DNA of 55,303 nt. Origin: a virus. Positions 1-55,303 of this stretch are shown one piece after another (within the stretch, counting starts at the first letter, position 1; every line of letters starts with the position of its first letter). Where the stretch lies: UHGV virus genome UHGV-0114783. One strand, given 5' to 3'. The notes under the pieces are model-generated. The model did not search any database. It was not told the origin of the DNA and was given only the letters and a program-made list of their open reading frames with translations. The position numbers were made by a program, and so were the translations under genes.

Positions 1-38
1 TTGCAAAAACCGTGCCCTTAAATATTGAATCTCTATTC

Positions 39-55
39 AGAACACTTTCTTAAAT
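39..55. repeat. Left copy of 17-bp direct repeat AGAACACTTTCTTAAAT, candidate attL core
   Basis: Exact 17-bp match with 55249..55265, located about 170 bp upstream of the integrase gene. Confidence 0.5.
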
Positions 56-226
56 TGTCATTTGGCATATTACGAACAATTCCGCGTAAAAACGTTCTGT
101 TACGCTAAACCCTTATCCAGCAGGCTTTCAAGGATGTAAACCATAACACTCTGCGAACTAGTGTTACATTGCGTGTAGCTTTGAGTGGGCAACTTTGTGT
201 ACACTTTTGTGTACCCAAAAACAAAA

Positions 227-1435
227 ATGTGTACCCATTCAATGATCACCGACACAAAGCTCAGGAAGGCGCTCGGCAAGAAAAGAGATGATATCGAGAT
301 TATTTCTGATTCGCACGGGCTCAACGCCAGAATCAGCCAGGCCGGAAAAATATCATTTTTCTATCGGTATCGCTGGGCCGGTAAAGCGGTAAAACTCAAT
401 GTTGGTGATTATCCTGCAATGAGTATCACCCAGGCAAGAGAGCGTCGCCAACAATTCAGAAACTGGTTAACTGAGGGACTGGATCCGCGAGAGCAGGTGA
501 AGCTGGATAAGCAGACCCGACAGGAAGCGATGTCCGTTGCCGAAGCGTTCAATTACTGGATTGAAAGGCACTGTATCGCTAACGGGCTAGTTAAAGTCGA
601 TTACTATCGCCAGGTGTTTGAGAAACATATCGCCGAACCGATGAAGAATGTCAAAGTCGATAACACAGCGAAAATGCACTGGATCAACGTCTTCGATTCT
701 ATAGAAAGCAGGGTGATGGCTCATTACATGCTTTCGCTGTGCAAACGGGCGTTTAGGTTCTGCGTTAACAGAAGTGTGATCGCCTCAAACCCACTCGAGG
801 GATTACTGCCATCTGATGTCGGGCAAAAGCCTAAAAAGAGAACTCGCAGGATGGACGATGACGATCTGCGCAAAATCTATCAGTGGTTGAAAAGCCATAT
901 GTCGATAGAGTCCGTTTTCCTGGTGAAATTTATTATGCTTACCGGATGCCGTACGGCTGAGATTCGACTTAGTGAGAGATCATGGTTTCGATTGGATGAT
1001 AATGAGTGGGTCGTGCCTGCGGGCAGTTATAAAACTCGGGTACATATTAGAAGGGGACTCTCAGACGCCGCCGTTAACCTGGTCAGAAATCACCTCAAGA
1101 AAATAAACACCAATCACCTGGTGACTTCACAACGTAAAATTGATGGCGGGATCAAAGATTCGCCCGTTCATTCACCTGTGGCATCCAATTACGCCCGTTC
1201 TATTTGGAATGGAACAGGTATGGCAGAGTGGTCGCTTCATGATATGAGGCGGACGATAGCCACAAATCTCTCTGAGTTAGGTTGCCCGCCGCACGTAATT
1301 GAAAAGCTGCTCGGGCATCAGATGGTGGGGGTTATGGCGCATTACAACCTTCATGACTATATCGATGATCAGAAACACTGGCTCCGCGTTTGGCAGAGCC
1401 ATCTTGAAGAGATCATCGGAGAGCCCTTCAGTTAA
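227..1435 (+). CDS. int: Tyrosine integrase (P4/CP4-57-like)
   Basis: ORF track 185..1435; N-terminal TDTKLR..FFYRYRW arm-binding-like region and C-terminal R..HxxR..Y-type motifs ([24 protein letters not shown]). Start uncertain (GTG 185, ATG 227 or ATG 242). Confidence 0.85.
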
Positions 1436-1674
1436 TTTATCTTCTTTTTATCCTCCCACTCTTTGATTGACTCAGAGCGCCAGCGGTTAGGGTTGCCGGG
1501 CCAGTCAGGGGGTGGGAACGGGCATACGAAGCCCCGAGGCATTGTGTCTGCACTTTGCCATGACCAAAGGGTTTTGCGTGAAATTTTGTAGCGACTGGTC
1601 AGGTCTGACGTTACCAAAATATCATCCATAGCTCTCTCCAGTTGCCCGTTCGGGCCATTCAAAATCTTTTTCAA
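1432..1674 (-). CDS. Excisionase/AlpA-like small DNA-binding protein
   Basis: 80-aa ORF immediately next to int on the opposite strand; shape typical of Xis/AlpA-like proteins. Confidence 0.45.
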
Positions 1675-1913
1675 CCAACCTGCCCGGGCAGGGAGCGGAG
1701 ACGGCGCATGCCGGTCATCGCTGTGGCCACGTAGCTCGCCTTTCGGTTCACCACCTCCACCCAGACTTTCACGCCTTCAACCTTCACCGTATAAGTCTCT
1801 TTCATCTTGCTTCGCCCATAGTCGCCATATGTTTGCAAGTGAGCTGCCAGCGCGATGTCGCATGCTTGGCGAGCTAAAGGTGATTGCTTACTTCCTCGAT
1901 TGATCAGTCGCAT
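1671..1913 (-). CDS. Hypothetical protein
   Basis: 80-aa ORF in operon with recT/recE-like genes; no recognisable motif. Confidence 0.35.
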   Translation of the reverse strand: MRLINRGSKQSPLARQACDIALAAHLQTYGDYGRSKMKETYTVKVEGVKVWVEVVNRKASYVATAMTGMRRLRSLPGQVG

Positions 1914-1951
1914 ATAATCTCCTTGAGGGAGGGTTACCCCTCCCGGTCTCG

Positions 1952-3070
1952 TCAGGCCACGTATTCCGGTTTCATATCCGCCAGGGTGATGCTGAATTGA
2001 TCGTGCAGTTCATCGCCTAAGTGACGCTTTGAAGATGCAAGCATGCGCTCGGCTTCAGCGAACCGTTCTGCTGCATGCGGCTCGTCGGGCTGGGGCAGGG
2101 ATTTAATAGCCTCCTCAACCTTGTTGCGTGCATCCACTAGGTAATAACGCTTTACGGCTTTGTTTTTCAGCTCGGTGAATAGTGCGGATCCCAGCGTAGC
2201 TTTGGCCGTTTCAATGTCGGCACGCAGCGATTTGGCGCTATCCACGTCCTGAGCAGATTCGATGCGTTCGCGGAAATCATCGGCAAGAGAGTCGACATTT
2301 ACCGACGATTCCTGTGCGCTTTGCGTGGTTGTGACGGTGTCACCTGAGATATCAGCCAGGCTAACGCGTTGCGGCGTTGGGTTGATCTCTTTTTCTGTGC
2401 GCTGTTCAATCTCATCAGGGGTGTACACACCAAGAACAACTGCAGGGCAATATAGGCGCGCCCAGTATTTGAGTGCCAGATAAGCGATCTGCTGTTTCGG
2501 GTTTGATACCCAAAGTGGAGAATTACGTGTGATTACGCTGGAGAGGAAAACAGGCTCTCCCCAGGTGATATCACTTTCACCGCGAATAACGGCACCTACC
2601 CGTACCGACAGTCCTTGTTCATCAGCACTTTCCCAACCGCGTACCATTTCTTTCTTGTCGTACGTCCCGCCACCTTTCGCAGGCTTTTCAACGGTTATCT
2701 CGCGGCTGCTGGCACATTTCGACCAGTCGCCCTCGTACTCATAGTGAAAGCGGCCAACGATGGCGTTTGAGCTGGAGATCACCGCATTAACCAGTTGCGC
2801 TTCGTATCCCAGGACACCGTTAACCAGGTGCGTCTTTTGCGCCACGGCGTAAGGGTTCATACCCCACTGCATCGCCTGCATGATGATGGCCATGCAGTCT
2901 GCCGGATTGCCGCGGAGGTGCTCAGGCACCGTTACGGCTGCCTGTGCCATCAACCCGGCGACAGACTGAAGCTGGGTTAAAGCCTGCACGTTGAAAATGG
3001 CATTGCTGGCTGAGATCGTGTTTGGAGTCTGCTGTTCAGCGGTTACGATATTCGTGTTTTCCATCATCAT
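1952..3070 (-). CDS. recT: RecT-family single-strand annealing recombinase
   Basis: 372-aa ORF directly downstream of the exonuclease gene, sequence character of RecT family. Confidence 0.75.
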   Translation of the reverse strand: MMMENTNIVTAEQQTPNTISASNAIFNVQALTQLQSVAGLMAQAAVTVPEHLRGNPADCMAIIMQAMQWGMNPYAVAQKTHLVNGVLGYEAQLVNAVISSSNAIVGRFHYEYEGDWSKCASSREITVEKPAKGGGTYDKKEMVRGWESADEQGLSVRVGAVIRGESDITWGEPVFLSSVITRNSPLWVSNPKQQIAYLALKYWARLYCPAVVLGVYTPDEIEQRTEKEINPTPQRVSLADISGDTVTTTQSAQESSVNVDSLADDFRERIESAQDVDSAKSLRADIETAKATLGSALFTELKNKAVKRYYLVDARNKVEEAIKSLPQPDEPHAAERFAEAERMLASSKRHLGDELHDQFSITLADMKPEYVA

Positions 3071-3075
3071 TCCCC

Positions 3076-6000
3076 TTATGCCTGAGTACGCAGCGCTTCA
3101 AGGCGGCGCAGGTCGAAGTCGTTCAGTTCGTCGGTGTAGTCAGCAGTGATTGGCGCTGGCCATTCACCTGTGTCGAATCCGGTTGCGATATTGCGCATCG
3201 CTTTGCGGTACTCGAGCATACCCAGCTCCAGTAGTTCAGCGGATGCCTCGATGATGGCGATCCAGTGGTAGTTCTCGTCTTTGTTGACGAAAATCCAGAA
3301 GAACTGATCCAGCGCTGCGGTTTCGCAGTACATAGCCGCGCTCAGGTGATAATCACGTTCAATAATTTCCCGGTGTAGCCTGGCGCGCAGGCTTTCCTGC
3401 TTAACATTCCACATGCTGATGGTTTTCAGGTCTGCACCTATACGCACGCCATCCAGGTCGATCTCAAGGTCAGGGCGCACACGAACTTCCAAGCCCGTCT
3501 CCTCGTCAAAACCAAAGTAGCTCACCTCAACGGCTCGGCTAGGGTGGGTCAGCAGCATGCCGGCGGTCGGGTGTGCCAGAAGCGCTTTTTGAATATTCAG
3601 CGCGGTGCTCAGCTGCTGGCGGGTGACCAGCACTTTTCCTTCCGGGTTATCGCGCCAGGCATCCAGCAGTTCGTCGGCAAATACGGCATCTGGTTTGACT
3701 GCCTTCACGGCCTGGATCATGTCTGCTTTGGTACCGGACACTTTCAGTGGTGCCGGTTTCTGTGCTTCCTGAGCCACAAGGTCAGGGTTGATGATTGCCA
3801 ACTGCTCCAGCAGCGCGTCACGGCTGCCGCTGGTTTTAACCGGCGGCGGCAGGGTGGCGTTGTACTCTTTAATGCATGCCTTCATTGCCGTCGCCGTCTG
3901 CTTCTGGTCACCATCAATACGCTGGAAGTCAGCTGGCAGCGCCATATAGTTCTGTGCCGTTTCTTCCAGGTTAGCGCCAAGCGGAACCTGCGGCGGCAGG
4001 GTGGCGTTGTACTCTTCCAGTAACACCTTGATGTCGTCGGCAGACAGCAGCGCCGGCAGGCTGGCATTGTGCTCATCGATAAAGGCGCGCAGGGTCGCGG
4101 CCGTTGTGAATGCGCCTTCAGGGATCACCGGTTCAACGCTGAATTCTGCGTCCAGTAGTTCAGGCTGCAACGCCAGCGCATGCACCAAGTTGCCCATGTC
4201 CAGCACCGCTGAGCGCTCTTTGACGATGGTTTTCTCTACGTGGCGCGCATTGAAGTACATCAGCGAAACGCGCGCATCTTTCACCTGGGTTGAGCTGATG
4301 CCGTTGGCGGCGTGGTAAACCTCGTTTGGCAGCCCTTCATAGCGGCCTGGCTCGAAATAAGCGGGATAAACAACAGCTGGTTCGTCAGATTGCGCTTCTG
4401 GCTCGGTTTGTGCTGCAACTGGTTCGGTTTGGCTTACAGAATCGCTATTTTTGGCGACAGAATCCGTATTCTGGTCTACATCGTCCTTCTGGCTGGTATC
4501 TGACTCTTCACCAGACTCCAGACTGCTTTCGCCTGGCTGTACTTCATCACCAGCTTGTTTTTCATCACTGACAGTTTCTTGAACCTGCACATTGCTGGTG
4601 GTCTCCGTAGCCTTTTTCGTGCCATGAGTTGCTGAGTTCTGCAGCAAAGCCGTAACGTCGAATATTCCGTTGCCGACATTTTTAACCAGTTCTTGTTCGA
4701 CTTTCTGCGGTTGTGCTGCCGCTTCCTCTGCGCGGCGGCGTGCTCCTTCTTCACGCACGCGTTGCAGGTTCTCTTCGTGAGTGCAGAAGGATTTGCGCGG
4801 AGACTCCTTACCTTCAGGTTGGGGAATTTCCTGTGCTGCGGGTTCAGCCTCATGCAACGGCAATAACTCGACCGCGGAATTGAACGCGGCTGTCATGGTC
4901 TGGTTAACAAATTCCAGGTGAGCGACAGGAGTTAAATGAATATTTTCCGGTGCGATACGTACCAGGTTAAAAATAGCCGTGCGGTTAACACCCAGAACGC
5001 CTGGCTGATTGCGCAGGATGTTGCTCCATGATTTCCATGGTTCTTCTTTTTTGGTCACGATTTCTTTAGCGCGACGAAGAATGCTGCCCGGGATCTCGAA
5101 GTGGTTGAAGTCCATAGGCAGAAGGGCACACGCAATCTCTAAATCGAGAGTGTCCAGTGTGTGGTGTGCGTCAGGTCCACGGTCAGTGACGTAACCGCCG
5201 TCGGCATTAGTGCCGGAATCAGTACGCTGCACACTACTGATGCGATTACCGGCGGCCCATTCGCGAACGAGGATACCGCGGTCGATGTGATCTGTAGCGA
5301 ACCACAATTTCAAAAACTGGATTAAGGTTGCGAGTTCAGGGATTTTTCCATCGACAGGGAAGACTTTCTTAACGGCATTCACGACTTTATGAATATCGTG
5401 CTCAATGGCTTTTTTGAATGCTTCCACATTCTCAGCTGCCAGCAGCAGGTTCTGGACGTACGCGTCATCGGTGTCCATCTCAAGGCGGACAATCTCATTT
5501 TTCTGCCCTGCGTCGATGTGATAGAGATATTCACCATCACCGATGAACTGAGCCAGTACGCGCTGGCGGAATGGCAGGGTGGCAACAACGATCAGGTTCG
5601 GTTGCTGTGTCTGCTGGGATTGCTCTTCGGTATCGACTTCACCATCAACGACGCCACCTTCTGCCCGGCCGTTCTCGTCGGTCTGGATACCGTCCTCAAC
5701 AGTGAGATCTTGACCCGTTGTAACGTCAGCAGCGTTGCTGGTTTCAGTTTTGAGCAACTGCAACTTACCACTGCGCCAGTCTTCTACCAGTTGATTGCGG
5801 TCACCGGCATCGGTGTTCACCCAGTCAGACATGAATGCAGCGATCAATCTTGGCTCGTGCTCTTCGTCTGGTGTGAAAATGTCCTTAACCGCCCGAATCA
5901 TTTTCCACTCAGCATTCAGGCTGAGTTTGGCGGTCGCGGGCACATCGTTCCTTGCCACAAGCAGGCTATGGAGATATGTATTGCCTTCATCCAGTGACAT

Positions 6001-6465
6001 TTCGCTGGCAGCCAACTGCTGCTCTTTAGTGACGTGGGTTTGGTATTTATCGTTCATCAGATGGACGGCAAAGCGGACCGCTGGAGTACGGTTTTCAACC
6101 GGGACAATTTCGGACGCAGTCGCATCTTCAACGATTACGGTCGGAGTAGGTGTGTAGGGGGCGTCAACGGAACCAGTAGACACACCAGCGGCTTTTGGCA
6201 GCCAGGTGCGCCCATCGTCCTGAAGCTCGTAGCGATCACACCAGGTAAAATCAACTTCACCTTCTTTCGGCAGGCCGTCGACAACTGGGAAATCAGTGCG
6301 AATCGGTTTGGCGTAGTCCTTACCCCGACCTGTTTCGATACCTGCATCTTCCAGCGCAACATCCAGCATCAGATTGGCGCGAGCCTCGGTTTTAGCAGTG
6401 AACCAGACCACTGCATCTTGCTTTCCGGATTTCTGAGTGGCTTTAACCACATTAAAGAATTCCAT
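3076..6465 (-). CDS. recE: RecE-like exonuclease VIII (large, with acidic/repeat-rich N-terminal part)
   Basis: 1129-aa ORF upstream of recT; C-terminal region resembles RecE nuclease domain; contains in-frame internal repeats. Confidence 0.65.
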   Translation of the reverse strand: MEFFNVVKATQKSGKQDAVVWFTAKTEARANLMLDVALEDAGIETGRGKDYAKPIRTDFPVVDGLPKEGEVDFTWCDRYELQDDGRTWLPKAAGVSTGSVDAPYTPTPTVIVEDATASEIVPVENRTPAVRFAVHLMNDKYQTHVTKEQQLAASEMSLDEGNTYLHSLLVARNDVPATAKLSLNAEWKMIRAVKDIFTPDEEHEPRLIAAFMSDWVNTDAGDRNQLVEDWRSGKLQLLKTETSNAADVTTGQDLTVEDGIQTDENGRAEGGVVDGEVDTEEQSQQTQQPNLIVVATLPFRQRVLAQFIGDGEYLYHIDAGQKNEIVRLEMDTDDAYVQNLLLAAENVEAFKKAIEHDIHKVVNAVKKVFPVDGKIPELATLIQFLKLWFATDHIDRGILVREWAAGNRISSVQRTDSGTNADGGYVTDRGPDAHHTLDTLDLEIACALLPMDFNHFEIPGSILRRAKEIVTKKEEPWKSWSNILRNQPGVLGVNRTAIFNLVRIAPENIHLTPVAHLEFVNQTMTAAFNSAVELLPLHEAEPAAQEIPQPEGKESPRKSFCTHEENLQRVREEGARRRAEEAAAQPQKVEQELVKNVGNGIFDVTALLQNSATHGTKKATETTSNVQVQETVSDEKQAGDEVQPGESSLESGEESDTSQKDDVDQNTDSVAKNSDSVSQTEPVAAQTEPEAQSDEPAVVYPAYFEPGRYEGLPNEVYHAANGISSTQVKDARVSLMYFNARHVEKTIVKERSAVLDMGNLVHALALQPELLDAEFSVEPVIPEGAFTTAATLRAFIDEHNASLPALLSADDIKVLLEEYNATLPPQVPLGANLEETAQNYMALPADFQRIDGDQKQTATAMKACIKEYNATLPPPVKTSGSRDALLEQLAIINPDLVAQEAQKPAPLKVSGTKADMIQAVKAVKPDAVFADELLDAWRDNPEGKVLVTRQQLSTALNIQKALLAHPTAGMLLTHPSRAVEVSYFGFDEETGLEVRVRPDLEIDLDGVRIGADLKTISMWNVKQESLRARLHREIIERDYHLSAAMYCETAALDQFFWIFVNKDENYHWIAIIEASAELLELGMLEYRKAMRNIATGFDTGEWPAPITADYTDELNDFDLRRLEALRTQA

Positions 6466-6604
6466 GTGAGATCCTCATTTTTGGGTGTTAGAATCCCCGG
6501 ACCATTGATAGCGCCCATTGGGTTAACTTTGGTTTTAATGTTGTTTCCGGTGTAACTTTGGTCGGTACCACCGGACGTAGATCCCGCCTTGCGCGGGGTT
6601 TTCG

Positions 6605-6766
6605 TTATGCTTCGTGGGCCATCTGGTCGAACGAAGCGCAACGTACTGAACAGTAATCACGTTGCTCGCGTTTCAACTGCGTGCCGTGGATAAAGAGCAG
6701 TTCGTTTTTAACTTCCTTCCCTTGCTTGATCGGCTTGCGGCAGTACGCGCATTTTTTCTCCTGCAT
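6605..6766 (-). CDS. Small zinc-ribbon-like protein (53 aa, CxxC..CxxxC)
   Basis: Hand-translated ORF MQEKKCAYCRKPIKQGKEV..., not in ORF track (below the length cutoff); coordinates approximate. Confidence 0.3.
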   Translation of the reverse strand: MQEKKCAYCRKPIKQGKEVKNELLFIHGTQLKREQRDYCSVRCASFDQMAHEA

Positions 6767-6777
6767 AACTCACTCCG

Positions 6778-7086
6778 TTAATGGCTAAGGCCATGTCCTA
6801 AACCGTTTAGATAAACCTCAACCAGCAAATCTTTGGTGTAGGTACGTTCGATGCCACGGTGAAGATACAGGCGACCGCGTGCGTTAGCAGATGCGGTCCA
6901 GGTTGAGTCTTTGTGTTTTACAAGCATCCCCGGCTGAACTGCGCCGCGGTTTACTGTCTGTGTACCGTAGTGCTGATGAACCATGATGTTCTCCAGTTTT
7001 TCTGAGTGAACTTCGCTGGTGGTGCCGCGGCGCTGATCTTCACGGTTGAGCGCTTTAACTCTGCAATTCACCACCGCGAAGCTCAC
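6778..7086 (-). CDS. Hypothetical early leftward-operon protein
   Basis: 102-aa ORF between the immunity region and recE. Confidence 0.35.
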   Translation of the reverse strand: MSFAVVNCRVKALNREDQRRGTTSEVHSEKLENIMVHQHYGTQTVNRGAVQPGMLVKHKDSTWTASANARGRLYLHRGIERTYTKDLLVEVYLNGLGHGLSH

Positions 7087-7593
7087 TTCTGTGCTTTGCC
7101 CTTGTCGCCAAGCTGGCGGAACGTTTCAAACCTACTGCGCGTTTAAGTATTGTTTTGAATACCAAAACCGAGTCAAATCAGCTTTAGTATTGCCACTCTC
7201 AAGTGGTTATCTGTCTTTGAGTTTGTGGATGATGATCTGCATCATCACAGTCCATACCAGATTGGTTATTGCAACCGCTATAGCTGCTGTAGAAACCAAA
7301 GTCGCTAACGAGTAGTTGTCTGCCATAAATCAATCCATCCTTTACATCCTGAGGACGTTTCACCCTTATCGCCTTATCGCCGGCCAGCGGAGTTTTGGGC
7401 CATCTGCGCATTTGTGTGCGTTGTTTGGATGAGGTGATAATAGCTAAAGCGATTATTTGAATCAATCGCCTAAACGATAATATATTTAGATAAAGCGATA
7501 ATTTTATGATTTATAAGATTATTTATTTGTTCGAGAAATGTGTGAGGAAATGACATTAGCGAAGTGATTGGGGGAAATTTAATCTGGTGAGGC

Positions 7594-7618
7594 AATAAAA
7601 AACCCGGCAAGCCGGGTT
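7594..7618 (-). terminator. Rho-independent terminator downstream of the repressor gene
   Basis: GC stem AACCCGGC/GCCGGGTT followed by a T-run on the minus strand right after the repressor stop. Confidence 0.5.
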
Positions 7619-8310
7619 TATGCGAAGCGCTTGTAGTCTATTGATTGTCTCAGTAGCACTTTAGCCATTACGTAGAACTGATCTTCGTCTTCTGACTCAA
7701 TATACCATTTCTCGTAGATAGGGTTGTCTGAGATAACAGCAAGCCGATCTCTTTGCATCTGAAGCCTTTTGACGTGCAGAGTTTTTCCGAACACAAATAC
7801 GTAAACACCATCACCATCAAAATGAGTCACGCCAGTATCAACAAAAATTTGATCTCCTGGTGAGATGGTTCCATCCATGCTGTCGCCGTTCACGGTAATA
7901 ACTTTTACATTAGCTGCGGGGCGATTTCCGAAAAGTGCGCGAGCCTGTTCAGTTGTGTATTCGATTGCTCTTATGGTTTCGATAAAATCGCTGGTAACTA
8001 GCGAGCCAGGACCGGCGCTGGCCTTAACGTCAAGCACATCCACGCGGTATATCTCATTCAAAACTGGTTTAATTTGGTATGGCGTGTTTACTTCGCGAAT
8101 GCCAGATTCAAACATTTCACCTTGTCCTGTTGAAAGCCATTCAGGACGCACACCAAGAACAGATGCGATCTCTACTGTTTTTCGTGAGCCTTTCGCACCT
8201 TTAAGCAATTTATTTACGCTGGACTGAGCCATACCAACATCTTTCGCCAGCTTAGCCTGCGTATATCCAGCGACGTCCATTGCGTGCCCTAAGCGTTCTG
8301 AAAATCCCAT
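7618..8310 (-). CDS. cI: CI-like repressor (HTH plus S24 LexA-like autocleavage domain)
   Basis: 230-aa ORF with N-terminal HTH region (TQAKLAKDVGMAQSSVNKL) and C-terminal S24-like region (GDSM...K), divergent from a Cro-like gene. Confidence 0.8.
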   Translation of the reverse strand: MGFSERLGHAMDVAGYTQAKLAKDVGMAQSSVNKLLKGAKGSRKTVEIASVLGVRPEWLSTGQGEMFESGIREVNTPYQIKPVLNEIYRVDVLDVKASAGPGSLVTSDFIETIRAIEYTTEQARALFGNRPAANVKVITVNGDSMDGTISPGDQIFVDTGVTHFDGDGVYVFVFGKTLHVKRLQMQRDRLAVISDNPIYEKWYIESEDEDQFYVMAKVLLRQSIDYKRFA

Positions 8311-8341
8311 AAAAGCCTCTGTTTAAGTCCCCTTTAAATGG

Positions 8342-8411
8342 TATCGCTAAGGCGATTGCTTGGCAAAAAATCGCATAGGCGATTGACAATCGCTAAAGTG
8401 ATATCCATAAT
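8342..8411 (+). promoter_or_regulatory. Operator cluster (three ATCGC-N-GCGAT-type sites) with PR-like promoter (TTGACA 8383..8388, 17-bp spacer, CATAAT 8406..8411)
   Basis: Repeated TATCGCTAAGGCGAT / AATCGCATAGGCGAT / AATCGCTAAAGTGAT between repressor and cro genes. Confidence 0.5.
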
Positions 8412-8432
8412 CGTTTTAAACTAATAGCTGAG

Positions 8433-8672
8433 GTGATTATGAAGAACCCCGCAGTAGAAAAAGCGATTGCCCTTGTCGGTAGTCAGAAAGAGTTAGCTAA
8501 ACGCTGTGGAAAGGCCCAATCAACGATTTGTGATTGGTTGAATGGGAAGAAGCGTATTTCTCCTGTTCATGTCCCAGACCTTGTTAATGCCGTTAACGGA
8601 GAAATTCAGGCATACGAATTTCGACCTGATCTTCCATCCATTTTTCCACATCCAAATAACCATGCCATTTAG
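8433..8672 (+). CDS. cro: Cro/YdaS-like HTH regulator
   Basis: 79-aa ORF transcribed divergently from cI with HTH-like segment (SQKELAKRCGKAQSTICDWLNGKK). Confidence 0.65.
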   Translation: MIMKNPAVEKAIALVGSQKELAKRCGKAQSTICDWLNGKKRISPVHVPDLVNAVNGEIQAYEFRPDLPSIFPHPNNHAI

Positions 8673-8713
8673 TCAAACCAGTGGCGTAACTCACTTTATG
8701 AGGATTATCACCC

Positions 8714-9034
8714 ATGGAGAACGCAATCGCACGAAAGTTAGACCCGCCAATTATCAATCCGGTTGAGATCGAAAGTGTCCTGCTCAACCGGCTTGCATCA
8801 GTGGGTCAGAAGTCTTACGCCGAGTATATGGGCATAAGCGAGTCGACAGCCAGCAGGCGCAAAGCAGAGGGGCATTTTAGCACCATGGCGAAAGAGCTGG
8901 CCTTCTTGGGTATTCAGGCTGCGCCACCGGAAGCGGTGCTGGTGTCACGTGAATATCTGGCCTCAGTCGAAACGCTCGCTGATATCGGACTGAAAGCCGA
9001 AAGGGCAAGGCCAGGGCCGCTGGGGTGGGATTGA
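8714..9034 (+). CDS. CII-like regulator (putative)
   Basis: 106-aa ORF after cro with HTH-like segment (YAEYMGISESTASRR). Confidence 0.45.
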   Translation: MENAIARKLDPPIINPVEIESVLLNRLASVGQKSYAEYMGISESTASRRKAEGHFSTMAKELAFLGIQAAPPEAVLVSREYLASVETLADIGLKAERARPGPLGWD

Positions 9035-9126
9035 AGATGGCAGAAACCAGAAAAGGCGAAAGCCGCAGTGCACGAACACAAGCGGCTTTCTACGCGAATT
9101 AACTGAACAAATTCACAGGAGTAATT

Positions 9127-10053
9127 ATGGCAAATACTGCTGAAGTAATCAATTTCCCTATCAAAACCGAGCAAACAGGAGGTCCTATGGCCGACCTGTC
9201 CAACGGGTACACCCGGATCGCCAACGAGATTCAGAAGCTCAAACCACGCCTGCGCATGTCGGGGCGTGAATGGCAATGCCTGGAGGCGGTTATCTGGTTG
9301 ACCTACGGATGGAACAAAAAACAGGACCGGGTTACTAATACCGTCATCGCAGGGCTAACAGGCCTGGCTGATACGCATGTATCAGACGCGATCAGTTCTC
9401 TGGCTGAACGTGGAATTATTTTCAGTCACAAGCAGGGCGTGATGAAAATTGTCGGTATAAATACTGACCTGAATGCCTGGATTTTGGACAAACCGAAAAC
9501 GGGAAAACTCTTCCCGAAATCGGGAAAATCCTTCCCGAAAACGGGAAAAACCTTCCCGGAAACAGTAGCCACCCAAGACTATAACAATAACAATATTAAA
9601 AGATCATCGTCAGAGAATTCTGGCGAATCCTCAGACGACCGGCTGAACAAGTTTTTATCAGCTCACCCTGAAGCGGTTATTTACACCCCCAACTTCACCA
9701 AGTGGGGAACAGTTGCTGACCAGCAATGCGCCGAGTGGATCCTCACTCTGCTCGAAAAAGTTAAACCCTTCCCGAAAAAACCCGTCATGGCCGCCTGGGC
9801 GAATGACGTGCGCCTGATGCGCGAGCTGGATGGCCGGAGCCATCGTGAAATCTGCGAGCTTTTCCAGTGGGCCAGCAAGGACGCCTTCTGGCACGCCAAT
9901 ATCCTCTCGCCTGCAAAGCTCCGTGCTAAGTGGGACACGCTCTCACTTCAGCGCGACGCTGCCGCCCGTCGCACCACAACCGGCGGCGTCCCGGGCATCG
10001 ACTTCAACAACACAGACTGGATCAACGAGGTGTTCGATGGAAAGACTATCTGA
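9127..10053 (+). CDS. Replication initiator (lambda O-like) containing the origin iterons
   Basis: 308-aa ORF upstream of the P-like gene; iterons embedded in coding sequence as in lambda O. Confidence 0.65.
   Translation: MANTAEVINFPIKTEQTGGPMADLSNGYTRIANEIQKLKPRLRMSGREWQCLEAVIWLTYGWNKKQDRVTNTVIAGLTGLADTHVSDAISSLAERGIIFSHKQGVMKIVGINTDLNAWILDKPKTGKLFPKSGKSFPKTGKTFPETVATQDYNNNNIKRSSSENSGESSDDRLNKFLSAHPEAVIYTPNFTKWGTVADQQCAEWILTLLEKVKPFPKKPVMAAWANDVRLMRELDGRSHREICELFQWASKDAFWHANILSPAKLRAKWDTLSLQRDAAARRTTTGGVPGIDFNNTDWINEVFDGKTI
9491..9562 (+). repeat. Intragenic origin iterons (CTTCCCGAAA-N-CGGGAAAA units, at least 3 to 4 copies)
   Basis: Tandem roughly 21-bp units visible in DNA and as KTGKLFPKSGKSFPKTGKTFPE in the protein. 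Confidence 0.55.
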
Positions 10054-19943: not shown

Positions 19944-20417
19944 ATGGCTGCATTAAAACCTGATGTGAAAGCCTTCATCATTCAGTCGCTTGCGTGCTAT
20001 GACACGCCATCGCAGGTGGTCGAGGCTGTCCAAAAAGAATTCGGGATCAAGATCACCCGCCAGCAGGCTGAATCTCACGACCCCACGAAGGCCAGCGGTA
20101 AGACGCTCGCCAAAAAGTGGATCGAGATGTTCCACGCGACGCGCGAACGGTTCCTGACCGAAACCAGCGACATTCCGATAGCGAACAAATCCTATCGCCT
20201 CCGCGTGCTTGACCGCATGGCAACCAAAACCGAGGGGATGAAAAACTTCTCCCTGACGGCGCAGCTTATCGAACAGGCCGCGAAAGAGGTTGGCGACGCT
20301 TACACCAATAAGCTGAAGGTTGAGAGCACTGGCAAGGATGGCGGCCCGATCAAGACCGAGACGACCAACCTCACCGCAGATCAGGCCGCAGAGATTTACC
20401 GCAAGATGATGGGGTGA
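19944..20417 (+). CDS. Terminase small subunit (putative)
   Basis: 157-aa ORF directly upstream of and overlapping the large terminase gene. Confidence 0.6.
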
Positions 20418-22042
20418 TCATGCCTCTCCCGTTTGAATTCGATTTCAGAAACCCTGATTACCAGATGGTTTTTGAATGGCGGATGGAGCGCTTACAGCGC
20501 ATTCGCCAGAACCCTGAAATGCTGCCAGCGCTAAAGCAGTTTTATCGCACCAACCCGGCACAGTTCATCATCGACTGGGGTATGACTACTGACCCGCGTA
20601 ACATCGATTATGGCCTGCCGGTCACCATCCCTTTTCTGCTGTTCCCGAAACAGGAAGAGTGGATTCACTGGATCATGGAGCGGCGCGAACGACTGGAGAA
20701 CGGCATCACCGAAAAGAGCCGCGAAATGGGGCTCAGTTGGACCGCGATCGGGCTGGCCTGCTCGCTTTGTCTCTTCAACAAAGAAATGGTTATCGGTTTC
20801 GGCTCCCGTAAAGAGGAATACGTCGACAGCACCGGTGACCCGAAGGCGCTGTTCTGGAAGGCGCGAAAGTTCGTGGAAACACTGCCCATCGAGTTTCGTG
20901 GTTCGTGGGACGAGAAGAAGCATGCGCCGTATATGCGCGTTGAGTTTCCAGATACTGGCGCGGTTATCAAAGGCGAGGCTGGCGACAATATCGGACGTGG
21001 TGACCGTACCACGCTCTACCTGGTGGATGAGGCTGCATTCCTCCAGCGTCCTCTGTTGATTGATGCGGCGCTGTCGCAAACCACCCGTTGCCGTATTGAC
21101 CTGAGCTCGGTTAATGGCATGGCGAACCCGTTCGCGCAGAAGCGCCACGGCGGAAAAATACCAGTATTCACGTTCCACTGGCGAGATGACCCGCGCAAGG
21201 ATGAAGAGTGGTATCGCAGGGAGTGCGAGAAAATCGACAATCCGGTGGTGGTGGCGCAGGAACTTGACCTGAACTACAGCGCATCTGCGGAAGGCGTCCT
21301 GATCCCGTCCGACTGGGTACAGGCTGCCGTCGACGCGCATATCAAACTTGGTATTCAGCCAACGGGCAAGCGACTGGGCGCGATGGACGTCGCCGACGAA
21401 GGCCGGGACAAAAATGCCTTTTCGACCCGTCACGGCTTCCTTCTGGAGAACGTGCGTGAATGGTCCGGCGTGGGCAGCGACATTTACCAGTCCGTTGAGA
21501 AGGTCTTCGGCTTTTGCGAACAGGACAACCTCGAAGAATTTCGCTTCGACGAGGACGGCCTGGGCGCTGGCGTTCGCGGCGATGCACGCGCCATCAACGA
21601 ACTGCGTAACGCTGCGCGCCGACCGTCAATACTCGCCACACCGTTTCGCGGTAGCGGCGCGGTGTTTGATCCGGACGACGAAGCGGTGCGCGGCGACAAC
21701 GGACAGGCCGCCCGCCTGAACAAGGACTTCTTCGCTAACGCCAAGGCCCAGAGCTGGTGGCGGTTACGCAAGCTTTTCCAGAATACCTATCGCGCCGTGG
21801 TTGAGGGCATGGCCTACAACCCGGACGAAATCATCTCAATCAGCAGCGCCATGGCGAGCAAAGACAAACTCATCATCGAGCTGTCGCAGCCGACCTACTC
21901 CATTAACGGCGTGGGGAAAATCGTTGTTGATAAACAGCCTGACGGCACCAAGTCGCCGAACCTCGCCGACTCGGTGATGATCAGCTACGCGCCAATGAAT
22001 TCAGCCCTGAACATCTGGGAGCTGCTAGGGAGACAGGCCTGA
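20414..22042 (+). CDS. Terminase large subunit
   Basis: 542-aa ORF in packaging position, ATPase/nuclease-like organisation. Confidence 0.8.
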
Positions 22043-23511
22043 TGGCACGAAACAAGCAAGCCTCTCAGCGAACGGCGCAGGCCACCGCTGATGGCTATGA
22101 GAACTTTTTCGCCCGCGTGGGGATGCAGACGCCTAACCAGCATTCAGCATCGACCTACCGGGCGAACTTCACCAGCCGCAACCGCATGCTGGTGGAATGG
22201 TCATATCGCGGTTCGTGGGTTATCGGTGAAGCGGTCGACGCTATCCCGGACGATATGACCCGAAAGGGCATTCGCATCACTTCGGAGATTGACGCCAAAG
22301 ACCGTGGCACCCTCGAAGCGCAACTGGATGAGTTGCAGATCTGGGATGCGCTGAACGACGTGCTGAAATGGTCGCGCCTCTACGGCGGCGCGGTCGGCTT
22401 CATCATGATCGAGGGGCAAGCACCAATGACCCCGCTGCGACTCGAAACCATTGGCGAGGGCAAGTTTAAGGGCATTCTCCCGCTCGACCGCTGGATGATT
22501 AACCCGGTGCTGACACGCCGCATTAAAGAGATGGGGCCGGACCTCGGCAAGCCTGAGTTTTACGACGTGGTGACCACCGCAACGGGCATTCCGGCCTGGC
22601 GCATCCATCACAGCCGCCTGATCCGCTTTGATGGCGTCACGCTGCCATTCCAGCAGAAGATGACCGAAAACGAATGGGGAATGTCGGTTGTAGAGCGTAT
22701 CTGGGATCGGCTTACTGCGTTCGATAGCGCTACTGTCGGCGCGGCGCAGCTGGTCTATAAAGCGCATCTGCGTACCTATAGCGTGGAGAAGTTGCGCGAG
22801 CTTATCGCGCTTGGAGGCCCGGCGTTCGAAGCGTTGCTGAAGAACATCGACCTGATCCGCCAGTTCCAGAGCAATGAAGGTATGACGCTCATGGACTCGC
22901 GGGATAAGTTCGAAACCCACCAGTACAGCTTTAGTGGTCTGGATGACATTCTTTCGCAGTTTGCTGAGCAGATCAGCGGTGCCGTTGGTATCCCGCTGGT
23001 ACGCCTGTTCGGTCAATCCCCGAAAGGCTTCTCTACTGGTGATGCAGACCTCGCCAACTATTACGACCGGGTGAGCTCATTGCAGGAGCGCCGCTTACGG
23101 CTGCCGATGCGCCGGATACTGGACATTATGCACCGCTCGGAACTCGGAAAGCCGCTGCCGGACGATTTCACGTTTGAGTTTAACCCGCTATGGCAAATGT
23201 CAGACGTTGACCGATCAACGGTGGCCGTAAACACCACCAACGCGATCAGTACCGCGCTGGGCGACGGATTGATGACGCGTAAGGCGGCGATGACCGACCT
23301 GCGCGAAAACTCTGACGTCACCGGCATCGGGGCATCCATTACCGACGAGGATATCGAGAATGCCGAAGACGAAGCGCCGCCAGGCATCGGCGAACTTGGC
23401 GACAAACCGCCAGAGTCGCCAGGCGGAGATCCGATATCGAACGAGCCTACGGCAGATAGCGCGGGCGGTCGGGGATATCGTAAATGGGCGCTACGATGGT
23501 TCAAACGATAG
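22042..23511 (+). CDS. Portal protein
   Basis: 489-aa ORF immediately after terL, acidic C-terminus. Confidence 0.75.
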   Translation: MARNKQASQRTAQATADGYENFFARVGMQTPNQHSASTYRANFTSRNRMLVEWSYRGSWVIGEAVDAIPDDMTRKGIRITSEIDAKDRGTLEAQLDELQIWDALNDVLKWSRLYGGAVGFIMIEGQAPMTPLRLETIGEGKFKGILPLDRWMINPVLTRRIKEMGPDLGKPEFYDVVTTATGIPAWRIHHSRLIRFDGVTLPFQQKMTENEWGMSVVERIWDRLTAFDSATVGAAQLVYKAHLRTYSVEKLRELIALGGPAFEALLKNIDLIRQFQSNEGMTLMDSRDKFETHQYSFSGLDDILSQFAEQISGAVGIPLVRLFGQSPKGFSTGDADLANYYDRVSSLQERRLRLPMRRILDIMHRSELGKPLPDDFTFEFNPLWQMSDVDRSTVAVNTTNAISTALGDGLMTRKAAMTDLRENSDVTGIGASITDEDIENAEDEAPPGIGELGDKPPESPGGDPISNEPTADSAGGRGYRKWALRWFKR

Positions 23512-24133
23512 CGTCACCGAAATAATGGATGCGCTGGAGCGCTACAGCGAAATCATCACCCCCTGGGCGACGAAGGTTGCTGAGAACTTCACCGCAGACA
23601 TAGCGCGCCAGAATGAAAAGCAGTGGCGTCAGCACAGCCGGAACATCAGCGCAGAGCTGCGCAACATGGTTGACCGCGCCCCGGTAGGCCAGGTGATGAA
23701 ATCCATCGTTGCCGAGCAAATTAAGTACATTAAATCGCTGCCTCTTGAGGCCGCCGATCGGGTGTATGACATTCAGAACAAAGCCATCGAGGCTGTTGTG
23801 ACTGGTGGCCGCGCTGAGCCATTCGCGAAAGAGATAGCTGCGTCCGGTGACGTGTCACGCTCGCGAGCGAACCTTATCGCCCGTACCGAGCTTGGACGCG
23901 CAACCGGCGCGCTCGATCAGGCGCGTGCGCTGTCAATCGGCTCGAATGGTTATATCTGGCGTACAGCCGAAGATGGCGACGTCCGGCATTCTCATCGGGA
24001 GATGGAAGGTAAGTTTGTCGAATGGGGCCGACCTCCAACGCTTGACGGTATGACCGGTCACGCTGGTGAGCTGCCGAACTGCCGCTGTTACAAAGAAATC
24101 GTCTTCCCCAACCCTCATTCTTATCTCGCCTGA
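23360..24133 (+). CDS. Head morphogenesis protein (Mu F / SPP1 gp7-like)
   Basis: 257-aa ORF after the portal gene; overlaps the portal ORF out of frame by about 150 nt, so the start is uncertain. Confidence 0.6.
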   Translation: MPKTKRRQASANLATNRQSRQAEIRYRTSLRQIARAVGDIVNGRYDGSNDSVTEIMDALERYSEIITPWATKVAENFTADIARQNEKQWRQHSRNISAELRNMVDRAPVGQVMKSIVAEQIKYIKSLPLEAADRVYDIQNKAIEAVVTGGRAEPFAKEIAASGDVSRSRANLIARTELGRATGALDQARALSIGSNGYIWRTAEDGDVRHSHREMEGKFVEWGRPPTLDGMTGHAGELPNCRCYKEIVFPNPHSYLA

Positions 24134-24147
24134 ATCGCAGGTAAACC

Positions 24148-25380
24148 ATGAAATATTTTTTCAATACCCGGCTGGGGGAAACCCGCTATCAGCTGGCTGA
24201 CGGCTCGCTGTTGTGTAAAGACGTGCCGATAGGTCGAACGGGTAAGCAGCTCTACGGCGCTGCCGATCTGCCAAACCTCAAACCCGACAAGCTCGGTGAG
24301 ATAGTCGTAACGCGTTCTCCTGAGCAGGTATTCCATCCGGCCACGCTCGCCTCATTCGAAGGGATGAGCATCACGATCCTGCATCCTGAAGATGAAAACG
24401 GGAATGTGCGGCTGGTAAATCCCGAGAACTGGAAAGAGCTTGCTGTCGGGCATCTTCAGAATGTGCGGCGCGGGACTGGTGACCAGTCTGATTTGATGCT
24501 GGCAGACCTTATCGTCAAAGACGAAAGCGCCATTCAGCTTATCGAAGATGGTCTGCGCGAAGTGTCGTGCGGCTATGACGCGGAGTACGAGCAGACCGAG
24601 CCAGGTAAAGCCGAGCAGGTCGATATTACCGGAAACCATGTGGCTCTTGTCCCTAAAGGCAGAGCCGGAAATCGTTGTGCAATTGGAGACAGAGACACAA
24701 TGGCAAATCAAAAGAAAAGCTGGTGGACCCGCATGCGCACGGCCATCAAAACGGGTGACGCTGACACCATGAACGAACTGCTGGACTCTGCGCCAGCGGC
24801 GGTAACGGGTGACGAAGGGGATCTGCCGAGCGGCGTTAACCTCAACATTAACCTTTCACCGCAGCAACCATTGCCGGACAAAAAGCCGGAAATGGGCGGA
24901 GATCCAACCGGCGACGGCGAGGACGATATCAAAACCTTGCTCAAAGCCCTGCTGGCTAAGCTCGAAGGAACTGCGACGGGCGATAACGACAATAAGCCTG
25001 ACGAAAAAGACAAAAAAGATCCGACCGGCGACGGCGAGGACGACGAAGAGGAAACCACGATTACCGGTGACTCTGCCTATCGTGCCGAGGTTATCGTCCC
25101 GGGTATCGATCTGAGCCGTAAGGTGAAACCGACCGCGTTCAAACGTGATGTGCTGGCTGCCGCTGACAAAACACTGGTTCGCCAGGTTGTCGGTGATGCG
25201 GATATCCGCAAATTGCCCAAGCAATCGGTAGATATGGCGTTTAACGCCGTGTCAGAGATTGCCAAAGGGCGAAACACCCGCAGCACCACGGGCGATGCAC
25301 AACGTCCAAATATGGGCATGACCAGCATCGCTTCCCTGAACAAACAAAACGCCGACTTCTGGTCTAACCGCAAAGGATAA
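24148..25380 (+). CDS. Head scaffold/protease-like protein (DUF2213-like) with acidic repeats
   Basis: 410-aa ORF with two DPTGDGEDD repeats, position after head morphogenesis gene. Confidence 0.55.
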   Translation: MKYFFNTRLGETRYQLADGSLLCKDVPIGRTGKQLYGAADLPNLKPDKLGEIVVTRSPEQVFHPATLASFEGMSITILHPEDENGNVRLVNPENWKELAVGHLQNVRRGTGDQSDLMLADLIVKDESAIQLIEDGLREVSCGYDAEYEQTEPGKAEQVDITGNHVALVPKGRAGNRCAIGDRDTMANQKKSWWTRMRTAIKTGDADTMNELLDSAPAAVTGDEGDLPSGVNLNINLSPQQPLPDKKPEMGGDPTGDGEDDIKTLLKALLAKLEGTATGDNDNKPDEKDKKDPTGDGEDDEEETTITGDSAYRAEVIVPGIDLSRKVKPTAFKRDVLAAADKTLVRQVVGDADIRKLPKQSVDMAFNAVSEIAKGRNTRSTTGDAQRPNMGMTSIASLNKQNADFWSNRKG

Positions 25381-25389
25381 TCCAATGAC

Positions 25390-25409
25390 TGCATATCTGT
25401 ACCTTATGC
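25390..25409. repeat. Left flanking repeat TGCATatCTGTACCttATGC (candidate att site of nested element)
   Basis: Matches 38309..38328 at 16 of 20 positions with identical CTGTACC core. Confidence 0.4.
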
Positions 25410-25594
25410 AACTAATATCTATTAATCAGTGCGTTATCGTTCGGAATCATACGGCGTTACTGGCCTGAACCATAAAAATGACACTCCGAACATGTGCGGA
25501 TTTATTCGCCGGATTTCGCTTTGATTCGGTACATGAGGGACTAGAAAGAGAATCATGCGCCGTTTGCATTACATGGTAGCCAGAGAGGTGTTGA

Positions 25595-26824
25595 ATGATT
25601 GTTAGGCCACTAACTAGCGTCGAAGTGAAAAGCGCGAAGGCACAGGGCAAGGATTTCAGTTTGCACGATGGTTTCGGTTTGTTGCTTTACATCACAAGCC
25701 GGGGCGGTAAGTCATGGCGTTTTCGGTATGTACACCCGGTAACGAAGAAGAGACAAACCTATACCATTGGAAGATACCCGGAGTTTACTTTGTCCGAAGC
25801 GAGGGAGGAACGTTCGAAACTGCGCCGTATGGTAGCGCGGGGGATAGATCCGAACGAAGTCAAAAAAGATACCAGGAATGAACAGCGTAAAATGTACGCG
25901 CAGTCATTTCAGGCCGTTGCCGATGAATGGCTAAAAATCAAGATTAAAGAAGGTGCGAGAAGCAACACGCTTGAATCGCACAATGTGACGTTGAAGCATC
26001 TTTCCACGATTTTTAGGCATACCACAGTACATAAAATAAACGCAGCCGATACTATTCAGGCTTTTAAACCTTTCAGGGAAAGGCCATCAACGCTTACGAA
26101 AATGGTTATTACCATCAACGCCATAATGGATTATGCGGTAAATATTGGGGTTATTGAGCACAACCCACTATCGAAAATTGGTAAAGCATTCCCGGCTGAA
26201 AAAAACGAACCAAGAGCGACTTTACAGAAAGAGCGGTTGCCAGAATTTTTAAGCGCATGGAACGAGTTGAGCTTATGGGAGCCATCAAAGCTGGCATTAT
26301 TATTTCAGATCATTACGATGGTCCGACCTTCGGAAGCTGGCGGCGCTCTCTGGAATGAGATTGATTTTGATAATTCAATCTGGCAAATCCCTGCAAGCCG
26401 GATGAAAGGAAAGCGCCCCCACGTAGTCCCATTATCGAGCCAGGCTATAAACGTGCTTAAAGAGGCCGAAAAGTGGAAGCGCTGCGATTATGTTTTCCCC
26501 TCATGGCGAAAAGAAAATAAGCCGATCTCACGATGTGCGACTCAGGCCGGAATACACAAAACGTCGTTTAAAGGAATGATTGTTCCTCATGGGTTCAGGG
26601 CGTTGGCATCTACAGTTTTAAATGACGAGGGGTTCAACCCTGATGTGATTGAGGCTGCACTCGCTCACAAAAGCGCCGATGCGATTCGAAATGTTTATAA
26701 CCGTAGCGACTATCTGGAAAAACGCCGGGTTTTAATGCAATGGTGGGGGGACTTTATCGAGGCCGCAGAGCGTGGAGAGATACTGGAGACCAGCGGCGAT
26801 AAGGGCTTAAGGCTGGTTGTGTAG
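25595..26824 (+). CDS. int: Tyrosine integrase (P4-type) of the nested element
   Basis: 409-aa ORF, ATG with GAGAGG upstream; N-terminal KDFSLHDGFGLLLYITSRGGKSWRFRY and C-terminal HGFRALAST / AHK....R.VYNR motifs. Confidence 0.85.
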   Translation: MIVRPLTSVEVKSAKAQGKDFSLHDGFGLLLYITSRGGKSWRFRYVHPVTKKRQTYTIGRYPEFTLSEAREERSKLRRMVARGIDPNEVKKDTRNEQRKMYAQSFQAVADEWLKIKIKEGARSNTLESHNVTLKHLSTIFRHTTVHKINAADTIQAFKPFRERPSTLTKMVITINAIMDYAVNIGVIEHNPLSKIGKAFPAEKNEPRATLQKERLPEFLSAWNELSLWEPSKLALLFQIITMVRPSEAGGALWNEIDFDNSIWQIPASRMKGKRPHVVPLSSQAINVLKEAEKWKRCDYVFPSWRKENKPISRCATQAGIHKTSFKGMIVPHGFRALASTVLNDEGFNPDVIEAALAHKSADAIRNVYNRSDYLEKRRVLMQWWGDFIEAAERGEILETSGDKGLRLVV

Positions 26825-26966
26825 GGCATATCAATTTTTGGATAATTATGATTTCAAACGGGAATAGCTGGCTTTAAGCCAGCTTTTTTTATGCCCAAAG
26901 CTAACCGGAATGCGTTTTTTTTATTCAAATCATATATAATCATATCGAATATATACGGAGGTTTTT

Positions 26967-27179
26967 ATGTCTATAAGTGGCGGTGATATTCTGCTAAAAG
27001 GTGAAGTGAAAGCGCGTTTACGTTATCGCTCAGACTCGTCATTCTACGAGTTTCTAAAAGACGAGAAAAACGGCTTTCCAATGCCTTTTAAAGTCGGTGG
27101 GCGTAACTGCTGGTATGAAGATGAAGTAGATGCCTGGATAAGTAAACAAAGCGAGAAGCGCGGGATCTGCACATCATGA
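26967..27179 (+). CDS. AlpA-like small regulator/excisionase (putative)
   Basis: 70-aa ORF directly after the integrase gene. Confidence 0.55.
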   Translation: MSISGGDILLKGEVKARLRYRSDSSFYEFLKDEKNGFPMPFKVGGRNCWYEDEVDAWISKQSEKRGICTS

Positions 27180-27318
27180 ATGTTTGCAGATTTGGGAAAG
27201 AGGGCTTGCTAACGGCTATCCGGGCAAGCCCTTTTTATTGTCAGTGGTGGGGATCTGTAACTTACGGCCACCAGCGCCGGTAATCACCTTCTGGCTGGTG
27301 GCTTCACTGGCATGGCTA

Positions 27319-27678
27319 TTACGCTGCCGCATCATCTGAATTGAATTCAATGTGAATTCGGTCATAAGGCAGCACGATTTTTTCGCCGTCTTTGTCCAGA
27401 ACGCCGCCGTTAAGCAGTGACTGAACATCGTTATAAACACCGCGAAAATCACGGTTAACAATGCGTGATAGTTCGCGGATTGATACGGCTTGCGCTCCCT
27501 CCATCGCTTTGATGATCTGCCAGCGGTTAGGGGCAAGCATAGTTTTAGCCAGTTGTTCTACAGTGGGAAAAATCAGTTCGGAACCGATGAAATCCCCGTT
27601 CATTGCGCGGGAGGCGTCGGACATTGTCACCCGGAAAGCATCATCAACGGTCATTACTCTGACGGTCAGCACTCGCAT
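27319..27678 (-). CDS. HTH-containing protein of unknown function (second gene of a two-gene module)
   Basis: 119-aa ORF with HTH-like segment VSIRELSRIVNRDFRGVYNDVQSLL; 4-bp gap from the upstream gene. Confidence 0.45.
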   Translation of the reverse strand: MRVLTVRVMTVDDAFRVTMSDASRAMNGDFIGSELIFPTVEQLAKTMLAPNRWQIIKAMEGAQAVSIRELSRIVNRDFRGVYNDVQSLLNGGVLDKDGEKIVLPYDRIHIEFNSDDAAA

Positions 27679-27682
27679 GGTA

Positions 27683-27964
27683 TTACCTCCTCAACAGGTT
27701 TATGTCAGCCTGAAAGCTGGCGATCAGGTTCTCAATGGTGGTGAATGTCACCGGATATTCCCGATCATGGATGTGTTTGTGGTCGCCTTTGCCACGTTCG
27801 TTGTCGTAACGCATGACGCACTCGCCATCTACGATGTAGGCCAGACTGTACTTGTATTGGTGCTGGCTACCTAAAATTGCCGGGTCTACTTCCAGAATGC
27901 GGATCGAGGCGAAAGCGTTATCAGCTATCTGGATACGGCGGTTCATCAACTCAACAGCGGGCAT
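27683..27964 (-). CDS. Small protein of unknown function (first gene of a two-gene module)
   Basis: 93-aa ORF tightly coupled to the downstream HTH gene. Confidence 0.45.
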   Translation of the reverse strand: MPAVELMNRRIQIADNAFASIRILEVDPAILGSQHQYKYSLAYIVDGECVMRYDNERGKGDHKHIHDREYPVTFTTIENLIASFQADINLLRR

Positions 27965-28204
27965 TGGCTTATCTCCTTGTTGATGTAAATAATAACATCA
28001 CAAACGAATGATGTAAATGATTACATCATTGCGGGTAAGTTACCGATGGCATGAACGGTTCGCTGCTGGTGGCTCTCGATCTCCTGAAATCTCAGGAGAT
28101 TGCCGGGCATGATTTTAATCGGCGGACTTTTCCGCCGATTGAATACGGGCAGTTCGCTCCCTGCGTGTCGGTTTTGTTTGTGGATTATTCGCGTTTCGTT
28201 TCTG

Positions 28205-28310
28205 GTGAATTCGCATTCGCAATTTTTCCGAGAAGCCTTATCCGGCCTGCTTTGAGCAGTGTTCTCTCTTTGCGAATTCGCAATTCCATTCGCACTTTGA
28301 TTCGCAGTTT
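28205..28310. promoter_or_regulatory. Cluster of ATTCGCA heptamer repeats including the palindrome TGCGAATTCGCA
   Basis: Six or more copies of ATTCGCA within about 100 bp of non-coding-looking sequence. Confidence 0.4.
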
Positions 28311-28436
28311 TCAAATGTTCCCATTCCGGGGGCATGGACGATTCGACAGGTGTTACAAACGTTGGTGGTGAAATATCTTCTTGCGCTGGCGGGCAGGGTG
28401 TGGTTATGATTATTTCGCACCTCACAAAACGGGTGC

Positions 28437-28655
28437 CGGGTTTAGCAGCCTGAACGTTCTAGCGGGTAGCCGCTGATTTCCGTATAGCGGTATTTTTACG
28501 CCCGAAAACCAACCACACCCCCGATTTATGGCGGGGCGTGGTGGGGAGGCTTAACGCCTGCTGGTTTCCTAGAACGCCAGTCTGCTAACCCCGCCACGTC
28601 TCGCCACCCATGTTTAGCAGCATCTGGCGAGACTCCTTCAATATGTTCTAGGAGC
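28437..28655 (+). ncRNA. Candidate structured regulatory RNA region with mutually complementary repeats (P4 immunity-like arrangement)
   Basis: TTTAGCAGC...CGTTCTAG at 28441..28462 and again at 28613..28650, complementary block CTAGAACG...TCTGCTAA at 28569..28589, GC hairpin near 28512..28545. Confidence 0.35.
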
Positions 28656-28751
28656 CGCTAAAAATGGCTAGATCCGCACATCCAAAATTCACCTGGCGCT
28701 TTCTCGCGCTTAATCGCCACGACAAAAAAGCCAAACCTTGCCGTTTGTCCG

Positions 28752-29723
28752 TTGAGGCTGCGACCGAACGCGAAGCCCGCCGCATCCTTGCGCCGCACTT
28801 TATTTTGTCTCTGGCCGCACGTCTGCCAGTGCCGGAGGTGCGCCGTGTTTAACCTCCAGACTCTGACAGCCAAAGCCCGCGAGCTGCGCGGCAATGTCGT
28901 TAAAGCGGCGAGCACAAAGGGCAGTCGCACCATGACCCCTGTTTATGACCGCGACGAGCAGCGCAAGCTACGTGAGCGCATCCAGCAGACGCAACCGGAT
29001 TGGGTATTGCTCTGGTGGGATATTGCGACCGTAACCGGCTGGCGTACCAGCGATGTTTGCAACCTGCGCTATTCCTGCGTCAATTGGGAAACGGGGCAGG
29101 CGACAATTATCGTTGCCAAGCAAACCAAAGCCGCCGAAGCGCGGGCAACCCGCAAAGGTATTGAAATTGTGCGCCAGCAGCGCAAGGACGCCGCACGGCT
29201 CGCCGCTGACCATATCGCCTACATGAAGTGGGATAGTATCGGCTGTGATGAACTGGCCGCCGATATGAACGACGAAGAACAGGCGATTGTGTTCGGGCTG
29301 GTGGCAAAGGCTGACGTCAAGCACGACACCAAACAGTTACCGCCCGGCATCATCAAGCGGCTGCGTGACCGGCAGGATCGGAATCTGGTAGAGGACGACC
29401 TGGTATTTTCCCGCTCTCAAATCGAAAGTAACCGTTGTCAACGTCTGGAAGGTAGCGTGACCCGCCAAACCATCTGGCGCAAACTTCATGGCGTCATGGC
29501 GTGGTTTACCCGCTTCATTAACGCTAAATTGCGCCTGAGCGCCTATTCAAGCCGAAAAATAGCAGCCTTTAATCTTATGTCCGCAGGTGGCGAACAGGGC
29601 TTATTGGTGGCGTCTGAAATGCTGGGCCATAGCAACCCGGCGATAACTCGCACTTACCTTCAATTAGGCAGCAAAGCCGCCGCTATCCAGTCCCGTTTAG
29701 CAATGGAGGCCGGAAATGCGTAA
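28752..29723 (+). CDS. Divergent tyrosine-recombinase-like protein (start uncertain)
   Basis: ORF track 323 aa; C-terminal region with TGWRTSD ... LGHSNPAITRTYLQL resembling recombinase boxes; likely real start at an internal GTG/ATG (around 28846 to 28932). Confidence 0.45.
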   Translation: MRLRPNAKPAASLRRTLFCLWPHVCQCRRCAVFNLQTLTAKARELRGNVVKAASTKGSRTMTPVYDRDEQRKLRERIQQTQPDWVLLWWDIATVTGWRTSDVCNLRYSCVNWETGQATIIVAKQTKAAEARATRKGIEIVRQQRKDAARLAADHIAYMKWDSIGCDELAADMNDEEQAIVFGLVAKADVKHDTKQLPPGIIKRLRDRQDRNLVEDDLVFSRSQIESNRCQRLEGSVTRQTIWRKLHGVMAWFTRFINAKLRLSAYSSRKIAAFNLMSAGGEQGLLVASEMLGHSNPAITRTYLQLGSKAAAIQSRLAMEAGNA

Positions 29724-29895
29724 AACCTTCCAGATTGACGGATACGCTGTTAACAGGCGCGGGCATACGGTAGGGATTCACTACACCATGACCAGCACTA
29801 GCCCAGAAACAGCTAAATCTACTGCGCAACTACTGGCGCAGAAGGGCAGCTATAAACACGTTCGCATTACCCGCATTCGTGAGGTGGCAGCATGA
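29716..29895 (+). CDS. Small hypothetical protein (59 aa)
   Basis: Hand-translated ORF with GGAGG ahead of the ATG; overlaps neighbours by a few bases; not in ORF track. Confidence 0.4.
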   Translation: MRKTFQIDGYAVNRRGHTVGIHYTMTSTSPETAKSTAQLLAQKGSYKHVRITRIREVAA

Positions 29896-30155
29896 ACATA
29901 AATACCATCTACCGCCACCCGGCAGAGCTGGAAGCCGAAGCGATGCTATCTCGTAAAGAAGCATACCCGGATGATTTTACGCTGGCAGACCGAACAGCAG
30001 AACGCATGACCCGCGCCCGCAATGGGCTGGCTCACGTTATGACCGATTTAGCCACTCAACTAGACGATGAACAGGCCGCTATCGTGTATTGCTGGCTGAG
30101 TAAAGTCCTGACGATTATCGATATAGCCAGAATTGATGCGGAGGCCAGCGCATGA
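29892..30155 (+). CDS. Hypothetical protein
   Basis: 87-aa ORF, translationally coupled (ATGA overlap). Confidence 0.45.
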   Translation: MNINTIYRHPAELEAEAMLSRKEAYPDDFTLADRTAERMTRARNGLAHVMTDLATQLDDEQAAIVYCWLSKVLTIIDIARIDAEASA

Positions 30156-30373
30156 GCCAGTTACAACTGATTGATGCCACCTGTCAGATTGAACAGGCAC
30201 AGGCTGTTTTATCCATGTGGCTGGAGAGCACCACCAAAGACACTAGCCCCGACCTTCCGCGTCTTATCGGTTCAATCCTCACTTTGCTGCATGGCGTCCC
30301 GGAGGCAATGGAAGAAGCCGAAAGCAAGCTGGCTGACTATGTGATGCGTGAATATCGGGAGGGCAAGTCATGA
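30152..30373 (+). CDS. Hypothetical protein
   Basis: 73-aa ORF, coupled. Confidence 0.45.
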   Translation: MSQLQLIDATCQIEQAQAVLSMWLESTTKDTSPDLPRLIGSILTLLHGVPEAMEEAESKLADYVMREYREGKS

Positions 30374-30960
30374 GCTATCACGCAGAGGCAACGCCGCACG
30401 GCGTCAATATCATGACCAGCAATGATGCCGGGATATATGAGCATGTAGCCATTATAACCTATGAGAGCGCTGTAAGCCGTCTGGATGCGGGAGAGTACGA
30501 CGATACGCCAGATATCGGCTACGCCATTCATTTTGCCGTTGCTGATGGCGGGGCGCGTGGCTGGTTCGACTTTACTGCGCAGCATAACGTCACTATGTGG
30601 CGCTGGCTGATTGCTGCGACGTTCGTTTCTGAGATGAAGCGCGAAAACGGCACAACCTCCGTCACGGAGGCTGACGGCACAACATCGCAGGTGGCGATTT
30701 ACTCCAATGGTAATGCGGGCATGGTGATTTACCCGTTTGCTGAACGGCTGGCGATGGCGAACAACATCGAGGGCGCAATGATTGAGCGATACGGCGTCGA
30801 ACAGGGTACGGAAAACGCCATTGTGTTCTACCGCGCCATGCTGGACACGGAGCGCGGCGAGTTGACCCCGTTCGGGCGTCAGACGCTGGCAGAGCTACAC
30901 GATGGATTCATTGCCGATCTGAATGAAAACGGCTGGCCTGAAATGCCGCTGGCGCACTGA
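30370..30960 (+). CDS. Hypothetical protein
   Basis: 196-aa ORF immediately upstream of the primase gene. Confidence 0.45.
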   Translation: MSYHAEATPHGVNIMTSNDAGIYEHVAIITYESAVSRLDAGEYDDTPDIGYAIHFAVADGGARGWFDFTAQHNVTMWRWLIAATFVSEMKRENGTTSVTEADGTTSQVAIYSNGNAGMVIYPFAERLAMANNIEGAMIERYGVEQGTENAIVFYRAMLDTERGELTPFGRQTLAELHDGFIADLNENGWPEMPLAH

Positions 30961-30973
30961 GGGAGGTACACGA

Positions 30974-33754
30974 ATGCGTAATATCGACCTTATCCGCGAA
31001 GTGACCACCGCCGCAGCAGGGCGCTGGCCTTATGTGCTGGCTGGATTGTCTATCGACGTGCCTGATTCATCGCGCCGCCATGCCCCCTGCCCTGCATGTG
31101 GCGGTACGGATCGCTTCCGGTTCGATGATAACGGGCGCGGCAGCTTTATCTGCAACCAGTGCGGCGCGGGCGACGGGCTGGATTTAATCAAGCGGGTTAA
31201 CAACTGCGACACCACGGAGGCGGCGCACCTTGCCGCTGATGTGCTGGGTATTGATTACCGGGCAGCAGAAACCGACCCGACAGCAGCCAGCCAGAGGCGG
31301 GAGCAAATGGAGTCTGAGCGCCAGCAGCGCGAGCAGGAGCGCCAGAAACAGGCAGCAGAGGACGCAGAGCAGCGAAGGGCTACGTTTGCCAGCCTGTATG
31401 CCGGAATGCGCCAGAGCGTCACACGGGGCGAATCTGAATATCTGATGGCTAAGGGGCTGGACGGGTTCACTTTCCCGCTATTGCCTGATGGTTCAGTCCT
31501 GCTTGAGCTGGTGGATGAGTCCGGCGCAGTGGCAGCCGCACAGACCATCACCCCACAGGGAGAAAAGCGCCTTCTGACAGGTTCAGCAAAGCGCGGGGCA
31601 TATCACGCCGTAAACGCGCCAGAATCGCCGCAGAGCGTTTTAATTGCCGAGGGGCTGGCAACGGCGCTATCCGTTCACCAGATGCACCCCGAAGCGCTGG
31701 CGGTGGTCGCAGTGGACGCCGGAAACCTGCTTTCGGTCGCACAGCTTATGCGCCAAAAGCACCCTAACGCGCGGATCATCATTGCCGCAGACAATGACCA
31801 GAGCGCCGAAAGTGACAGAAGAGGAGGAGTGAAAATTAACACAGGTAAGGAGTGCGCGGAGAAAGCCGCAAAAGCCGTTGCTGGCTGGGCCTCGCTGCCA
31901 CCCGTGGACTACAAAGCGGACTGGAACGATTACCACCAACAATATGGACTGGAAGCCGCTACAGCAGCATTTAACGCCTCAATGTACCAACCGGAGGGTA
32001 AGAAAGTGGGTGTGACACTGGCAGCAATCGACGGCGGCAAGAAAAGCCCTGGTATCGACGACGACCTTAAACCGCGAGTAGAGAGCCGTTCGGATGGCAT
32101 TCACTGGATCACCCCGAAAGTGGACAAAGACACAGGGGAAATTATCAATACCGAGGCGTGGCTATGCTCTCCGCTGGAGATTGCTGGTGCAGGGAGTGAT
32201 AACGCCAGACAGCGCTTTCTGATCCTGCGTTGGGACGTTCCCGGCAATCGGGGGCAAGTTACCCGTGCGCTTCCTTGGGAGGACATTGGCGACCGCGAGG
32301 GATGGCGAACTCTGAAAAACGGCGGTGTCAGTGTGACGACCAAACCATCGTTGCGGGCAATTCTGGCCGACTGGCTACAGCGAACCGGTAGCGGCAAGGA
32401 GTGGCAGATCAGCCACACCACAGGCTGGCACAGCGGGGCGTACATCATGCCGGATGGTGATGTTATTGGTGATCCAGAGATACCGCTTTTATTCAGTGGC
32501 CGCAGTGCGGCGGCTGGTGGCTATACCGTCAGTGGAACGCCGGAAAGCTGGCGTGATTCGGTGGCGCGTCTTGCGTTGGGCAACCCGTCAATGATGCTGG
32601 GTGTTGCTGCTGCGCTGTCTGCACCGCTGATCGGGCTTGTTGGCGCTGACGGTTTCGGTGTTCACCTTTTCGAACAGTCCAGCGCAGGGAAGACGACGAC
32701 CGCCAACATTGCCAGCAGCTTATACGGTGAACCGGATGCCCTGCGCCTCACCTGGTACGGTACTGCGCTGGGTATCGCCAACGAAGCGGAAGCGCATAAC
32801 GACAGCCTGTTACCGCTGGACGAAGTGGGGCAGGGCAGTAGCGCCAAAGACGTTGCCACGTCGGCTTACACGCTGTTTAACGGTGCCGGAAAGTTACAGG
32901 GGGCGAAGGAGGGCGGCAACCGTGAGTTAAAGCGCTGGCGTACCGTGGCGATCAGTACCGGGGAAATGGACATTGAAACGTTTCTTTCTGCTGGTGGGCT
33001 GAAAGTTAAGGCCGGGCAACTGGTGCGACTGCTTAATTTACCGATGGAGAAATCAGTAACGCACCATGAGTACCAGAACGGGAAGCAACACGCCGACGCA
33101 CTCAAAGAGGCTTACCAGACGAACCACGGAGCCGCAGGCCGTGAATGGATTAAATGGCTTGCAGGCCACCAGCAGGAGGCAAAACAAGCTGTCAGAGCGG
33201 CGCAAGAGCGCTGGCGCAGTCTTATCCCCGCTGATTATGGCGAACAGGTTCATCGTGTAGGCGAGCGGTTCGCCATTCTGGAGGCGGCGCTGGTGCTTGG
33301 GATGCCTGTCACTGGCTGGGGGGAGCAGGAAAGCCGGGACGCCATCCAGCATGGCTTTAACGCCTGGGTGAAAGAGTTTGGCACGGGGAACCGTGAGCAT
33401 AAGCAGATCATCGAGCAGGCAGAGGCGTTTCTTAATGCATACGGACTGAGCCGATTTGCACCTTACCCTTATGACCCGGCTGACATGCCGATTCGGGATT
33501 TGGCCGGGTACCGTCAGAAAGGGGCGCATGATGCTGATCCGATAGTGTTCTACACGTTCCCGGCAGCATTCGAAGGTGAGATTGCGAAGGGATTCAACGC
33601 GAAACAGTTTGCCCGTGTGCTGGCCGGGGCTGGGGTGCTGAAACCGCCAGCCAGCGGAAGGGGGTATCAGCGTAAATCCCCGCGAATTGATGGACGCCAG
33701 ATAAACGTTTATGTGCTCCAGCTACGACCCGACGAGATAGAGGGTGAAGAATAA
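30974..33754 (+). CDS. Primase-helicase (P4 alpha-like: zinc ribbon, TOPRIM, Walker-A NTPase)
   Basis: ORF track 30923..33754 trimmed to the ATG at 30974; CPACGG...CNQCG zinc ribbon, TOPRIM-like IAEGLATA...IIIAADND, Walker A GADGFGVHLFEQSSAGKTT. Confidence 0.85.
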   Translation: MRNIDLIREVTTAAAGRWPYVLAGLSIDVPDSSRRHAPCPACGGTDRFRFDDNGRGSFICNQCGAGDGLDLIKRVNNCDTTEAAHLAADVLGIDYRAAETDPTAASQRREQMESERQQREQERQKQAAEDAEQRRATFASLYAGMRQSVTRGESEYLMAKGLDGFTFPLLPDGSVLLELVDESGAVAAAQTITPQGEKRLLTGSAKRGAYHAVNAPESPQSVLIAEGLATALSVHQMHPEALAVVAVDAGNLLSVAQLMRQKHPNARIIIAADNDQSAESDRRGGVKINTGKECAEKAAKAVAGWASLPPVDYKADWNDYHQQYGLEAATAAFNASMYQPEGKKVGVTLAAIDGGKKSPGIDDDLKPRVESRSDGIHWITPKVDKDTGEIINTEAWLCSPLEIAGAGSDNARQRFLILRWDVPGNRGQVTRALPWEDIGDREGWRTLKNGGVSVTTKPSLRAILADWLQRTGSGKEWQISHTTGWHSGAYIMPDGDVIGDPEIPLLFSGRSAAAGGYTVSGTPESWRDSVARLALGNPSMMLGVAAALSAPLIGLVGADGFGVHLFEQSSAGKTTTANIASSLYGEPDALRLTWYGTALGIANEAEAHNDSLLPLDEVGQGSSAKDVATSAYTLFNGAGKLQGAKEGGNRELKRWRTVAISTGEMDIETFLSAGGLKVKAGQLVRLLNLPMEKSVTHHEYQNGKQHADALKEAYQTNHGAAGREWIKWLAGHQQEAKQAVRAAQERWRSLIPADYGEQVHRVGERFAILEAALVLGMPVTGWGEQESRDAIQHGFNAWVKEFGTGNREHKQIIEQAEAFLNAYGLSRFAPYPYDPADMPIRDLAGYRQKGAHDADPIVFYTFPAAFEGEIAKGFNAKQFARVLAGAGVLKPPASGRGYQRKSPRIDGRQINVYVLQLRPDEIEGEE

Positions 33755-33778
33755 AAACACACATACGAGATGTTTTTT

Positions 33779-34073
33779 TGTTGGTTCAGTTGGTTCAGTA
33801 ACTATTTAATTAATATAAGTGTGTGTATTTAATGCATTTACATGCTTGTAAGTGAACCAACACCGAACCAACAAACGCCCATTTTGAACCAACAAATGCC
33901 GCTATTGAACCAACGCCCTTTTCTGGCTGGCCTGTAAATCTTTCCCACTGAACCAACACGAAAATAGCGTTTGTTGGTTCAAAACGGGGCTTTGTTGGTT
34001 CACTCCTAAAGAAATAATCCTTATAAAACAACAATCTTTACAAATTGAACCAACTGAACCAACTGAACCAACA
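33779..34073. repeat. Iteron array, about a dozen GAACCAAC/GTTGGTTC octamers in both orientations (candidate origin of the nested element)
   Basis: Direct reading: TTGGTTCAG x2, GAACCAAC x5, GTTGGTTC x2, then GAACCAACTGAACCAACTGAACCAAC, immediately downstream of the primase gene. Confidence 0.7.
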
Positions 34074-34355
34074 TGTTTTTGCTTATCTATAGAGTTTTTT
34101 CGGAGAGTAATTACTAATTTGGAGGGGCGTCGCCTAAGCGAAAGTATGCGGAAACGGCAACTTTGCGGAGCGGAAAAGAAAAAGCCCGCGCTGGAGAGGC
34201 GAGGGCTTTTGTTAACCATGTTTATGCAATCACACAACGGTGGATCACCGTCATAGTATCACGTCGATTTATCATTTCAATATGCGCAATGATATTTACT
34301 AACATTGCAATTTATGCAATGATCAGAATTTAAACAACGCAAAAGGTTATGAACA

Positions 34356-34919
34356 ATGAAACAGATAACCAATGTTAATCTGGAAAGTGATAACTCTGGT
34401 GGTACCGTCGAGGTGACTTACTCCGATGATACGTTCGAAAGGCTGACCTGCTCGCTTCCTGTGGCTCTCGTCATTGCGAATCTTGCAACGACGCTTAAGC
34501 AGGAACGTGCAACACGCATTGCAACTGGCGACCGCCTGCGTCGGATGTACACCCGCGATAGTGACATGATTACTCGCAGTGGCAGCGGCGCTTCTACGAC
34601 CTCCACCGCGCCAACGTCAATGGACGCTGAATTTATGCGCCTGGTACGCGCGGTAGCACCAAAGTATGACAACGCCCTTCCTGATACCGATCCTCGCCTT
34701 GTTGCGCTCGACGTGCTGCGTTACGCACCCGCTGAGGCATTCAGTGCGGTACATCCGACCCCGCTATCAGAGATTCAGCTTGATCAGGCTATCGACGTTC
34801 TGGAGCAGGTTGGCGACTACATGCGAGTTAACAACGTTTCACCGAAGATTCTCTCCACAGGCGACGCCATTCGCAGCATTAACACCGATAATGCCAGTTT
34901 CTGGCATCGCACGAAGTAA
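34356..34919 (+). CDS. Hypothetical protein
   Basis: 187-aa ORF after the iteron region. Confidence 0.45.
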   Translation: MKQITNVNLESDNSGGTVEVTYSDDTFERLTCSLPVALVIANLATTLKQERATRIATGDRLRRMYTRDSDMITRSGSGASTTSTAPTSMDAEFMRLVRAVAPKYDNALPDTDPRLVALDVLRYAPAEAFSAVHPTPLSEIQLDQAIDVLEQVGDYMRVNNVSPKILSTGDAIRSINTDNASFWHRTK

Positions 34920-34925
34920 GGAGCA

Positions 34926-35120
34926 ATGAGCATGGCTATTTATGACCCGAAATTAGCAGCAGGAAACCCGCAAAGCGCCGGGCGTAAACTCTTTGGCCGT
35001 GAGCATGCCGAGCAGTTACGTATGCGTAACAACTTCAACAACGAATGCCGCAATCTGGAAAAAGTCAACGAAGCGAATGCAAAGTTCTGGAGTGAACAGG
35101 ATGAAAAAGCCAAACGTTAA
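34926..35120 (+). CDS. Hypothetical protein
   Basis: 64-aa ORF. Confidence 0.35.
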   Translation: MSMAIYDPKLAAGNPQSAGRKLFGREHAEQLRMRNNFNNECRNLEKVNEANAKFWSEQDEKAKR

Positions 35121-35268
35121 ACCGGTATTACTTTCTGGCGACCAGTTCGCCGCAATCTGCAAGATCCAGGAGCGCGAACGCCAGCGCTCCGATATTGGCG
35201 TTGCGCCTTCTGTCCATCAAATTGCCCGTGGGCTGGTGGCGAAAGCGCTGGCATCAATTCAGGAATAA
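35101..35268 (+). CDS. Hypothetical protein (55 aa)
   Basis: ORF track 34993..35268 trimmed to the ATG at 35101. Confidence 0.3.
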   Translation: MKKPNVKPVLLSGDQFAAICKIQERERQRSDIGVAPSVHQIARGLVAKALASIQE

Positions 35269-35273
35269 CGACT

Positions 35274-36341
35274 ATGTCATATAACTGGATGCGCCATTTC
35301 GAGCTACAGCTCATCGATGAGAATGGCAAAGGAATTAGCCTTAGTGATTTCAAAGTTACCTTTGATATAGAGCGTAACGATAACAAATGGCCAGCTGTTG
35401 CGACGGTCAAGATCTACAACCTTTCACCAACTACTCAGAACCGTATTATGCAACGTGAGTTTGCCAAAATTGTGTTGATAGCGGGGTATGATGGTCGTGC
35501 GCAGGATGTAAGGGCAAGTGATGTGGGGATTGCACGTGAAATATCAGCAAGCGAAGTGGGCCAGGCTAACGGCGCAAACTACGGAGTCATTTTCAGCGGT
35601 GATATCCGCTTCACTGTGACCGGAAAAGATAACCCTGTCGATTCATGGGTACAGGTGCAGGCTTGTGACTCTGTGGAGGCGTTTACCAGCGCATTTATCA
35701 ACACCACTATCAGCAAAGGCTACACCACAGAAGATATTTATGTTGAGCTTATGAAAAGGCTGGAACCTTACGGCATTTCTCGCGGTATTGTTCCTGAATT
35801 CCCGGCAACGGTATTTCCTCGCGGTCGAGCCCTCTTTGGCTATGTCCATAACTATCTCGATGAAGTGGCCGCGCAGTGCAAAGCCACTTGGCAATTCAAC
35901 TATGGAAAAGTCGATATTGTTCCCAGAGACAAGGCCACTCATGAAGCTGTGGTTCTCAACGCTAATACCGGGCTTATCGGTATGCCTCAGCAGACCATCG
36001 GTGCGGGTGTGAATGTCAAATGCCTGATTAACTCACGGATTCACCTGAACGGGCTTATCCAACTGGATCAGGCTTCGGTATATCGTAGCGCCTTATCTGC
36101 GGATCAAATTGCCCAAGCTGGTGGGCCAATTTCGGTGGAAAGCCAAAACGGAAACCTTGTCACTACTGGATTAACGCAGAGTCCGGCGAGCATTGCTACC
36201 GATGGTATCTATAAGGTTCGGTATATCAGTTACACGGGCGACACGCGCGGTCAAGCGTGGTATATGGATCTGGCGTGTGAGGCTCGCGGGAATTCTGATT
36301 TATTTTCAAGTTCATTTATGAATAAGCAGAGTGAAGAATGA
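35274..36341 (+). CDS. Baseplate hub-like protein, diverged second copy
   Basis: 355-aa ORF colinear with 47449..48513 (shared WMRHFELQL, RFTVTGKDN, AVVLNANTGLIGMPQQT, YTGDTRGQAWYMDL blocks). Confidence 0.65.
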   Translation: MSYNWMRHFELQLIDENGKGISLSDFKVTFDIERNDNKWPAVATVKIYNLSPTTQNRIMQREFAKIVLIAGYDGRAQDVRASDVGIAREISASEVGQANGANYGVIFSGDIRFTVTGKDNPVDSWVQVQACDSVEAFTSAFINTTISKGYTTEDIYVELMKRLEPYGISRGIVPEFPATVFPRGRALFGYVHNYLDEVAAQCKATWQFNYGKVDIVPRDKATHEAVVLNANTGLIGMPQQTIGAGVNVKCLINSRIHLNGLIQLDQASVYRSALSADQIAQAGGPISVESQNGNLVTTGLTQSPASIATDGIYKVRYISYTGDTRGQAWYMDLACEARGNSDLFSSSFMNKQSEE

Positions 36342-36682
36342 AGAAGATTATTTTACTGATTGGTTTATTGGGCGCATCTGGAAGTCATGCTGCGCAGGTT
36401 ATTACCATGCAGTGCGGAAACTTTCGCTTTGAGATGATAGAAAACTCGATGGCGAGAATTAATGGTGAGTATGTAACATCTCAGAAAATTACAGAGTTCG
36501 GACAGAACGGGGCAAAAGTAGAAATGACGCTTATGCCTGCCAGCGATGGGAATCTGTATGGGTTTGAATACATCCATCCTGACGGTAGCAAAAAGCGCTG
36601 GCTGAATGTTGAGCTTATCCGCACCAATATGAATCAGGCGCGGATCATTGGCTCGTTTGATTGTAAGCGCGTGAAGGGGTAA
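36338..36682 (+). CDS. Small secreted protein with conserved QCG.F and DCK...KG motifs (second copy)
   Basis: 114-aa ORF with signal-peptide-like N-terminus, same position between hub and spike genes as the phage copy. Confidence 0.5.
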   Translation: MKKIILLIGLLGASGSHAAQVITMQCGNFRFEMIENSMARINGEYVTSQKITEFGQNGAKVEMTLMPASDGNLYGFEYIHPDGSKKRWLNVELIRTNMNQARIIGSFDCKRVKG

Positions 36683-36690
36683 GGGGAATC

Positions 36691-37353
36691 ATGCCATTCA
36701 TTCGACCCGCAAATGAGCAGGATGTAACACAGCTTGTTCAGGACAATGCTAAAGCATCTGTAACCAATGCGTTACCTGGCATTATTCGTTCGTTCGATCC
36801 CGAAACTGTCACCTGCGATGTTGATATAGCCATTACGGCAAGAATGACGAAGGCTGGCACAATGGGTGAAGATTTCCAGTATGAGTCCGTCCGCTATCCG
36901 ATTCTTAACGATTTGCCTGTGGTTTTTCCGCGCGGGGGCGGAGTTACGCTTACTTTCCCGGTTAAAGATGGTGATGAATGCCTCATCGTATTCTCTTCGC
37001 GTTCGATTGATTTCTGGTGGCAGAACGGCGGTGTGCAGGAGCGAGCTGATGGGCGTATTTTAGATCTGTCTGATGCGTTCGTTATTCCTGGCCCCCAATC
37101 ACAGGTAAAGAAGATATCCAATATCAGTACCAACGCTGCGCAGCTGCGTACAGATGATGGAGCGGCATTTGTAGAGGTGTCCGCTGGTGGAGCCATTACT
37201 ATTACCAGCTCTCAAATCACCCTTAACGGGCCCGTGCAGGTAAACGGAACGATCACTTCCACTGGCGACCAAACGGCCAACGGTATCAGCCAGATTAACC
37301 ATACCCACGGCGGCGTACAATCAGGCGGCAGCAACACAGGAAAACCACAATGA
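36691..37353 (+). CDS. Baseplate central spike protein (gpV-like), diverged second copy
   Basis: 220-aa ORF colinear with 49246..49986 (shared FPRGGG.TLTFPVK.GDECL, DLSDAF, TDDGAAFVEV, HGGVQ.GG..TG.PQ end). Confidence 0.65.
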   Translation: MPFIRPANEQDVTQLVQDNAKASVTNALPGIIRSFDPETVTCDVDIAITARMTKAGTMGEDFQYESVRYPILNDLPVVFPRGGGVTLTFPVKDGDECLIVFSSRSIDFWWQNGGVQERADGRILDLSDAFVIPGPQSQVKKISNISTNAAQLRTDDGAAFVEVSAGGAITITSSQITLNGPVQVNGTITSTGDQTANGISQINHTHGGVQSGGSNTGKPQ

Positions 37354-37529
37354 GCAATATTGAAAAACTGAAACCAGAAGAAAGCGGAGCCAGCCAGAAT
37401 GGAAAGGTTCGTACCTGGCTGGATGATATCAACGGGCAGCCGGAACCAGATGGTATTGGCAGCTTCGGTGAGAGTGCGATCTGCGAAGAATCACGCACAG
37501 CGGAAACCATGCGAAATAACGTAGGGTGA
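37350..37529 (+). CDS. Small hypothetical protein (59 aa)
   Basis: Hand-translated ORF starting at the ATGA overlap with the preceding gene; not in ORF track. Confidence 0.3.
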   Translation: MSNIEKLKPEESGASQNGKVRTWLDDINGQPEPDGIGSFGESAICEESRTAETMRNNVG

Positions 37530-37619
37530 CGGTCAGATGACGTGATCTGTAACTTTAAGTAGCGGTGCAGGGGCAGAACTCAGCACGCTACTTTTATTTT
37601 CTTTGTCAAAAGGTGAACA

Positions 37620-38093
37620 ATGGCGGCATTACCAACAATGGCTAAGGTTATGATTATTCAATCATTAGCTTGCTACGAACCCCCTTCCAGAATCGTTGAG
37701 CTTGTAAAACAAGATTTTGGCATCGTCGTTACCCGGCAGCAGATATCGGCCTACAACCCTGAAAATACAATGGCAAAAAATCTTAGCCAAAAATGGGTAG
37801 AACTCTTTAATCACACTCGCGCCCGCTTCCAGAGTGAAATATCCGAGATCCCTATCGCTAACAAAGCGTACCGGCTGCGTATGCTCGATCGCATGGCTAA
37901 CCGTGCAGAGGCAATCAAGAATTACGCATTAACAGCGCAGCTTATTGAACAGGCCGCGAAAGAGTGCGGGGACGCTTACACCAACAAATTAAAGGTTGAA
38001 ACAACGGGTAAAGATGGTGGTCCGATCAGAACGGAAACAACGAACTTAACCGCCGAAGAAGCCGGGGAGGCATACCGCAAATTTATGGGATAA
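37620..38093 (+). CDS. Orphan terminase small subunit homolog (no adjacent TerL)
   Basis: 157-aa ORF colinear with the phage TerS at 19944..20417, roughly two-thirds identical by eye, nearly identical C-terminal third. Confidence 0.65.
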   Translation: MAALPTMAKVMIIQSLACYEPPSRIVELVKQDFGIVVTRQQISAYNPENTMAKNLSQKWVELFNHTRARFQSEISEIPIANKAYRLRMLDRMANRAEAIKNYALTAQLIEQAAKECGDAYTNKLKVETTGKDGGPIRTETTNLTAEEAGEAYRKFMG

Positions 38094-38308
38094 CCACCAG
38101 CGCCGTGACACGTCACACGCAAAAATAGCACCGCCCATTAATGGGCTGGTGGCACAGCTTGCATATTGAAATTCCCTGTAAATCTTACAGATCTGGTATT
38201 GAGTAACTTACCCCATTCAGCGCCACACATCACAGAGCAGCCTATGGACTACACACAAAATCAGGCTGAAAATAAATCCTTATATTTCAGTTGATTAAAT
38301 AATAGCCT

Positions 38309-38328
38309 TGCATTCCTGTACCGGATGC
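38309..38328. repeat. Right flanking repeat TGCATtcCTGTACCggATGC (candidate att site of nested element)
   Basis: Matches 25390..25409; the ATG within it is the start codon of the next head gene. Confidence 0.4.
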
Positions 38329-38807
38329 CTGTTGGCATTGCCGGGGCTATCTCTCGCCCGCAGGACTTAACCGTCGAACCGGTGATCCTTAAATCCGCTA
38401 ACGCCTTCGCTGCCTATGGTCTGGCTGGCAAATATGACGCTGACGGCTTTTTCGTGCCGCTGGCGGACGGTGACACCGCCGACAAGGTGAAGGGGATCTA
38501 CGTTCGTCCGTATCCGACCACATCGCAGCCAGACATGGTTCGCCAGGTGGGGACGGATAAGAACTTCCCGGGTGACGCCATGAAGCGTGGCTACATGACC
38601 GTTAATCTCGGTTCTGATTTTGATGCCAGCACCATCAAAAAAGGCGACCCGGTATACGTTGTCGTCTCCACTGATGAATCCATAAAAGTGCCGCTGGGCG
38701 GCTTCATGTCCACGTCCGTCAGTGGCAAAAACGTGGCGCTGACCAACGCCGAATTCACAGGGGCCGGTGACGCTAACGGCAATGTAGAAATCTCCTGGAA
38801 GATTTAA
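38325..38807 (+). CDS. Head structural protein (putative decoration/accessory protein)
   Basis: 160-aa ORF directly upstream of the major capsid gene. Confidence 0.5.
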   Translation: MPVGIAGAISRPQDLTVEPVILKSANAFAAYGLAGKYDADGFFVPLADGDTADKVKGIYVRPYPTTSQPDMVRQVGTDKNFPGDAMKRGYMTVNLGSDFDASTIKKGDPVYVVVSTDESIKVPLGGFMSTSVSGKNVALTNAEFTGAGDANGNVEISWKI

Positions 38808-38818
38808 GGAACAGACAA

Positions 38819-39760
38819 ATGATTACTTTTGATCAGGCAACCGTAGATAGCTCCGGTGCCTTTCTCATCGGGGAGCTGGAGCGACTCGACCAGACGCTGA
38901 ACCTGCCTCTGGTGGGGTACACCTGGACCCGAGATATTCAACTGCGTGAAGACGTGTCTATCGCAGATGACATTTCCAGCTGGACGAATACCAGCTTCGC
39001 CGCTGCGGGTACTGGTGCAAATCCGAATGGTAAAAACTGGGTAGGCAAAGACTCCACCGCTATTGCTGGCGTGAACGTGGATATCAGCAAAGACGGCAAT
39101 CCACTGAACCTCTGGGGTATGGAACTGGGCTGGACCGTTGTAGAGCTGGCAGCTGCTCAGCAGGTAGGCCGCCCGATTGATACCCAGAAGTACGACGGGA
39201 TGCAGCTCAAATGGCAGATGGACAACGACGAGCAGGTTTACATCGGTGATGACGCACTCGGCCTGAAAGGTCTGGCAAACCTCGTCGGTGTGACGCTGAA
39301 CAACGCGCCGAAGACCTGGGCGAACTCAACCAACGACGAGATCCTCGATAGCGTGAACAGCATTCTGTCTAATGCCTGGGCAGCATCCGGTTATTCCATC
39401 GTGCCTTCTGATCTGCGCATTCCGCCAGAGCAGTATTCACTGCTGGCGAGCCGTAAGGTTTCCGAAGCGGGTAACCAGTCACTGCTGACCTATCTGGCTG
39501 TGAACACTATCGCTTTCCACCAGAACGGCGTTCCGCTTGAAATCAAAGCGGTCAAATGGCTGAAAGGGCGTGGGGTTGGCGGTAAAGACCGTATGATCGC
39601 CTACACCAACGACAAGAAATACGTGCGCTATCCGCTGGTGCCGTTGCAGAGCGTTCCTGTCCAGTATCGCGGTCTGTATCAGATTGCGACCTACTACGGC
39701 AAGCTCGGTGCGGTTGAGCCAGTGTACAAAGAAACCCTGTCCTACGTGGACGGTATCTGA
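38819..39760 (+). CDS. Major capsid protein (DUF2184-like)
   Basis: 313-aa ORF in capsid position. Confidence 0.65.
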   Translation: MITFDQATVDSSGAFLIGELERLDQTLNLPLVGYTWTRDIQLREDVSIADDISSWTNTSFAAAGTGANPNGKNWVGKDSTAIAGVNVDISKDGNPLNLWGMELGWTVVELAAAQQVGRPIDTQKYDGMQLKWQMDNDEQVYIGDDALGLKGLANLVGVTLNNAPKTWANSTNDEILDSVNSILSNAWAASGYSIVPSDLRIPPEQYSLLASRKVSEAGNQSLLTYLAVNTIAFHQNGVPLEIKAVKWLKGRGVGGKDRMIAYTNDKKYVRYPLVPLQSVPVQYRGLYQIATYYGKLGAVEPVYKETLSYVDGI

Positions 39761-39801
39761 TAACCAGAACGGCCCCGAAAGGGGCCAGAAGGGAACTGAA
39801 A

Positions 39802-40191
39802 ATGGCGAAAGAAAAGCTGGTTACCATCCATGTTCACACCCCGTTTACGCTGACGCTCGGCGATCAGTCAAAAAGGGAGTTTGGCCGGGGACGGCATAAC
39901 GTACCGGAAGAGGTCGCGTCGCACTGGTTCACCCAGGCGCACTCCGAGCTTTCCGAAAGCGTGATTAGCGACACCGATGATCTGCAACCCATTATCGACA
40001 GCCTGCAAGCTCAGATTGCCGACAAAGATAAGCAGATTATCGATAAAGATCAGTTGATTGCCGATCTGCGAGAAGCGCTGCTCAAGCTGCAAGAGCAGAA
40101 CGACAGCCTGCAAGCGCAGATTGCTGCCGCCCAGACTGGCGGTAATGGGGCGAAAGATGCCAAAGAATCAAAGCCTGCCAACAGTAAGTGA
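39802..40191 (+). CDS. Coiled-coil protein of unknown function
   Basis: 129-aa ORF, heptad-like C-terminal half ([44 protein letters not shown]). Confidence 0.4.
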
Positions 40192-40564
40192 TTTTCGGCG
40201 CGACTTTCCACAGTTTGCTGACCCTGCCAAATATCCCGAAGCACAAATCCAGTTTCGTCTGAATCTGGCTGATGTGCTGCTGAGCGAAAACGTCACCGGC
40301 AAAGAGTTGTTTCCGTACTTTGTCGAGTTGTTCGTGGCTCACTACATGACGCTCTGGGCGGCAGATAGCCGGGCAATGCTCGTCGGCGGCCCGGGTGGCT
40401 CAACCAATGGTGTTCAGTCCTCCAAGTCCGTTGACAAGGTAAGCGTCAGCTATGACACCAGCGCGACGCTAAACCCTGACGCAGGCTTCTGGAATAACAC
40501 CCGATATGGCGCTGAATTTTATCAGCTGATCACGATGTTCGGTGCGGGCGGTCGCCAGCTATGA
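40157..40564 (+). CDS. Head-tail connector/completion protein (putative)
   Basis: ORF track 40058..40564 trimmed to an internal ATG near the preceding stop. Confidence 0.4.
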
Positions 40565-41115
40565 GTTTCAAAAGTGGTGTAACAACGAGGGTTGATAACG
40601 CTCAGGCCATTCTGGATGCGCTCCGGTCGCTAACCAAAAAGGATGTGCTTGTGGGCATCCCGGAAGAAGACAGCGAGCGTGAGGATGTTCCGTTTGGTAA
40701 TGCCGGGATCGGTTACGTCAACGAATACGGCTCACCAGCGCAAAACATACCCCCACGCCCGCACCTGATCCCCGGCGTTAAATCCGTAGAGGAACAGACG
40801 GTGCCGCAGCTCAAAGCAGCGGCGCAGGCTGCGCTTGATGGAAATGCGGCGGGTGCGGAAAGAGCGCTTAACCGCGCCGGAACGCTGGCCGCGAATGGCG
40901 TCAGGCGTTACATGACCATTACCGGCTTTACACCGCTTGCTGATAGCACCGTTGAAGCACGCGCACGCCGTGGGCGCAAAGGGGCAAAAGAGGAACTTGC
41001 GCGGCGCGCTGCTGGTGAGTCTCCTGGAACCGATCTGGTGAAACCGCTAATCGACACCGGGCAATATCGCAGAGCTATTACCCATATTGTGAGGGATAAA
41101 GATGCCGACTCTTGA
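40561..41115 (+). CDS. Virion morphogenesis protein (putative)
   Basis: 184-aa ORF, coupled. Confidence 0.4.
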
Positions 41116-41491
41116 TGTAACAGACGTGCTTTTTGACCCCGATTTTTGCGACTTCAACCTGTGGGTAACGCGTCGCGCGCAAACGGTGGACGATGACGGG
41201 ATCGGCAGCGACAGCGAAGTTAAAACGCAGTTTGCCGGGGTTGTTACTGTTGACCGCTCCCTGGAAAACCGCCGCATGCAGGCCGGGCAGGTTATCAGCG
41301 GCGCGATTCTCATCGTGACAACTGAGCGGCTGACGCAGGGGCAGACTGGCCGTGATGCCGATATCGTGACGTATCAGAACCGTGATTATCGCGTGACATT
41401 CGTCGACCCGTATACGGCTTACGGTGCTGGCTTCGTCCAGGCTCATTGTGAATTACTGCCGTTTGATGGGGGAACTCCCATTGAGCAATAA
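41102..41491 (+). CDS. Virion morphogenesis protein (putative)
   Basis: 129-aa ORF, coupled. Confidence 0.4.
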   Translation: MPTLDVTDVLFDPDFCDFNLWVTRRAQTVDDDGIGSDSEVKTQFAGVVTVDRSLENRRMQAGQVISGAILIVTTERLTQGQTGRDADIVTYQNRDYRVTFVDPYTAYGAGFVQAHCELLPFDGGTPIEQ

Positions 41492-42029
41492 CACCAGCAC
41501 AGAGCGCGGCTGGCTGACACCCACCAGCGGCGATCCGGCTTATGACGAAGCGCTCGACAGGCTGCTAAGCCAGTGGATGCGCAATGTTTCCGGCTTGCCG
41601 TCTGGAATGGTTCGTCCGCGCTGGCAGAAAAATCAGCCGCCACTGCCACCCGTTGAAACGAACTGGTGCGCGTTTGGCGTTACCGGGTTGCTCATTGATA
41701 ACAACCCTGCATTCACCAATCAGACCGACGAGGGCGCTCAGCTCTGGCGGCATGAAACGTTCGAGTGCATGGCGTCGTTCTATGGCCCGGCTGGTATGTC
41801 TTATGCGTCCCGTTTTCGCGATGGCATATCTGTCCCGCAAAACAATGCTGAGCTGAACGCGCTTGGTTTGTCTCTGGGCGACTATACCGGTCTGACCCCT
41901 TTCCCCGAACTTATCAACCAGCAATGGGTTCGCCGCTACGACATGACGGTGCGCCTGCGCCGGAAGGTTGTGCGCGAGTACGGTATTAAATCGCTGGTGG
42001 AAGCGCCAGTCACCTTTTTTGGAGAATAA
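41466..42029 (+). CDS. Tail completion-like protein (putative; start uncertain)
   Basis: ORF track 41424..42029 trimmed to an internal ATG. Confidence 0.35.
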   Translation: MGELPLSNNTSTERGWLTPTSGDPAYDEALDRLLSQWMRNVSGLPSGMVRPRWQKNQPPLPPVETNWCAFGVTGLLIDNNPAFTNQTDEGAQLWRHETFECMASFYGPAGMSYASRFRDGISVPQNNAELNALGLSLGDYTGLTPFPELINQQWVRRYDMTVRLRRKVVREYGIKSLVEAPVTFFGE

Positions 42030-42032
42030 ACT

Positions 42033-43193
42033 ATGACGCAGGGCTTACCTGTATCCAACGTTGTAAACGTTGATGTGATCATCTCGCCGAAAGCGGCTAC
42101 TGGTCGTAACTTCGGCGCGCTGCTGATCCTCGGTTCTTCCACTGTCATTCCAGTGCAGGAACGCGTCCGCCTTTATGCGTCCGTTGAGGACATTGGCGAG
42201 GACTTCGGAGTCGACAGCCCGGAATATGAAGCGGCGCAGGTTTTCTTCAGCCAGTCGCCGAAGCCGACGCAGGTTTATGTTGGCCGCTGGCCGAAGACGC
42301 TGACCTCTTCAGAAGGTGGAAGCGTGGAAACCATCGTGCAAGCTGTTAATGCCTGCCTGCAGTATACCAACTGGTATGGGCTGGTTGTCGCTGATGATGT
42401 TGCTGATGGCGATGATGTGCTTGATGCTGACGACGTGATTGAGGTTGCTAAACTCATCGAAGCGTCCAGCCTGAGCCGCATTTTCGGGGTAACGTCAGCC
42501 GACGCTGAGATCATCAGCACGACTTCGACGACCGATGTTGCGTCTAAATTAAAGGCCGGTAAGTATTCCCGTACCTTTATTCAATATTCCACCAGCAGCC
42601 CTTATGCGGCGGTTTCAGCTTTCGGTCGCGCGTTTACTGTCAATTTCAACGGCAGCAATACCACCATTACCCTGAAATTCAAACAGGAACCGAGCGTAAC
42701 CTACGAAACGCTGACGGTAGGACAGGCGGCGGCTGTGGATGCGAAGAATGCGAACGTGTTCGTGTACTACGCCAACGACACGGCGATCCTGCAACAGGGT
42801 GTCATGGCGAACGGTGACTTCTTCGACGAGCGCCACGGGCTCGACTGGTTGCAGAACTACGTTCAGACCAACCTCTATAACCTGCTTTACACCAGCACCA
42901 CCAAAATTCCGCAGACTGATGCCGGTGTGACCCGTCTGCTTTCCAACGTTGAACAGTCTATGGATCAGTCCGTCACGAACGGTCTGGTAGCGGCTGGCGT
43001 GTGGAATGGTGGCCCTATCGGACAGCTGAATTCCGGCAATACGCTGACCAAAGGTTATTACGTGTATGCGCAACCTCTGTCCGAACAGGCGCAGGCCGAC
43101 CGCGAAGCGCGCAAAGCACCGTTAATTCAGGTGGCCTGTAAGCTGGCTGGCGCAGTTCATTATGCCGATGTTCAGATCAACGTGGTTCGCTAA
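42033..43193 (+). CDS. Tail sheath-like protein (DUF3383-like, putative)
   Basis: 386-aa ORF preceding a tube-sized gene and the tape measure gene. Confidence 0.55.
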
Positions 43194-43203
43194 GGAGCGA
43201 TAA

Positions 43204-43644
43204 ATGGCAACTTATTCTTTTCTCGATGTAACCGCGTCGCTCACCGGGCCGACCGGCGTTATCGATCTTGGTCAGGGTTCTGCGAACTCTGAGGAAGGTA
43301 TCACCCAGACTATGGGCGGCAACAAGAACACCATGACCATCGGTGCCGATGGCGAAGTGATGCACAGCCTGCACGCCGATAAGTCAGGCACCATTACGGT
43401 GACGCTGCTGAAAACCTCCCCGGTGAACAAGAAGCTGTCTCTGGCGTATAACGCGCAAAGCCAGTCCTCTGCCACCTGGGGAAATAACGTGATCGTCATT
43501 CGCAACACGGCATCGGGTGATATTTCTACTGCGCGTTCGTGTGCATTCCAGAAACAGCCTGATTTCAATAACGCCAAAGAGGGCGGAACCGTAGCCTGGG
43601 TATTCGATTGCGGCAAGATTGACCAGCTGCTCGGGGAGTTTTAA
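43204..43644 (+). CDS. Tail tube-like protein (putative)
   Basis: 146-aa ORF after the sheath-like gene. Confidence 0.5.
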   Translation: MATYSFLDVTASLTGPTGVIDLGQGSANSEEGITQTMGGNKNTMTIGADGEVMHSLHADKSGTITVTLLKTSPVNKKLSLAYNAQSQSSATWGNNVIVIRNTASGDISTARSCAFQKQPDFNNAKEGGTVAWVFDCGKIDQLLGEF

Positions 43645-43647
43645 CGC

Positions 43648-44073
43648 ATGGAATTCGAAATTAAAGGCGTGAAATATCGCACCGCAAAGCTCAGCGTTTT
43701 CGAACAGCTGAAGGTGTCCCGAAAGCTGTTGCCGGTGCTGGCCGGGATGGTTTCTGACTTCCGGAGCGTTCAGGAGAAGATCAGCAGCAAAGACACCGAA
43801 GGCGCGATGGCTACCATCCTGCCAAAGATTGCCAATGCTGTGTCCGATCTGAGCGATGGCGACGTTGACGCTATCCTGTTCCCCTGCCTTTCCGTTGTTT
43901 CACGCGAGCACATGAAAGGCTGGGTGCCGGTCTGCCAGCATGGCGAAATGGCGTTTGACGATATCGACCTGCTGACCATGCTGCAACTGGTGGCGCGGGT
44001 GGTCGCCGACTCGCTGGGAAATTTTTTGCAAGGACTCCCTACCAGCGAGACGCCCACCCCGCCAGCGGAATAA
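43648..44073 (+). CDS. Tail assembly chaperone (putative)
   Basis: 141-aa ORF between tube and tape measure genes. Confidence 0.4.
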   Translation: MEFEIKGVKYRTAKLSVFEQLKVSRKLLPVLAGMVSDFRSVQEKISSKDTEGAMATILPKIANAVSDLSDGDVDAILFPCLSVVSREHMKGWVPVCQHGEMAFDDIDLLTMLQLVARVVADSLGNFLQGLPTSETPTPPAE

Positions 44074-44250
44074 CCTTCAACAGCCTGCCGGGCGGTGAAG
44101 ACTTTATTCTTCGTCCGGCGCTTGCCTTCCATATTGACCAGAAAGACCTTAACAGCGGTGCGGTAGACCTCTGCCGTATCGCGCTTCTCAATGACTACCT
44201 CGACATGCGCGAGGATAACGACGCCCGGGTAGATAAATGGAGAGCGGCCA

Positions 44251-46518
44251 ATGAGCGGTAACGCAGATACGATTAAAGACTTCCTTGTTTCGCTGGGATT
44301 CGATATCGATCAGGCTGGCGCTAATAAGTTTGAAGCCGTGCTGAAAGGCGTTACCGCAAACGTTCTGAAGGTCGGCGCGGTGGTGGAAGGCGCAGCGCTG
44401 AGCATTGTCGGATTTACCACCCAGATCGCGAATGGTCTGGATAAAATTTACTGGGCATCCCAACGGACGGGGGCCAGCGTCCAGGGCATCAAAGCGCTGG
44501 GCTATGCCGCGTCGCAAACCGGTGCCAGCGCCGAGTCGGCCATGTCCTCCCTCGAAGGGCTGGCCGGTTTCATGCGTAGCAATCCGGGGGCGGAAGGCTT
44601 CCTGAACCGTCTTGGTGTCCAGACCCGAGATGCCAGCGGAAAGATGCGTGATACTGCGGCCATCTTTACTGGCGTTGGGCAAAAGCTCAACAACATGCCG
44701 TATTACCGCGCGAAGCAATACGCGCAGATGCTTGGCATCGATGAAAACACGCTGATGGCGATGCGGCGCGGCATGAATGGCTTTACCGCCGATTACCAGT
44801 CTATGCTGCAAAAGACTGGGTTCAACGCTGATAAGGCGGCTGTGCAGTCCAATAAATTCATGACGTCCATGCGCGGGCTTACGTCGCTGTTCGGCATTAT
44901 GCGGGACAAGATCGGCTCAAACCTCGCTGGTGGTCTTGCTGGTTCGCTGGACAGCCTGCGGCGGCGCATCCTCGACAACTTCCCGAAGATTGAAGAGACG
45001 CTGACCAGAGTTATTAAAGGCGTGATCTGGCTTGCGAACGCCTTCACGCGAATGGCGTGGCGGCTCATACAGGGCGCTGGCTCTGTCATTGACTGGTGGA
45101 AGCGTCTTGACGATGGCAGTAAAAATCTGCTGAAAATATTCGGTGCTCTACTTGTCGCATGGCGTCTGCTTAATTCTGCGTTCCTGAAATCCCCGATTGG
45201 AATTATCACCACGCTGATTCTGGCGATCGGATTACTCTATGACGATTATCAGACGTGGAAAGAAGGCGGTAAAAGCCTGATTGACTGGTCCAAGTGGGAG
45301 CCTGCAATAGAAAAGGCGAAAAAGGCAATTCTCTGGCTGCGCGATAAGCTTCTGGGGCTGAAAGATTCTGTTGGTGGATGGCAGAACTCGCTGGAAATTT
45401 TGGCTACTTTCATCGCTGGGGTATGGGTAACAAAAGTATTGGGAGCATTCGCAAAAATATCCGGTCTTCCGATACCTCCATGGCTTAAATTATGGGGAGC
45501 GTATGCTGGTTACCTGGTTTCAGATCGTGAAAACATAAAAGCCAGTGCTAAATCATCTTTGGACTATACCAAAAGGAACATTGGTGATGCTCTTGCTACG
45601 GTTGGCATCAAAACCGACCTTGGGCGAAAAGATGTTAGCGAGGTAAGAGAATGGCCCGCATGGATGGATTGGCTGCATGGTGGCCCAGGTAAGATTATTC
45701 GTCAGGCGCAAAGCAATGGCGTCGTTTATGGCGATAATGTTCAGCCTGACATTCCCGGGGCGGAACAGCATGTTCGTAGTAATGAAATTGCCCCGCATGA
45801 AAGAGATGAAATAAAAAACCGTCAGCAGGCTGCTAATGGTTATCTTGAAAAAATCTCAGACGGGATTGCCAAAATCGGTAATTTATTTTTCTCCCCGGCT
45901 GGAGCTGCTGAAATCTCTCCAAATATATCGGGTGACCCCTCCCAGTTTGCGCAATCAGTCAAACGTCCACAGGCCACAGCCCAGGGCAAAGTATTGCTCG
46001 ACTGGATGGGGCCAATGTTCAATAAACTTGAGTCGCTTTATCAACTTCCAGCTGGTCTATTGAAAAGTGTGGCGATAACCGAGTCAGGTGGTAACCAGTT
46101 CGCCATGTCCGGCGCGGGTGCAAAGGGGCTGTTCCAGTTAATGGATGGCACGGCGCGAGACATGGGCCTGCGTGGTAACGATGTGTTCGACCCGGAAAAG
46201 TCAGCTCAGGCAGCCGCTAAGTACCTTAGCCAGCTATTGCGGCAGAACGGCGGAGACCTTAGCAAAGCACTTGCATCATATAACTGGGGAATCGGGAACG
46301 TTCAACGTTATGGAATGGGGCTAATGCCGCAGGAAACGCGCAATTACATTCCGAAAGTAATGAGCAATATGCCCACCAGCGCCCCGGTGATTCAGCAGGA
46401 AACGAACATTAACATCCACGGCGTTTCCGATCCTCGCGAAGCTGCCCGTTTGACTGTTGACCGTCAAAAGGGTGTGAATTCACAGTTAACCCAGCAACTC
46501 CCCGCAGGACCGAGATAA
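44251..46518 (+). CDS. Tail tape measure protein with C-terminal lytic transglycosylase (SLT-like) domain
   Basis: 755-aa ORF; hydrophobic central segments; SLT-like motif AITESGGNQFAMSGAGAKGLFQLM. Confidence 0.75.
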   Translation: MSGNADTIKDFLVSLGFDIDQAGANKFEAVLKGVTANVLKVGAVVEGAALSIVGFTTQIANGLDKIYWASQRTGASVQGIKALGYAASQTGASAESAMSSLEGLAGFMRSNPGAEGFLNRLGVQTRDASGKMRDTAAIFTGVGQKLNNMPYYRAKQYAQMLGIDENTLMAMRRGMNGFTADYQSMLQKTGFNADKAAVQSNKFMTSMRGLTSLFGIMRDKIGSNLAGGLAGSLDSLRRRILDNFPKIEETLTRVIKGVIWLANAFTRMAWRLIQGAGSVIDWWKRLDDGSKNLLKIFGALLVAWRLLNSAFLKSPIGIITTLILAIGLLYDDYQTWKEGGKSLIDWSKWEPAIEKAKKAILWLRDKLLGLKDSVGGWQNSLEILATFIAGVWVTKVLGAFAKISGLPIPPWLKLWGAYAGYLVSDRENIKASAKSSLDYTKRNIGDALATVGIKTDLGRKDVSEVREWPAWMDWLHGGPGKIIRQAQSNGVVYGDNVQPDIPGAEQHVRSNEIAPHERDEIKNRQQAANGYLEKISDGIAKIGNLFFSPAGAAEISPNISGDPSQFAQSVKRPQATAQGKVLLDWMGPMFNKLESLYQLPAGLLKSVAITESGGNQFAMSGAGAKGLFQLMDGTARDMGLRGNDVFDPEKSAQAAAKYLSQLLRQNGGDLSKALASYNWGIGNVQRYGMGLMPQETRNYIPKVMSNMPTSAPVIQQETNINIHGVSDPREAARLTVDRQKGVNSQLTQQLPAGPR

Positions 46519-47144
46519 TGGATATTTTATCAGCGATTTTTCGCCAGCAATCACGGCGAATTGGCCTGCTGATCCCCAGCGTGGTCGTTTCCGAAAAGCA
46601 TTCTGATGCGCTCGAAATTACTGAGCACCCGGTGGAGAAGCCAACAACGAATAGCGCCTCGGGTTTCATCGCCGATCATGCGTATAAGCGCCCCAGTGAA
46701 GTCACAATGGAATGCGGCTTCGCTGGGGGCGGTTCGTTGCTGGACTTCATTGATACATCTTCAATCGGTCTTAGCGCTGGGCTTAGCCCAAAGGAGACAT
46801 ACCAAAAGCTGCTGGATATGCAGCTTGAGCGCGTACCGTTCGATGTGGTTACCGGGAAGAGGGTGTACACCAATATGCTGGTGCGAGCCATTGAGGTGAC
46901 GACCGATAAAACCAGCGAGAACGTGCTGAACTGCACGCTTACCCTGCGTGAAGTCATCATAACGCATACAAAAAATGTCACCGTTGCTGATAAATCCGAT
47001 ATGCAGGACGGGGTTAGTACATCTGCGGTGCAGAATTCCGGGACTAAATCCACCACCCCAGTAAATGAATCGGTAATTAAGTCAACAGGGTGGTTTGATG
47101 GACTAAAAGGAACCAGTCTTGGTAACTCTATAGGTATCCAATGA
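46518..47144 (+). CDS. Baseplate/tail protein (putative)
   Basis: 208-aa ORF after the tape measure gene. Confidence 0.4.
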   Translation: MDILSAIFRQQSRRIGLLIPSVVVSEKHSDALEITEHPVEKPTTNSASGFIADHAYKRPSEVTMECGFAGGGSLLDFIDTSSIGLSAGLSPKETYQKLLDMQLERVPFDVVTGKRVYTNMLVRAIEVTTDKTSENVLNCTLTLREVIITHTKNVTVADKSDMQDGVSTSAVQNSGTKSTTPVNESVIKSTGWFDGLKGTSLGNSIGIQ

Positions 47145-47446
47145 ATGTAACTGAAATCCCTTTATCGCCGGATAACCAGCTATTTCGCATTCAGTTAGCA
47201 GAGACAACATACACGCTGAGAGTCATTTGGCGTGATTCTGCTGGCTGGATTCTGGATGTACAAGATAGCAGTGGCGAACCGCTTCTTTCTGGCGTGCCGC
47301 TGGTAACCGGTGTAAATCTTCTTGAGCAATATCCTCAACTAGGTATTAACGGGGCGCTGCTCGTTGGCTGCGATGTAGGCGCACCGGACGAGCCCACCAA
47401 AACCAACCTCGGCACATACAGCCACCTCATTTTCGTGCAGGAGTAG
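47141..47446 (+). CDS. Baseplate/tail protein (putative)
   Basis: 101-aa ORF, coupled. Confidence 0.4.
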   Translation: MNVTEIPLSPDNQLFRIQLAETTYTLRVIWRDSAGWILDVQDSSGEPLLSGVPLVTGVNLLEQYPQLGINGALLVGCDVGAPDEPTKTNLGTYSHLIFVQE

Positions 47447-47448
47447 AA

Positions 47449-48513
47449 ATGTCTCTTAACTGGATGCGCCATTTTGAGCTGCAACTGTTGGACCAGAACG
47501 GGCAGGGCGTTTCCCTGTCTGATTTTAAGGTCACGTTCCAGATCGAGTGGGCAGATACACGCTGGCCGCGAGTGGCGAACGTGAAAATTTACAACCTTTC
47601 GACCGATACCACGAACAAGATACTGGGGCAGGAGTTTGCAAAAATTCGCATCATTGCCGGGTATGACGGTATTGCGCCGGATGTTGATGCGAGCCAGGTC
47701 GGCGTCGCCCGAGAGATTTCACCAGACCAGATAGGGCAGGTGAACGGTCAGAACTACGGCCTGATTTTTGACGGTGATATTCGCTTTACCGTAACCGGGA
47801 AGGACAACATTACCGATTCCTGGGTGTTGATTCAGGCTATTGGAGATCATGAAGCGTTCCTCTACGCGACTACCATCACTACGCTTGCCGCTGGCTATAC
47901 CGTTGCGGATCTGCACCGGGCGACGATGCAGGATTTCAACGTGTTCGGCGTGACACAGGGCATTACCGGCGATTTTCCTGATACCGTGTTTCCTCGTGGC
48001 CGCGCGATTTACTCATCCACTCGTAACGTGATGGATAATATTGCAGCGCAGTGCAAAGCGACATGGCAGCTGGTGGATGGTCAGGTCCAGATGGTGCCGG
48101 AGGATAAATATATTCACGAAGCCATTGTGTTGAATGCCAATACTGGCCTGATTGGTATGCCGCAACAGACGATGGGCGGCGGCGTAAACGTGCGGTGCCT
48201 GATAAACCCAAACATCCGCATTAATGGTCTTATCCAGCTCGATCAGGCTTCGGTGTACCGCGCGTCGCTCGGTAATAGCGAAATCGCACAGTCGCCCGGG
48301 CGTATCACCGAAACTGAAGAGAACGGCAACCGTGTGCTGACCGGCACGACGTCACAGGCTGCCAGCATTGCGACGGATGGCGTTTATATCGTCAAAGCTA
48401 TCGACTATACTGGCGACACCAGAGGTCAGGCGTGGTACATGGATTTGATGTGTTTTGCGCGTGGCAGTCGTGATTTAGTTAATGCTGGTGCTATGCAAAA
48501 AACAAACTACTGA
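47449..48513 (+). CDS. Baseplate hub-like protein (phage copy)
   Basis: 354-aa ORF in hub position, diverged second copy at 35274..36341. Confidence 0.65.
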   Translation: MSLNWMRHFELQLLDQNGQGVSLSDFKVTFQIEWADTRWPRVANVKIYNLSTDTTNKILGQEFAKIRIIAGYDGIAPDVDASQVGVAREISPDQIGQVNGQNYGLIFDGDIRFTVTGKDNITDSWVLIQAIGDHEAFLYATTITTLAAGYTVADLHRATMQDFNVFGVTQGITGDFPDTVFPRGRAIYSSTRNVMDNIAAQCKATWQLVDGQVQMVPEDKYIHEAIVLNANTGLIGMPQQTMGGGVNVRCLINPNIRINGLIQLDQASVYRASLGNSEIAQSPGRITETEENGNRVLTGTTSQAASIATDGVYIVKAIDYTGDTRGQAWYMDLMCFARGSRDLVNAGAMQKTNY

Positions 48514-48523
48514 GGTACGGGAC

Positions 48524-48862
48524 GTGAAACTCGTAATTTTTACCATTGCAGCATTATTTTCTTTCCAGGCTATTGCTGATTCTCAGTGTGGTGATTTCAA
48601 CATCCATTGGGCTGATGATGGTTTCGCTCGCGTAAACGGAGCTAAACCTGAATCGCAAAAAGTGACATTTCTTAAAAATGACGGTGATTATAACAACGTC
48701 AAAATTGAATGGCGCTTAGCGACCAATCAACCAGGGCGATGGGTAGGAATGGAGTTTATTGGCCGTAATGGTAAAGCAATCCTGAATGCTCAGTGGCTGC
48801 AAGCAAATATGGATGCACCACGTCAGTATGCAACTTATGACTGTGTAAAAATAAAAGGATAA
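48524..48862 (+). CDS. Small secreted protein with QCG.F and DC...KG motifs (phage copy)
   Basis: ORF track 48482..48862 trimmed to the GTG at 48524 (GAGG upstream); signal-peptide-like N-terminus. Confidence 0.45.
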   Translation: MKLVIFTIAALFSFQAIADSQCGDFNIHWADDGFARVNGAKPESQKVTFLKNDGDYNNVKIEWRLATNQPGRWVGMEFIGRNGKAILNAQWLQANMDAPRQYATYDCVKIKG

Positions 48863-48867
48863 AATTA

Positions 48868-49188
48868 ATGAAAGGATTTGTATCTCTTCTTTTTCTGCTA
48901 TCCACCTCCGTTTGCGCTGGAACGTTAAGTGATTTTTTTGTAAAACATCCAGATTTGGATAATAACCTTGCTATACACACCGCGATTTCTAAAGCTTCTG
49001 GCATGGAGGCTGCTGGATTTGCACGCAGAGAGGGTGGCAGCGAAAAAGAGTTGATGAGTAGTAAAGGTGATCAATTCGCAGTGCTCGGGTTTCGTCGAGT
49101 GAAAATGTATTGTAGCTATCCTGAATCAGCTCAAATGACTGGTCTAAGCGCTGAAGATTTTAAGCTTGTGCTTAGTAAGAACCTATAG
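48868..49188 (+). CDS. Small secreted protein of unknown function (moron within the baseplate cluster)
   Basis: 106-aa ORF with signal-peptide-like N-terminus MKGFVSLLFLLSTSVCAGT, followed by its own terminator. Confidence 0.45.
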   Translation: MKGFVSLLFLLSTSVCAGTLSDFFVKHPDLDNNLAIHTAISKASGMEAAGFARREGGSEKELMSSKGDQFAVLGFRRVKMYCSYPESAQMTGLSAEDFKLVLSKNL

Positions 49189-49207
49189 TTTCATTTCAAG
49201 TATGAAT

Positions 49208-49236
49208 TTAACCCGCCACCGAGCGGGTTTTTTTAT
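49208..49236 (+). terminator. Rho-independent terminator
   Basis: Stem ACCCGC-CACCGA-GCGGGT followed by TTTTTTT. Confidence 0.55.
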
Positions 49237-49245
49237 GGGGTTTTT

Positions 49246-55303: not shown

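What the first reader, a model, noticed from the sequence alone, without database searches (positions are those of the whole stretch)
3845..4016. In-frame duplicated segment within the RecE-like gene
A segment of about 25 bp (GGCGGCAGGGTGGCGTTGTACTCTT) recurs 147 bp apart, giving repeated protein blocks (EYNATLPP...) in a 1129-aa exonuclease that is larger than the E. coli Rac RecE I recall. This suggests repeat-driven expansion of the non-catalytic N-terminal region.
Basis: seen in the sequence. Interest (0 to 1): 0.25.

Follow-up and report, generated by a model that had tools for sequence, protein, structure and literature searches.

The report
Copy-variable helical repeat in RecE nuclease
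A short in-frame DNA repeat inside a prophage RecE exonuclease gene is real and lets natural E. coli strains gain or lose a 49-amino-acid block, but it lies in a folded helical array on the catalytic domain's DNA-capture loop, not in the N-terminal region.

Summary
Observation confirmed. A 32-nt segment occurs at 3838-3869 and 3985-4016 (31/32 identical, 147 nt = 49 codons apart). A diverged third copy lies at 4045-4076. All three are in frame in the 1129-aa RecE-family gene (3076-6465, minus strand) and encode [D/E/K]E[H/Y]NA[S/T]LP.

The repeats lie inside the C-terminal PD-(D/E)XK nuclease domain, between active-site His762 and the RVRPD/DLK catalytic motifs. They sit in a 156-aa, eight-helix array (aa 787-942) that replaces Rac RecE residues about 677-692. 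Those residues fall within the disordered loops 665-698 on the channel rim, which are thought to capture dsDNA.

The repeat does drive expansion and contraction. E. coli CUWW10 has an exact 147-bp duplication. E. coli 730V1 and a diverged metagenome contig have exact 147-bp deletions. Relatives vary in 20-, 32- and 49-aa units, and a sister clade has a minimal array. Copies within a genome share lineage-specific synonymous codons, which indicates gene conversion.

AlphaFold2 predicts the array confidently. It has no whole-domain structural match, and its units are sub-threshold SAP-like. A DNA-holding role is inferred, not shown.

Most of the extra length over Rac RecE comes from this array plus a separate ~172-aa N-terminal duplication. 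Moderate interest.

The parts
3076..6465 (-). RecE-family exodeoxyribonuclease gene, 1129 aa
   Evidence: ORF. Pfam PF06630 Exonuc_VIII at aa 4-102, E=1.3e-32, and PF12684 DUF3799 at aa 952-1104. Annotated as 'RecE family exodeoxyribonuclease' in a 100% identical E. coli HH107 record.
3079..4368 (-). C-terminal PD-(D/E)XK nuclease domain (aa 700-1129), including the inserted array
   Evidence: AF2 mean pLDDT 96.8, pTM 0.82. Best PDB match is 3h4r, E. coli RecE. Invariant Y717, H718, G758, E980, R997, D999, D1012, K1014 and Y1039, and nearly invariant H762, in 76 homologs.
3640..4107 (-). Helical repeat array, aa 787-942 (eight helices), inserted where Rac RecE has residues ~677-692 of its rim loop 665-698
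   Evidence: The flanks align to Rac RecE: window 775-786 to Rac 665-676, and window 943-948 GKVLVT to Rac 693-698 GKTVIT. Helices are listed. The array folds alone with pLDDT 90.8. It is gapless in 23 diverse representatives. The role of the Rac loop comes from PMC11611040 section 2.3.
3838..3869 (-). Repeat copy C (gene-distal), encoding KEYNATLPPPV, aa 866-876: end of helix U4 plus its Pro-rich linker
3985..4016 (-). Repeat copy B, encoding EEYNATLPPQV, aa 817-827: end of helix U2 plus linker. 31/32 nt identical to copy C.
4045..4076 (-). Diverged repeat copy A, encoding DEHNASLPALL, aa 797-807: end of helix U1 plus linker. 75% identical to copy C.
3870..4016 (-). The 147-bp (49-codon) unit that is duplicated in CUWW10 and deleted in 730V1 and L031. 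The exact boundaries are arbitrary within the repeat.
4180..4182 (-). Active-site His762 codon (equivalent to Rac RecE His652)
   Evidence: role of His652 from PMC3239189 and PMC11611040
3424..3483 (-). Catalytic core motifs RVRPD (aa 995-999) and D1012-L-K1014
   Evidence: Invariant columns in A1; coordinates.
5767..6048 (-). N-terminal module copy 1 (aa 140-233)
   Evidence: Self-comparison at offset ~172 aa. BLASTP against copy 2 gives 30% identity, E=1e-11. Both copies align to Rac RecE residues 164-248.
5248..5532 (-). N-terminal module copy 2 (aa 312-406)
1952..3070 (-). RecT family recombinase (372 aa), the partner gene immediately downstream

Best explanation
The repeated 32-nt segments encode the conserved junction (helix C-cap Asn plus the Pro-rich linker '..EYNATLPP..') of homologous helix-linker-helix units. 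These units build a folded eight-helix array inside the RecE nuclease domain. The array is an elaboration of the loop that in Rac RecE (residues 665-698) projects from the rim of the tetramer's central channel and is thought to capture the dsDNA end.

The same motif is encoded several times in one reading frame, 60 and 147 nt apart. The copies therefore act as substrates for unequal recombination, replication slippage and gene conversion. This homogenises them within a genome and occasionally adds or removes whole structural units (49 aa here; 20 and 32 aa in relatives) without breaking the frame or the unit boundaries.

Shown: the location, the fold confidence, conservation of the array, the allelic series, and the concerted evolution of the copies.

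Inferred: that the array, whose units resemble SAP motifs, forms a crown of four arms around incoming duplex DNA and helps to hold it. The particular recombination pathway that makes the indels is also inferred.
For: 1. Repeat: exact, in frame, and not expected by chance.
2. Location: the repeat lies between His762 and the catalytic core. The flanks align to Rac RecE 665-676 and 693-698. The Pfam DUF3799 match is split into two stretches; the reported one, aa 952-1104, lies beyond the array and begins at profile position 72 of 233.
3. Rac loops: residues 665-698 are described as long, largely disordered loops projecting from the channel rim, presumed to capture dsDNA (PMC11611040). Consistent with this, 3h4r has 219 modelled residues out of a 265-residue chain.
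4. Fold: AF2 gives pLDDT 96.8 and pTM 0.82 for aa 700-1129, and pLDDT 90.8 for the array alone. Eight helices emerge from a beta-ribbon stem, strands 775-777 and 945-947.
5. Constraint: the array is gapless and 42-56% identical in 23 diverse representatives, against 56-72% for the C-terminal core. Asn800, Asn820, Asn869, Gly880 and Gly911 are invariant.
6. Allelic series:
   - CUWW10 has a perfect 147-bp tandem duplication, with only 2 other differences in 3390 nt.
   - 730V1 has an exact deletion.
   - L031 has an independent deletion in a diverged lineage.
   - P0012 has +49 aa made of two diverged units.
   - P0013, P0114, P0119, P0120 and P0121 carry an extra 20-aa unit plus an extra 31/32-aa unit.
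   - A sister clade has an array shorter by 98 aa.
7. Concerted evolution: copies B and C share lineage-specific synonymous codons. Only 28 of 40320 pairings among 8 lineages match as well as the true pairing.
9. Generality: an unrelated-looking 24-aa tandem unit, 72 nt and 89% identical, is amplified at the same site in another RecE lineage.
Against: - The array is acidic (net -9, pI 4.5), which is unusual for a DNA-binding module, although the whole protein is acidic.
- I had no model coordinates and no multimer prediction, so the orientation of the array relative to the channel is taken from the Rac RecE literature, not measured here.
- Each copy-number allele comes from a single assembly, so assembly error cannot be excluded for any one of them.
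- Copy-number variants are rare: 2 of about 35 near-identical E. coli alleles and 1 of 24 metagenome contigs. The two-copy form is strongly preferred.
Confidence: 0.6

Rival explanations
1. The helical array is a protein-docking platform (for RecT, SSB, or a host or phage factor) rather than a DNA-holding device. Copy number would then change the valency or reach of that interaction.
For: The array is acidic, net -9, pI 4.5. RecE nuclease domains are known to bind their cognate annealase (general knowledge; the review discusses exonuclease-annealase coupling). The partner RecT here is long, 372 aa, with a C-terminal extension.
Against: RecT length does not track array size. A RecE homolog with only a short loop (P0183) sits next to a 366-aa RecT, and one with a long array (P0161) sits next to a 344-aa RecT. 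The equivalent Rac loop is assigned to DNA capture and became partly ordered in DNA complexes. The only recurrent family signal for the units is SAP, a DNA-binding motif.
Confidence: 0.22
2. The array is functionally neutral filler. On this view, a slippage-prone surface loop has grown because the site tolerates insertions, and copy-number variation is mutational noise.
For: Alleles with 1, 2 and 3 units all keep an intact ORF. The same site carries unrelated repeat arrays of very different length in other lineages, and almost nothing in minimal family members: 84-86 aa between the His and the RPD motif, against 232 aa here.
Against: The canonical 160-residue architecture is kept without a single indel in 23 representatives down to ~42% identity. 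It is conserved nearly as well as the catalytic core and has invariant Asn and Gly positions. AF2 predicts it at pLDDT above 90 even in isolation. The two-copy form predominates strongly.
Confidence: 0.1
3. The 32-nt repeat is a nucleic-acid-level element (a protein-binding site, an antisense or regulatory RNA feature, or a recombination hotspot sequence) that merely overlaps the coding region.
For: Near-perfect nucleotide identity (31/32), including synonymous positions.
Against: Across lineages the nucleotide sequence drifts at third codon positions (CCG, CCA, CCT, CCC; GCG, GCA, GCT, GCC) while the peptide motif and the invariant Asn are kept. So selection acts on the protein, and within-genome identity is explained by gene conversion. 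No Rfam family matches there. The repeat does not contain the Chi octamer GCTGGTGG (read from the sequence).
Confidence: 0.03
4. The copy-number alleles are assembly artefacts, caused by collapse or expansion of a short repeat, and there is no real polymorphism.
For: Each variant is seen in one assembly. Repeats are classic sources of misassembly.
Against: 147-bp units bounded by 32-nt repeats are far shorter than sequencing reads, so misassembly is unlikely. Variants appear in independent sources and lineages: two complete genomes, one metagenome contig with a diverged sequence, and one metagenomic protein with two diverged units. Further 20- and 32-aa unit variants occur in Klebsiella and E. 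coli proteins.
Confidence: 0.05

Closest known systems
E. coli Rac prophage RecE (exonuclease VIII), nuclease domain structure PDB 3H4R
   Same: Same family and fold. The N-terminal Exonuc_VIII region and the C-terminal PD-(D/E)XK core both align. The active-site His and the E / RPD / DxK motifs are conserved. RecT is adjacent. The array occupies the position of Rac RecE rim loop 665-698.
   Different: Rac RecE has a ~34-residue, largely disordered loop at this site. The window protein has ~174 residues there, of which 156 form a confidently predicted eight-helix repeat array with variable unit number. It also has a duplicated N-terminal module, making 1129 aa against 866 aa.
SAP domain (Pfam PF02037; e.g. 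MKL1 2KVU, Hcc-1 2DO1, E1B-AP5 1ZRJ) and the related Rho N-terminal helix-extended-helix motifs
   Different: Every score is below the curated or customary threshold. The units are chained so that one helix is shared between neighbouring units. The array is acidic overall. DNA binding is untested.
Copy-number variation of intragenic repeats by unequal crossing-over or replication slippage between short direct repeats (established for bacterial and phage genes; general knowledge)
   Same: Exact gain or loss of the inter-repeat unit, with the junction inside the repeat. Frame is preserved. The 32-nt homology lies 147 nt apart. The copies evolve in concert.
   Different: In the common allele only the short motif is repeated, not the whole unit. 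The variation alters a folded array on an enzyme's catalytic domain, not a surface antigen or a disordered linker. The variants are rare, not hypervariable.
Gifsy-1/Gifsy-2, HK225, mEp237 and Klebsiella prophage RecE homologs
   Same: Same architecture, including the array. HK225 RecE is 95% identical at the nucleotide level over the full length and keeps copies A, B and C.
   Different: In these homologs the copies are less alike at the nucleotide level, for example 27/33 in HK225 and 26/33 in Gifsy-1 against 31/33 in the window. Some Klebsiella and E. coli relatives carry extra 20- and 32-aa units.

Membership tests
RecE family exodeoxyribonuclease (exonuclease VIII) | N-terminal Exonuc_VIII region (Pfam PF06630) | tested here: met
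   E=1.3e-32, 113.7 bits against a cut-off of 25. BLASTP to Rac RecE residues 6-248 and 182-351.
RecE family exodeoxyribonuclease (exonuclease VIII) | C-terminal PD-(D/E)XK nuclease domain with the active-site His, Glu, RPD Asp and DxK | tested here: met
   PF12684 at 39.3 bits against a cut-off of 26. The only phmmer hit in the PDB is 3h4r, and Foldseek's top hit is 3h4r. H762, E980, D999, D1012 and K1014 are invariant or nearly invariant in 76 homologs.
RecE family exodeoxyribonuclease (exonuclease VIII) | Genetic pairing with a RecT-family annealase in a prophage recombination module | tested here: met
   RecT at 1952-3070, immediately downstream on the same strand, with an integrase and lambdoid regulatory genes nearby.
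RecE family exodeoxyribonuclease (exonuclease VIII) | 5'-to-3' dsDNA exonuclease activity and a toroidal tetramer | not testable with these tools
   Needs biochemistry or a multimer model. Only a monomer was predicted.
SAP domain (PF02037) | Sequence match above the Pfam gathering score | tested here: not met
   Best 14.2 bits against a cut-off of 23.9 for the array. 15 of 38 single units match with best E=0.0011, all below threshold.
SAP domain (PF02037) | Helix-extended loop-helix fold superposable on solved SAP domains | tested here: inconclusive
SAP domain (PF02037) | Binds double-stranded DNA | not testable with these tools
   No experiment was possible. Net charge -9 argues for caution.
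Tandem intragenic repeat (variable-number tandem repeat) | Head-to-tail copies of a whole unit in the sequence at hand | tested here: not met
   TRF finds no 147-nt array in the window. Only 32 of the 147 nt recur. The CUWW10 allele does contain a perfect 2 x 147-bp tandem.
Tandem intragenic repeat (variable-number tandem repeat) | Unit number differs among otherwise near-identical alleles | tested here: met
   Alleles with 1, 2 and 3 units occur at 99.8% identity or better elsewhere in the gene. An independent 1-unit allele is L031.

The most novel reading that the evidence does not exclude
RecE-family nucleases may carry, at their dsDNA-capture loop, an evolvable crown of SAP-like modules. 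On this reading the number of modules is tuned by recombination between motif-coding repeats, possibly catalysed by the RecET single-strand-annealing activity the locus itself encodes. Different module numbers would change substrate capture, for example end type, processivity or linear-linear recombination, or evasion of host factors. The natural 1-, 2-, 3-unit and minimal-array alleles would then be a ready-made length series for dissecting what the uncharacterised RecE rim loops do.
Probability: 0.12. Interest if true: 0.55.

Novelty: new variant of a known kind. Interest (0 to 1): 0.35.

Why it matters
RecET is a workhorse of recombineering, yet the rim loops of the RecE nuclease domain are disordered in the only crystal structure and their role is only presumed. 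This prophage lineage replaces that loop with a structured, conserved, modular helical array. Nature supplies near-isogenic alleles with one, two and three units, plus a sister clade with a minimal array. Together these make the loop's contribution to DNA-end capture and processivity directly testable, and they offer variants for engineering RecET systems.

The finding also illustrates how a short conserved motif, encoded repeatedly in one frame, keeps a folded repeat domain evolvable by unit-preserving unequal recombination. The practical point is ordinary: length differences among annotated 'RecE family' proteins at this site are real alleles, not annotation errors.

Tried and rejected
- Tandem Repeats Finder on the gene found only a 21-nt repeat in the acidic linker and nothing at the finding. 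The feature is a set of dispersed short repeats, not a tandem array.
- Pfam on the array gave only sub-threshold SAP, DnaG_DnaB_bind and DUF7668.
- The unit profile also hit N-WASP and Spire WH2 motifs. I rejected these as short-helix 'G.K..LL..IR' look-alikes that cover about 12 residues.
- I tested whether the array co-varies with the long C-terminal extension of RecT and found no support. P0183 has a short loop with a 366-aa RecT, and P0161 has a long array with a 344-aa RecT. Two other contexts were cut off.
- I considered an RNA or DNA-level element. There are no Rfam or tRNA hits at the locus, and variation across lineages follows a protein-level pattern.
- Literature searches for RecE plus SAP domain returned nothing. 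I found no description of this array in the RecET reviews or papers read.
- I could not obtain model coordinates, so contacts between the array and the core, and its orientation, could not be measured.
Full report
**1. The observation**

No occurrence is expected in dinucleotide-preserving shuffles.

Extension gives 32-nt copies at 3838-3869 and 3985-4016. They are 31/32 identical and 147 nt apart. A third, diverged copy (75%) lies 60 nt further on, at 4045-4076.

All three copies lie in the minus-strand ORF 3076-6465 (1129 aa). Both spacings are multiples of three. The copies encode DEHNASLPALL (aa 797-807), EEYNATLPPQV (817-827) and KEYNATLPPPV (866-876).

Only about 11 of each 49 codons are repeated. 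Tandem Repeats Finder sees no 147-nt array here.

**2. What the gene is**

- The product has the Exonuc_VIII N-terminal region (PF06630, E=1.3e-32) and a DUF3799/PD-(D/E)XK C-terminal domain (PF12684).
- Its only sequence relative in the PDB is E. coli RecE, 3H4R.
- RecT lies immediately downstream (1952-3070). An integrase and lambdoid early genes flank the pair.
- A 100% identical copy sits in a prophage next to kch in E. coli HH107.
- Phage HK225 RecE is 95% identical over the full length. Gifsy-1/2, SPN3UB and Klebsiella prophage genes are about 80% identical over the 3' half.

**3. Where the repeat lies**

It is not in the N-terminal non-catalytic part.

BLASTP to Rac RecE (taken from MG1655) aligns two blocks:
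- Window aa 704-786 aligns to Rac 595-676. This block includes active-site His762, equivalent to Rac His652.
- Window aa 943-1104 aligns to Rac 693-850.

That leaves window aa 787-942 (156 aa) opposite Rac 677-692 (16 aa). The reported stretch of the split Pfam domain match (aa 952-1104) lies beyond this gap and begins at profile position 72 of 233.

In an alignment of 76 homologs the invariant catalytic residues are Y717/H718, G758, E980, R997, D999, D1012, K1014 and Y1039 (coordinates checked). The repeats therefore lie in an insertion inside the nuclease domain.

[quoted passage not shown] Consistent with this, 3h4r has 219 modelled residues out of a 265-residue chain. The insertion is thus an elaboration of that loop.

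**4. Structure of the insertion**

AlphaFold2 on aa 700-1129 with a 76-sequence alignment gives mean pLDDT 96.8 and pTM 0.82. The insertion forms eight helices. In protein numbering these are about 789-802, 809-822, 833-841, 858-871, 882-892, 894-901, 913-923 and 930-939. They emerge between strands 775-777 and 945-947.

Predicted alone (aa 780-950), the insertion keeps the same helices at pLDDT 90.8 and pTM 0.69. It therefore behaves as an autonomous domain.

Locally, the units look SAP-like, that is helix, extended linker with a conserved Gly, then an N-capped helix:
- A profile of 38 units hits the MKL1 SAP domain 2kvu at E=0.009.
- 15 of 38 units hit Pfam SAP, and 8 hit SAP_new25.

All of these are below threshold, so I describe the units as SAP-like and do not file them as SAP domains.

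The repeated 'EYNATLPP' motif is the C-terminal end of the first helix plus the start of the linker. The Asn residues (800, 820, 869) and linker Gly residues (880, 911) are invariant in 42 homologs.

**5. Is the array constrained?**

Yes. In 23 diverse representatives it aligns without a single gap over 160 residues. It is 42-56% identical where the C-terminal catalytic core is 56-72% identical, and at greater distance the two are equally conserved, at about 35-39%. This argues against neutral filler.

**6. Repeat-driven expansion and contraction**

Among complete E. coli genomes, 55 carry the region and 34 are at least 99% identical to the window. Two of these have a different length.

- CUWW10 has 748 bp where the window has 601 bp. 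Its gene has three exact 25-mers at 147-nt spacing. The two 147-bp units are identical to each other and to the window's unit, and the rest of the gene differs at 2 of 3390 positions. The ORF is intact at 1178 aa.
- 730V1 has 454 bp. This is an exact 147-bp deletion with the junction inside the repeat. It produces a hybrid 'EEYNATLPPPVKTSG' and an intact ORF.

A metagenome scan with the exact 25-mer returned 24 contigs:
- 19 show the canonical 171-aa segment.
- 4 contigs cut off near the site still show both 147-nt-spaced copies.
- One, L031, is a one-unit allele in a clearly diverged sequence, so it is an independent deletion.

Variants in protein databases:
- P0012 has +49 aa built from two diverged units, which suggests an unequal exchange between different alleles.
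- P0013, P0114, P0119, P0120 and P0121 carry an extra 20-aa 'S.DDIKALLE.HN..L' unit. This matches the 60-nt A-B spacing.
- The same proteins also carry an extra 31/32-aa 'SGSRD.LLEQLA.INPDLV...KP.P.K' unit.
- A sister clade (P0148, P0149, P0152, P0154, P0157) has a minimal array that is 98 aa shorter, with one 'EYN' helix joined directly to one 'LTGKKEEL' unit.
- Minimal family members have only 84-86 residues between the active-site His and the RPD motif, against 232 here.
- In a different RecE lineage the same site holds unrelated-looking 24-aa tandem units ('KP[ST]DK.I...E.W..AGKPE'), expanded from 120 to 210 and 257 residues. The 72-nt DNA repeats there are 89% identical.

The site is therefore a general hot spot for unit amplification. 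The deletion joint fuses helix U2 to helix U5 through a hybrid linker at equivalent positions of two homologous units. This explains why frame and module boundaries survive.

**7. Why the copies are so alike at the DNA level**

Across eight lineages the codon-aligned 33-nt copies B and C share lineage-specific synonymous codons:
- CCG CCG in the window
- CCA GCA CAG GTG in L004
- CCT GCT CAG GTG in L011
- CCC GCC CAG in L009

True within-genome pairs are 26.9/33 identical. Permuted pairings give 25.3 +/- 0.49, and only 28 of 40320 permutations reach the observed value. Relatedness among the lineages is a caveat.

This is the signature of gene conversion or repeated unequal exchange. It also shows that the peptide is what is conserved, not the nucleotide sequence, which argues against a DNA- or RNA-level element. 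No Rfam family or tRNA maps there.

**8. Why the protein is bigger than Rac RecE**

There are two main causes besides linker differences:
- The array adds about 140 aa.
- An old duplication of an N-terminal module adds about 172 aa. Residues 140-233 and 312-406 are 30% identical, E=1e-11, and both copies align to the same Rac RecE segment, residues 164-248.

The 49-aa unit itself accounts for only a small part of the difference.

**9. Mechanism and confidence**

Shown:
- the repeat
- its position in the catalytic domain at the rim-loop site
- a confidently predicted and conserved helical array
- unit-number alleles with junctions in the repeat
- concerted evolution of the copies

Inferred:
- The array forms four arms around the dsDNA entry and helps to hold the end. 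This rests on its position in the Rac loop and on the sub-threshold SAP resemblance.
- The indels arise by slippage or unequal recombination. The pathway was not tested.

Against a simple DNA-binding role, the array is acidic (net -9, pI 4.5).

The main rival is a protein-docking role. I looked for co-variation with RecT length and found none.

**10. Novelty**

The gene family, repeat-mediated indels and SAP-like motifs are all known kinds. I found no description of this array in the papers searched or read. I rate it a new variant of a known kind, of moderate interest. Its main value is a natural, near-isogenic length series at the uncharacterised DNA-capture loop of a widely used recombineering enzyme.

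Noticed in passing
window 5767-6048 and 5248-5532 (minus strand; aa 140-233 and 312-406 of the RecE-family protein): There is an old internal duplication of a ~95-aa N-terminal module at an offset of ~172 aa (30% identity, E=1e-11). Both copies align to the single equivalent segment of Rac RecE, residues 164-248. This accounts for much of the extra length over Rac RecE.
   Followed up: partly
window 4398-4477 (minus strand; aa ~663-690, acidic linker before the nuclease domain): Short 21-nt (7-codon) tandem repeats lie in the acidic, low-complexity linker: TRF 4428-4470, plus repeat families D4 and D19. They give reiterated 'DSVAKNS/DSVSQTE' and 'TEPVAAQ/TEPEAQS' peptides. This is a second, different slippage-prone stretch in the same gene.
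   Followed up: no
window 28524-28611 (+): The only Rfam hit in the window is a C4 antisense RNA (RF01695, 76.1 bits against a gathering score of 45, full-length). This is the P1/P7-type immunity antisense RNA, elsewhere in the prophage.
   Followed up: no
L015 5451-5594 (Logan SRR29002874 contig) and proteins P0177, P0187, P0192: A different RecE lineage carries unrelated-looking 24-aa (72-nt, 89% identical) tandem units, 'KP[ST]DK.I...E.W..AGKPE', at the same loop site. The copy number varies: 120, 210 and 257 aa between the active-site His and the RPD motif.
   Followed up: partly
protein P0167 (456 aa, from the representative library): The sequence reads as RecE up to the third helix of the array ('...LGASVDETYASYEQL') and then continues directly into the middle of RecT ('SNPKQQIAYLGVKYWARLYCPEV...'). 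This suggests a deletion fusing recE to recT, or a misassembly.
   Followed up: no
L006 (E. coli EC2001, NZ_CP133811.1), homolog of window ~3076-3973: The recE homolog is truncated inside the array. Identity to the window ends at about window position 3973, between repeat copies C and B. The neighbouring recT is also partial, next to IS26 and ISNCY transposases, so this prophage recombination module has been rearranged.
   Followed up: no
L005 (E. coli 730V1), L010, L012, L003, compared with window 4700-6465: RecE homologs that are near-identical in the nuclease domain differ widely in total length (914-1178 aa) because of mosaic N-terminal and linker regions. For example, mEp237 matches the window at 99.4% only over the 3' 2217 nt. 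Recombination breakpoints within recE therefore seem common.
   Followed up: no

What the first reader, a model, noticed from the sequence alone, without database searches (positions are those of the whole stretch)
25390..38328. Satellite-like integrative element nested inside the prophage head-gene cluster
Phage head genes run TerS, TerL, portal, head morphogenesis and scaffold-like protein up to 25380, and resume with a structural gene at 38325 and the major capsid gene at 38819. The 12.9 kb in between carries a second P4-type integrase, an AlpA-like gene, a zinc-ribbon/TOPRIM/Walker-A primase-helicase, an iteron array, and diverged copies of phage baseplate and TerS genes. Imperfect direct repeats TGCATnnCTGTACCnnATGC flank it; the ATG inside the right repeat is the start codon of the next head gene, so precise excision would restore a short scaffold-to-capsid intergenic spacer. 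This suggests an element that integrated into its own potential helper phage, separating the capsid genes from their upstream late operon.
Basis: partly seen in the sequence, partly recalled or inferred. Interest (0 to 1): 0.9.

Follow-up and report, generated by a model that had tools for sequence, protein, structure and literature searches.

The report
Phage satellite embedded in its helper prophage
A 12.9-kb phage satellite sits precisely inside a head gene of the E. coli prophage it most likely exploits. This arrangement was first described in 2023, but here it uses an unrelated integrase lineage, a new target gene and a different helper type.

Summary
A 12,919-bp element (window 25404-38322) is flanked by TGCATnnCTGTACCnnATGC repeats with an exact 7-bp core. 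It interrupts the late operon of a Q-dependent lambdoid prophage with a contractile tail.

Uninterrupted junctions occur in 336 of 5,426 complete E. coli genomes and in 75 of 80 related viral contigs. In-silico excision matches them at 399 of 400 bases. One correction: the site lies inside codons 3-7 of the head cement gene, so integration removes its ribosome-binding site and first 7 codons.

The element has a satellite (PICI-like) layout:
- Integrase and AlpA.
- A C4-type immunity RNA.
- A primase-helicase and 12 iterons.
- A late zone with diverged copies of helper genes under purifying selection: baseplate hub (62% identity), spike (51%) and putative TerS (65%).

This "helper-embedded PICI" arrangement was published by Tommasini et al. 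in 2023. This element falls outside that study. Its integrase scores 69 bits (21% identity) against their founder, below their 400-bit cutoff. Their arm motif is absent, and neither the site nor the helper type is on their list.

Integrases 46-63% identical to this one lie next to or inside other late genes, which suggests a second late-gene-targeting clade. Excision and packaging are inferred, not shown.

The parts
25390..25409 (.). attL (TGCATATCTGTACCTTATGC); 7-bp crossover core CTGTACC at 25397-25403
   Evidence: The left half equals attB of empty-site phages. The right half equals the P' arm found at the attP junction in L006 and L181.
25375..25403 (+). Orphaned ribosome-binding site (AGGA), start codon (ATG 25385-25387) and first codons (MTAYLY) of the helper cement gene. 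These now open a 27-codon dead-end ORF.
   Evidence: In empty-site genomes the cement gene is 167 aa and starts here.
25595..26824 (+). Satellite tyrosine integrase with P4-like architecture (Arm-DNA-bind_3, Phage_int_M, Phage_integrase)
   Evidence: It is 21% identical (69 bits) to the 11capE HE-PICI integrase, 30% to the P4 integrase and 39% to an ssrA-site integrase.
26866..26891 (+). Intrinsic-terminator-like hairpin plus T-run directly after the integrase gene
   Evidence: 8-bp stem with 5 G-C pairs, followed by TTTTTTT.
26967..27179 (+). AlpA-like small DNA-binding protein (putative excisionase/activator)
   Evidence: Phage_AlpA at E=4e-4, 20.5 bits, just under the 21-bit cutoff. It is annotated 'AlpA family' in EC2001 and ET791.
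27319..27964 (-). TumE toxin (27683-27964) and HVO_A0114-type partner (27319-27678): an accessory toxin-antitoxin pair in the variable zone
   Evidence: The pair is present in some relatives and absent in others.
28417..28611 (+). P4/P1-type RNA immunity region: isrK-like element (28417-28497) and C4 antisense RNA (28524-28611)
   Evidence: C4 scores 76.1 bits against a gathering cutoff of 45. The isrK-like match scores 44.6 bits, below its cutoff of 50.
28664..28852 (+). Icd-like small protein
   Evidence: phrog_1743, transcriptional repressor. PGAP names it 'Icd-like' in relatives.
28845..29723 (+). Second tyrosine-recombinase-like gene without an arm-binding domain (about 292 aa)
   Evidence: It is 91-98% conserved across satellites that differ in main integrase and primase.
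29716..30960 (+). Four small co-oriented ORFs of the replication zone, of unknown function (phrog_1515, phrog_20558)
30923..33754 (+). Primase-helicase (Zn_Ribbon_Prim, Toprim_3, DUF927)
33780..34072 (.). Putative replication origin: 12 iterons GAACCAAC in both orientations
   Evidence: The window holds 14 copies in all against 1.6 expected; none of 100 shuffles reached 14.
34356..35268 (+). Three conserved ORFs of unknown function at the start of the late zone (187 aa, 64 aa, about 53 aa)
   Evidence: No family match was found. They are 93-99% conserved among elements at this site.
35274..36341 (+). Satellite copy of the baseplate hub
   Evidence: phrog_196, baseplate hub. It is 62% identical to the helper hub at 47449-48513. 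dN/dS is about 0.07 against another satellite copy.
36338..36682 (+). Secreted small beta-barrel protein (signal peptide, conserved Cys26/Cys109)
36691..37353 (+). Satellite copy of the central membrane-puncturing spike (N-terminal domain, beta-helix, apex motif)
   Evidence: It is 51% identical to the helper spike at 49246-49986. dN/dS is about 0.10.
37620..38093 (+). Satellite DUF2280 protein, putative small terminase
   Evidence: It is 65% identical to helper DUF2280 (19944-20417), which overlaps the TerL start. Identity is 51% in the N-terminal 70 aa and 76% in the C-terminal 87 aa. The function is inferred.
38309..38328 (.). attR (TGCATTCCTGTACCGGATGC); core CTGTACC at 38316-38322
38325..38807 (+). 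Helper head cement gene, N-terminally truncated (160 aa instead of 167) and without a recognisable Shine-Dalgarno sequence
   Evidence: Phage_cement and XM1_gp53 profiles match from positions 8-9 onward.

Best explanation
**What it is.** The 12,919-bp block is a PICI-type phage satellite. A site-specific tyrosine integrase has inserted it into codons 3-7 of the head cement gene of a lambdoid, contractile-tailed E. coli prophage. That prophage is most likely its helper.

**Shown by the sequence**
- Exact att structure, with abundant empty sites in related prophages.
- Satellite gene layout: integrase and AlpA, C4-type RNA immunity, primase-helicase with iteron origin, and a late zone.
- Co-orientation with the helper late operon.
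- Late genes homologous to helper genes and evolving under purifying selection.

**Inferred life cycle**
1. In the lysogen the element is silent. It separates the cement, capsid and tail genes from the upstream late promoter by 12.9 kb. It also strips the cement gene of its ribosome-binding site and first 7 codons.
2. After SOS induction the helper CI repressor is cleaved.
3. The helper Q antiterminator then drives late transcription through TerS, TerL, portal and DUF2213 into the co-oriented satellite integrase and AlpA genes. This transcription reads through the terminator that follows the integrase gene.
4. Integrase plus AlpA excise the satellite at the CTGTACC core and restore the helper gene.
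5. The circle replicates from its iteron origin with its own primase-helicase.
6. The satellite TerS homologue has a diverged N-terminal (DNA-recognition) half and a conserved C-terminal (TerL-binding) half. It recruits helper TerL to satellite DNA.
7. Satellite DNA is packaged by headful as roughly three-unit concatemers into helper capsids.
8. The satellite hub, secreted protein and spike are built into, or act on, helper tails.
9. Re-integration needs a helper prophage or a co-infecting helper, because the only known attB lies in the helper.
For: **Precise insertion**
- The window matches E. coli genomes in two pieces with exactly 12,919 bp missing.
- The in-silico junction is 399/400 identical to TOK-001.
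- The empty junction occurs in 336 of 5,426 genomes, and attL in 4.
- In IMG/VR, 75 of 80 helper loci are empty and 4 are occupied.

**Core and site specificity**
- The 7-bp core is identical in attL, attR and attB and is flanked by the inverted GCAT/ATGC motif.
- The same site is occupied by elements with 98-100% identical integrases but different cargo in ABWA45, EC2001, ET791, ECONIH5, four IMG/VR contigs and 9 of 10 further assemblies.

**Circular or tandem form**
- attP-type junctions occur in IMGVR_UViG_3300045988_113726, from the same metagenome as the window, and in OGVK01015064.1.

**Satellite anatomy**
- Gene families.
- The helper encodes a CI repressor with an S24 peptidase domain and a Q antiterminator.
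- A terminator follows the integrase gene.

**Late genes**
- Identities to helper copies are 65% (TerS), 62% (hub), 51% (spike) and 31% (secreted protein).
- dN/dS is 0.07-0.10 among satellite copies, and synonymous sites are saturated against the helper copies.
- In ABWA45 the helper has a PBSX-type TerL and its embedded element lacks DUF2280.

**Relatives and precedent**
- A chromosomal relative sits at tRNA-Thr in strain G5.
- An HE-PICI in E. coli NRG857c was shown to excise after composite replication (PMC10111431).
Against: - No experiment shows excision, replication or packaging of this element.
- The attP junction in contig 113726 lies 39 nt from the contig end. It could equally come from a tandem pair or an assembly artefact.
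- L181 shares only about 150 bp around the core.
- DUF2280 is 'unknown function' in Pfam and PHROGs. The structure model is poor (pLDDT 63), and its best matches to small terminases are not significant (E about 0.5).
- AlpA scores just under Pfam's cutoff.
- No capsid-size-redirecting gene was recognised.
- The role of the hub, secreted protein and spike is unknown.
- Most elements at this site lack the hub and spike.
- Whether this helper prophage is inducible is unknown.
- The Met8 start could still give some cement protein while the element is integrated.
Confidence: 0.8

Rival explanations
1. The element is an integrative island that only uses the phage gene as a landing site. It travels passively as cargo of the phage genome, or not at all, and does not hijack packaging or virion parts.
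For: There is no experimental evidence of separate packaging. The TerS function of DUF2280 is unproven. The cargo includes a toxin-antitoxin pair typical of islands.
Against: - The composite is about 55 kb, against 38-46 kb for empty relatives. A headful phage would therefore not package a complete composite.
- The element has its own primase-helicase and iteron origin.
- Its late genes are homologues of the helper's packaging and tail-tip genes and are under purifying selection.
- Presence of DUF2280 tracks the helper's terminase type in ABWA45.
Confidence: 0.08
2. The element is a decayed satellite trapped in a defective prophage. It is a genomic fossil that no longer excises.
For: Tommasini et al. 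note that many HE-PICI helpers look truncated. One relative (L223) has a rearranged right flank. ECONIH5's element carries an IS5 insertion.
Against: - All main ORFs are intact, and attL and attR cores are perfect.
- The integrase is 98-100% conserved in at least 13 independent genomes or contigs with varying cargo.
- attP-type junctions exist.
- The helper in the window retains the integrase, CI, O, Q, lysis, head and tail genes.
Confidence: 0.08
3. This is an off-target (secondary-site) integration of a normally chromosomal PICI.
For: HE-PICI integrases are known to produce off-target events. Relatives with other integrases sit at tRNA genes.
Against: Every locus found with this integrase (98-100% identity) is at this same site. 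That covers 4 of 4 E. coli genomes and 4 of 4 IMG/VR contigs, and 9 of 10 TerS-linked places. No chromosomal site was seen for it.
Confidence: 0.02
4. The block is a fixed accessory module of this phage lineage, or a metagenome assembly chimera.
For: The window is a metagenome-derived viral contig.
Against: The same configuration occurs in four finished E. coli chromosomes. The great majority of relatives have the uninterrupted junction.
Confidence: 0.01

Closest known systems
Helper-embedded PICIs (HE-PICIs), founder Eco567.11capE in E. coli NRG857c (Tommasini, Mageeney & Williams 2023, PMC10111431)
   Same: - A PICI-type satellite integrated inside a late gene of its putative helper prophage and co-oriented with the late operon.
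- The same four zones: integration, variable/immunity, replication and late.
- attP carries no replacement for the interrupted gene.
- The late zone holds captured helper late genes.
- C4/isrK-type RNA immunity.
   Different: - The integrase is unrelated at the clade level: 21% identity and 69 bits, against their 400-bit inclusion cutoff.
- Their doubled TGTATTGC arm motif is absent.
- The att sequences are absent from their complete att files. The relatives' accession numbers and the names of the helper's protein families were not found in their supplements either, although their island table is held only in part.
[quoted passage not shown] Here the helper has an XM1/E217-type head and a contractile tail.
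- The site is at the extreme 5' end of the gene, so only 7 codons and the ribosome-binding site are lost.
- The element carries its own TerS homologue and tail-tip genes; 11capE has no terS and is presumed to use cos packaging.
Gram-negative PICIs such as EcCICFT073 (as summarised in PMC10111431)
   Same: Integrase, AlpA, primase and an adjacent iteron origin. Size about 10-15 kb. Packaging-redirection genes sit at the right end.
   Different: - It is integrated in the helper rather than in a chromosomal gene.
- Redirection is by a full-length TerS homologue rather than an Rpp-type TerS-binding protein (my knowledge of Rpp, not tested here).
- It carries baseplate hub and spike genes.
Satellite P4
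   Same: P4-family integrase architecture (30% identity). C4/CI-type RNA immunity. AlpA-like gene. Primase-helicase with nearby iterons.
   Different: - No Sid, Psu or Delta homologues were found in Pfam or PHROG scans of the late zone.
- The helper is not P2-like.
- The primase-helicase has a DUF927 domain; the P4 alpha protein was not compared here.
- The site is in a phage gene rather than a tRNA gene.
SaPI-type packaging redirection by a satellite-encoded small terminase (my knowledge, not tested here)
   Same: The satellite carries a TerS homologue of the helper's. One half is conserved (76%) and the other diverged (51%). This is the pattern expected for a switch in pac recognition while keeping TerL binding.
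   Different: The protein family is different (DUF2280), and the function has not been shown for this family.

Membership tests
HE-PICI configuration (Tommasini et al. 2023) | [quoted passage not shown] | tested here: met
   The element lies within codons 3-7 of the cement gene. The empty site occurs in 336 E. coli genomes.
HE-PICI configuration (Tommasini et al. 2023) | Key satellite genes (integrase, AlpA, primase) co-oriented with the interrupted late operon | tested here: met
   All are on the + strand, as are the helper late genes.
HE-PICI configuration (Tommasini et al. 2023) | Four ordered zones: integration (integrase + AlpA), Bro/immunity, replication, late | tested here: met
   No Bro-N domain was found here. 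The variable zone holds TumE/TumA, C4 RNA, an Icd-like gene and a second recombinase.
HE-PICI configuration (Tommasini et al. 2023) | attP carries no replacement sequence for the disrupted late gene | tested here: met
   No in-frame start or Shine-Dalgarno sequence is supplied. The gene is left with Met8 as its first possible start.
HE-PICI integrase clade (Tommasini et al. 2023) | Integrase within the 11capE clade (found at >=400 bits by TBLASTN with the 11capE integrase) | tested here: not met
   The score is 69 bits at 21% identity. In a neighbour-joining tree, 11capE groups with the lambdoid helper integrase, while this integrase groups with P4- and ssrA-type integrases.
HE-PICI integrase clade (Tommasini et al. 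2023) | Doubled TGTATTGC motif about 81 bp upstream and about 132 bp downstream of the attP centre | tested here: not met
   There are 3 copies in the window, none in the att arms, and the count is at chance level. One search found no comparable doubled motif.
HE-PICI configuration (Tommasini et al. 2023) | Excision of the satellite after helper induction and composite replication | not testable with these tools
   Only indirect evidence exists: attP-type junctions in two metagenome contigs.
PICI (Gram-negative type) | About 10-15 kb; integrase, AlpA and a replication module with adjacent origin; no lysis genes and no complete structural set | tested here: met
   The element is 12.9 kb with no capsid, portal, TerL or lysis genes.
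PICI (Gram-negative type) | Induced and packaged by a helper phage | not testable with these tools
   Inferred from the TerS, hub and spike homology to the surrounding prophage.
P4-like satellites | Psu, Sid and Delta capsid-size and transactivation genes | tested here: not met
   Pfam and PHROG scans of the late-zone ORFs gave no such hits.
cf-PICI (capsid-forming PICI) | Own major capsid, portal, protease and head-tail connector genes | tested here: not met
   None were found in the element.
Small terminase (TerS) | Demonstrated DNA recognition and TerL activation, or significant similarity to a solved TerS | tested here: inconclusive
   - DUF2280 and phrog_546 have no assigned function.
- There was no significant PDB sequence match; the only hit had E = 0.42.
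- The AlphaFold model has pLDDT 63. Its topology is an HTH-like N-terminus, long helices, then beta strands.
- The top Foldseek hits are G20c and P74-26 small terminases, at E about 0.5.
- The helper copy overlaps the TerL start by 4 nt.

The most novel reading that the evidence does not exclude
[quoted passage not shown] Integrases 46-63% identical to this one, all at or below 90 bits against 11capE, were found at these positions:
- splitting the major capsid gene (Klebsiella);
- behind a spike and a sheath-initiator gene (Enterobacter);
- behind a truncated gpA-type TerL gene (Salmonella);
- behind lambda-like head-tail genes (E. coli);
- behind a Terminase_2 TerS gene.

**Part 2.** The hub, secreted beta-barrel protein and spike cassette gives satellite virions a tail tip that the helper lysogen's own secreted protein cannot block. 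Under this reading the secreted protein acts as a spackle-like superinfection-exclusion factor. The satellite could then enter the only cells that contain its attachment site.
Probability: 0.12. Interest if true: 0.8.

Novelty: new variant of a known kind. Interest (0 to 1): 0.55.

Why it matters
Helper-embedded satellites were described once, as the product of a single integrase clade in lambda-type prophages. This locus shows the same lifestyle with an integrase lineage closer to P4- and ssrA-type integrases. It uses a new target (the 5' end of a head cement gene) and a contractile-tailed helper.

Sampling relatives of this integrase turned up several more late-gene positions. Embedding in the helper may therefore have arisen more than once, and may be far more common than the one published survey could detect.

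The locus also offers finished E. coli strains for experiments: EC2001, ET791, ECONIH5 and ABWA45. In these strains:
- Satellite excision should be needed to restore a helper head gene.
- A satellite TerS homologue, and in EC2001 a hub/spike set, can be deleted and tested (ET791 and ECONIH5 carry the TerS homologue only; ABWA45 carries neither).

For prophage annotation, it warns that 'second integrases' inside late operons mark nested elements.

Tried and rejected
- **Phage collection.** Searching the phage collection with the insert gave no match.
- **HE-PICI motif and supplements.** The published TGTATTGC motif is absent from the arms. The att sequences, accessions and family names were not found in the 2023 paper's supplements. 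Their island table was cut when stored, but the attL and attR files are complete.
- **Species-representative genomes.** A scan with an integrase alignment found only relatives at or below 40% identity. The two nearest that I checked (39-40% identical) sit beside a tmRNA gene and a tRNA-Leu gene; the rest (about 28-34% over the full length), mostly Pseudomonas and Acinetobacter, were not examined. The close clade is therefore missing from that collection.
- **Metagenome attP hits.** One hit (L180) is a chance 19-mer in an unrelated GC-rich contig.
- **Contig 113726.** I could not retrieve the rest of it, because the stored data end at position 9820. Circle, tandem and assembly artefact therefore cannot be told apart.
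- **Arm-type sites.** Only a weak candidate emerged, GGATTTAT/CNGATTT in pairs at about -61/-48 and +97/+108. I do not rely on it.
- **Shared pac or cos site.** Beyond the homologous coding regions, the satellite and helper share no DNA, so no common site was seen.
- **Defence systems.** PADLOC gave no hit for the accessory genes.
- **TerS structure.** The prediction was of low confidence.
- **L071.** The right end of the related element in L071 could not be mapped.

Full report
**1. What is in the sequence**

The window is a viral contig, IMGVR_UViG_3300045988_080056. It holds a lambdoid E. coli-type prophage with these genes:
- Integrase: 185-1435.
- RecT/RecE.
- CI repressor with S24 peptidase domain: 7618-8310, minus strand.
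- Replication protein O.
- Q antiterminator: 15330-16112.
- Lysis genes.
- DUF2280: 19944-20417.
- TerL: 20414-22042.
- DUF1073 portal.
- Minor head protein.
- DUF2213 protease/scaffold: 24148-25380.
- After the insert: cement protein (38325-38807), major capsid protein (38819-39760), sheath, tube, an SLT-domain tape-measure-like protein, baseplate and fibres.

They were confirmed by Pfam, PHROGs and Rfam. The iteron GAACCAAC occurs 12 times in 33780-34072, against 1.6 expected in the whole window.

**2. It is a discrete insertion with a precise attachment site**

- Megablast of 20000-44000 against 5,426 complete E. coli genomes found many prophages matching in two pieces. Their span in the record is 11,082 bp, which is the query minus 12,919 bp.
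- The uninterrupted site in strain TOK-001 reads …GGATAATCCA ATG ACT GCA TAT CTG TAC CGG ATG CCT…, the start of a 167-aa 'structural cement protein Gp24'.
- In the window, attL is TGCATATCTGTACC|TTATGC (25390-25409) and attR is TGCATTCCTGTACC|GGATGC (38309-38328). The exact 7-bp core CTGTACC is bracketed by GCAT/ATGC inverted repeats. This is the expected look of a tyrosine-recombinase core site.
- Joining the flanks in silico gives 399/400 identity to TOK-001. An exact 60-mer match is found in 56 of 80 related IMG/VR loci.
- A 140-bp empty-site probe is present in 336 E. coli genomes. The attL probe is present in 4: ABWA45, EC2001, ET791 and ECONIH5.
- Among 80 IMG/VR helper loci, 75 are empty, 4 are occupied and 1 is cut.

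One correction is needed. The cement gene's real start codon is at 25385, left of the insert. The ATG in the right repeat is Met8. Integration therefore removes the ribosome-binding site and 7 codons, and no Shine-Dalgarno sequence precedes Met8.

**3. It is a satellite of PICI type**

The order of genes matches the four zones described for Gram-negative PICIs:
- **Integration:** integrase followed by a terminator-like hairpin, then an AlpA-like gene.
- **Variable zone:** a TumE toxin pair, an isrK-like RNA and C4 antisense RNA (76 bits, gathering cutoff 45), an Icd-like gene and a second, arm-less tyrosine recombinase.
- **Replication:** small ORFs, a zinc-ribbon/Toprim/DUF927 primase-helicase and iterons.
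- **Late zone**.

All main genes run in the direction of the helper late operon.

The late zone is a syntenic, diverged copy of helper genes:

| Gene | Identity to helper copy |
|---|---|
| Baseplate hub | 62% |
| Secreted protein | 31% |
| Central spike | 51% |
| DUF2280 | 65% |

Between satellite copies from different genomes, dN/dS is 0.07-0.10. Synonymous sites are saturated against the helper copies. These are therefore old, selected genes, not recent debris.

The DUF2280 pair is 51% identical over residues 1-70 and 76% over residues 71-157. This pattern is expected if DNA recognition has changed while TerL contact is kept.

The TerS label itself is only an inference. It rests on position (the helper copy overlaps the TerL start), on predicted topology and on non-significant best fold matches to the G20c and P74-26 small terminases.

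**4. Relatives**

- Elements with 98-100% identical integrases occupy the same site in four finished E. coli chromosomes and four IMG/VR contigs. Nine of ten further assemblies found through the satellite DUF2280 cluster also have an element at this site.
- Their cargo varies. Most carry a 197-aa protein and an M41-like protein. EC2001 and L229 carry five inner-baseplate genes. ECONIH5 has an IS5 insertion.
- ABWA45's helper has a PBSX-type TerL in place of the DUF2280/TerL pair, and its embedded element lacks DUF2280. This fits a terminase-matching role.
- E. coli G5 and several IMG/VR contigs carry relatives with the same second recombinase, a related primase, and hub, spike and TerS genes. 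These have 31-34% identical integrases, at tRNA-Thr in G5 and L022 and at tRNA-Arg in L039. The family therefore also lives outside prophages.

**5. Evidence for a free or tandem form**

The in-silico attP junction (GCATTCCTGTACCTTATGCAAC) occurs in IMGVR_UViG_3300045988_113726, from the same metagenome as the window. There a satellite right end (DUF2280 plus the P arm) runs through the core into the satellite left end, 39 nt before the contig stops.

It also occurs in the 1,050-bp contig OGVK01015064.1. These fit excised circles or concatemers, but tandem insertion or assembly effects cannot be excluded. A third hit was chance.

**6. Comparison with what is known**

Tommasini, Mageeney and Williams (2023, PMC10111431) described 'helper-embedded PICIs'. 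They reported 491 elements at 14 sites in cognates of nine lambda late genes. All were found with the 11capE integrase at 400 bits or more.

They showed by qPCR and sequencing that 11capE excises after the composite has excised and replicated. They proposed passive replication and late-transcript read-through.

The present locus has that configuration but lies outside their set:
- The integrase is 21% identical (69 bits) to 11capE's, and closer to P4 (30%) and to an ssrA-site integrase (39%).
- Their doubled TGTATTGC arm motif is absent.
- The att sequences, the accession numbers of the relatives and the names of the helper's protein families do not occur in their supplementary files.
- The site names I recovered from their supplements are all lambda-type gene families: Terminase_1, Phage_portal_2, CLP_protease, Phage_cap_E, Phage_tail_L, DUF4035 and Phage_TTP_13. 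The helper here has an XM1/E217-type head and a contractile tail.

**7. A probable second late-gene-targeting clade**

Integrases 46-63% identical to this one were sampled for context:

| Integrase | Identity | Host | Position |
|---|---|---|---|
| P0199 | 63% | Enterobacter | Directly after spike and sheath-initiator genes |
| L024, P0203, L217-219 | 56% | Klebsiella (L217-219); Raoultella (P0203 by name); L024 host not determined | Splits the PF09950 major capsid gene at a GAAGTGGAA core; both halves seen |
| L071 | 53% | Host not determined | Between portal and DUF2213-like/capsid-like genes |
| P0227 | 51% | Salmonella | After a 333-aa truncated gpA-type TerL |
| P0235 | 51% | E. coli, 143 contigs | After capsid E, FI, FII and two further late genes |
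| P0239 | 47% | E. coli | After a Terminase_2 gene in one place; next to chromosomal genes in another |

All score 90 bits or less against 11capE and group together in a rough neighbour-joining tree. In that tree 11capE falls with the lambdoid helper integrase.

For most of these only the left flank was seen, and the tree is crude. I therefore treat 'second clade with late-gene tropism' as likely but not established.

**8. Mechanism**

- **Shown:** precise insertion, satellite anatomy, co-orientation, helper-homologous late genes under selection.
- **Inferred, following the published HE-PICI model and general lambdoid biology:** Q-modified transcription from the helper late promoter reads into the integrase and AlpA genes, past the terminator after the integrase gene. 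Excision restores the cement gene. The satellite replicates from its own origin. Its TerS homologue directs helper TerL to satellite DNA.
- **Packaging arithmetic:** empty relatives are 38-46 kb and the composite is about 55 kb. A headful phage could not carry the full composite. A 12.9-kb satellite would fit about three times per head. No capsid-size gene was recognised.

The role of the hub, secreted protein and spike is open. The secreted protein has a signal peptide, two conserved cysteines and a confident small beta-barrel model (pLDDT 88). Its structural neighbours are unspecific.

One speculative reading is this. The helper's copy acts as a periplasmic superinfection-exclusion factor against incoming tail tips, and the satellite's own set lets its particles enter helper lysogens. 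Those are the only cells with its attachment site.

**9. Verdict**

The kind of element is already known, so this is not categorically new. It is a new variant: another integrase lineage, a new target gene, a new helper type and tail-tip cargo.

Interest is moderate (0.55). A specialist would not be very surprised, since the 2023 authors expected more cases. The apparent convergence, the scale of the second clade and the tail-tip cassette are still worth following up.

Noticed in passing
Loci L096, L099, L108, L110, L113, L116, L117, L119, L169 (empty sites); corresponds to window 25397-25403: Ten of 75 empty helper sites carry a change in the first or second base of the 7-bp crossover core: TTGTACC (synonymous Leu) in nine and TCGTACC in one. 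Six others have a different cement N-terminus (MNNVFLYRMP) but keep CTGTACC. Core mismatches could protect helpers from integration.
   Followed up: partly
L006 / L017 (IMGVR_UViG_3300045988_113726): A 27.9-kb contig from the same metagenome as the window ends 39 nt after an attP-type junction of a related element. That element has TerS but no hub or spike. The rest of the contig could not be retrieved, so circle, tandem and assembly artefact remain open.
   Followed up: partly
L181 (OGVK01015064.1, 645-663): This 1,050-bp contig has the attP core plus about 65 and 85 bp of the arms. Beyond that, the flanking sequence is unrelated to the window's element. Either the attP module moves between elements or this is a very different variant.
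   Followed up: no
window 28845-29723; L003, L004, L024, L071, L217-L219: A second, arm-less tyrosine recombinase just after the C4 RNA and Icd-like gene is 91-98% conserved. This holds across satellites whose main integrases (31-100% identity) and primases (DUF927 or D5_N/DUF5906) differ. Its role is unknown; dimer resolution or regulation are possibilities.
   Followed up: partly
L002 (E. coli ABWA45) 5945-8027 and 21210-23390: The ABWA45 helper has a PBSX-type TerL and a different upstream gene instead of the DUF2280/TerL pair. Its embedded element lacks DUF2280. L019 also lacks it. This is consistent with a match between satellite TerS and helper terminase.
   Followed up: partly
window 34180-34335: An AT-rich stretch with repeated ATGCAAT/TTGCAAT motifs lies between the iterons and the first late-zone ORF. 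A similar stretch occurs at the same place in L071. A weak OrzO-P RNA match (38.6 bits, cutoff 60) overlaps it on the minus strand.
   Followed up: no
L223 4700-4830: One element with the same TerS has a right flank that follows attB only as far as CTGTACCGGATG. It then continues into an inverted gp25-like gene and chromosomal genes (GntR, mannitol dehydrogenase). This is either a rearranged helper remnant or a secondary site.
   Followed up: partly
L183 (E. coli ECONIH5) 14828-15808: An IS5 copy is inserted in the late zone of the embedded element, just upstream of its DUF2280 gene.
   Followed up: no
L057 1-560 (IMGVR_UViG_2840331258_000002): An integrase 41% identical to this one (22% to 11capE) follows a truncated lambda-type capsid E gene. 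The gene is cut about 45 codons downstream of the published E:Phage_cap_E:80 site.
   Followed up: partly
L002 33959-34779 versus window 48868-49188: Between the secreted-protein gene and the spike gene, the ABWA45 helper carries a Phd/Doc toxin-antitoxin pair. The window's helper has a 106-aa ORF of unknown function (phrog_13007) at that position. This looks like a small variable slot inside the baseplate cluster.
   Followed up: no
window 36338-36682; proteins P0001-P0076: The secreted beta-barrel protein family (phrog_3443) is widespread in Enterobacterales, including Klebsiella, Salmonella, Serratia, Pantoea, Pectobacterium and Yersinia. The 90%-identical Klebsiella copy lies in satellites embedded in the major capsid gene.
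   Followed up: partly

Follow-up and report, generated by a model that had tools for sequence, protein, structure and literature searches.

A toxin-first TumE-family gene pair with a predicted two-operator promoter in a P4-type satellite

Two small genes, separated by 4 bp, lie beside the integrase of a P4-type element that is itself inserted in a prophage. What do these genes encode, how is their expression controlled, and what could they contribute to the element that carries them? An earlier note on the viral genome UHGV-0114783 (55,303 nucleotides, the whole of which is called the window here) had described a 93-aa protein followed by a 119-aa protein containing a helix-turn-helix (HTH), both encoded on the strand opposite to the integrase and AlpA-like genes, and had guessed from this shape a toxin-antitoxin or defence module. 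The arrangement, with two closely spaced minus-strand genes, is confirmed by the ORFs and the sequence. We present the pair as a probable TumE-family operon, a type II toxin-antitoxin system in which the toxin gene comes first and the winged-helix partner acts as autorepressor. This reading rests on the gene structure, the family membership, the order and pairing of the genes, the layout of the operators and the way in which operator and recognition helix co-vary, all of which come from the present analysis.

Two adjacent genes and their families

The pair and its immediate surroundings are as follows.

25595..26824, plus strand: integrase gene with Arm DNA-binding domain (Pfam)
26967..27179, plus strand: AlpA-like gene (Pfam, 20.5 bits, just below the gathering cut-off of 21)
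27204..27240, no strand assigned: GC-rich hairpin GGGCTTGC...GCAAGCCC, where alpA and the partner gene converge
27319..27678, minus strand: partner gene (TumA-like), presumed antitoxin and autorepressor, 119 aa, ATG start
27683..27964, minus strand: tumE, presumed toxin gene, 93 aa, ATG start
27973..27978, minus strand: strong Shine-Dalgarno sequence AAGGAG of tumE, 8 nt 5′ of the ATG, as read from the sequence

The stop codon of tumE, TAA (27685..27683), is followed on the coding strand by TACC and then by the ATG of the partner gene (27678..27676). A second strong Shine-Dalgarno sequence, GAGGAGG, lies immediately 5′ of this ATG, and because it sits inside the end of tumE, translational coupling of the two genes is plausible. 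Both proteins pass the Pfam gathering thresholds and are conserved, with 105 cluster-level homologues for the 93-aa protein and 43 for the 119-aa protein, so that tumE and the partner gene can be taken as real genes rather than chance reading frames. For the same reasons, that is, the Pfam matches and the conservation of the minus-strand genes, a plus-strand ORF overlapping both of them (27461..27874) was rejected as a shadow ORF. Another plus-strand ORF (27184..27339, 51 aa), which spans the hairpin between alpA and the partner gene and overlaps the 3′ end of the latter, is very probably spurious; in E. coli ECONIH5 it is named 'MYXO-CTERM sorting domain-containing protein' by RefSeq. The hairpin itself is flanked by a T-run on the plus strand and by a weaker TCTTTCCC on the minus strand, and the minus-strand RNA of 27185-27325 folds with -46.4 kcal/mol (z = -2.65). 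It was missed by a consensus terminator scan, its loop being long, and it probably serves as a bidirectional terminator for the alpA and partner transcripts, as judged from these sequence features.

The 93-aa protein matches PF20126 'Toxin TumE' (formerly DUF6516) (E-value of 7.5e-16; 58.3 bits, cut-off 23.4), and the alignment spans positions 1-80 of the 81 positions of the model, that is, the whole domain. It also matches phrog_16135 (3e-34), a PHROGs family of unknown function, and its homologues in RefSeq and UniRef are named 'toxin-antitoxin system TumE family protein' or TumE/DUF6516. NCBIfam gave nothing useful for either protein except one spurious 15-bit match to TIGR02186. The AF2 model of the 93-aa protein (pLDDT 94.9) has six antiparallel strands and, at the C-terminus, one helix, whereas the family has been described as a seven-strand antiparallel sheet with two helices (PMC10584680). 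A sequence search of the PDB found no TumE relative and no solved relative was found for the predicted fold, as had been reported for the fold of TumE (PMC10584680). Ten residues are invariant in 57 TumE sequences (N55, E56, G58, G60, D61, H62, H64, F74, L80 and F84) and ten more are kept in at least 90% of them (S33, H35, K38, Y39, D54, R57, K59, K63, I65 and E69). They include a conserved run, D54-N-E-R-G-K-G-D-H-K-H64, the charged residues of which are candidates for an active or binding site.

The 119-aa partner matches PF25212 'HVO_A0114' (E-value of 1e-18, 67.3 bits, cut-off 27.6) and phrog_11214 (6e-17), again a PHROGs family of unknown function, and the name of its homologues is 'HVO_A0114 family putative DNA-binding protein'. 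In its AF2 model (pLDDT 84), an N-terminal beta-alpha-beta unit (residues ~1-37) precedes a winged HTH (wHTH; ~40-112), the recognition helix of which begins at F78 within the motif R-D-x-[RK]. The best structural neighbours found by Foldseek are the wHTH regulators ArsR, SmtB, CadC and NolR, with a probability of 1.0 but an E-value of only ~2e-3. PADLOC gave only weak generic wHTH matches to CasR, Csa3 and CARF models (E 1e-3 or weaker), and PDB sequence matches to Cif and to an 'ATP/GTP binding protein' (E ~0.06) were dismissed as noise. The N-terminal unit is probably the part that binds the toxin, as we infer. Thus the family, which the earlier note could not name, was identified by HMM searches as TumE/DUF6516 (PF20126) together with HVO_A0114 (PF25212), and the HTH seen there was found to be a winged one by PF25212, by the AF2 model and by Foldseek. 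The guess of a toxin-antitoxin module gains support from the homology of the two proteins to a toxin family and to a DNA-binding wHTH family; clear homology to ordinary regulators, which had been thought of as an argument against that guess, is not what the 93-aa protein displays, since its homology is to the toxin family.

The definition of TumE-TumA goes back to Durairaj et al. (2023, Nature 622:646; PMC10584680). In that study, E. coli was poisoned by each of six gammaproteobacterial DUF6516 proteins (subcluster 1a), an effect neutralised by the cognate partner, and TumE of Allochromatium tepidum reduced the incorporation of 35S-methionine; an RNase activity was proposed but explicitly described as unproven (PMC10584680). 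DUF6516 was predominantly encoded downstream of its partner, and one family of partners is RelB-like (PMC10584680). The sizes of the validated proteins, estimated from the lengths of the synthetic DNAs in the supplement of that paper, are ~115-136 aa for the toxins and ~79-112 aa for the antitoxins. A search of the open-access literature found no further study of TumE or DUF6516, other mentions being made in passing or as annotation. The pair in the window resembles TumE-TumA in that it is a tight two-gene operon with a full-length TumE domain and a predicted DNA-binding partner. It differs in that the validated systems have larger toxins preceded by small antitoxins, whereas here a 93-aa toxin comes first and is followed by a 119-aa wHTH protein of the HVO_A0114 family.

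Gene order and distribution

How widely is this toxin-first arrangement found? Of 5,426 complete E. coli genomes, just those of ET791 and ECONIH5 contain near-identical DNA (97-98% identity); in ECONIH5, the small gene is annotated by RefSeq as 'toxin-antitoxin system TumE family protein' and its partner as 'hypothetical protein'. At the cluster level, homologues are common in Salmonella, E. coli, Shigella, Pantoea, Yersinia, Serratia and Buttiauxella. Scanning one genome per species for the motif DNERGKGD confirmed at least 589 stretches as relatives, the best 80 of which, searched with an HMM made from partner homologues, constitute the locus set used here. These 80 loci cover Entero-, Beta-, Alpha- and Gammaproteobacteria as well as MAGs labelled Planctomycetes and Acidobacteria (Vicinamibacterales and Thermoanaerobaculia).

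Within these best 80 loci, a partner-like ORF lies directly downstream of tumE on the same strand in 76 of the 77 that could be evaluated and upstream in none, and in the sole exception the partner is truncated. The same order was seen in an independent set of 77 IMG/VR viral contigs (76/76 evaluable), so that toxin-first pairing amounts to 152 of 153 evaluable related loci. A profile search against 1.84 billion cluster representatives (50% identity) yielded 1,871 clusters at E ≤ 1e-3, and most of the best 150 of them are 90-105 aa in length. From this constancy of order together with the clusters of the profile search, we conclude that the compact toxin-first TumE proteins make up a large and coherent subclass whose architecture is fixed.

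The subclass occurs in chromosomes, plasmids, phages and satellites. It was found on 74 PLSDB plasmids, mostly of Rhizobium, Acetobacter, Mycetohabitans and Caballeronia, and one copy is an opposite-strand moron in the Stx1c phage phiSTEC1589-Stx1c. Such a spread over plasmids, viral contigs and an Stx1c phage fits an addiction module.

Promoter, operators and the recognition helix

HigB-HigA, MqsR-MqsA and HicA-HicB are well-established type II toxin-antitoxin systems in which the toxin gene comes first and the antitoxin has an HTH. In these systems the antitoxin has a separate DNA-binding domain, through which it represses its own promoter via palindromic operators over the -35 and -10 elements. 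Is the pair in the window controlled in a similar manner? It shares with them the order of toxin and antitoxin, and operators over both promoter elements are predicted upstream of tumE.

27989..28017, minus strand: putative sigma-70-like promoter (consensus, 10 of 12 matches plus TG)
28009..28028, no strand assigned: putative operator 1, 20-bp palindrome TGATGTAAATGATTACATCA (TGATG-N10-CATCA), overlapping the -35
27981..28000, no strand assigned: putative operator 2, 20-bp palindrome TGATGTAAATAATAACATCA (TGATG-N10-CATCA), overlapping the -10

The promoter is composed of a -35 element TTTACA (28017..28012), a 17-nt spacer and an extended -10 element TG-TATTAT ending at 27989. The two operators are 28 bp apart, and 0.08 such sites would be expected by chance per window. 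A strict version of this layout (a pair of perfect 5-N10-5 palindromes that share their half-site and are spaced by 27-29 bp) recurs in 22 of the 80 loci, again the best 80 of at least 589 relatives, against 0.005 expected, and a relaxed two-palindrome layout in 47 of the 80 against 0.09 expected in shuffles. A 10-nt spacer within the palindrome is clearly favoured over other lengths in these loci, and the -35 and -10 elements of related loci are placed inside the two palindromes as they are in the window. The layout is found across phyla, far beyond enterobacteria. In most non-enteric loci the ATG of tumE comes directly after operator 2, with the -10 ending ~7 nt upstream; loci L021, L024 and L047 (within L007-L081) are examples. 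The window's tumE has a leader of ~18 nt with a Shine-Dalgarno sequence. Since the ATG directly follows operator 2, this position suggests that most non-enterobacterial transcripts are leaderless and that a leader with a Shine-Dalgarno sequence was acquired in the enterobacterial copies.

The half-site differs by lineage and can be TGTTG, TGATG, CGTTG, TATGG or ATTGC. It varies together with residue 78 of the partner, the first of the recognition helix, as counted after removal of identical upstream regions.

Residue 78 is F: half-site TGATG in 15 of 15 loci
Residue 78 is V or I: half-site (T/C)GTTG in 82 of 92 loci, TGATG never
Residue 78 is Y: half-site neither TGATG nor (T/C)GTTG in 17 of 17 loci

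The association gives P = 6e-18 by Fisher's exact test, a value uncorrected for phylogeny. The partner in the window shares 44.5% identity with a TGTTG-type Pantoea protein and 38.7% with a TGATG-type Bradyrhizobium protein; since the lineages that combine F with TGATG have their nearest relatives elsewhere, the half-site is implied to have switched independently at least twice. The copy in phiSTEC1589-Stx1c, with V at residue 78 and TGTTG half-sites, obeys the rule. Column 40 of the partner also separated the classes at first but failed in the independent viral set, and only column 78 held in both sets. It is this co-variation of the half-site with a residue of the recognition helix that argues for autorepression: there is good indirect evidence, drawn from sequence comparison, that the partner binds the two operators, which would be the autoregulation typical of type II toxin-antitoxin systems.

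One more perfect TGATG-N10-CATCA, TGATGTGAAAGCCTTCATCA, is present in the window at 19961-19980, where it occupies codons 6-12 of the prophage DUF2280 gene (19944-20417), a small-terminase-like (TerS-like) gene. The satellite has its own DUF2280 gene (37620..38093), the product of which is 65% identical to that of the prophage, without this site. A third site is weakly unexpected (0.08 per window). It could be a target of the winged-helix protein of the satellite or a coincidence in coding sequence.

The satellite and the likely role of the pair

The pair is carried by a P4-type element of 12.9 kb (insert about 25404..38315), flanked by a 7-bp direct repeat, CTGTACC, at 25397-25403 and 38316-38322. 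This 7-bp core was recognised by comparison with an uninterrupted prophage (E. coli AR_0119), which reads ATGACTGCATATCTGTACCGGATGCCT across the site; direct repeats of 10 bp or more were not found at the ends of the insert. The element lies inside the first seven codons of the gene for the prophage gp24 'structural cement protein', directly after the DUF2213 gene, and gp24 retains an in-frame ATG at 38325 that would give a protein of 160 aa instead of 167. A satellite within the head-gene cluster of a prophage that is possibly its own helper is unusual. Further features of the element are listed below; it also has a zinc-ribbon/Toprim/DUF927 primase gene.

28524..28611, plus strand: C4/CI-type antisense RNA of P4/P1/P7-type RNA immunity (Rfam RF01695, 76 bits, gathering threshold 45)
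28752-29723, plus strand: second, shorter tyrosine-recombinase-like gene (partial match to PF00589, E 1.5e-10)
35274..36341: baseplate-hub-like gene
36691..37353: spike-like gene
37620..38093: satellite DUF2280 gene

The C4 RNA is located between the promoter of tumE and the Icd-like and recombinase-like genes. The Icd-like gene was not called in the window and is deduced from the annotation of sister elements, in all of which the second recombinase-like gene downstream of it is kept. About 500 bp between the tumE operators and the C4 RNA (28030-28520) contain no convincing ORF; a perfect 9-bp inverted repeat is present there at 28079-28100. The satellite DUF2280, baseplate-hub-like and spike-like genes may redirect packaging or alter the virion of the helper.

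Five sister elements occupy the same prophage site in complete E. coli genomes. The TumE pair is present in three, namely those of ECONIH5, ET791 and the window's close IMG/VR relatives; the element of EC2001 has a different gene of 387 bp after alpA, and that of ABWA45 has other content again after int and alpA. Because the content differs among sister elements, the position between alpA and the C4 RNA is a variable cargo slot. In P4-like satellites a hotspot has been defined between psu and int, and the anti-phage systems found beside int include the toxin-antitoxin-like gop-beta-cII (Rousset et al., 2022; PMC9122126). The slot described here is bounded by alpA (26967..27179) and the C4-type RNA (28524..28611), not by psu and int; no psu was found among the ten element ORFs scanned or among the annotations of the sister elements, and none of psu, delta and sid is among the annotated genes of the element. 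The slot is thus only analogous to the psu-int hotspot, and the view of the earlier note that the pair is cargo next to the integrase stands as far as the variable slot among the five sister elements is concerned but not as an assignment to that hotspot. The pair is similar to gop-beta-cII of P4 in being a toxin-antitoxin-like accessory module near a P4-type integrase, with content that varies between related elements. The proteins of the two are unrelated, and anti-phage activity is a demonstrated feature of gop-beta-cII (PMC9122126) but a conjectured one of the pair in the window.

An outline of how the pair would work is as follows. A single promoter would give a bicistronic mRNA for tumE and the partner gene, with translation of the latter coupled to that of the former. 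If it acts like the one TumE studied in this respect, the 93-aa TumE toxin would stop growth through a block of protein synthesis, and the partner most likely binds and neutralises it, probably via its N-terminal extension. A dimer of the partner most likely binds the two 20-bp palindromes covering the -35 and -10 elements, so that the operon would be repressed. Toxicity, neutralisation, the translational target and the biological role are all transferred here from the TumE family and from the architecture of the operon. As accessory cargo of a P4-type satellite, the pair would most likely be of benefit through post-segregational stabilisation (addiction) of satellite and prophage, and possibly through abortive-infection defence.

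Could defence be the primary role? The pair would then be an abortive-infection module protecting the host or the helper from competing phages, with infection freeing the toxin, for example when a shut-off of transcription lets a labile partner decay. The place of the pair within a P4-type satellite, in a slot with variable cargo, the precedent of anti-phage systems such as gop-beta-cII beside int (PMC9122126) and the occurrence of the subfamily as a moron in temperate phages speak for such a role. On the other hand, no defence model of PADLOC-DB v2 matches the TumE protein, the literature search found no paper in which defence is linked to TumE or DUF6516, the classical psu-int hotspot is absent here, and the abundance of the subfamily on large rhizobial and Acetobacter plasmids equally fits plain addiction. 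We regard anti-phage defence as an unlikely primary role. Quite unlikely is a more far-reaching version, in which compact TumE with HVO_A0114 would be a distinct and very widespread subclass, its toxin having a fold with no solved counterpart and a chemistry centred on DNERGKGDHKH, and would act here as an infection-triggered abortive-infection or helper-control module, the site in the small-terminase-like gene of the helper being a real cross-regulatory target.

Alternatively, the pair might be no toxin-antitoxin system at all: a harmless 93-aa protein would serve as co-regulator or sensor and modulate the wHTH protein, itself an ordinary transcription factor, and the two might control genes of the satellite or the helper. 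Such a pair would agree with the ArsR/SmtB-like wHTH of the partner and its clear predicted operators, with the third perfect TGATG-N10-CATCA in the 5′ part of the DUF2280 gene of the helper, and with the fact that the evidence of toxicity is limited to larger TumE proteins outside the compact subclass. It is nevertheless very unlikely: the 93-aa protein exceeds the TumE threshold of Pfam over the full model, all six of the assayed TumE proteins were toxic (PMC10584680), and the conserved charged motif DNERGKGDHKH resembles an active or binding site rather than a part of a passive co-factor. In addition, the module is dispensable among the sister satellites and hence is not a core regulator, and the single extra site, located in coding sequence, is only mildly surprising. 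A reversal of roles, with the 119-aa protein as the toxin and the 93-aa protein as the antitoxin, would follow the order of most type II systems, in which the antitoxin gene comes first, but it is highly improbable, as the first gene encodes a homologue of TumE, a validated toxin, the second encodes a DNA-binding wHTH protein, a typical feature of antitoxins, and there are well-known operons, HigBA, MqsRA and HicAB, in which the toxin precedes an HTH antitoxin.

The toxin-first, autorepressed TumE operon is thus the reading we retain. For annotation, it means that the pair is a TumE-family toxin-antitoxin system and that the 'hypothetical protein' beside TumE in RefSeq is its winged-helix partner. 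The pair is nothing categorically new, as it is a member of the known TumE family, already labelled as such by annotation pipelines. What is added to the TumE paper (PMC10584680) and to the literature covered by our search is a large toxin-first subclass with an obligatory HVO_A0114 partner, a conserved two-operator promoter in that subclass, and a link between residue 78 of the partner and the base at the third position of the half-site, TGATG going with F and TGTTG with V or I. For the biology of satellites, the pair would be one more addiction-type cargo in the variable slot of an unusual P4-type element residing in the head-gene cluster of a prophage that is possibly its helper.

What the first reader, a model, noticed from the sequence alone, without database searches (positions are those of the whole stretch)
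28205..28310. Cluster of ATTCGCA heptamers including a perfect 12-bp palindrome
Six or more copies of ATTCGCA within about 100 bp, including TGCGAATTCGCA, lie between the two-gene module and the candidate RNA region. This looks like a binding-site array for a regulator, possibly the adjacent HTH protein or an activator of the insert.
Basis: seen in the sequence. Interest (0 to 1): 0.45.

Follow-up and report, generated by a model that had tools for sequence, protein, structure and literature searches.

The report
Iteron-like heptamer array in a phage satellite
The ATTCGCA cluster is real and conserved: it is the core of a small, portable, non-coding DNA cassette in a phage satellite that sits inside its helper phage. 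It looks like a docking array for a DNA-binding protein, laid out like the replication origin of satellite P4. It is not the operator of the neighbouring toxin-antitoxin regulator, and its binding protein is still unknown.

Summary
Observation confirmed. Six exact ATTCGCA copies lie in 98 bp, at 28209, 28215, 28276, 28288 and 28300 (+) and 28271 (-). They include the perfect palindrome TTGCGAATTCGCAA (28270-28283). Simulated sequences never gave more than 3 copies in 110 bp.

The array is the best-conserved part of a ~273-bp non-coding cassette (28053-28325). The cassette belongs to a ~12.9-kb helper-embedded PICI-type satellite (25410-38328) inserted in an Omnitron-like Citrobacter phage. It lies between alpA (plus a TumE/TumA toxin-antitoxin insert) and the promoter of a C4/isrK-type immunity RNA-icd-primase operon.

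The cassette is accessory and portable. It occurs after alpA, or after the replication origin (Citrobacter youngae type), or is absent. Its presence does not follow the integrase, AlpA, TumA, primase or TerS variant.

Its layout is 2 direct copies, a 49-bp spacer, 1 inverted copy, then 3 direct copies. This matches the six type-1 iterons of the P4 origin and the origins of sister satellites in topology, orientation and map position. However, the spacer is not AT-rich, and the satellite's own origin (GAACCAAC iterons, 33777-34072) is elsewhere.

Best reading: an iteron-type protein-binding array, an origin-like auxiliary control site. The binder is unidentified. The proposed link to the adjacent HTH protein is not supported.

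The parts
28053..28325 (+). Portable non-coding cassette that contains the heptamer array
   Evidence: Sharp homology borders in alignments of 9-10 variants from different contexts. One-nt indels, no third-position bias, 7 synonymous-only against 29 amino-acid-changing variable codons in the open frame. No Pfam or PHROG hit, and only 8 near-identical 'proteins' among 5.8 billion.
28209..28221 (+). Heptamers b and c: ATTCGCATTCGCA, two direct copies in 6-bp register (left cluster)
   Evidence: Copy c is invariant; copy b varies (ATTTGCA or GTTCGCA in some relatives).
28187..28193 (+). Weak copy a (ATTCGCG), the end of the first unit of a 22-bp tandem repeat (28171-28192 / 28193-28214)
   Evidence: Not conserved in several relatives.
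28222..28270 (.). 49-bp spacer between the two clusters; the most variable part of the cassette; 53% A+T
   Evidence: The equivalent spacers are 83% A+T in P4 and in L147-type origins.
28270..28283 (.). Perfect 14-bp palindrome TTGCGAATTCGCAA, formed by inverted copy d (28271-28277, minus strand) fused to direct copy e (28276-28282)
   Evidence: The 12-bp core TGCGAATTCGCA and the preceding T are invariant in all relatives. The last base (28283) is A only in the window and E. coli EC2001 and G elsewhere, so the other relatives have a 12-bp perfect palindrome.
28288..28306 (+). Heptamers f (28288-28294) and g (28300-28306), in 12-bp register with e
   Evidence: One variant each in L128 (ATTCGCG) and L140 (ATTTCGCA).
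28079..28143 (+). Two conserved hairpins in the 5' half of the cassette (28079-28100 and 28114-28143)
   Evidence: I13, I3. Every variable stem position keeps pairing as G-U/G-T on the + strand only, including one double change G-C to U-G. Plus-strand fold z=-4.2 against -2.2 for the minus strand. The second hairpin recurs next to the origin in L134-L136.
28318..28332 (+). Small 3' hairpin (TTCCC/GGGGG) with variable loop that closes the cassette
28381..28417 (+). Candidate early/immunity promoter: TTGCGC-18 nt-TATGAT, start near 28417, 75 bp downstream of the last heptamer
   Evidence: Read from the sequence. The isrK model match starts at 28417. Homology to some other E. coli elements starts at 28416, and to P1/P7 c4 at 28436.
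28524..28611 (+). C4-type antisense immunity RNA, followed by icd-like gene 28664-28852
   Evidence: Rfam RF01695, 76 bits. Complementary target sequences at 28433-28452 and 28608-28621. NF033153 match for icd.
27981..28028 (.). Two 20-bp palindromes TGATGTAAAT(A/G)AT(A/T)ACATCA over the TumE/TumA promoter: the likely operators of the neighbouring HTH antitoxin
   Evidence: They travel with the toxin-antitoxin module in L130.
26967..27239 (+). alpA (26967-27179) and its intrinsic terminator (27202-27239). In E. coli EC2001 the cassette follows this terminator directly.
33777..34072 (.). The satellite's own origin: about 14 GAACCAAC/GTTGGTTC iterons flanking AT-rich stretches, just 3' of the DUF927 primase-helicase gene (30923-33754)
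   Evidence: Present in all relatives with this primase, with or without the cassette.

Best explanation
The heptamers are DNA-level binding sites for an oligomerising, sequence-specific DNA-binding protein. They form the conserved core of a ~273-bp accessory, non-coding cassette of a helper-embedded PICI-type satellite.

Their arrangement is two direct copies, a 49-bp spacer, one inverted copy fused to the first of three direct copies at 12-bp spacing. This has the same 2 / 1-inverted / 3 topology, the same orientation relative to the early operon, and the same map position next to alpA/vis as two known or inferred origins. One is the set of six type-1 iterons of the satellite P4 origin. The other is the P4-type origin of sister satellites.

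I therefore read it as an iteron-type, origin-like ('crr-like') auxiliary site. Cooperative binding to the two clusters would loop or wrap the spacer. That would modulate replication initiation or copy control, and/or transcription from the early promoter 75 bp downstream.

Shown: the array is real; it is conserved; it is non-coding; it is portable; it matches the P4 topology; it is independent of the toxin-antitoxin module. Inferred: that a protein binds it, that the protein is of the initiator type, and what the binding does. The binder is not identified. The array lacks an AT-rich unwinding region, so it is probably not itself a firing origin.
For: Clustering is far above chance. Heptamer positions are variable at 3/39 against 74/234 for the rest of the cassette, p=0.0017. 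The DNA is non-coding.

The P4 record annotates its origin immediately upstream of vis, the alpA homologue. Read in the early-operon direction it is [2 direct]-35 bp-[1 inverted]-13 bp-[3 direct]. Sister satellites with about 96-97% identical integrase-like protein carry GTGTTCATA arrays of exactly this layout. They lie right after the alpA terminator in the L147 type, which has an alpha-like primase with a Pox_D5 C-terminus. They lie right after the replication gene in the L170 type.

The ATTCGCA cassette shows the same two alternative positions, always in the same orientation. It is after alpA in the window, EC2001, L124, L127, L128, L131 and others. It is after the origin in L134 and Citrobacter youngae L122.

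Elsewhere in the window, arrays of at least 5 hexamers per 120 bp occur only at the helper CI operators, inside the helper's O replication gene, at the satellite origin, and in one coding repeat. Conserved strand-specific hairpins sit beside the array, and one of them also sits beside the GAACCAAC origin of relatives.
Against: The spacer is 53% A+T, against 83% in P4 and L147-type origins. There is no sequence homology to the P4 origin.

The element already has a complete origin with different iterons next to its primase. There is no second ATTCGCA cluster that could play the role of crr.

No encoded protein co-varies with the cassette. The primase alignment has no diagnostic column separating carriers from non-carriers. 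AlpA, the integrase and TerS are likewise uncorrelated. 73 of 80 related elements lack the cassette.

Site spacings of 6 and 12 bp differ from the 9-11 bp of P4-type iterons. All relatives are close (87-96% identical), so the comparative power is limited.
Confidence: 0.45

Rival explanations
1. It is a transcription-factor operator or upstream activating array for the early (immunity RNA-icd-primase) promoter. The binder would be the satellite's AlpA/Vis-type excisionase-regulator, or a helper or host factor. Binding would activate or repress the weak-(-35) promoter 75 bp downstream.
For: The array lies 111-208 bp upstream of the inferred start at 28417. In all three contexts it lies upstream of a rightward transcription unit. 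In EC2001 it directly follows alpA. AlpA activates downstream PICI genes in EcCICFT073 (PMC6092414). Excisionase-regulators such as 186 Apl bind arrays of direct repeats both at att and at promoters (PMC7498355 abstract). The int-proximal att arm carries GATT(T)CG-like triplets, including a 10-nt match CTTTGATTCG to the array. An unrelated low-GC PICI-like element (L111) has CATTCGCACACG repeats right after its HTH_17 gene.
Against: The same heptamers occur with a 33%-identical AlpA and a 32%-identical integrase whose att arm carries other repeats (L134/L135). An identical AlpA occurs with no cassette (L130). The att-arm matches fall below the matrix threshold and are of marginal significance. 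No motif cluster exists in the helper genome, so a helper regulon is not evident. In gene-X elements the array is 1.3 kb from the early promoter. In L134 a terminator separates it from the next promoter.
Confidence: 0.25
2. The cassette acts as a structured plus-strand RNA, either a leader or a 3'-UTR element. The AUUCGCA repeats and their single complement UGCGAAU would form alternative pairings or a protein-binding RNA motif.
For: Plus-strand fold z=-4.2 against -2.2 for the minus strand. All variable positions in the three obvious hairpins stay paired only on the plus strand (5 of 5, including one double change), and the same holds for further predicted stems. Orientation is constant relative to flanking transcription. 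In L134 the cassette is inserted upstream of the operon terminator. No sigma-70-like promoter was found between the cassette and the lipoprotein gene in L131, so that gene may be transcribed through the cassette.
Against: No Rfam family matches. No promoter is evident upstream in EC2001, where a strong alpA terminator precedes the cassette. A loop-less perfect palindrome and same-strand direct repeats are features of duplex-DNA recognition. The structural support concerns the 5' hairpins rather than the heptamer block, which never varies and so gives no covariation. G-T-tolerant hairpins would also fit single-stranded DNA signals.
Confidence: 0.12
3. It is a packaging (pac) recognition site for the satellite's own small terminase. 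This would resemble the P1 pac site, which as I recall it has hexamer repeats in two groups flanking the cut region.
For: The satellite encodes a DUF2280 TerS homologue (37620-38093) that is 65% identical to the helper TerS (19944-20417), less conserved in its N-terminal part than at its C-terminus. The array has 3+4 short repeats around a variable spacer. The P1 pac comparison is from my own memory and was not checked here.
Against: The cassette and TerS are uncorrelated. L134 has the cassette but no such TerS. L130, L135 and L136 have 92-97% identical TerS but no cassette.
Confidence: 0.05
4. It is the operator of the adjacent TumA-type HTH antitoxin.
For: Physical proximity in the window.
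Against: The toxin-antitoxin module is an insertion between the alpA terminator and the cassette. It has its own paired 20-bp palindromes over its promoter. The cassette occurs without the module, and the module without the cassette.
Confidence: 0.02
5. It is part of a real small protein gene (ORF 28051-28371, called 'hypothetical protein' by PGAP in EC2001), or a decaying relic with no present function.
For: An open frame spans the array in most variants, and PGAP annotates it.
Against: Frame-breaking 1-nt indels occur between variants. Variable sites fall 16/30/21 across codon positions. There are 29 amino-acid-changing against 7 silent variable codons. The same DNA motif is read in different frames. 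The annotated EC2001 start lies inside the alpA terminator. There are no distant homologues. A relic would not keep the heptamers selectively.
Confidence: 0.05

Closest known systems
Origin of replication (ori) of satellite phage P4: six type-1 iterons TGTTCACC. Binding by the alpha primase-helicase is from my own knowledge and was not checked here.
   Same: Six short repeats arranged as 2 direct, spacer, 1 inverted, 3 direct. Same orientation relative to the early operon. Same neighbourhood, next to the alpA/vis gene and upstream of the immunity-RNA promoter. Non-coding.
   Different: Different repeat sequence and no sequence homology. The spacer is not AT-rich, 53% against 83%. Spacings are 6 and 12 bp rather than 10-11 bp. 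There is no alpha-type (Pox_D5) initiator in the element. There is no second region with the same repeats (crr). The cassette is dispensable in close relatives.
P4-type origin module of sister PICI-like satellites (GTGTTCATA/GGTATTCATA arrays; loci L147-L159 and L164-L219)
   Same: Same 2/1/3 layout. Found either right after the alpA terminator or right after the replication gene, the same two positions as the ATTCGCA cassette. The elements share a 86-97% identical integrase-like core gene.
   Different: Those arrays go with elements that lack the DUF927-type helicase part of the primase and lack GAACCAAC iterons; where checked (L147) the primase is alpha-like. They are the only iteron set found in those elements. 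The ATTCGCA array co-exists with a separate GAACCAAC origin and follows no protein variant.
Helper-embedded PICIs (Tommasini, Mageeney and Williams 2023, PMC10111431)
   Same: The host element fits their description. It has integrase plus AlpA, a dynamic zone with C4/isrK immunity RNA, a replication zone, and a late zone with captured helper late genes. It is integrated in a helper late gene.
   Different: That paper describes a TGTATTGC doubled motif in attP and does not describe this cassette. The integration target here is the start of a cement/minor-capsid gene of an Omnitron-like myovirus.
Recombination-directionality-factor/regulator arrays (P4 Vis, P2 Cox, 186 Apl)
   Same: Arrays of short direct repeats bound cooperatively. 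Dual use at att and at promoters. The gene for such a protein (alpA) is adjacent.
   Different: No covariation with AlpA. The spacing is not one helical turn. A second array at att is not demonstrable.

Membership tests
P4-type replication origin (ori) | Six short iterons arranged 2 direct / 1 inverted / 3 direct | tested here: met
   Copies b,c / d / e,f,g, compared with the P4 annotation and sequence and with L147 and L170.
P4-type replication origin (ori) | AT-rich spacer (unwinding region) between the iteron groups | tested here: not met
   Spacer 28222-28270 is 53% A+T, against 83% in P4 and L147. Local G+C is 0.48-0.52.
P4-type replication origin (ori) | Cognate alpha-type initiator (Pox_D5 C-terminal domain) encoded in the same element and co-varying with the iterons | tested here: not met
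   The primase is a DUF927 type. There are no diagnostic residues between cassette carriers and non-carriers.
P4-type replication origin (ori) | A second cis region (crr) with the same iterons | tested here: not met
   No other ATTCGCA cluster in the window.
P4-type replication origin (ori) | Initiator binding and origin firing | not testable with these tools
   Needs footprinting, 2D gels or marker-frequency analysis.
PICI origin (two iteron sets flanking an AT-rich region, 3' of the replication gene; PMC6092414) | Position immediately 3' of the replication gene, with an AT-rich centre | tested here: not met
   That description fits 33777-34072 (GAACCAAC iterons), not the heptamer cassette. 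Only in L134/L122 does the cassette lie after the replication gene, and there it is next to the GAACCAAC origin.
Toxin-antitoxin operator (antitoxin autoregulation) | Overlaps the toxin-antitoxin promoter and travels with the module | tested here: not met
   The promoter and palindromes are at 27981-28028. Cassette and module occur independently.
Excisionase/AlpA (Vis, Cox, Apl-type) binding array | Direct repeats about one helical turn apart; the same motif at att; covariation with the protein | tested here: inconclusive
   Spacing is 12 and 6 bp. There are weak GATT(T)CG triplets in the int-proximal arm. No covariation with AlpA.
Terminase pac site | Co-occurrence with the cognate small terminase | tested here: not met
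   Cassette without TerS in L134; TerS without cassette in L130, L135 and L136.
Known RNA family (Rfam 15) | Covariance-model match over the cassette | tested here: not met
   Only isrK, c4-a1b1 and C4 match, all downstream of 28404. Nothing credible matches in 28053-28325.
Protein-coding gene | Frame conservation, purifying selection, homologues | tested here: not met

The most novel reading that the evidence does not exclude
The cassette is an orphan, origin-like iteron array carried as cargo in the satellite's accessory hotspot, alongside a toxin-antitoxin pair and a lipoprotein gene. Its binder would be made by another replicon, either a rival satellite or a helper. Under this reading the array either titrates that initiator, acting as an incompatibility or anti-competitor decoy, or lets the satellite be replicated in trans. 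This would be a non-coding 'defence or hitch-hiking' module.
Probability: 0.1. Interest if true: 0.7.

Novelty: new variant of a known kind. Interest (0 to 1): 0.38.

Why it matters
Phage satellites are studied mostly through their proteins. Here a short non-coding module behaves like cargo: it is gained, lost and moved between two fixed slots. Yet it keeps six protein-site-like repeats under selection, in the exact layout of the P4 origin.

If a binder is found, it would show one of two things. Either this satellite family uses a second cis-acting control region (crr-like) with its own specificity, or satellites trade orphan iteron arrays. Both bear on how satellites control copy number, sense their helper and compete with each other.

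If nothing binds it, the finding is just one more conserved repeat of unknown role in a narrowly distributed element.

Tried and rejected
(1) Coding sequence. Rejected on indels, the codon-position spectrum, the ratio of amino-acid-changing to silent variable codons, and the absence of homologues.

(2) TumA antitoxin operator. Rejected on co-occurrence and on the module having its own palindromes.

(3) The satellite's origin. The real one is the GAACCAAC array at 33777-34072.

(4) Sigma-70 promoter inside the cassette. None was found, and the conserved heptamer block has no TA dinucleotide (and reading).

(5) Known RNA family. None matches.

(6) Relic of an Ash/Eta (Bro-network) gene. There is no similarity.

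(7) Homology to the P4 origin region. None beyond chance.

(8) Helper regulon. There is no second motif cluster in the helper. The helper CI operators are ATCGC-N4-GCGAT, and the array inside the helper's O replication gene is built on CGGGAA.

(9) pac site of the satellite TerS. Presence is uncorrelated.

(10) Primase specificity determinant. No diagnostic residues.

(11) Wider relatives. An exact-pattern scan of 185,579 species genomes gave only Citrobacter youngae and Apirhabdus apintestini, plus an unrelated Pandoraea tandem repeat. The metagenome scan gave 6 close copies. Plasmids gave none. INPHARED phages gave none in the cassette part. An nhmmer profile on 80 related satellites found no diverged copies.

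(12) The loose 3-heptamer pattern in IMG/VR mostly hit unrelated tandem repeats.

(13) Literature searches for the motif were uninformative. Pseudomonas AlpA is a different, Q-like protein with site GGGACG.

(14) IHF site, ArgR box, DnaA box, sigma-28/32/54 promoter elements and the RfaH ops site. I compared these by eye with consensus sequences recalled from memory. None was conserved across variants.

Full report
**Observation.** ATTCGCA occurs exactly at 28209, 28215, 28276, 28288 and 28300 on the plus strand and at 28271 on the minus strand. The overall count in the window (19 against 13.4 expected) is unremarkable. The clustering is not: in 300 first-order Markov simulations of the window the densest 110-bp stretch held 1-3 copies, never 6. 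The minus-strand copy overlaps a plus-strand copy to give a perfect 14-bp palindrome, TTGCGAATTCGCAA (28270-28283). The three last copies are in exact 12-bp register and the first two in 6-bp register. A weight matrix made from the sites finds no other cluster in the 55 kb.

**What the surrounding DNA is.** Citrobacter phage Omnitron (CP115737.1) matches the window at 97.8-99.4% identity on both sides of an empty site (window 24913-25409 and 38309-40832). The segment from about 25410 to 38328 is therefore a 12.9-kb insertion. It is flanked by a roughly 14-20-bp repeat that overlaps the start of a phage cement/minor-capsid gene. The insertion encodes, in order:
- a P4-type integrase (25595-26824) and AlpA (26967-27179) with an intrinsic terminator;
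- a TumE/TumA toxin-antitoxin pair on the opposite strand (27319-27964);
- the heptamer region;
- a C4 antisense RNA (Rfam RF01695, 28524-28611) with its complementary targets and an isrK-like 5' leader, followed by icd;
- an integrase-like protein and a DUF927 primase-helicase (30923-33754);
- an iteron origin (GAACCAAC/GTTGGTTC, 33777-34072), a terminator and a 187-aa protein;
- baseplate hub and spike genes, and a DUF2280 small-terminase homologue that is 65% identical to the phage's own.

This is the 'helper-embedded PICI' organisation described by Tommasini, Mageeney and Williams (PMC10111431). The early promoter is most likely TTGCGC-18 nt-TATGAT, with a start near 28417. The isrK match begins there, and homology to some other E. 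coli elements begins at 28416 and to P1/P7 c4 at 28436. The heptamers thus lie 111-208 bp upstream of that start.

**The array belongs to a discrete, non-coding cassette.** I aligned the region from E. coli EC2001, Apirhabdus apintestini, Citrobacter youngae and IMG/VR and metagenome contigs. This shows a ~273-bp block (28053-28325) with sharp borders and differing flanks. PGAP calls a hypothetical protein across it in EC2001, and an ORF (28051-28371) is open in the window. Five observations argue against a gene:
- Variants differ by 1-nt indels.
- Variable sites fall 16/30/21 over the three codon positions.
- In the indel-free part, 29 variable codons change the amino acid against 7 that are silent.
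- The DNA motif is read in different frames in the two clusters.
- A search of 5.8 billion proteins found only 8 near-identical sequences.

Within the cassette the heptamer positions are selectively conserved: 3/39 variable against 74/234 elsewhere, p=0.0017. Five of the six copies have a single variable position among 33.

**The cassette is accessory and portable.** In EC2001 it follows the alpA terminator directly. In the window the TumE/TumA module is inserted between them. In other contigs a 356-aa lipoprotein gene is inserted between the cassette and the early promoter. In L130, with identical AlpA and the toxin-antitoxin module, the cassette is missing. In L134 and Citrobacter youngae the left arm is entirely different: integrase 32% and AlpA 33% identical, tRNA integration, and other arm repeats. 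There the cassette sits after the GAACCAAC origin, just before the operon terminator, in the same orientation. The closest relatives of L134 (L135, L136) lack it. Of 80 satellites sharing the integrase-like core gene, only 7 have it, and a profile search found no diverged copies. Presence does not follow AlpA, the integrase, TumA, TerS or the primase. The primase alignment has no column that separates carriers from non-carriers.

A protein-binding array is a good description. The neighbouring HTH protein, however, is a TumA antitoxin. Two 20-bp palindromes over the toxin-antitoxin promoter (27981-28028) are its likely operators, and they move with that module, not with the heptamers. AlpA, the natural 'activator of the insert' (PMC6092414), is not excluded but does not co-vary.

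**The most informative comparison.** I scanned the 80 related satellites for dense hexamer arrays. A second array type turned up, GTGTTCATA/GGTATTCATA. It lies right after the alpA terminator in one group (L147 type) and right after the replication gene in another (L170 type). Its layout is two direct copies, a 36-bp AT-rich spacer, one inverted copy, then three direct copies. It is found in elements that lack the DUF927-type helicase part of the primase and lack GAACCAAC iterons. The one such primase I examined (L147) is alpha-like with a Pox_D5 C-terminus. The annotated P4 genome shows the same thing. Its origin lies immediately upstream of vis, the alpA homologue. Read in the direction of the early operon, its six type-1 iterons are two direct, a 35-bp AT-rich spacer, one inverted, three direct. 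A second iteron region (crr) follows the alpha gene. The ATTCGCA array has the same 2 / 1-inverted / 3 topology, the same orientation, and the same two alternative map positions. On this basis I read it as an iteron-type, origin-like site.

**Limits of that reading.** The spacer is 53% A+T against 83%. There is no sequence homology to the P4 origin. Site spacings are 6 and 12 bp rather than 9-11 bp. The satellite already has a full origin with other iterons. No second ATTCGCA cluster exists, and no cognate initiator can be named. It therefore fails several membership tests for 'a P4 origin' while still resembling one in how it would work. I judge it more likely to be an auxiliary binding region (crr-like, for copy control or promoter control) than a firing origin. 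I put 0.45 on this iteron-type reading and about 0.75 on the more general statement that the heptamers are duplex-DNA protein sites.

**Rival: an RNA element.** The 5' half of the cassette contains two strong hairpins (28079-28100 and 28114-28143), and the 3' end has a small one. Every variable stem position in these stays paired only on the plus strand, as G-U/G-T, including one G-C to U-G double change with a G-G intermediate. The plus strand folds better relative to shuffles (z=-4.2 against -2.2). This supports a strand-specific role for the hairpins, as RNA or as single-stranded DNA. It says nothing about the invariant heptamers. One hairpin recurs beside the GAACCAAC origin in relatives, which fits a replication-linked signal as well as an RNA one.

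**Other rivals.** A pac site for the satellite TerS is unlikely because the two are uncorrelated. An AlpA or other transcription-factor operator remains the main alternative (0.25).

**Novelty and interest.** The host element type is known, and so are the C4/icd module and iteron origins. I did not find the cassette itself described in the papers searched. It is narrowly distributed and combines a P4-origin layout with features that exclude a standard origin. I rate it a new variant of a known kind, of moderate interest (0.38). It would rise if the binder proves to come from another replicon.

Noticed in passing
window 25410-38328 (att repeats about 25390-25409 and 38309-38328): The 'insert' is a 12.9-kb PICI-type satellite embedded in an Omnitron-like Citrobacter phage. 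It is integrated at the start codon of the phage cement/minor-capsid gene (38325-38807). That gene is left with an internal Met start, 7 codons shorter.
   Followed up: yes
window 37620-38093 versus 19944-20417: The satellite carries a DUF2280 small-terminase homologue 65% identical to the helper's TerS, less conserved in its N-terminal part than at its C-terminus. This is the classic pattern for redirecting packaging to the satellite.
   Followed up: partly
window 35274-37353: The satellite's late zone encodes a baseplate hub (phrog_196) and a gpV-type spike with Apex motif. EC2001's copy carries a fuller baseplate set that duplicates the helper's. This suggests tail-tip or host-range remodelling by the satellite.
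   Followed up: no
window 33777-34072: The satellite origin: about 14 GAACCAAC/GTTGGTTC iterons in several groups flanking AT-rich stretches, just 3' of the DUF927 primase gene. It is followed by a bidirectional-looking terminator at 34178-34212.
   Followed up: partly
whole window: There are 35 Chi sites (GCTGGTGG) against 1.9 expected, 27 of them on the plus strand. One lies inside the cassette (28065-28072), so that one is part of a genome-wide enrichment rather than a cassette feature.
   Followed up: partly
window 8343-8403 and 9500-9558: Helper immunity region: three ATCGC-N4-GCGAT operators between the CI-like repressor (7618-8310, minus strand) and a cro-like gene. There are also six CGGGAA repeats inside the O-like replication gene, probably the helper origin.
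   Followed up: no
window 34220-34325: Repeated (T/G)GCAAT(GAT) motifs in both orientations lie around the promoter of the 187-aa protein that opens the satellite's late zone. They are probably its own control sites. The protein has no Pfam, PHROG or NCBIfam match although PGAP calls it XRE-family.
   Followed up: no
window 28043-28062 versus 28326-28345 (and 28085-28109 versus 28369-28395): The cassette is bracketed by diverged direct repeats (CCGATGGCATGAACGGTTCG / CCGGGGGCATGGACGATTCG). A GATGGCA(T/C)-like motif also ends the toxin-antitoxin and lipoprotein modules in relatives. These may be recombination joints of the accessory hotspot.
   Followed up: partly
L135 8760-8795, L136 4235-4265, L134 8295-8325: The cassette's second hairpin (GGCGGACTTTTCCGCC) recurs in a different ~350-bp block immediately after the GAACCAAC origin in cassette-less relatives. 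It may be a strand-specific priming or processing signal.
   Followed up: partly
L111 2757-2880 (IMG/VR contig, 37% G+C): An unrelated PICI-like element has CATTCGCACACG x3, an AT-rich 65-bp stretch, then x2, directly downstream of an HTH_17 (excisionase-like) gene. It shares no protein homology with the window. This may be coincidence or convergent use of the same core.
   Followed up: partly
L127 2551-3621, L130 2616-3686, L147 5299-6369: A 356-aa predicted lipoprotein (lipobox ...VSC/VAC) with no family match occupies the same hotspot between alpA and the early promoter in several relatives. It is a candidate superinfection-exclusion cargo.
   Followed up: no

What the first reader, a model, noticed from the sequence alone, without database searches (positions are those of the whole stretch)
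28437..28655. Non-coding region with complementary repeats arranged like P4 RNA immunity
TTTAGCAGC...CGTTCTAG occurs at 28441..28462 and again at 28613..28650, and a block at 28569..28589 is its reverse complement, so one central segment could pair with either flanking copy. A GC-rich hairpin lies near 28512..28545. This is the arrangement of the P4 immunity region, where a small RNA pairs with two target sequences on the nascent transcript. It lies upstream of the replication-gene operon of the insert. The ORF-track reading frames across it (28021..28425, 28051..28371) look non-coding.
Basis: partly seen in the sequence, partly recalled or inferred. Interest (0 to 1): 0.6.

Follow-up and report, generated by a model that had tools for sequence, protein, structure and literature searches.

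The report
C4/CI-type antisense immunity RNA module

Summary
The repeats exist as described and are not chance. Window 28524-28611 (+) matches Rfam RF01695 (C4 antisense RNA) at 76.1 bits against a threshold of 45; phage P4's own CI RNA hits the same model. The region 28417-28670 is colinear with the P1/P7 immI leader and about 80% identical to it. It holds a leader hairpin, target a1 (TTTAGCAG) in a hairpin loop, target b1 (GTTCTAG), a terminator-like hairpin and the C4 RNA carrying b' (CTAGAAC) and a' (CTGCTAA). After the RNA come a2 and then b2, which is fused to the Shine-Dalgarno of a 62-aa Icd/Kil-like ORF. That ORF heads an operon ending in a P4-alpha-like primase. Across 25 distinct homologues the RNA loops and both target sets change together. 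The cognate RNA binds best for 25 of 25 target sets, and 14 of 28 helix pairs show compensatory changes. The element is a 12.9-kb satellite embedded in an Omnitron-like prophage, a class already reported to carry C4/isrK-type immunity RNAs. What is new is modest. The b-site was seen in no other element type sampled (the a-site equals P7's). The output is a recombinase-like gene plus replication genes rather than Ant, and P4's nested eta reading frame is absent. Expression, processing and termination are inferred by homology, not shown.

The parts
28381..28410 (+). Putative constitutive promoter, the equivalent of P4 PLE: -35 TTGCGC at 28381-28386, an 18-nt spacer, and -10 TATGAT at 28405-28410. 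The inferred transcription start is near 28417.
   Evidence: Both hexamers are conserved in L027, L029 and E. coli EC2001 while the spacer and upstream sequence differ. The position matches P4 PLE (TTGCCT-17-TATAGT) just ahead of the homologous leader hairpin. The consensus scan did not call it, because the -35 matches only 3 of 6 bases.
28417..28436 (+). Leader hairpin 1 (GCACCUCACAAAACGGGUGC), the start of the IsrK/SeqA-like leader.
   Evidence: Sub-threshold isrK match over 28417-28497, 44.6 bits against a threshold of 50. The hairpin appears in the predicted fold and is conserved in P1, P4, L029 and L047.
28437..28452 (+). Hairpin presenting target a1 (UUUAGCAG, 28441-28448) in its loop.
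   Evidence: Matches the c4-a1b1 model layout. It is complementary to a' at 28582-28588. The a-site sequence is identical to that of P7 and Ro157c2.
28455..28462 (+). Target b1 (CGUUCUAG), complementary to the b' loop.
   Evidence: 8 bp with 28569-28576. It changes together with b' and b2 in every homologue.
28469..28497 (+). Terminator-like hairpin (stem 28469-28475 paired with 28485-28491) followed by AUUUUUA. It is the equivalent of the IsrK terminator.
   Evidence: Present in the fold, conserved in P1, P7, D6 and P4, and part of the isrK model match. It is too weak, or its loop too long, for the terminator scan.
28524..28611 (+). C4/CI-type antisense RNA gene (Rfam RF01695). The predicted mature RNA is 28530-28608 (79 nt), by alignment to the annotated 77-nt P1 C4.
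   Evidence: 76.1 bits, E = 3.7e-13. Fold energy is -49.5 kcal/mol with z = -5.8. 99.6% of cells are paired, and 14 of 28 pairs show compensatory changes over 26 homologues. G-U pairs and the score difference between strands (85 vs 18 bits) fix the + strand.
28566..28576 (+). b' recognition loop (UUCCUAGAACG) of hairpin 2. It pairs with b1 and with b2 plus the Shine-Dalgarno sequence.
28582..28588 (+). a' recognition segment (CUGCUAA) in the single-stranded linker. It pairs with a1 and a2.
28598..28633 (+). Alternative precursor hairpin (GUCUCGCC ... GGCGAGAC) that would present a2 in its loop. It competes with the 3' strand of the C4 basal helix.
   Evidence: Present in the fold of the unprocessed transcript. 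The equivalent complementarity is visible in P4 (GCUAUCGCC/GGCGAUAGC) and the other loci.
28613..28620 (+). Target a2 (UUUAGCAG).
28644..28654 (+). Target b2 (UGUUCUAG) fused to the Shine-Dalgarno AGGAG (28650-28654) of the Icd-like ORF. The TAG at 28649-28651 is an in-frame stop that closes the frame upstream.
   Evidence: 10-11 bp with 28566-28576, including G-U pairs. The same layout occurs in P1 (annotated b2 over the icd ribosome-binding site) and in P4.
28664..28852 (+). 62-aa Icd/Kil-like ORF, the first gene of the controlled operon. Its start region is C-rich and G-poor.
   Evidence: NCBIfam NF033153 phage_ICD_like, E = 1.1e-22. It is 48% identical to P4 Kil and 38% to P1 Icd. The C/G ratio reaches 2.25 in 78-nt windows at 28654-28750.
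28845..29723 (+). 292-aa tyrosine-recombinase-like gene. Its GTG start overlaps the icd-like stop codon, so the two are translationally coupled.
   Evidence: Pfam Phage_integrase, E = 1e-10; phrog_216. RefSeq annotates the homologue as 'integrase' in E. coli EC2001.
29716..33754 (+). The rest of the operon: four small or medium ORFs with overlapping ends, then a 943-aa primase/helicase (30923-33754).
   Evidence: ORF list. phrog_1139 DNA primase, E = 2e-182. Zn-ribbon, Toprim and DUF927 domains. 35% identity to the P4 alpha primase domain.

Best explanation
This is the RNA-based immunity (self-repression) module of an integrated phage satellite. A weak constitutive promoter near 28381-28410 transcribes a leader (28417-28523) and the C4/CI-type RNA, which by homology would be cut out as a stable RNA of about 79 nt (28530-28608). 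The RNA's hairpin loop b' (CUAGAAC) and linker a' (CUGCUAA) pair with a2 (28613-28620) and with b2 plus the Shine-Dalgarno sequence (28644-28654) on later transcripts from the same promoter. That pairing blocks translation of the 62-aa Icd/Kil-like ORF. Untranslated, C-rich RNA is then exposed to Rho, so transcription stops before the recombinase-like gene and the primase operon, and the satellite stays quiescent. The upstream copies a1/b1 pair with the same loops. They can act in cis during precursor folding, or as a short IsrK/SeqA-like RNA ending at the terminator-like hairpin that competes for C4. Shown here: family membership, structure, strand, three-way complementarity and its co-variation, the overlap with the ribosome-binding site, and the operon layout. 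Inferred from P1, P4 and Gifsy-1 work: expression, RNase P-type processing, translational block, Rho-dependent termination, and the role of a1/b1.
For: - **Family match.** Rfam C4 scores 76.1 bits against a threshold of 45, and P4 CI and P1 C4 hit the same model.
- **Similarity to P1/P7.** The region is 78-82% identical and colinear with the P1/P7/D6 immI leader, c4 and the a2 target (28436-28621).
- **Fold and helices.** The fold is stable at -49.5 kcal/mol, z = -5.8. Helices are supported by covariation: 14 of 28 pairs carry double changes, 0 of 500 shuffles reach the observed values, and slid controls give about 45% pairing against 99.6%.
- **Co-variation with targets.** Among 25 distinct antisense segments the cognate RNA is the best binder for 25 of 25 target sets. 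Mean cognate energy is -53.5 against -34.2 kcal/mol for non-cognate, and 0 of 100000 permutations reach the observed total.
- **Ribosome-binding site.** b2 overlaps the AGGAG of an ORF that matches NF033153 Icd-like at E = 1e-22.
- **Operon layout.** The next gene's start overlaps the icd-like stop, and all genes through the primase are co-directional with overlapping ends.
- **Possible rut site.** The start of the icd-like ORF is C-rich and G-poor.
- **Conservation.** The module is 100% identical in E. coli EC2001 and 98% identical in IMG/VR contigs, where the single helix difference converts G-C to G-U.
- **Literature.** C4 blocks icd/ant in P1 (PMC8198154, citing Citron & Schuster 1990). 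P4 CI pairs with seqA/seqC to cause premature termination, and IsrK is a structural homologue of SeqA (PMC4825925). C4 and isrK Rfam hits occur in GN-PICIs and HE-PICIs (PMC10111431).
Against: - There are no expression data.
- The promoter is assigned only by homology, has a poor -35, and was not called by the scan.
- The leader models are below their thresholds: isrK 44.6 against 50, c4-a1b1 19.5 against 46.7.
- The terminator-like hairpin between b1 and C4 could stop many transcripts before the RNA gene.
- The regulated genes differ from both models: there is no ant (P1) and no eta/epsilon (P4).
- Rho dependence rests on base composition and analogy only.
Confidence: 0.8

Rival explanations
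1. IsrK-type positive switch. The main regulator is the short leader RNA (about 28417-28498, ending at the terminator-like hairpin). As in Gifsy-1, it binds the C4-like segment of read-through transcripts in trans and opens an otherwise closed structure to activate translation of the downstream ORF. On this view the 'C4' segment acts mainly as a cis-inhibitory structure, not as a diffusible repressor.
For: The leader has all three IsrK hairpins, including the terminator, and scores 44.6 bits on isrK. In the fold of the full transcript, a1/b1 pair in cis with b'/a'. The Gifsy-1 experiments show this mode of action, including a processed species of about 80 nt (STnc1160) from the 'orf45' region (PMC4825925).
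Against: The isrK match is below threshold. The terminator-like hairpin is weak, with a 5-7 bp stem, a 9-nt loop and 5 U residues. The downstream a2/b2 copy over the Shine-Dalgarno sequence is the better-conserved interaction: cognate is best for 23 of 25 RNAs downstream against 17 of 25 upstream, which fits trans repression as in P1 and P4. The two modes are not mutually exclusive.
Confidence: 0.15
2. P1-type immI module. The RNA controls an antirepressor that inactivates a helper or host repressor, rather than the satellite's replication genes.
For: The nucleotide sequence is closest to P1/P7 c4, and the a-site is identical to P7's.
Against: There is no Ant, KilA or Bro domain downstream. 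The gene coupled to icd is tyrosine-recombinase-like, and the operon runs on into a primase.
Confidence: 0.05
3. Inactive relic. The module was inherited from a P1-like or P4-like ancestor and no longer functions in this element.
For: Only 18 of 5426 complete E. coli genomes carry matching DNA, and there are no expression data.
Against: All six recognition sites, the helices, the Shine-Dalgarno sequence and the ORF are intact. The sequence is identical in an E. coli genome and 98% identical in metagenomic viral contigs, where the only helix change preserves pairing. The b-site differs from all relatives at all three copies at once, which requires selection for pairing.
Confidence: 0.04
4. Chance repeats in a non-coding spacer.
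For: None beyond the shortness of each repeat (7-9 nt).
Against: Rfam E = 3.7e-13. The motif occurs nowhere else in the 55-kb window. It co-varies across 25 homologues.
Confidence: 0.01

Closest known systems
C4 antisense RNA of the immI operon (c4-icd-ant) of phages P1 and P7 (Rfam RF01695, with targets RF03163)
   Same: 78-82% nucleotide identity over the leader, the RNA and a2. The order is the same: hairpin, a1, b1, terminator-like hairpin, C4, a2, then b2 over the ribosome-binding site of icd. The spacings are the same (7 nt between a1 and b1, 6 nt between b' and a'). An Icd-like first ORF is translationally coupled to the next gene. The a-site is identical to that of P7.
   Different: The b-site (GUUCUAG/CUAGAAC) matches none of P1, P7, D6 or Ro157c2. 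There is no ant gene: the coupled gene is tyrosine-recombinase-like and the operon continues into replication genes. No C1 operator was looked for or found upstream. The element is a satellite, not a plasmid prophage. The loop is one nucleotide longer.
Satellite phage P4 immunity: CI RNA (seqB) with seqA and seqC, expressed from PLE
   Same: It belongs to the same Rfam family. One target lies upstream and one downstream, and the downstream one covers the ribosome-binding site of a Kil/Icd-like ORF (48% identical to P4 Kil). The module sits ahead of an operon that ends in an alpha-type primase. The promoter position is homologous to PLE. An AlpA/Vis-like gene lies upstream.
   Different: Nucleotide similarity to P4 cI is too low for blastn. 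There is no eta long ORF spanning the RNA gene, because an in-frame TAG lies within b2. No epsilon, orf151, sid, delta or psu was found. The helicase half of the primase is DUF927 rather than the P4 type.
IsrK - orf45/STnc1160 - anrP locus of Salmonella prophage Gifsy-1 (Rfam RF01394)
   Same: A leader of three hairpins, the last followed by a U run, lies ahead of a segment of about 80 nt that is complementary to it. A short ORF is coupled to the next gene.
   Different: The isrK model score is below threshold (44.6 against 50). The downstream gene is not an AnrP-type antirepressor. The activating role of the short leader RNA has not been tested here.
Immunity RNAs in the 'Bro zone' of Gram-negative PICIs and helper-embedded PICIs (PMC10111431)
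   Same: The zone order of integrase and AlpA, a variable zone with C4/isrK hits, a primase zone, then a late zone with captured phage late genes matches the 25404-38308 insert. The insert lies inside a prophage's late operon.
   Different: The helper here is of the Omnitron/SEN34 type rather than lambda-like. The insertion lies in the spacer between two head genes. No Bro-N protein was recognised in the variable zone, which holds a TumE/HVO_A0114 pair instead.

Membership tests
Rfam RF01695 C4 antisense RNA (P1/P7 C4, P4 CI) | Covariance-model score at or above the curated gathering threshold, full length | tested here: met
   76.1 bits against 45, model positions 1-87 of 87, E = 3.7e-13.
Rfam RF01695 C4 antisense RNA (P1/P7 C4, P4 CI) | Long basal helix enclosing two hairpins, supported by compensatory changes | tested here: met
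   99.6% of cells paired and 14 of 28 pairs with changes on both sides. 0 of 500 shuffles reach the observed values, and slid controls pair at 31-48%. MFE is -49.5 kcal/mol with z = -5.8.
Rfam RF01695 C4 antisense RNA (P1/P7 C4, P4 CI) | The loop (b') and linker (a') are complementary to one target pair upstream and one downstream on the same transcript, and co-vary with them | tested here: met
   7-bp a-site and 8-11-bp b-site pairings. The cognate RNA is best for 25 of 25 target sets, and 0 of 100000 permutations reach the observed total.
Rfam RF01695 C4 antisense RNA (P1/P7 C4, P4 CI) | The downstream target overlaps the ribosome-binding site of an Icd/Kil-like ORF | tested here: met
   b2 at 28644-28651 overlaps AGGAG at 28650-28654, and the ATG is at 28664. 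The ORF matches NF033153 at E = 1.1e-22.
Rfam RF01695 C4 antisense RNA (P1/P7 C4, P4 CI) | A stable processed RNA of about 77 nt made by RNase P-type cleavage of a longer transcript | not testable with these tools
   Only the predicted ends (28530-28608) can be given, by alignment to the annotated P1 C4.
P1/P7 immI operon | An antirepressor gene (ant1/ant2) follows icd | tested here: not met
   The coupled gene matches only Phage_integrase. No Ant, KilA or Bro match was found in 28845-30960.
P4 immunity region | CI homologue flanked by seqA-like and seqC-like targets downstream of a PLE-like promoter | tested here: inconclusive
   The RNA and both targets are present. The promoter hexamers TTGCGC-18-TATGAT are conserved in relatives and lie where PLE lies in P4, but they fall below the consensus-scan criteria.
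P4 immunity region | Nested eta/kil reading frames spanning the RNA gene | tested here: not met
   No + strand ORF covers 28420-28660. The TAG at 28649-28651 is in frame with the ATG at 28664.
P4 immunity region | Controls an operon that encodes an alpha-type primase/helicase | tested here: met
   Co-directional overlapping ORFs run to 30923-33754. The primase domain is 35% identical to P4 alpha, E = 3e-46.
P4-type satellite | Capsid-size and late-control genes sid, delta and psu | tested here: not met
   No such match was found for any ORF of 25404-38308 in the PHROGs or Pfam searches.
Rfam RF01394 isrK / P4 SeqA leader | Covariance-model score at or above the gathering threshold | tested here: not met
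   44.6 bits against 50 at 28417-28497. All three hairpins are nevertheless present, and P4 and eight other relatives pass with 60-76 bits.
Helper-embedded PICI (PMC10111431) | A satellite with int, alpA, a variable zone, a primase zone and a late zone, integrated inside a prophage late operon | tested here: met
   Relative to Citrobacter phage Omnitron (99% identical flanks), 25404-38308 is an insertion between two head genes. The same embedding occurs in E. coli EC2001.

The most novel reading that the evidence does not exclude
In this helper-embedded satellite the C4 RNA may gate more than replication. It would also gate a second, catalytic-domain-only tyrosine recombinase (28845-29723) that is translationally coupled to the Icd-like ORF. 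RNA immunity would then time the satellite's excision from the helper's head-gene operon and so decide when the helper can express its downstream late genes. The short IsrK-like leader RNA would act as the anti-repressor. The P7-type a-site could additionally allow partial cross-talk with P7-like plasmid prophages.
Probability: 0.08. Interest if true: 0.5.

Novelty: new member of a known kind. Interest (0 to 1): 0.2.

Why it matters
The result gives a precise, unannotated regulatory RNA gene for this satellite; RefSeq annotates no RNA at the identical locus in E. coli EC2001. It defines the satellite's immunity specificity as a P7-type a-site combined with a b-site not seen elsewhere in the sample. 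It adds a clear example of the C4/CI module being exchanged as a cassette between plasmid prophages, P4-type satellites and helper-embedded PICIs. Near-identical Icd-like genes in other satellites are preceded by a protein-repressor module instead. The result does not change how this class of regulator is understood.

Tried and rejected
- **Column-based pair counting for the target sites.** MAFFT placed the window's extra loop nucleotide inside b' and shifted the a' register by one in the P4-like sequences. Column counts would therefore have been artefactual, so I used an alignment-free comparison of cognate and non-cognate duplex energies. A first version picked the wrong GCCGGT anchor and was discarded.
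- **Promoter scan.** It found no + strand promoter near the leader. The promoter is proposed from homology only.
- **Extra targets of the RNA in the helper prophage.** The best other hit, 49549-49577 at -30.5 kcal/mol, lies inside an ORF, is not at a ribosome-binding site, and relies on nucleotides buried in the hairpin-2 stem. I judged it to be chance.
- **P4-like eta long ORF across the RNA gene.** It is absent.
- **Coding test of 28021-28425 and 28051-28371.** Substitutions against L027 and L029 are spread evenly over codon positions (9/9/13 and 14/12/19), so these frames are not coding, although PGAP calls a 'hypothetical protein' there in EC2001.
- **tRNA integration site.** There is no tRNA in the window.
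It appears only as an alternative precursor fold.
- **Primary papers.** The P4 papers PMC176756 and PMC94026 are not held in the library. They are cited only through the papers that cite them.

Full report
**Observation**

- TTTAGCAGC lies at 28441-28449 and again at 28613-28621.
- CGTTCTAG lies at 28455-28462 and TGTTCTAG at 28644-28651.
- 28569-28589 is the near-exact reverse complement of the first copy.

The repeat finder reports the direct and the inverted repeat. A regular-expression search finds the composite motif nowhere else in the 55-kb window.

**Identity**

A search of the whole window against Rfam gives a single hit above threshold. It is RF01695, C4 antisense RNA, at 28524-28611 on the + strand, with 76.1 bits against a threshold of 45 and E = 3.7e-13, over the full length of the model.

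A permissive search adds two sub-threshold matches just upstream:
- isrK at 28417-28497, 44.6 bits against 50.
- The a1/b1 target model at 28404-28456, 19.5 bits against 46.7.

blastn against phage genomes shows that 28436-28621 is 78-82% identical to the c4 region of P1, P7, D6, SJ46 and other P1-like phages. P4's own immunity region hits the same two Rfam models, C4 at 74.9 bits and isrK at 60.8 bits.

**Anatomy**

I aligned the window with the annotated P1 immI region and with P4. This gives the following layout on the + strand.

| Feature | Coordinates | Notes |
|---|---|---|
| Leader hairpin | 28417-28436 | start of the IsrK/SeqA-like leader |
| Second hairpin | 28437-28452 | its loop is a1, UUUAGCAG |
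| b1 | 28455-28462 | CGUUCUAG |
| Terminator-like hairpin plus U run | 28469-28497 | equivalent of the IsrK terminator |
| C4 RNA | 28524-28611 | predicted mature form 28530-28608, from the annotated 77-nt P1 C4 |
| b' loop | 28566-28576 | within the RNA |
| a' linker | 28582-28588 | within the RNA |
| a2 | 28613-28620 | UUUAGCAG |
| b2 | 28644-28651 | runs into the Shine-Dalgarno AGGAG (28650-28654) |
| ATG of the first ORF | 28664 | Icd/Kil-like ORF |

The ORF is 62 aa. It matches NCBIfam 'host cell division inhibitor Icd-like' at E = 1.1e-22. It is 48% identical to the P4 Kil-type ORF and 38% identical to P1 Icd.

The TAG inside b2 is in frame with the ATG. No N-terminally extended Eta-like protein can therefore be made, unlike in P4 as described in PMC10111431.

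**Structure**

The RNA alone folds to -49.5 kcal/mol, with z = -5.8 against shuffles. I built a covariance model from 12 homologues and used it to align 26 C4 genes.

On that alignment 99.6% of cells form pairs, 14 of 28 pairs show changes on both sides, and no shuffle or slid control comes close. Invariant G-U pairs, and 85 bits on the + strand against 18 on the - strand, fix the orientation.

I collected 104 loci through the Icd-like protein, which is independent of the RNA, and added P1-like phages. This gave 25 distinct antisense segments. The a and b sites differ widely among them, and in each locus the upstream copy, the RNA and the downstream copy change together.

An alignment-free comparison of duplex energies gave these results:
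- The cognate RNA is the best binder for 25 of 25 target sets.
- Mean cognate energy is -53.5 kcal/mol against -34.2 for non-cognate pairs.
- None of 100000 permutations reaches the observed total.
- For the window, the cognate total is -58.2. The next best is -37.6 (its RNA on P7 targets) or -43.3 (Ro157c2 RNA on its targets).

The window's a-site equals that of P7 and Ro157c2. Its b-site (GUUCUAG/CUAGAAC) occurs only in near-identical copies of the same element, namely L027/L028 and E. coli EC2001.

**Context**

The flanks of the window are 99% identical to Citrobacter phage Omnitron. Relative to that phage, 25404-38308 is an insertion between a DUF2213 head gene and the next virion gene, bounded by an imperfect 14-nt repeat.

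| Zone of the insert | Content |
|---|---|
| Integration | P4-type integrase and an AlpA-like gene |
| Variable | TumE/HVO_A0114 pair on the other strand, then the C4 module |
| Replication operon | icd-like ORF, a coupled 292-aa tyrosine-recombinase-like gene, four further ORFs, and a 943-aa Zn-ribbon/Toprim/DUF927 primase 35% identical to P4 alpha |
| After the primase | iteron-like repeats |
| Late | baseplate-hub-like, spike-like and DUF2280 small-terminase-like genes |

This is the four-zone layout of Gram-negative PICIs and helper-embedded PICIs. The paper that defined that layout reports that Rfam C4 and isrK hit several such elements (PMC10111431). The same element sits at the same prophage site in E. 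coli EC2001, where no RNA gene is annotated.

**Promoter**

The consensus scan finds no + strand promoter near the leader. However, TTGCGC (28381-28386), an 18-nt spacer and TATGAT (28405-28410) lie exactly where PLE lies before the homologous hairpin in P4. Both hexamers are conserved in relatives whose spacer and upstream DNA differ. In L027-L031 a 356-aa lipoprotein-like gene lies immediately upstream of this point.

**Mechanism**

The following comes from published work on P1 and P4.
- In P1, C4 blocks icd/ant expression (PMC8198154, citing Citron & Schuster 1990).
- In P4, CI pairs with seqA and seqC and causes premature termination (as summarised in PMC4825925 and PMC10111431).
- That translation of kil/icd protects the transcript from Rho is my own knowledge of Biere et al. 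1992, Briani et al. 1996 and Forti et al. 1999. I could not read those papers here.

On that basis the most likely mechanism is as follows. The processed RNA pairs with a2 and b2, occludes the Shine-Dalgarno sequence of the icd-like ORF, and uncouples translation from transcription. Rho then terminates before the recombinase-like and replication genes.

One observation is consistent with this. The first 90 nt or so of the ORF are C-rich and G-poor, with C/G up to 2.25, whereas the downstream genes have C/G below 1.

The upstream a1/b1 copy pairs with the RNA in cis in the predicted precursor fold. By analogy with Gifsy-1 IsrK it could also be released as a short RNA that titrates C4 (PMC4825925). 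None of these steps is shown for this locus.

**What is and is not new**

The kind of regulator, its family and its presence in PICI-type satellites are all known. Specific to this locus:
- a combination of a and b sites not seen in other element types;
- a P1-like c4 sequence wired in the P4 manner to a replication operon;
- a recombinase-like gene as the coupled second gene;
- no eta frame.

Icd-like genes 81-94% identical to this one occur in other satellites behind a protein-repressor module instead of C4. This shows that the immunity module is exchanged as a cassette.

**Verdict**

This is a new member of a known kind, of low interest.

Noticed in passing
window 25404-38308 (junctions 25390-25403 and 38309-38322): Relative to Citrobacter phage Omnitron (99% identical flanks), the window carries a 12.9-kb insertion in the spacer between a DUF2213 head gene and the next virion gene. 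It is flanked by the imperfect repeat TGCATATCTGTACC / TGCATTCCTGTACC. This is a helper-embedded PICI-type satellite in a non-lambdoid (Omnitron/SEN34-type) prophage. The same embedding is present in E. coli EC2001.
   Followed up: partly
window 35274-38093: The satellite's late zone carries a baseplate-hub-like gene (35274-36341), a gpV-type spike gene with an Apex motif (36691-37353), and a DUF2280 protein (37620-38093). The last is a paralogue of the prophage's putative small terminase at 19944-20417. This suggests captured helper late genes and possible redirection of packaging.
   Followed up: partly
window 27319-28030 (- strand): A TumE toxin (27683-27964) and an HVO_A0114-family partner (27319-27678) lie on the - strand. 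Their promoter is strong and extended: TTTACA-17-TATTAT at 28017-27989. A 10-nt perfect palindrome at 28007-28030 overlaps its -35. The pair is absent from the otherwise near-identical elements in EC2001 and L027, so it is accessory cargo in the variable zone.
   Followed up: partly
window 28197-28310: Four copies of a 12-nt unit (ATTCGCAnTTT), plus an inverted copy, lie in a non-coding stretch upstream of the C4 promoter. Substitutions against relatives show no codon bias. The function is unknown; it could be a regulator binding site or an origin element.
   Followed up: partly
window 33834-34073: Iteron-like direct repeats (GAACCAACA core, with 21-nt and 15-nt units) lie immediately after the primase gene. 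They are a candidate replication origin, comparable to P4 crr.
   Followed up: no
window 28845-29723: A 292-aa tyrosine-recombinase-like protein with only about 40 residues ahead of the catalytic domain and a large internal insertion. By eye the Arg, His and Tyr motifs (GWRTSD ... SSRK ... LGHSN ... TRTY) appear present. Its GTG start overlaps the stop of the Icd-like ORF, so it would be under C4 control.
   Followed up: no
L004 2580-2990; also L003, L032-L046: Satellites whose Icd-like protein is 81-94% identical to the window's have no C4 RNA upstream. L004, the one locus read, has a divergent 64-aa ORF and three TGTTCAACAC repeats there instead, which looks like a protein-repressor module swapped for the RNA module in front of the same gene.
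   Followed up: partly
L027 1610-2680 (IMG/VR contig), corresponding to window 28355/28398: Close relatives carry a 356-aa lipoprotein-like gene (signal peptide with a lipobox) inserted exactly between the repeat region and the C4 promoter. The window and EC2001 lack it. This is a second cargo hotspot in the variable zone.
   Followed up: no
L003, L015, L024, L035, L037 (near their int/alpA ends): The Rfam int-alpA RNA (RF02996) is found in several related satellites (40-61 bits) but not in the window at gathering threshold.
   Followed up: no

What the first reader, a model, noticed from the sequence alone, without database searches (positions are those of the whole stretch)
33779..34073. About a dozen GAACCAAC iterons in both orientations downstream of the primase-helicase
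The octamer recurs about twelve times in roughly 300 bp of AT-rich non-coding sequence, ending with three tandem copies. Position and form match the iteron-bearing origin regions of P4-type replicons, implying the insert is an autonomous replicon once excised.
Basis: partly seen in the sequence, partly recalled or inferred. Interest (0 to 1): 0.6.

Follow-up and report, generated by a model that had tools for sequence, protein, structure and literature searches.

The report
Replication origin of a phage satellite
The twelve GAACCAAC repeats are very probably the replication origin of a small parasitic element (a phage satellite) sitting inside a prophage, where the element's own primase-helicase binds to start DNA copying; this kind of origin is already known, so it is a clear but ordinary example.

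Summary
There are 12 exact GAACCAAC copies at 33780-34072, against about 1.6 expected in the whole window. They form a strict layout: << | AT-rich | >>>>> | << | AT-rich | >>>, starting 26 nt after the stop codon of a 943-aa primase-helicase.

The region is best read as a PICI-type origin. The protein carries a P4-alpha-like primase domain and a DUF927 helicase homologous to the SaPIbov Rep initiator-helicase. Its C-terminal domain is predicted to fold as a winged helix.

In 36 related loci the layout is kept while the octamer changes by lineage, giving about 10 classes. These changes track substitutions confined to residues 846-931 of the protein, so that domain probably reads the iterons.

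The 12.9-kb element is a helper-embedded PICI. It lies in the cement/minor-capsid gene of an Omnitron-like prophage, with att core CTGTACC.

The P4 analogy holds for position and form, because P4 crr also follows alpha. It fails for family membership: the helicase is different, the ori-binding domain is SaPI-Rep-like, and there is one iteron cluster rather than ori plus crr.

Circular 12-16 kb records carrying the same origin type fit an episomal state. Replication and binding remain untested. Verdict: a new member of a known kind, of modest interest.

The parts
30923..33754 (+). Pri-Rep gene (943-aa ORF). Close homologues begin at MRNIDLI, so the real start is probably 30974. Domains: Zn-ribbon primase, Toprim, DUF927 helicase, C-terminal domain.
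   Evidence: Pfam gives Zn_Ribbon_Prim 51-86, Toprim_3 239-342 and DUF927 391-670. Residues 24-357 are 35% identical to P4 alpha. Residues 442-839 match PDB 8tch, the SaPIbov Rep, at E 1.5e-15.
33350..33751 (+). C-terminal domain of Pri-Rep (residues 810-943): predicted winged-helix iteron-recognition domain. Specificity positions lie at 846-931, especially the wing motif YQRKSPRI (915-922).
33779..34073 (.). Whole origin: 12 iterons in two modules, bracketed by a perfect 21-nt inverted repeat.
   Evidence: Iteron columns are 88-100% identical against 47-54% for spacers among diverged orthologues.
33780..33796 (-). Left tandem pair of iterons (9-bp period).
   Evidence: Present at stop+21..30 in nearly all related loci.
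33797..33853 (.). AT-rich spacer 1 (77% AT), the least stable duplex of the region and the candidate melting site. Its length is conserved but its sequence is not.
   Evidence: The window 33803-33833 has dG -29.7 kcal/mol per 31 bp, and only 3 of 12,890 windows in the insert are as unstable.
33854..33957 (+). Five direct iterons at spacings 11, 21, 21 and 43 bp, which are near whole helical turns.
33973..34001 (-). Two inverted iterons, 21 bp apart.
34002..34046 (.). AT-rich spacer 2 (78% AT). It contains a conserved ~28-nt element, CCTTATAAAACAACAATCTTTACAAATT, that always abuts the tandem iterons.
   Evidence: The same element occurs in inverted orientation on the left side in a second architecture variant (L006, L007, L018).
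34047..34072 (+). Right tandem triplet of iterons (9-bp period).
25390..25403 (+). attL of the 12.9-kb satellite (tgcatatCTGTACC), inside codons 3-7 of the prophage cement/minor-capsid gene.
   Evidence: The uninterrupted site is seen in Citrobacter phage Omnitron, 99.9% identical up to this point.
38310..38323 (+). attR (tgcattcCTGTACC). The rest of the interrupted phage gene follows at 38325-38807 (XM1_gp53/Phage_cement).
25595..26824 (+). Satellite integrase, co-oriented with pri and with the interrupted late gene.
   Evidence: Pfam Arm-DNA-bind_3, Phage_int_M and Phage_integrase.
26967..27179 (+). AlpA-family regulator.
   Evidence: Phage_AlpA scores 20.5 bits, just under the 21-bit cut-off. 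The RefSeq orthologue is annotated as AlpA family.

Best explanation
The array is the vegetative replication origin of a phage-inducible chromosomal island (PICI) embedded in a prophage late gene.

Proposed mechanism. Pri-Rep, encoded immediately upstream, binds each TGAACCAACA iteron through its C-terminal winged-helix domain, with the beta-hairpin wing (YQRKSPRI) setting specificity. The oppositely oriented iteron sets on either side of the two AT-rich spacers position Pri-Rep oligomers so that the spacers melt. The most likely melting site is 33803-33833. The DUF927 (SaPI-Rep/Cch-like) helicase rings then self-load without DnaA or a separate loader, and the fused Zn-ribbon/Toprim domain primes synthesis. 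After AlpA-controlled induction and Int-mediated excision at CTGTACC, the 12.9-kb circle would replicate on its own. Before excision it is also copied passively with the helper.

Shown here: the array, its geometry, its conservation, the iteron/CTD covariation, and the protein homologies. Inferred: binding, melting, self-loading and autonomy.
For: (1) Twelve exact copies occur against about 1.6 expected in the whole window, starting 26 nt after the pri-rep stop codon.

(2) Among five diverged orthologous origins, iteron columns are 88-100% identical and spacers 47-54%.

(3) In 36 loci from GTDB genomes, nearly every Pri-Rep homologue with a matching C-terminus has 6-12 copies of one octamer just downstream, but the octamer differs by lineage: GAACCAAC, GAGACAAC, GGGACAAC, GAACCACG, TAACCCGT, TAACCCAC, GGGATAAG, GTAGGGAT, TGTGACCG and GAACCG-type. 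The spacing scheme is retained across most of these classes.

(4) Of 267 protein columns invariant in 17 GAACCAAC-class proteins, only 5 differ in all GAGACAAC-class proteins: P849G, K918R, S919V, P920del, I922E. For GAACCACG and the two TAACCC classes, all class-fixed differences fall in 846-931. The gap between same-class and different-class identity peaks at residues 840-943.

(5) L006 and L007 are 84% identical overall and about 94% identical in the helicase, with very similar origin flanks. Yet every iteron is switched from GAACCAAC to GAGACAAC, and the wing changes from RKSPRI to GRV-RE.

(7) Published work shows that SaPI Reps bind iterons through a C-terminal winged helix. Their origins lie immediately 3' of rep, with iterons in opposite orientation on both sides of an AT-rich region (PMC9371898). 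E. coli PICIs have the same organisation, and the EcCICFT073 pri-ori segment drives plasmid replication (PMC6092414). The EcCICFT073 origin is at the syntenic position (int-HTH-Icd-DUF4222-pri-ori) and has the same form with other iterons.

(8) There is no DnaA box, IHF consensus or GATC in the origin, which fits a self-loading initiator.

(9) Sister elements with this origin type are deposited as 12.2-kb and 16.0-kb circular 'plasmids'.
Against: There is no experimental evidence for this element. Binding, melting and replication are inferred by homology and covariation. The sequences compared are related by descent, so the covariation counts are not independent events, although the L006/L007 pair and the repeated class switches argue against a purely phylogenetic artefact. 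The CTD fold is a prediction; Foldseek support is weak (best E 0.03) and a sequence profile found no solved relative of the CTD. As a helper-embedded element it could rely mostly on passive replication within the helper composite (PMC10111431). AT-rich spacer 1 is not conserved in sequence, so which spacer melts is unknown.
Confidence: 0.85

Rival explanations
1. It is a P4-type replicon element. The array would be the equivalent of P4 crr (or ori), served by a P4-alpha orthologue, with replication following the P4 ori+crr scheme.
For: P4 crr lies directly after alpha, behind a terminator. It consists of octamers (GGTGAACA) in both orientations, including 9-bp tandems. The N-terminal primase domain is 35% identical to alpha (E 3e-46). 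The element also has a C4/isrK-type immunity RNA, and its orthologue has an Icd-like gene.
Against: The helicase is DUF927, not D5_N/DUF5906/Pox_D5, and shows no BLASTP similarity to alpha beyond residue 357. The CTD matches the SaPIbov Rep and Cch. Only one iteron cluster exists in the 12.9-kb insert. The iteron sequence differs from P4's. The int-alpA-...-pri-ori-late-genes layout is that of Gram-negative PICIs (PMC10111431).
Confidence: 0.07
2. The repeats are an operator or regulatory array for a transcription factor (AlpA, the downstream 187-aa XRE-annotated protein, or a helper protein) that controls the satellite's late zone, and not an origin.
For: The array lies between the replication gene and the late zone. 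Arrays of short repeats in both orientations can be operators. RefSeq annotates an XRE-family gene 280 bp downstream in the orthologue.
Against: The same array follows pri-rep in loci with entirely different downstream genes (L004, L005, L047, L048). The iteron class covaries with the Pri-Rep C-terminus. The downstream gene has its own distinct repeats at 34270-34323. Only one promoter-like site was found in the scanned stretch, at 34253-34280 outside the array, and no terminator-like site.
Confidence: 0.03
3. The repeats are a packaging (pac/TerS-binding) site or a partition site of the satellite.
For: The satellite carries a DUF2280 gene (37620-38093). I recall this family as small-terminase-like, but did not test that here. 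Iterated short repeats occur at pac and parS sites.
Against: The DUF2280 gene is 3.5 kb away and is absent from sister elements that keep the array (L005, L047). cf-PICI relatives with a different TerS/TerL keep the same array after pri. The covariation is with Pri-Rep. No partition genes are present.
Confidence: 0.03

Closest known systems
Gram-negative PICI pri-rep-ori module (EcCICFT073; Fillol-Salom et al. 2018, PMC6092414)
   Same: The origin lies immediately 3' of pri-rep. Iteron sets flank AT-rich DNA, with 9-bp tandem pairs at both ends in opposite orientation. The synteny int - alpA/HTH - Icd-like - DUF4222 - pri - ori is shared.
   Different: EcCICFT073 Pri-Rep is a 584-aa D5_N/DUF5906/Pox_D5 protein without the Zn-ribbon/Toprim domain, and its iterons are TCTACC-type. 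The origin here is a double module of 12 iterons with two AT-rich spacers.
SaPI Rep initiator-helicases and SaPI origins (SaPIbov Rep, PDB 8tch; Qiao et al. 2022, PMC9371898)
   Different: SaPI iterons are penta- or hexanucleotides, whereas these are 8-10 nt. The host is Gram-positive. The primase is separate or of another type, while here a P4-alpha-type primase is fused. CTD sequence similarity is undetectable.
Satellite phage P4 alpha / crr / ori
   Same: The Zn-ribbon+Toprim primase domain is homologous (35% identity). Octamer iterons in both orientations, with 9-bp tandems, lie directly after the gene (crr). The primase-helicase-origin-binding protein is multifunctional. A C4/isrK immunity RNA is present.
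   Different: P4 has an SF3 D5-type helicase, the iteron TGTTCACC, and two cis sites (ori and crr) 4.5 kb apart. Here there is a DUF927 helicase and a single compound site.
Helper-embedded PICIs (HE-PICI; Tommasini, Mageeney & Williams 2023, PMC10111431)
   Same: The satellite is integrated inside, and co-oriented with, a prophage late gene. The zones are the same: int/alpA, then a Bro/immunity-RNA zone, then a replication zone, then a zone of captured late genes.
   Different: The target here is the cement/minor-capsid gene of an Omnitron/SEN34-like myovirus prophage. The main text of the paper does not contain the terms I searched for this target (cement, decoration, DUF2184, DUF2213, baseplate, Myovir). 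The captured late genes here are baseplate, plug and spike genes plus DUF2280.

Membership tests
PICI-type replicon (pri-rep + ori) | Origin located immediately 3' of the pri/rep gene | tested here: met
   The first iteron starts 26 nt after the stop codon. The same holds in the related loci whose Pri-Rep C-terminus matches (first iteron 19-47 nt after the stop).
PICI-type replicon (pri-rep + ori) | [quoted passage not shown] | tested here: met
   The layout is << | 77% AT | >>>>> and << | 78% AT | >>>. The definition comes from PMC6092414 and PMC9371898.
PICI-type replicon (pri-rep + ori) | Initiator is a helicase homologous to SaPI Rep, with a C-terminal winged-helix domain | tested here: met
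PICI-type replicon (pri-rep + ori) | Cognate specificity between Rep and its iterons | tested here: met
   Tested in silico only. About 10 iteron classes covary with CTD residues 846-931, and the L006/L007 pair shows a concerted switch. Physical binding was not tested.
PICI-type replicon (pri-rep + ori) | The pri-ori segment drives autonomous replication | not testable with these tools
   Indirect evidence only: circular 12.2-kb and 16.0-kb records of sister elements with this origin type.
Gram-negative PICI | int, alpA and pri all present and transcribed in one direction; element size 10-20 kb | tested here: met
   int is at 25595-26824, alpA at 26967-27179 (Pfam 20.5 bits against a 21-bit cut-off; RefSeq orthologue annotated as AlpA), and pri at 30923-33754, all on the + strand. 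The insert is 12.9 kb.
Helper-embedded PICI | [quoted passage not shown] | tested here: met
   Phage Omnitron carries the uninterrupted gene. The attL/attR core is CTGTACC. The gene is XM1_gp53/Phage_cement.
Helper-embedded PICI | Integrase belongs to the 11capE integrase clade | not tested
   No 11capE integrase sequence was compared.
P4-type replicon | Alpha-type Zn-ribbon + Toprim primase domain | tested here: met
   BLASTP gives 35% identity and E 3e-46 over residues 24-357, with the same Pfam domains.
P4-type replicon | SF3 D5-like helicase (D5_N / DUF5906 / Pox_D5) and alpha-type C-terminal ori-binding domain | tested here: not met
   The helicase is DUF927 and shows no similarity to alpha beyond residue 357. 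The CTD's best structural matches are SaPIbov Rep, TcpK and Cch.
P4-type replicon | Two cis sites (ori and crr) carrying the same type-I iteron, several kb apart | tested here: not met
   There is a single cluster. No other exact or clustered 1-mismatch copies occur in 25404-38323. The P4 layout is shown.
DnaA-dependent iteron plasmids (pSC101/F/P1 RepA type) | DnaA boxes and IHF sites next to the iterons; a small Rep without helicase | tested here: not met
   There is no DnaA box (up to 1 mismatch), IHF consensus or GATC in 33700-34120. The initiator is a 943-aa primase-helicase.

The most novel reading that the evidence does not exclude
On one fixed origin scaffold this DUF927 Pri-Rep family has repeatedly re-coded its iteron (at least 10 octamer classes) together with a few residues of the winged-helix wing. 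This would be a natural and probably portable DNA-recognition code, whose biological role may be to keep co-resident satellites replicatively isolated from one another. Because the element is embedded in its helper, its double-module origin might also fire before satellite excision and act as an extra origin for the helper-satellite composite.
Probability: 0.3. Interest if true: 0.5.

Novelty: new member of a known kind. Interest (0 to 1): 0.3.

Why it matters
The result pins down the origin and the probable origin-recognition domain of a widespread enterobacterial satellite replicon. The same DUF927 Pri-Rep and origin type appears in helper-embedded, classical and capsid-forming PICIs. The result also predicts which few residues (about 849, 909-922) set iteron specificity, so swap experiments are straightforward. 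It supports the idea that helper-embedded satellites retain their own replicon. It does not reveal a new kind of system.

Tried and rejected
- A first AF2 run on residues 700-943 with a shallow alignment (32 sequences, 72-100% identical) gave pLDDT 49 and was discarded.
- A sequence profile of the CTD against PDB sequences found nothing meaningful (best E 0.43, ribosomal uS9m).
- A full-text search for the octamer returned only unrelated primer matches.
- The Rfam hit MIR5638 over the array (31.6 bits against a gathering score of 500) is a repeat artefact. The OrzO-P hit at 34180-34258 (38.6 bits against 60) is below threshold.
- The repeat finder with a 12-nt seed did not find the att sites because the core is only 7 bp. 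They came from comparison with phage Omnitron.
- No DnaA, IHF or GATC motifs were found. The promoter/terminator scan of 33600-34450 found nothing inside the array: one promoter-like site at 34253-34280 on the minus strand, no more than the shuffles give, and no terminator-like site.
- No tRNA gene lies in the window, so the element is not a tRNA-targeting island.
- Coding potential of the mechanical ORFs 33810-34034(-) and 33902-34237(-) was rejected because no ORF is conserved in the orthologues.

Full report
**Observation**

The octamer GAACCAAC occurs 14 times in the window, against 1.56 expected (maximum 4 in 100 shuffles). Twelve of the copies lie in 33780-34072. None is degenerate, and there is no second cluster in the surrounding 12.9-kb insert.

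The copies extend to about TGAACCAACA and are arranged as follows:
- two tandem minus-strand copies (9-bp period);
- a 57-bp spacer of 77% AT;
- five plus-strand copies at 11, 21, 21 and 43 bp;
- two minus-strand copies 21 bp apart;
- a 45-bp spacer of 78% AT;
- three tandem plus-strand copies (9-bp period).

A perfect 21-nt inverted repeat closes the two ends. The stretch is unannotated in a 97%-identical E. coli record and has no ORF conserved in diverged copies.

**Context**

The array starts 26 nt after the stop codon of a 943-aa ORF (30923-33754) with Zn_Ribbon_Prim, Toprim_3 and DUF927 domains.

The surrounding 12.9 kb is an insertion in a prophage. Citrobacter phage Omnitron is 99.9% identical up to 25403 and then continues directly with the sequence found at 38324 in the window. 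This gives attL tgcatatCTGTACC and attR tgcattcCTGTACC, and places the insert in codons 3-7 of a cement/minor-capsid gene (XM1_gp53, Phage_cement).

The insert carries these features, all on one strand:
- an integrase;
- an AlpA-family gene;
- a C4/isrK-type immunity RNA (28417-28611);
- an Icd-like gene;
- the primase-helicase and the array;
- captured baseplate, plug and spike genes;
- a DUF2280 gene.

This is the 'helper-embedded PICI' configuration described by Tommasini, Mageeney and Williams in 2023 (PMC10111431).

**Conservation**

Diverged copies keep every iteron and the spacing while the spacers drift. These copies are an E. coli chromosomal island (L005), a Klebsiella capsid-forming PICI (L004) and further copies from Pantoea (L022) and Rahnella (L014). 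Iteron columns are 88-100% identical and spacer columns 47-54%.

The first AT-rich spacer conserves length and composition only. The second contains a ~28-nt element, CCTTATAAAACAACAATCTTTACAAATT, that always abuts the tandem iterons. In a second architecture variant it appears inverted on the left side.

**Covariation with the protein**

A scan of GTDB species genomes returned 36 related loci. In almost all of those that match the C-terminus of Pri-Rep, the 450 nt after the stop codon hold 6-12 copies of one octamer, but the octamer depends on the lineage. The classes are GAACCAAC (19 loci), GAGACAAC, GGGACAAC, GAACCACG, TAACCCGT, TAACCCAC, GGGATAAG, GTAGGGAT, TGTGACCG and a GAACCG type. The spacing scheme (stop +~25, <<, 53-65, > 11 > 21 > 21 > ..., < 21 <, 53, > 9 > 9 >) is retained across most of these classes.

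Protein comparison localises the matching changes:
- The excess of same-class over different-class identity is 0.13-0.17 over most of the helicase and 0.24-0.32 in residues 840-943.
- Of 267 columns invariant in 17 GAACCAAC-class proteins, only five differ in all four GAGACAAC-class proteins: P849G, K918R, S919V, P920del and I922E.
- For the GAACCACG and TAACCC classes, all class-fixed differences lie in 846-931.
- L006 and L007 form a natural swap. The proteins are 84% identical, with 23 differences in residues 400-800 and 38 in 800-943. The origin flanks are very similar. Yet every iteron is GAACCAAC in one and GAGACAAC in the other, and the wing is RKSPRI in one and GRV-RE in the other.

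**What the protein is**

Residues 24-357 are 35% identical to the primase domain of P4 alpha (E 3e-46). There is no similarity beyond that point, and P4 alpha's helicase is D5_N/DUF5906/Pox_D5 rather than DUF927.

Residues 442-839 match PDB 8tch, the initiator-helicase of a SaPIbov island (E 1.5e-15), and more weakly SCCmec Cch.

Published work shows three relevant things. SaPI Reps recognise their iterons with a C-terminal winged helix. Their origins sit immediately after rep, with oppositely oriented iterons on both sides of an AT-rich region. The Reps self-load without ATP or accessory factors (PMC9371898).

E. coli PICIs share that organisation, and the EcCICFT073 pri-ori segment replicates a plasmid (PMC6092414). 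I located that validated origin. It lies at the syntenic position (int-HTH-Icd-DUF4222-pri-ori) and has the same form with TCTACC-type iterons, but it is served by a D5-type Pri-Rep.

**Mechanism proposed**

1. Pri-Rep binds the iterons through the wing of its C-terminal winged helix.
2. The two oppositely oriented sets around each AT-rich spacer position the oligomers.
3. The spacers are the least stable duplex of the region. The window 33803-33833 has -29.7 kcal/mol per 31 bp, matched by only 3 of 12,890 windows in the insert. The window 34006-34036 comes second. Melting there is the inferred next step.
4. The DUF927 helicase self-loads and the fused primase primes.

The absence of DnaA boxes, IHF consensus sites and GATC fits a host-initiator-independent origin.

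Some relatives have only one module, <<< AT > 11 > 21 >. The window's origin therefore looks like two such modules. In one 12.2-kb circular record the two halves are separated by 1.8 kb of cargo.

Binding, melting and autonomy are inferred, not shown.

**Autonomy**

Sister elements with the same origin type are deposited as complete circular 'plasmids'. One is a 12,152-bp E. coli record that is a whole PICI. Another is a 15,995-bp K. pneumoniae record that is a capsid-forming PICI. This fits an episomal, replicating state but is not proof. The HE-PICI paper observed replication of the helper-satellite composite and left the satellite's own contribution open.

**Comparison and verdict**

P4 crr follows alpha and has octamers in both orientations with 9-bp tandems. 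It is also right for the primase domain.

The defining P4 features are not met, namely the D5-type helicase and the two cis sites 4.5 kb apart. The module is instead a member of the PICI/SaPI pri-rep-ori class. I found no paper describing the GAACCAAC iteron or the DUF927-type enterobacterial Pri-Rep origin specifically. Even so, the kind is well known and the embedded context was published in 2023.

I rate the finding as a new member of a known kind, with modest interest. The family-wide iteron/wing covariation is the most useful by-product.

Noticed in passing
window 25404-38323 (attL 25390-25403, attR 38310-38323): The whole insert is a 12.9-kb helper-embedded PICI in codons 3-7 of the cement/minor-capsid gene of an Omnitron/SEN34-like myovirus prophage. 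The att core is only 7 bp (CTGTACC). The main text of the HE-PICI paper does not contain the terms I searched for this target gene (cement, decoration, DUF2184, DUF2213, baseplate, Myovir), so it may be an additional integration site.
   Followed up: partly
window 28417-28611 (+): A C4 antisense RNA (76 bits, above gathering) lies directly after an isrK-like RNA (44.6 bits, below gathering). This is the P4-CI-type immunity RNA arrangement, inside the satellite.
   Followed up: no
window 35274-38093 (satellite) versus about 46500-50000 (helper): The satellite's late zone carries its own baseplate-hub, plug and gpV-type spike genes plus a DUF2280 gene. These parallel the helper's baseplate/spike genes further downstream and look like captured helper late genes.
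   Followed up: no
L003 6983-7103, L045, L046 (E. coli 042, O111:H8 and others): About 540 of 5,426 complete E. coli genomes carry only the right-hand origin module (<<< AT-rich >>>) next to a perC gene. These sit in decayed islands that lack the primase, so they are orphan half-origins of this replicon type.
   Followed up: partly
L047 6540-6650 and 8436-8556 (E. coli plasmid record NZ_CP148430.1, 12,152 bp): A complete PICI is deposited as a circular plasmid. Its two origin modules are separated by 1.8 kb of inserted genes, which recalls the split ori/crr of P4.
   Followed up: partly
window 34015-34046; L006, L007, L018 left spacers: A ~28-nt AT-rich element (AATTTGTAAAGATTGTTGTTTTATAAGG or its complement) is conserved in several iteron classes and always abuts the tandem iterons, on either side of the origin. 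It could be a DNA-unwinding element or a host-factor site.
   Followed up: partly
window 34180-34210 and 34270-34325: A GC-rich hairpin (AAAAGCCCGCGC...GCGAGGGCTTTT) lies after the origin. Two 24-nt direct repeats with TGCAAT palindromes lie upstream of the 187-aa gene at 34356-34919 and are probably that gene's operator. This segment is absent from sister elements.
   Followed up: no
window 28752-29723 (+): A second integrase-like ORF (323 aa, TTG start, partial Phage_integrase match) lies inside the satellite, between the immunity RNA and the replication genes. The EC2001 orthologue annotates it as 'integrase'.
   Followed up: no
L006 and L039 (assembly labelled Chryseobacterium sp. 18061): Two contigs of a Chryseobacterium-labelled assembly encode Enterobacterales-type Pri-Rep genes, 71-73% identical to the window's protein. 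One of them (L006) also has a GAACCAAC origin. The assembly is probably contaminated or mixed.
   Followed up: no
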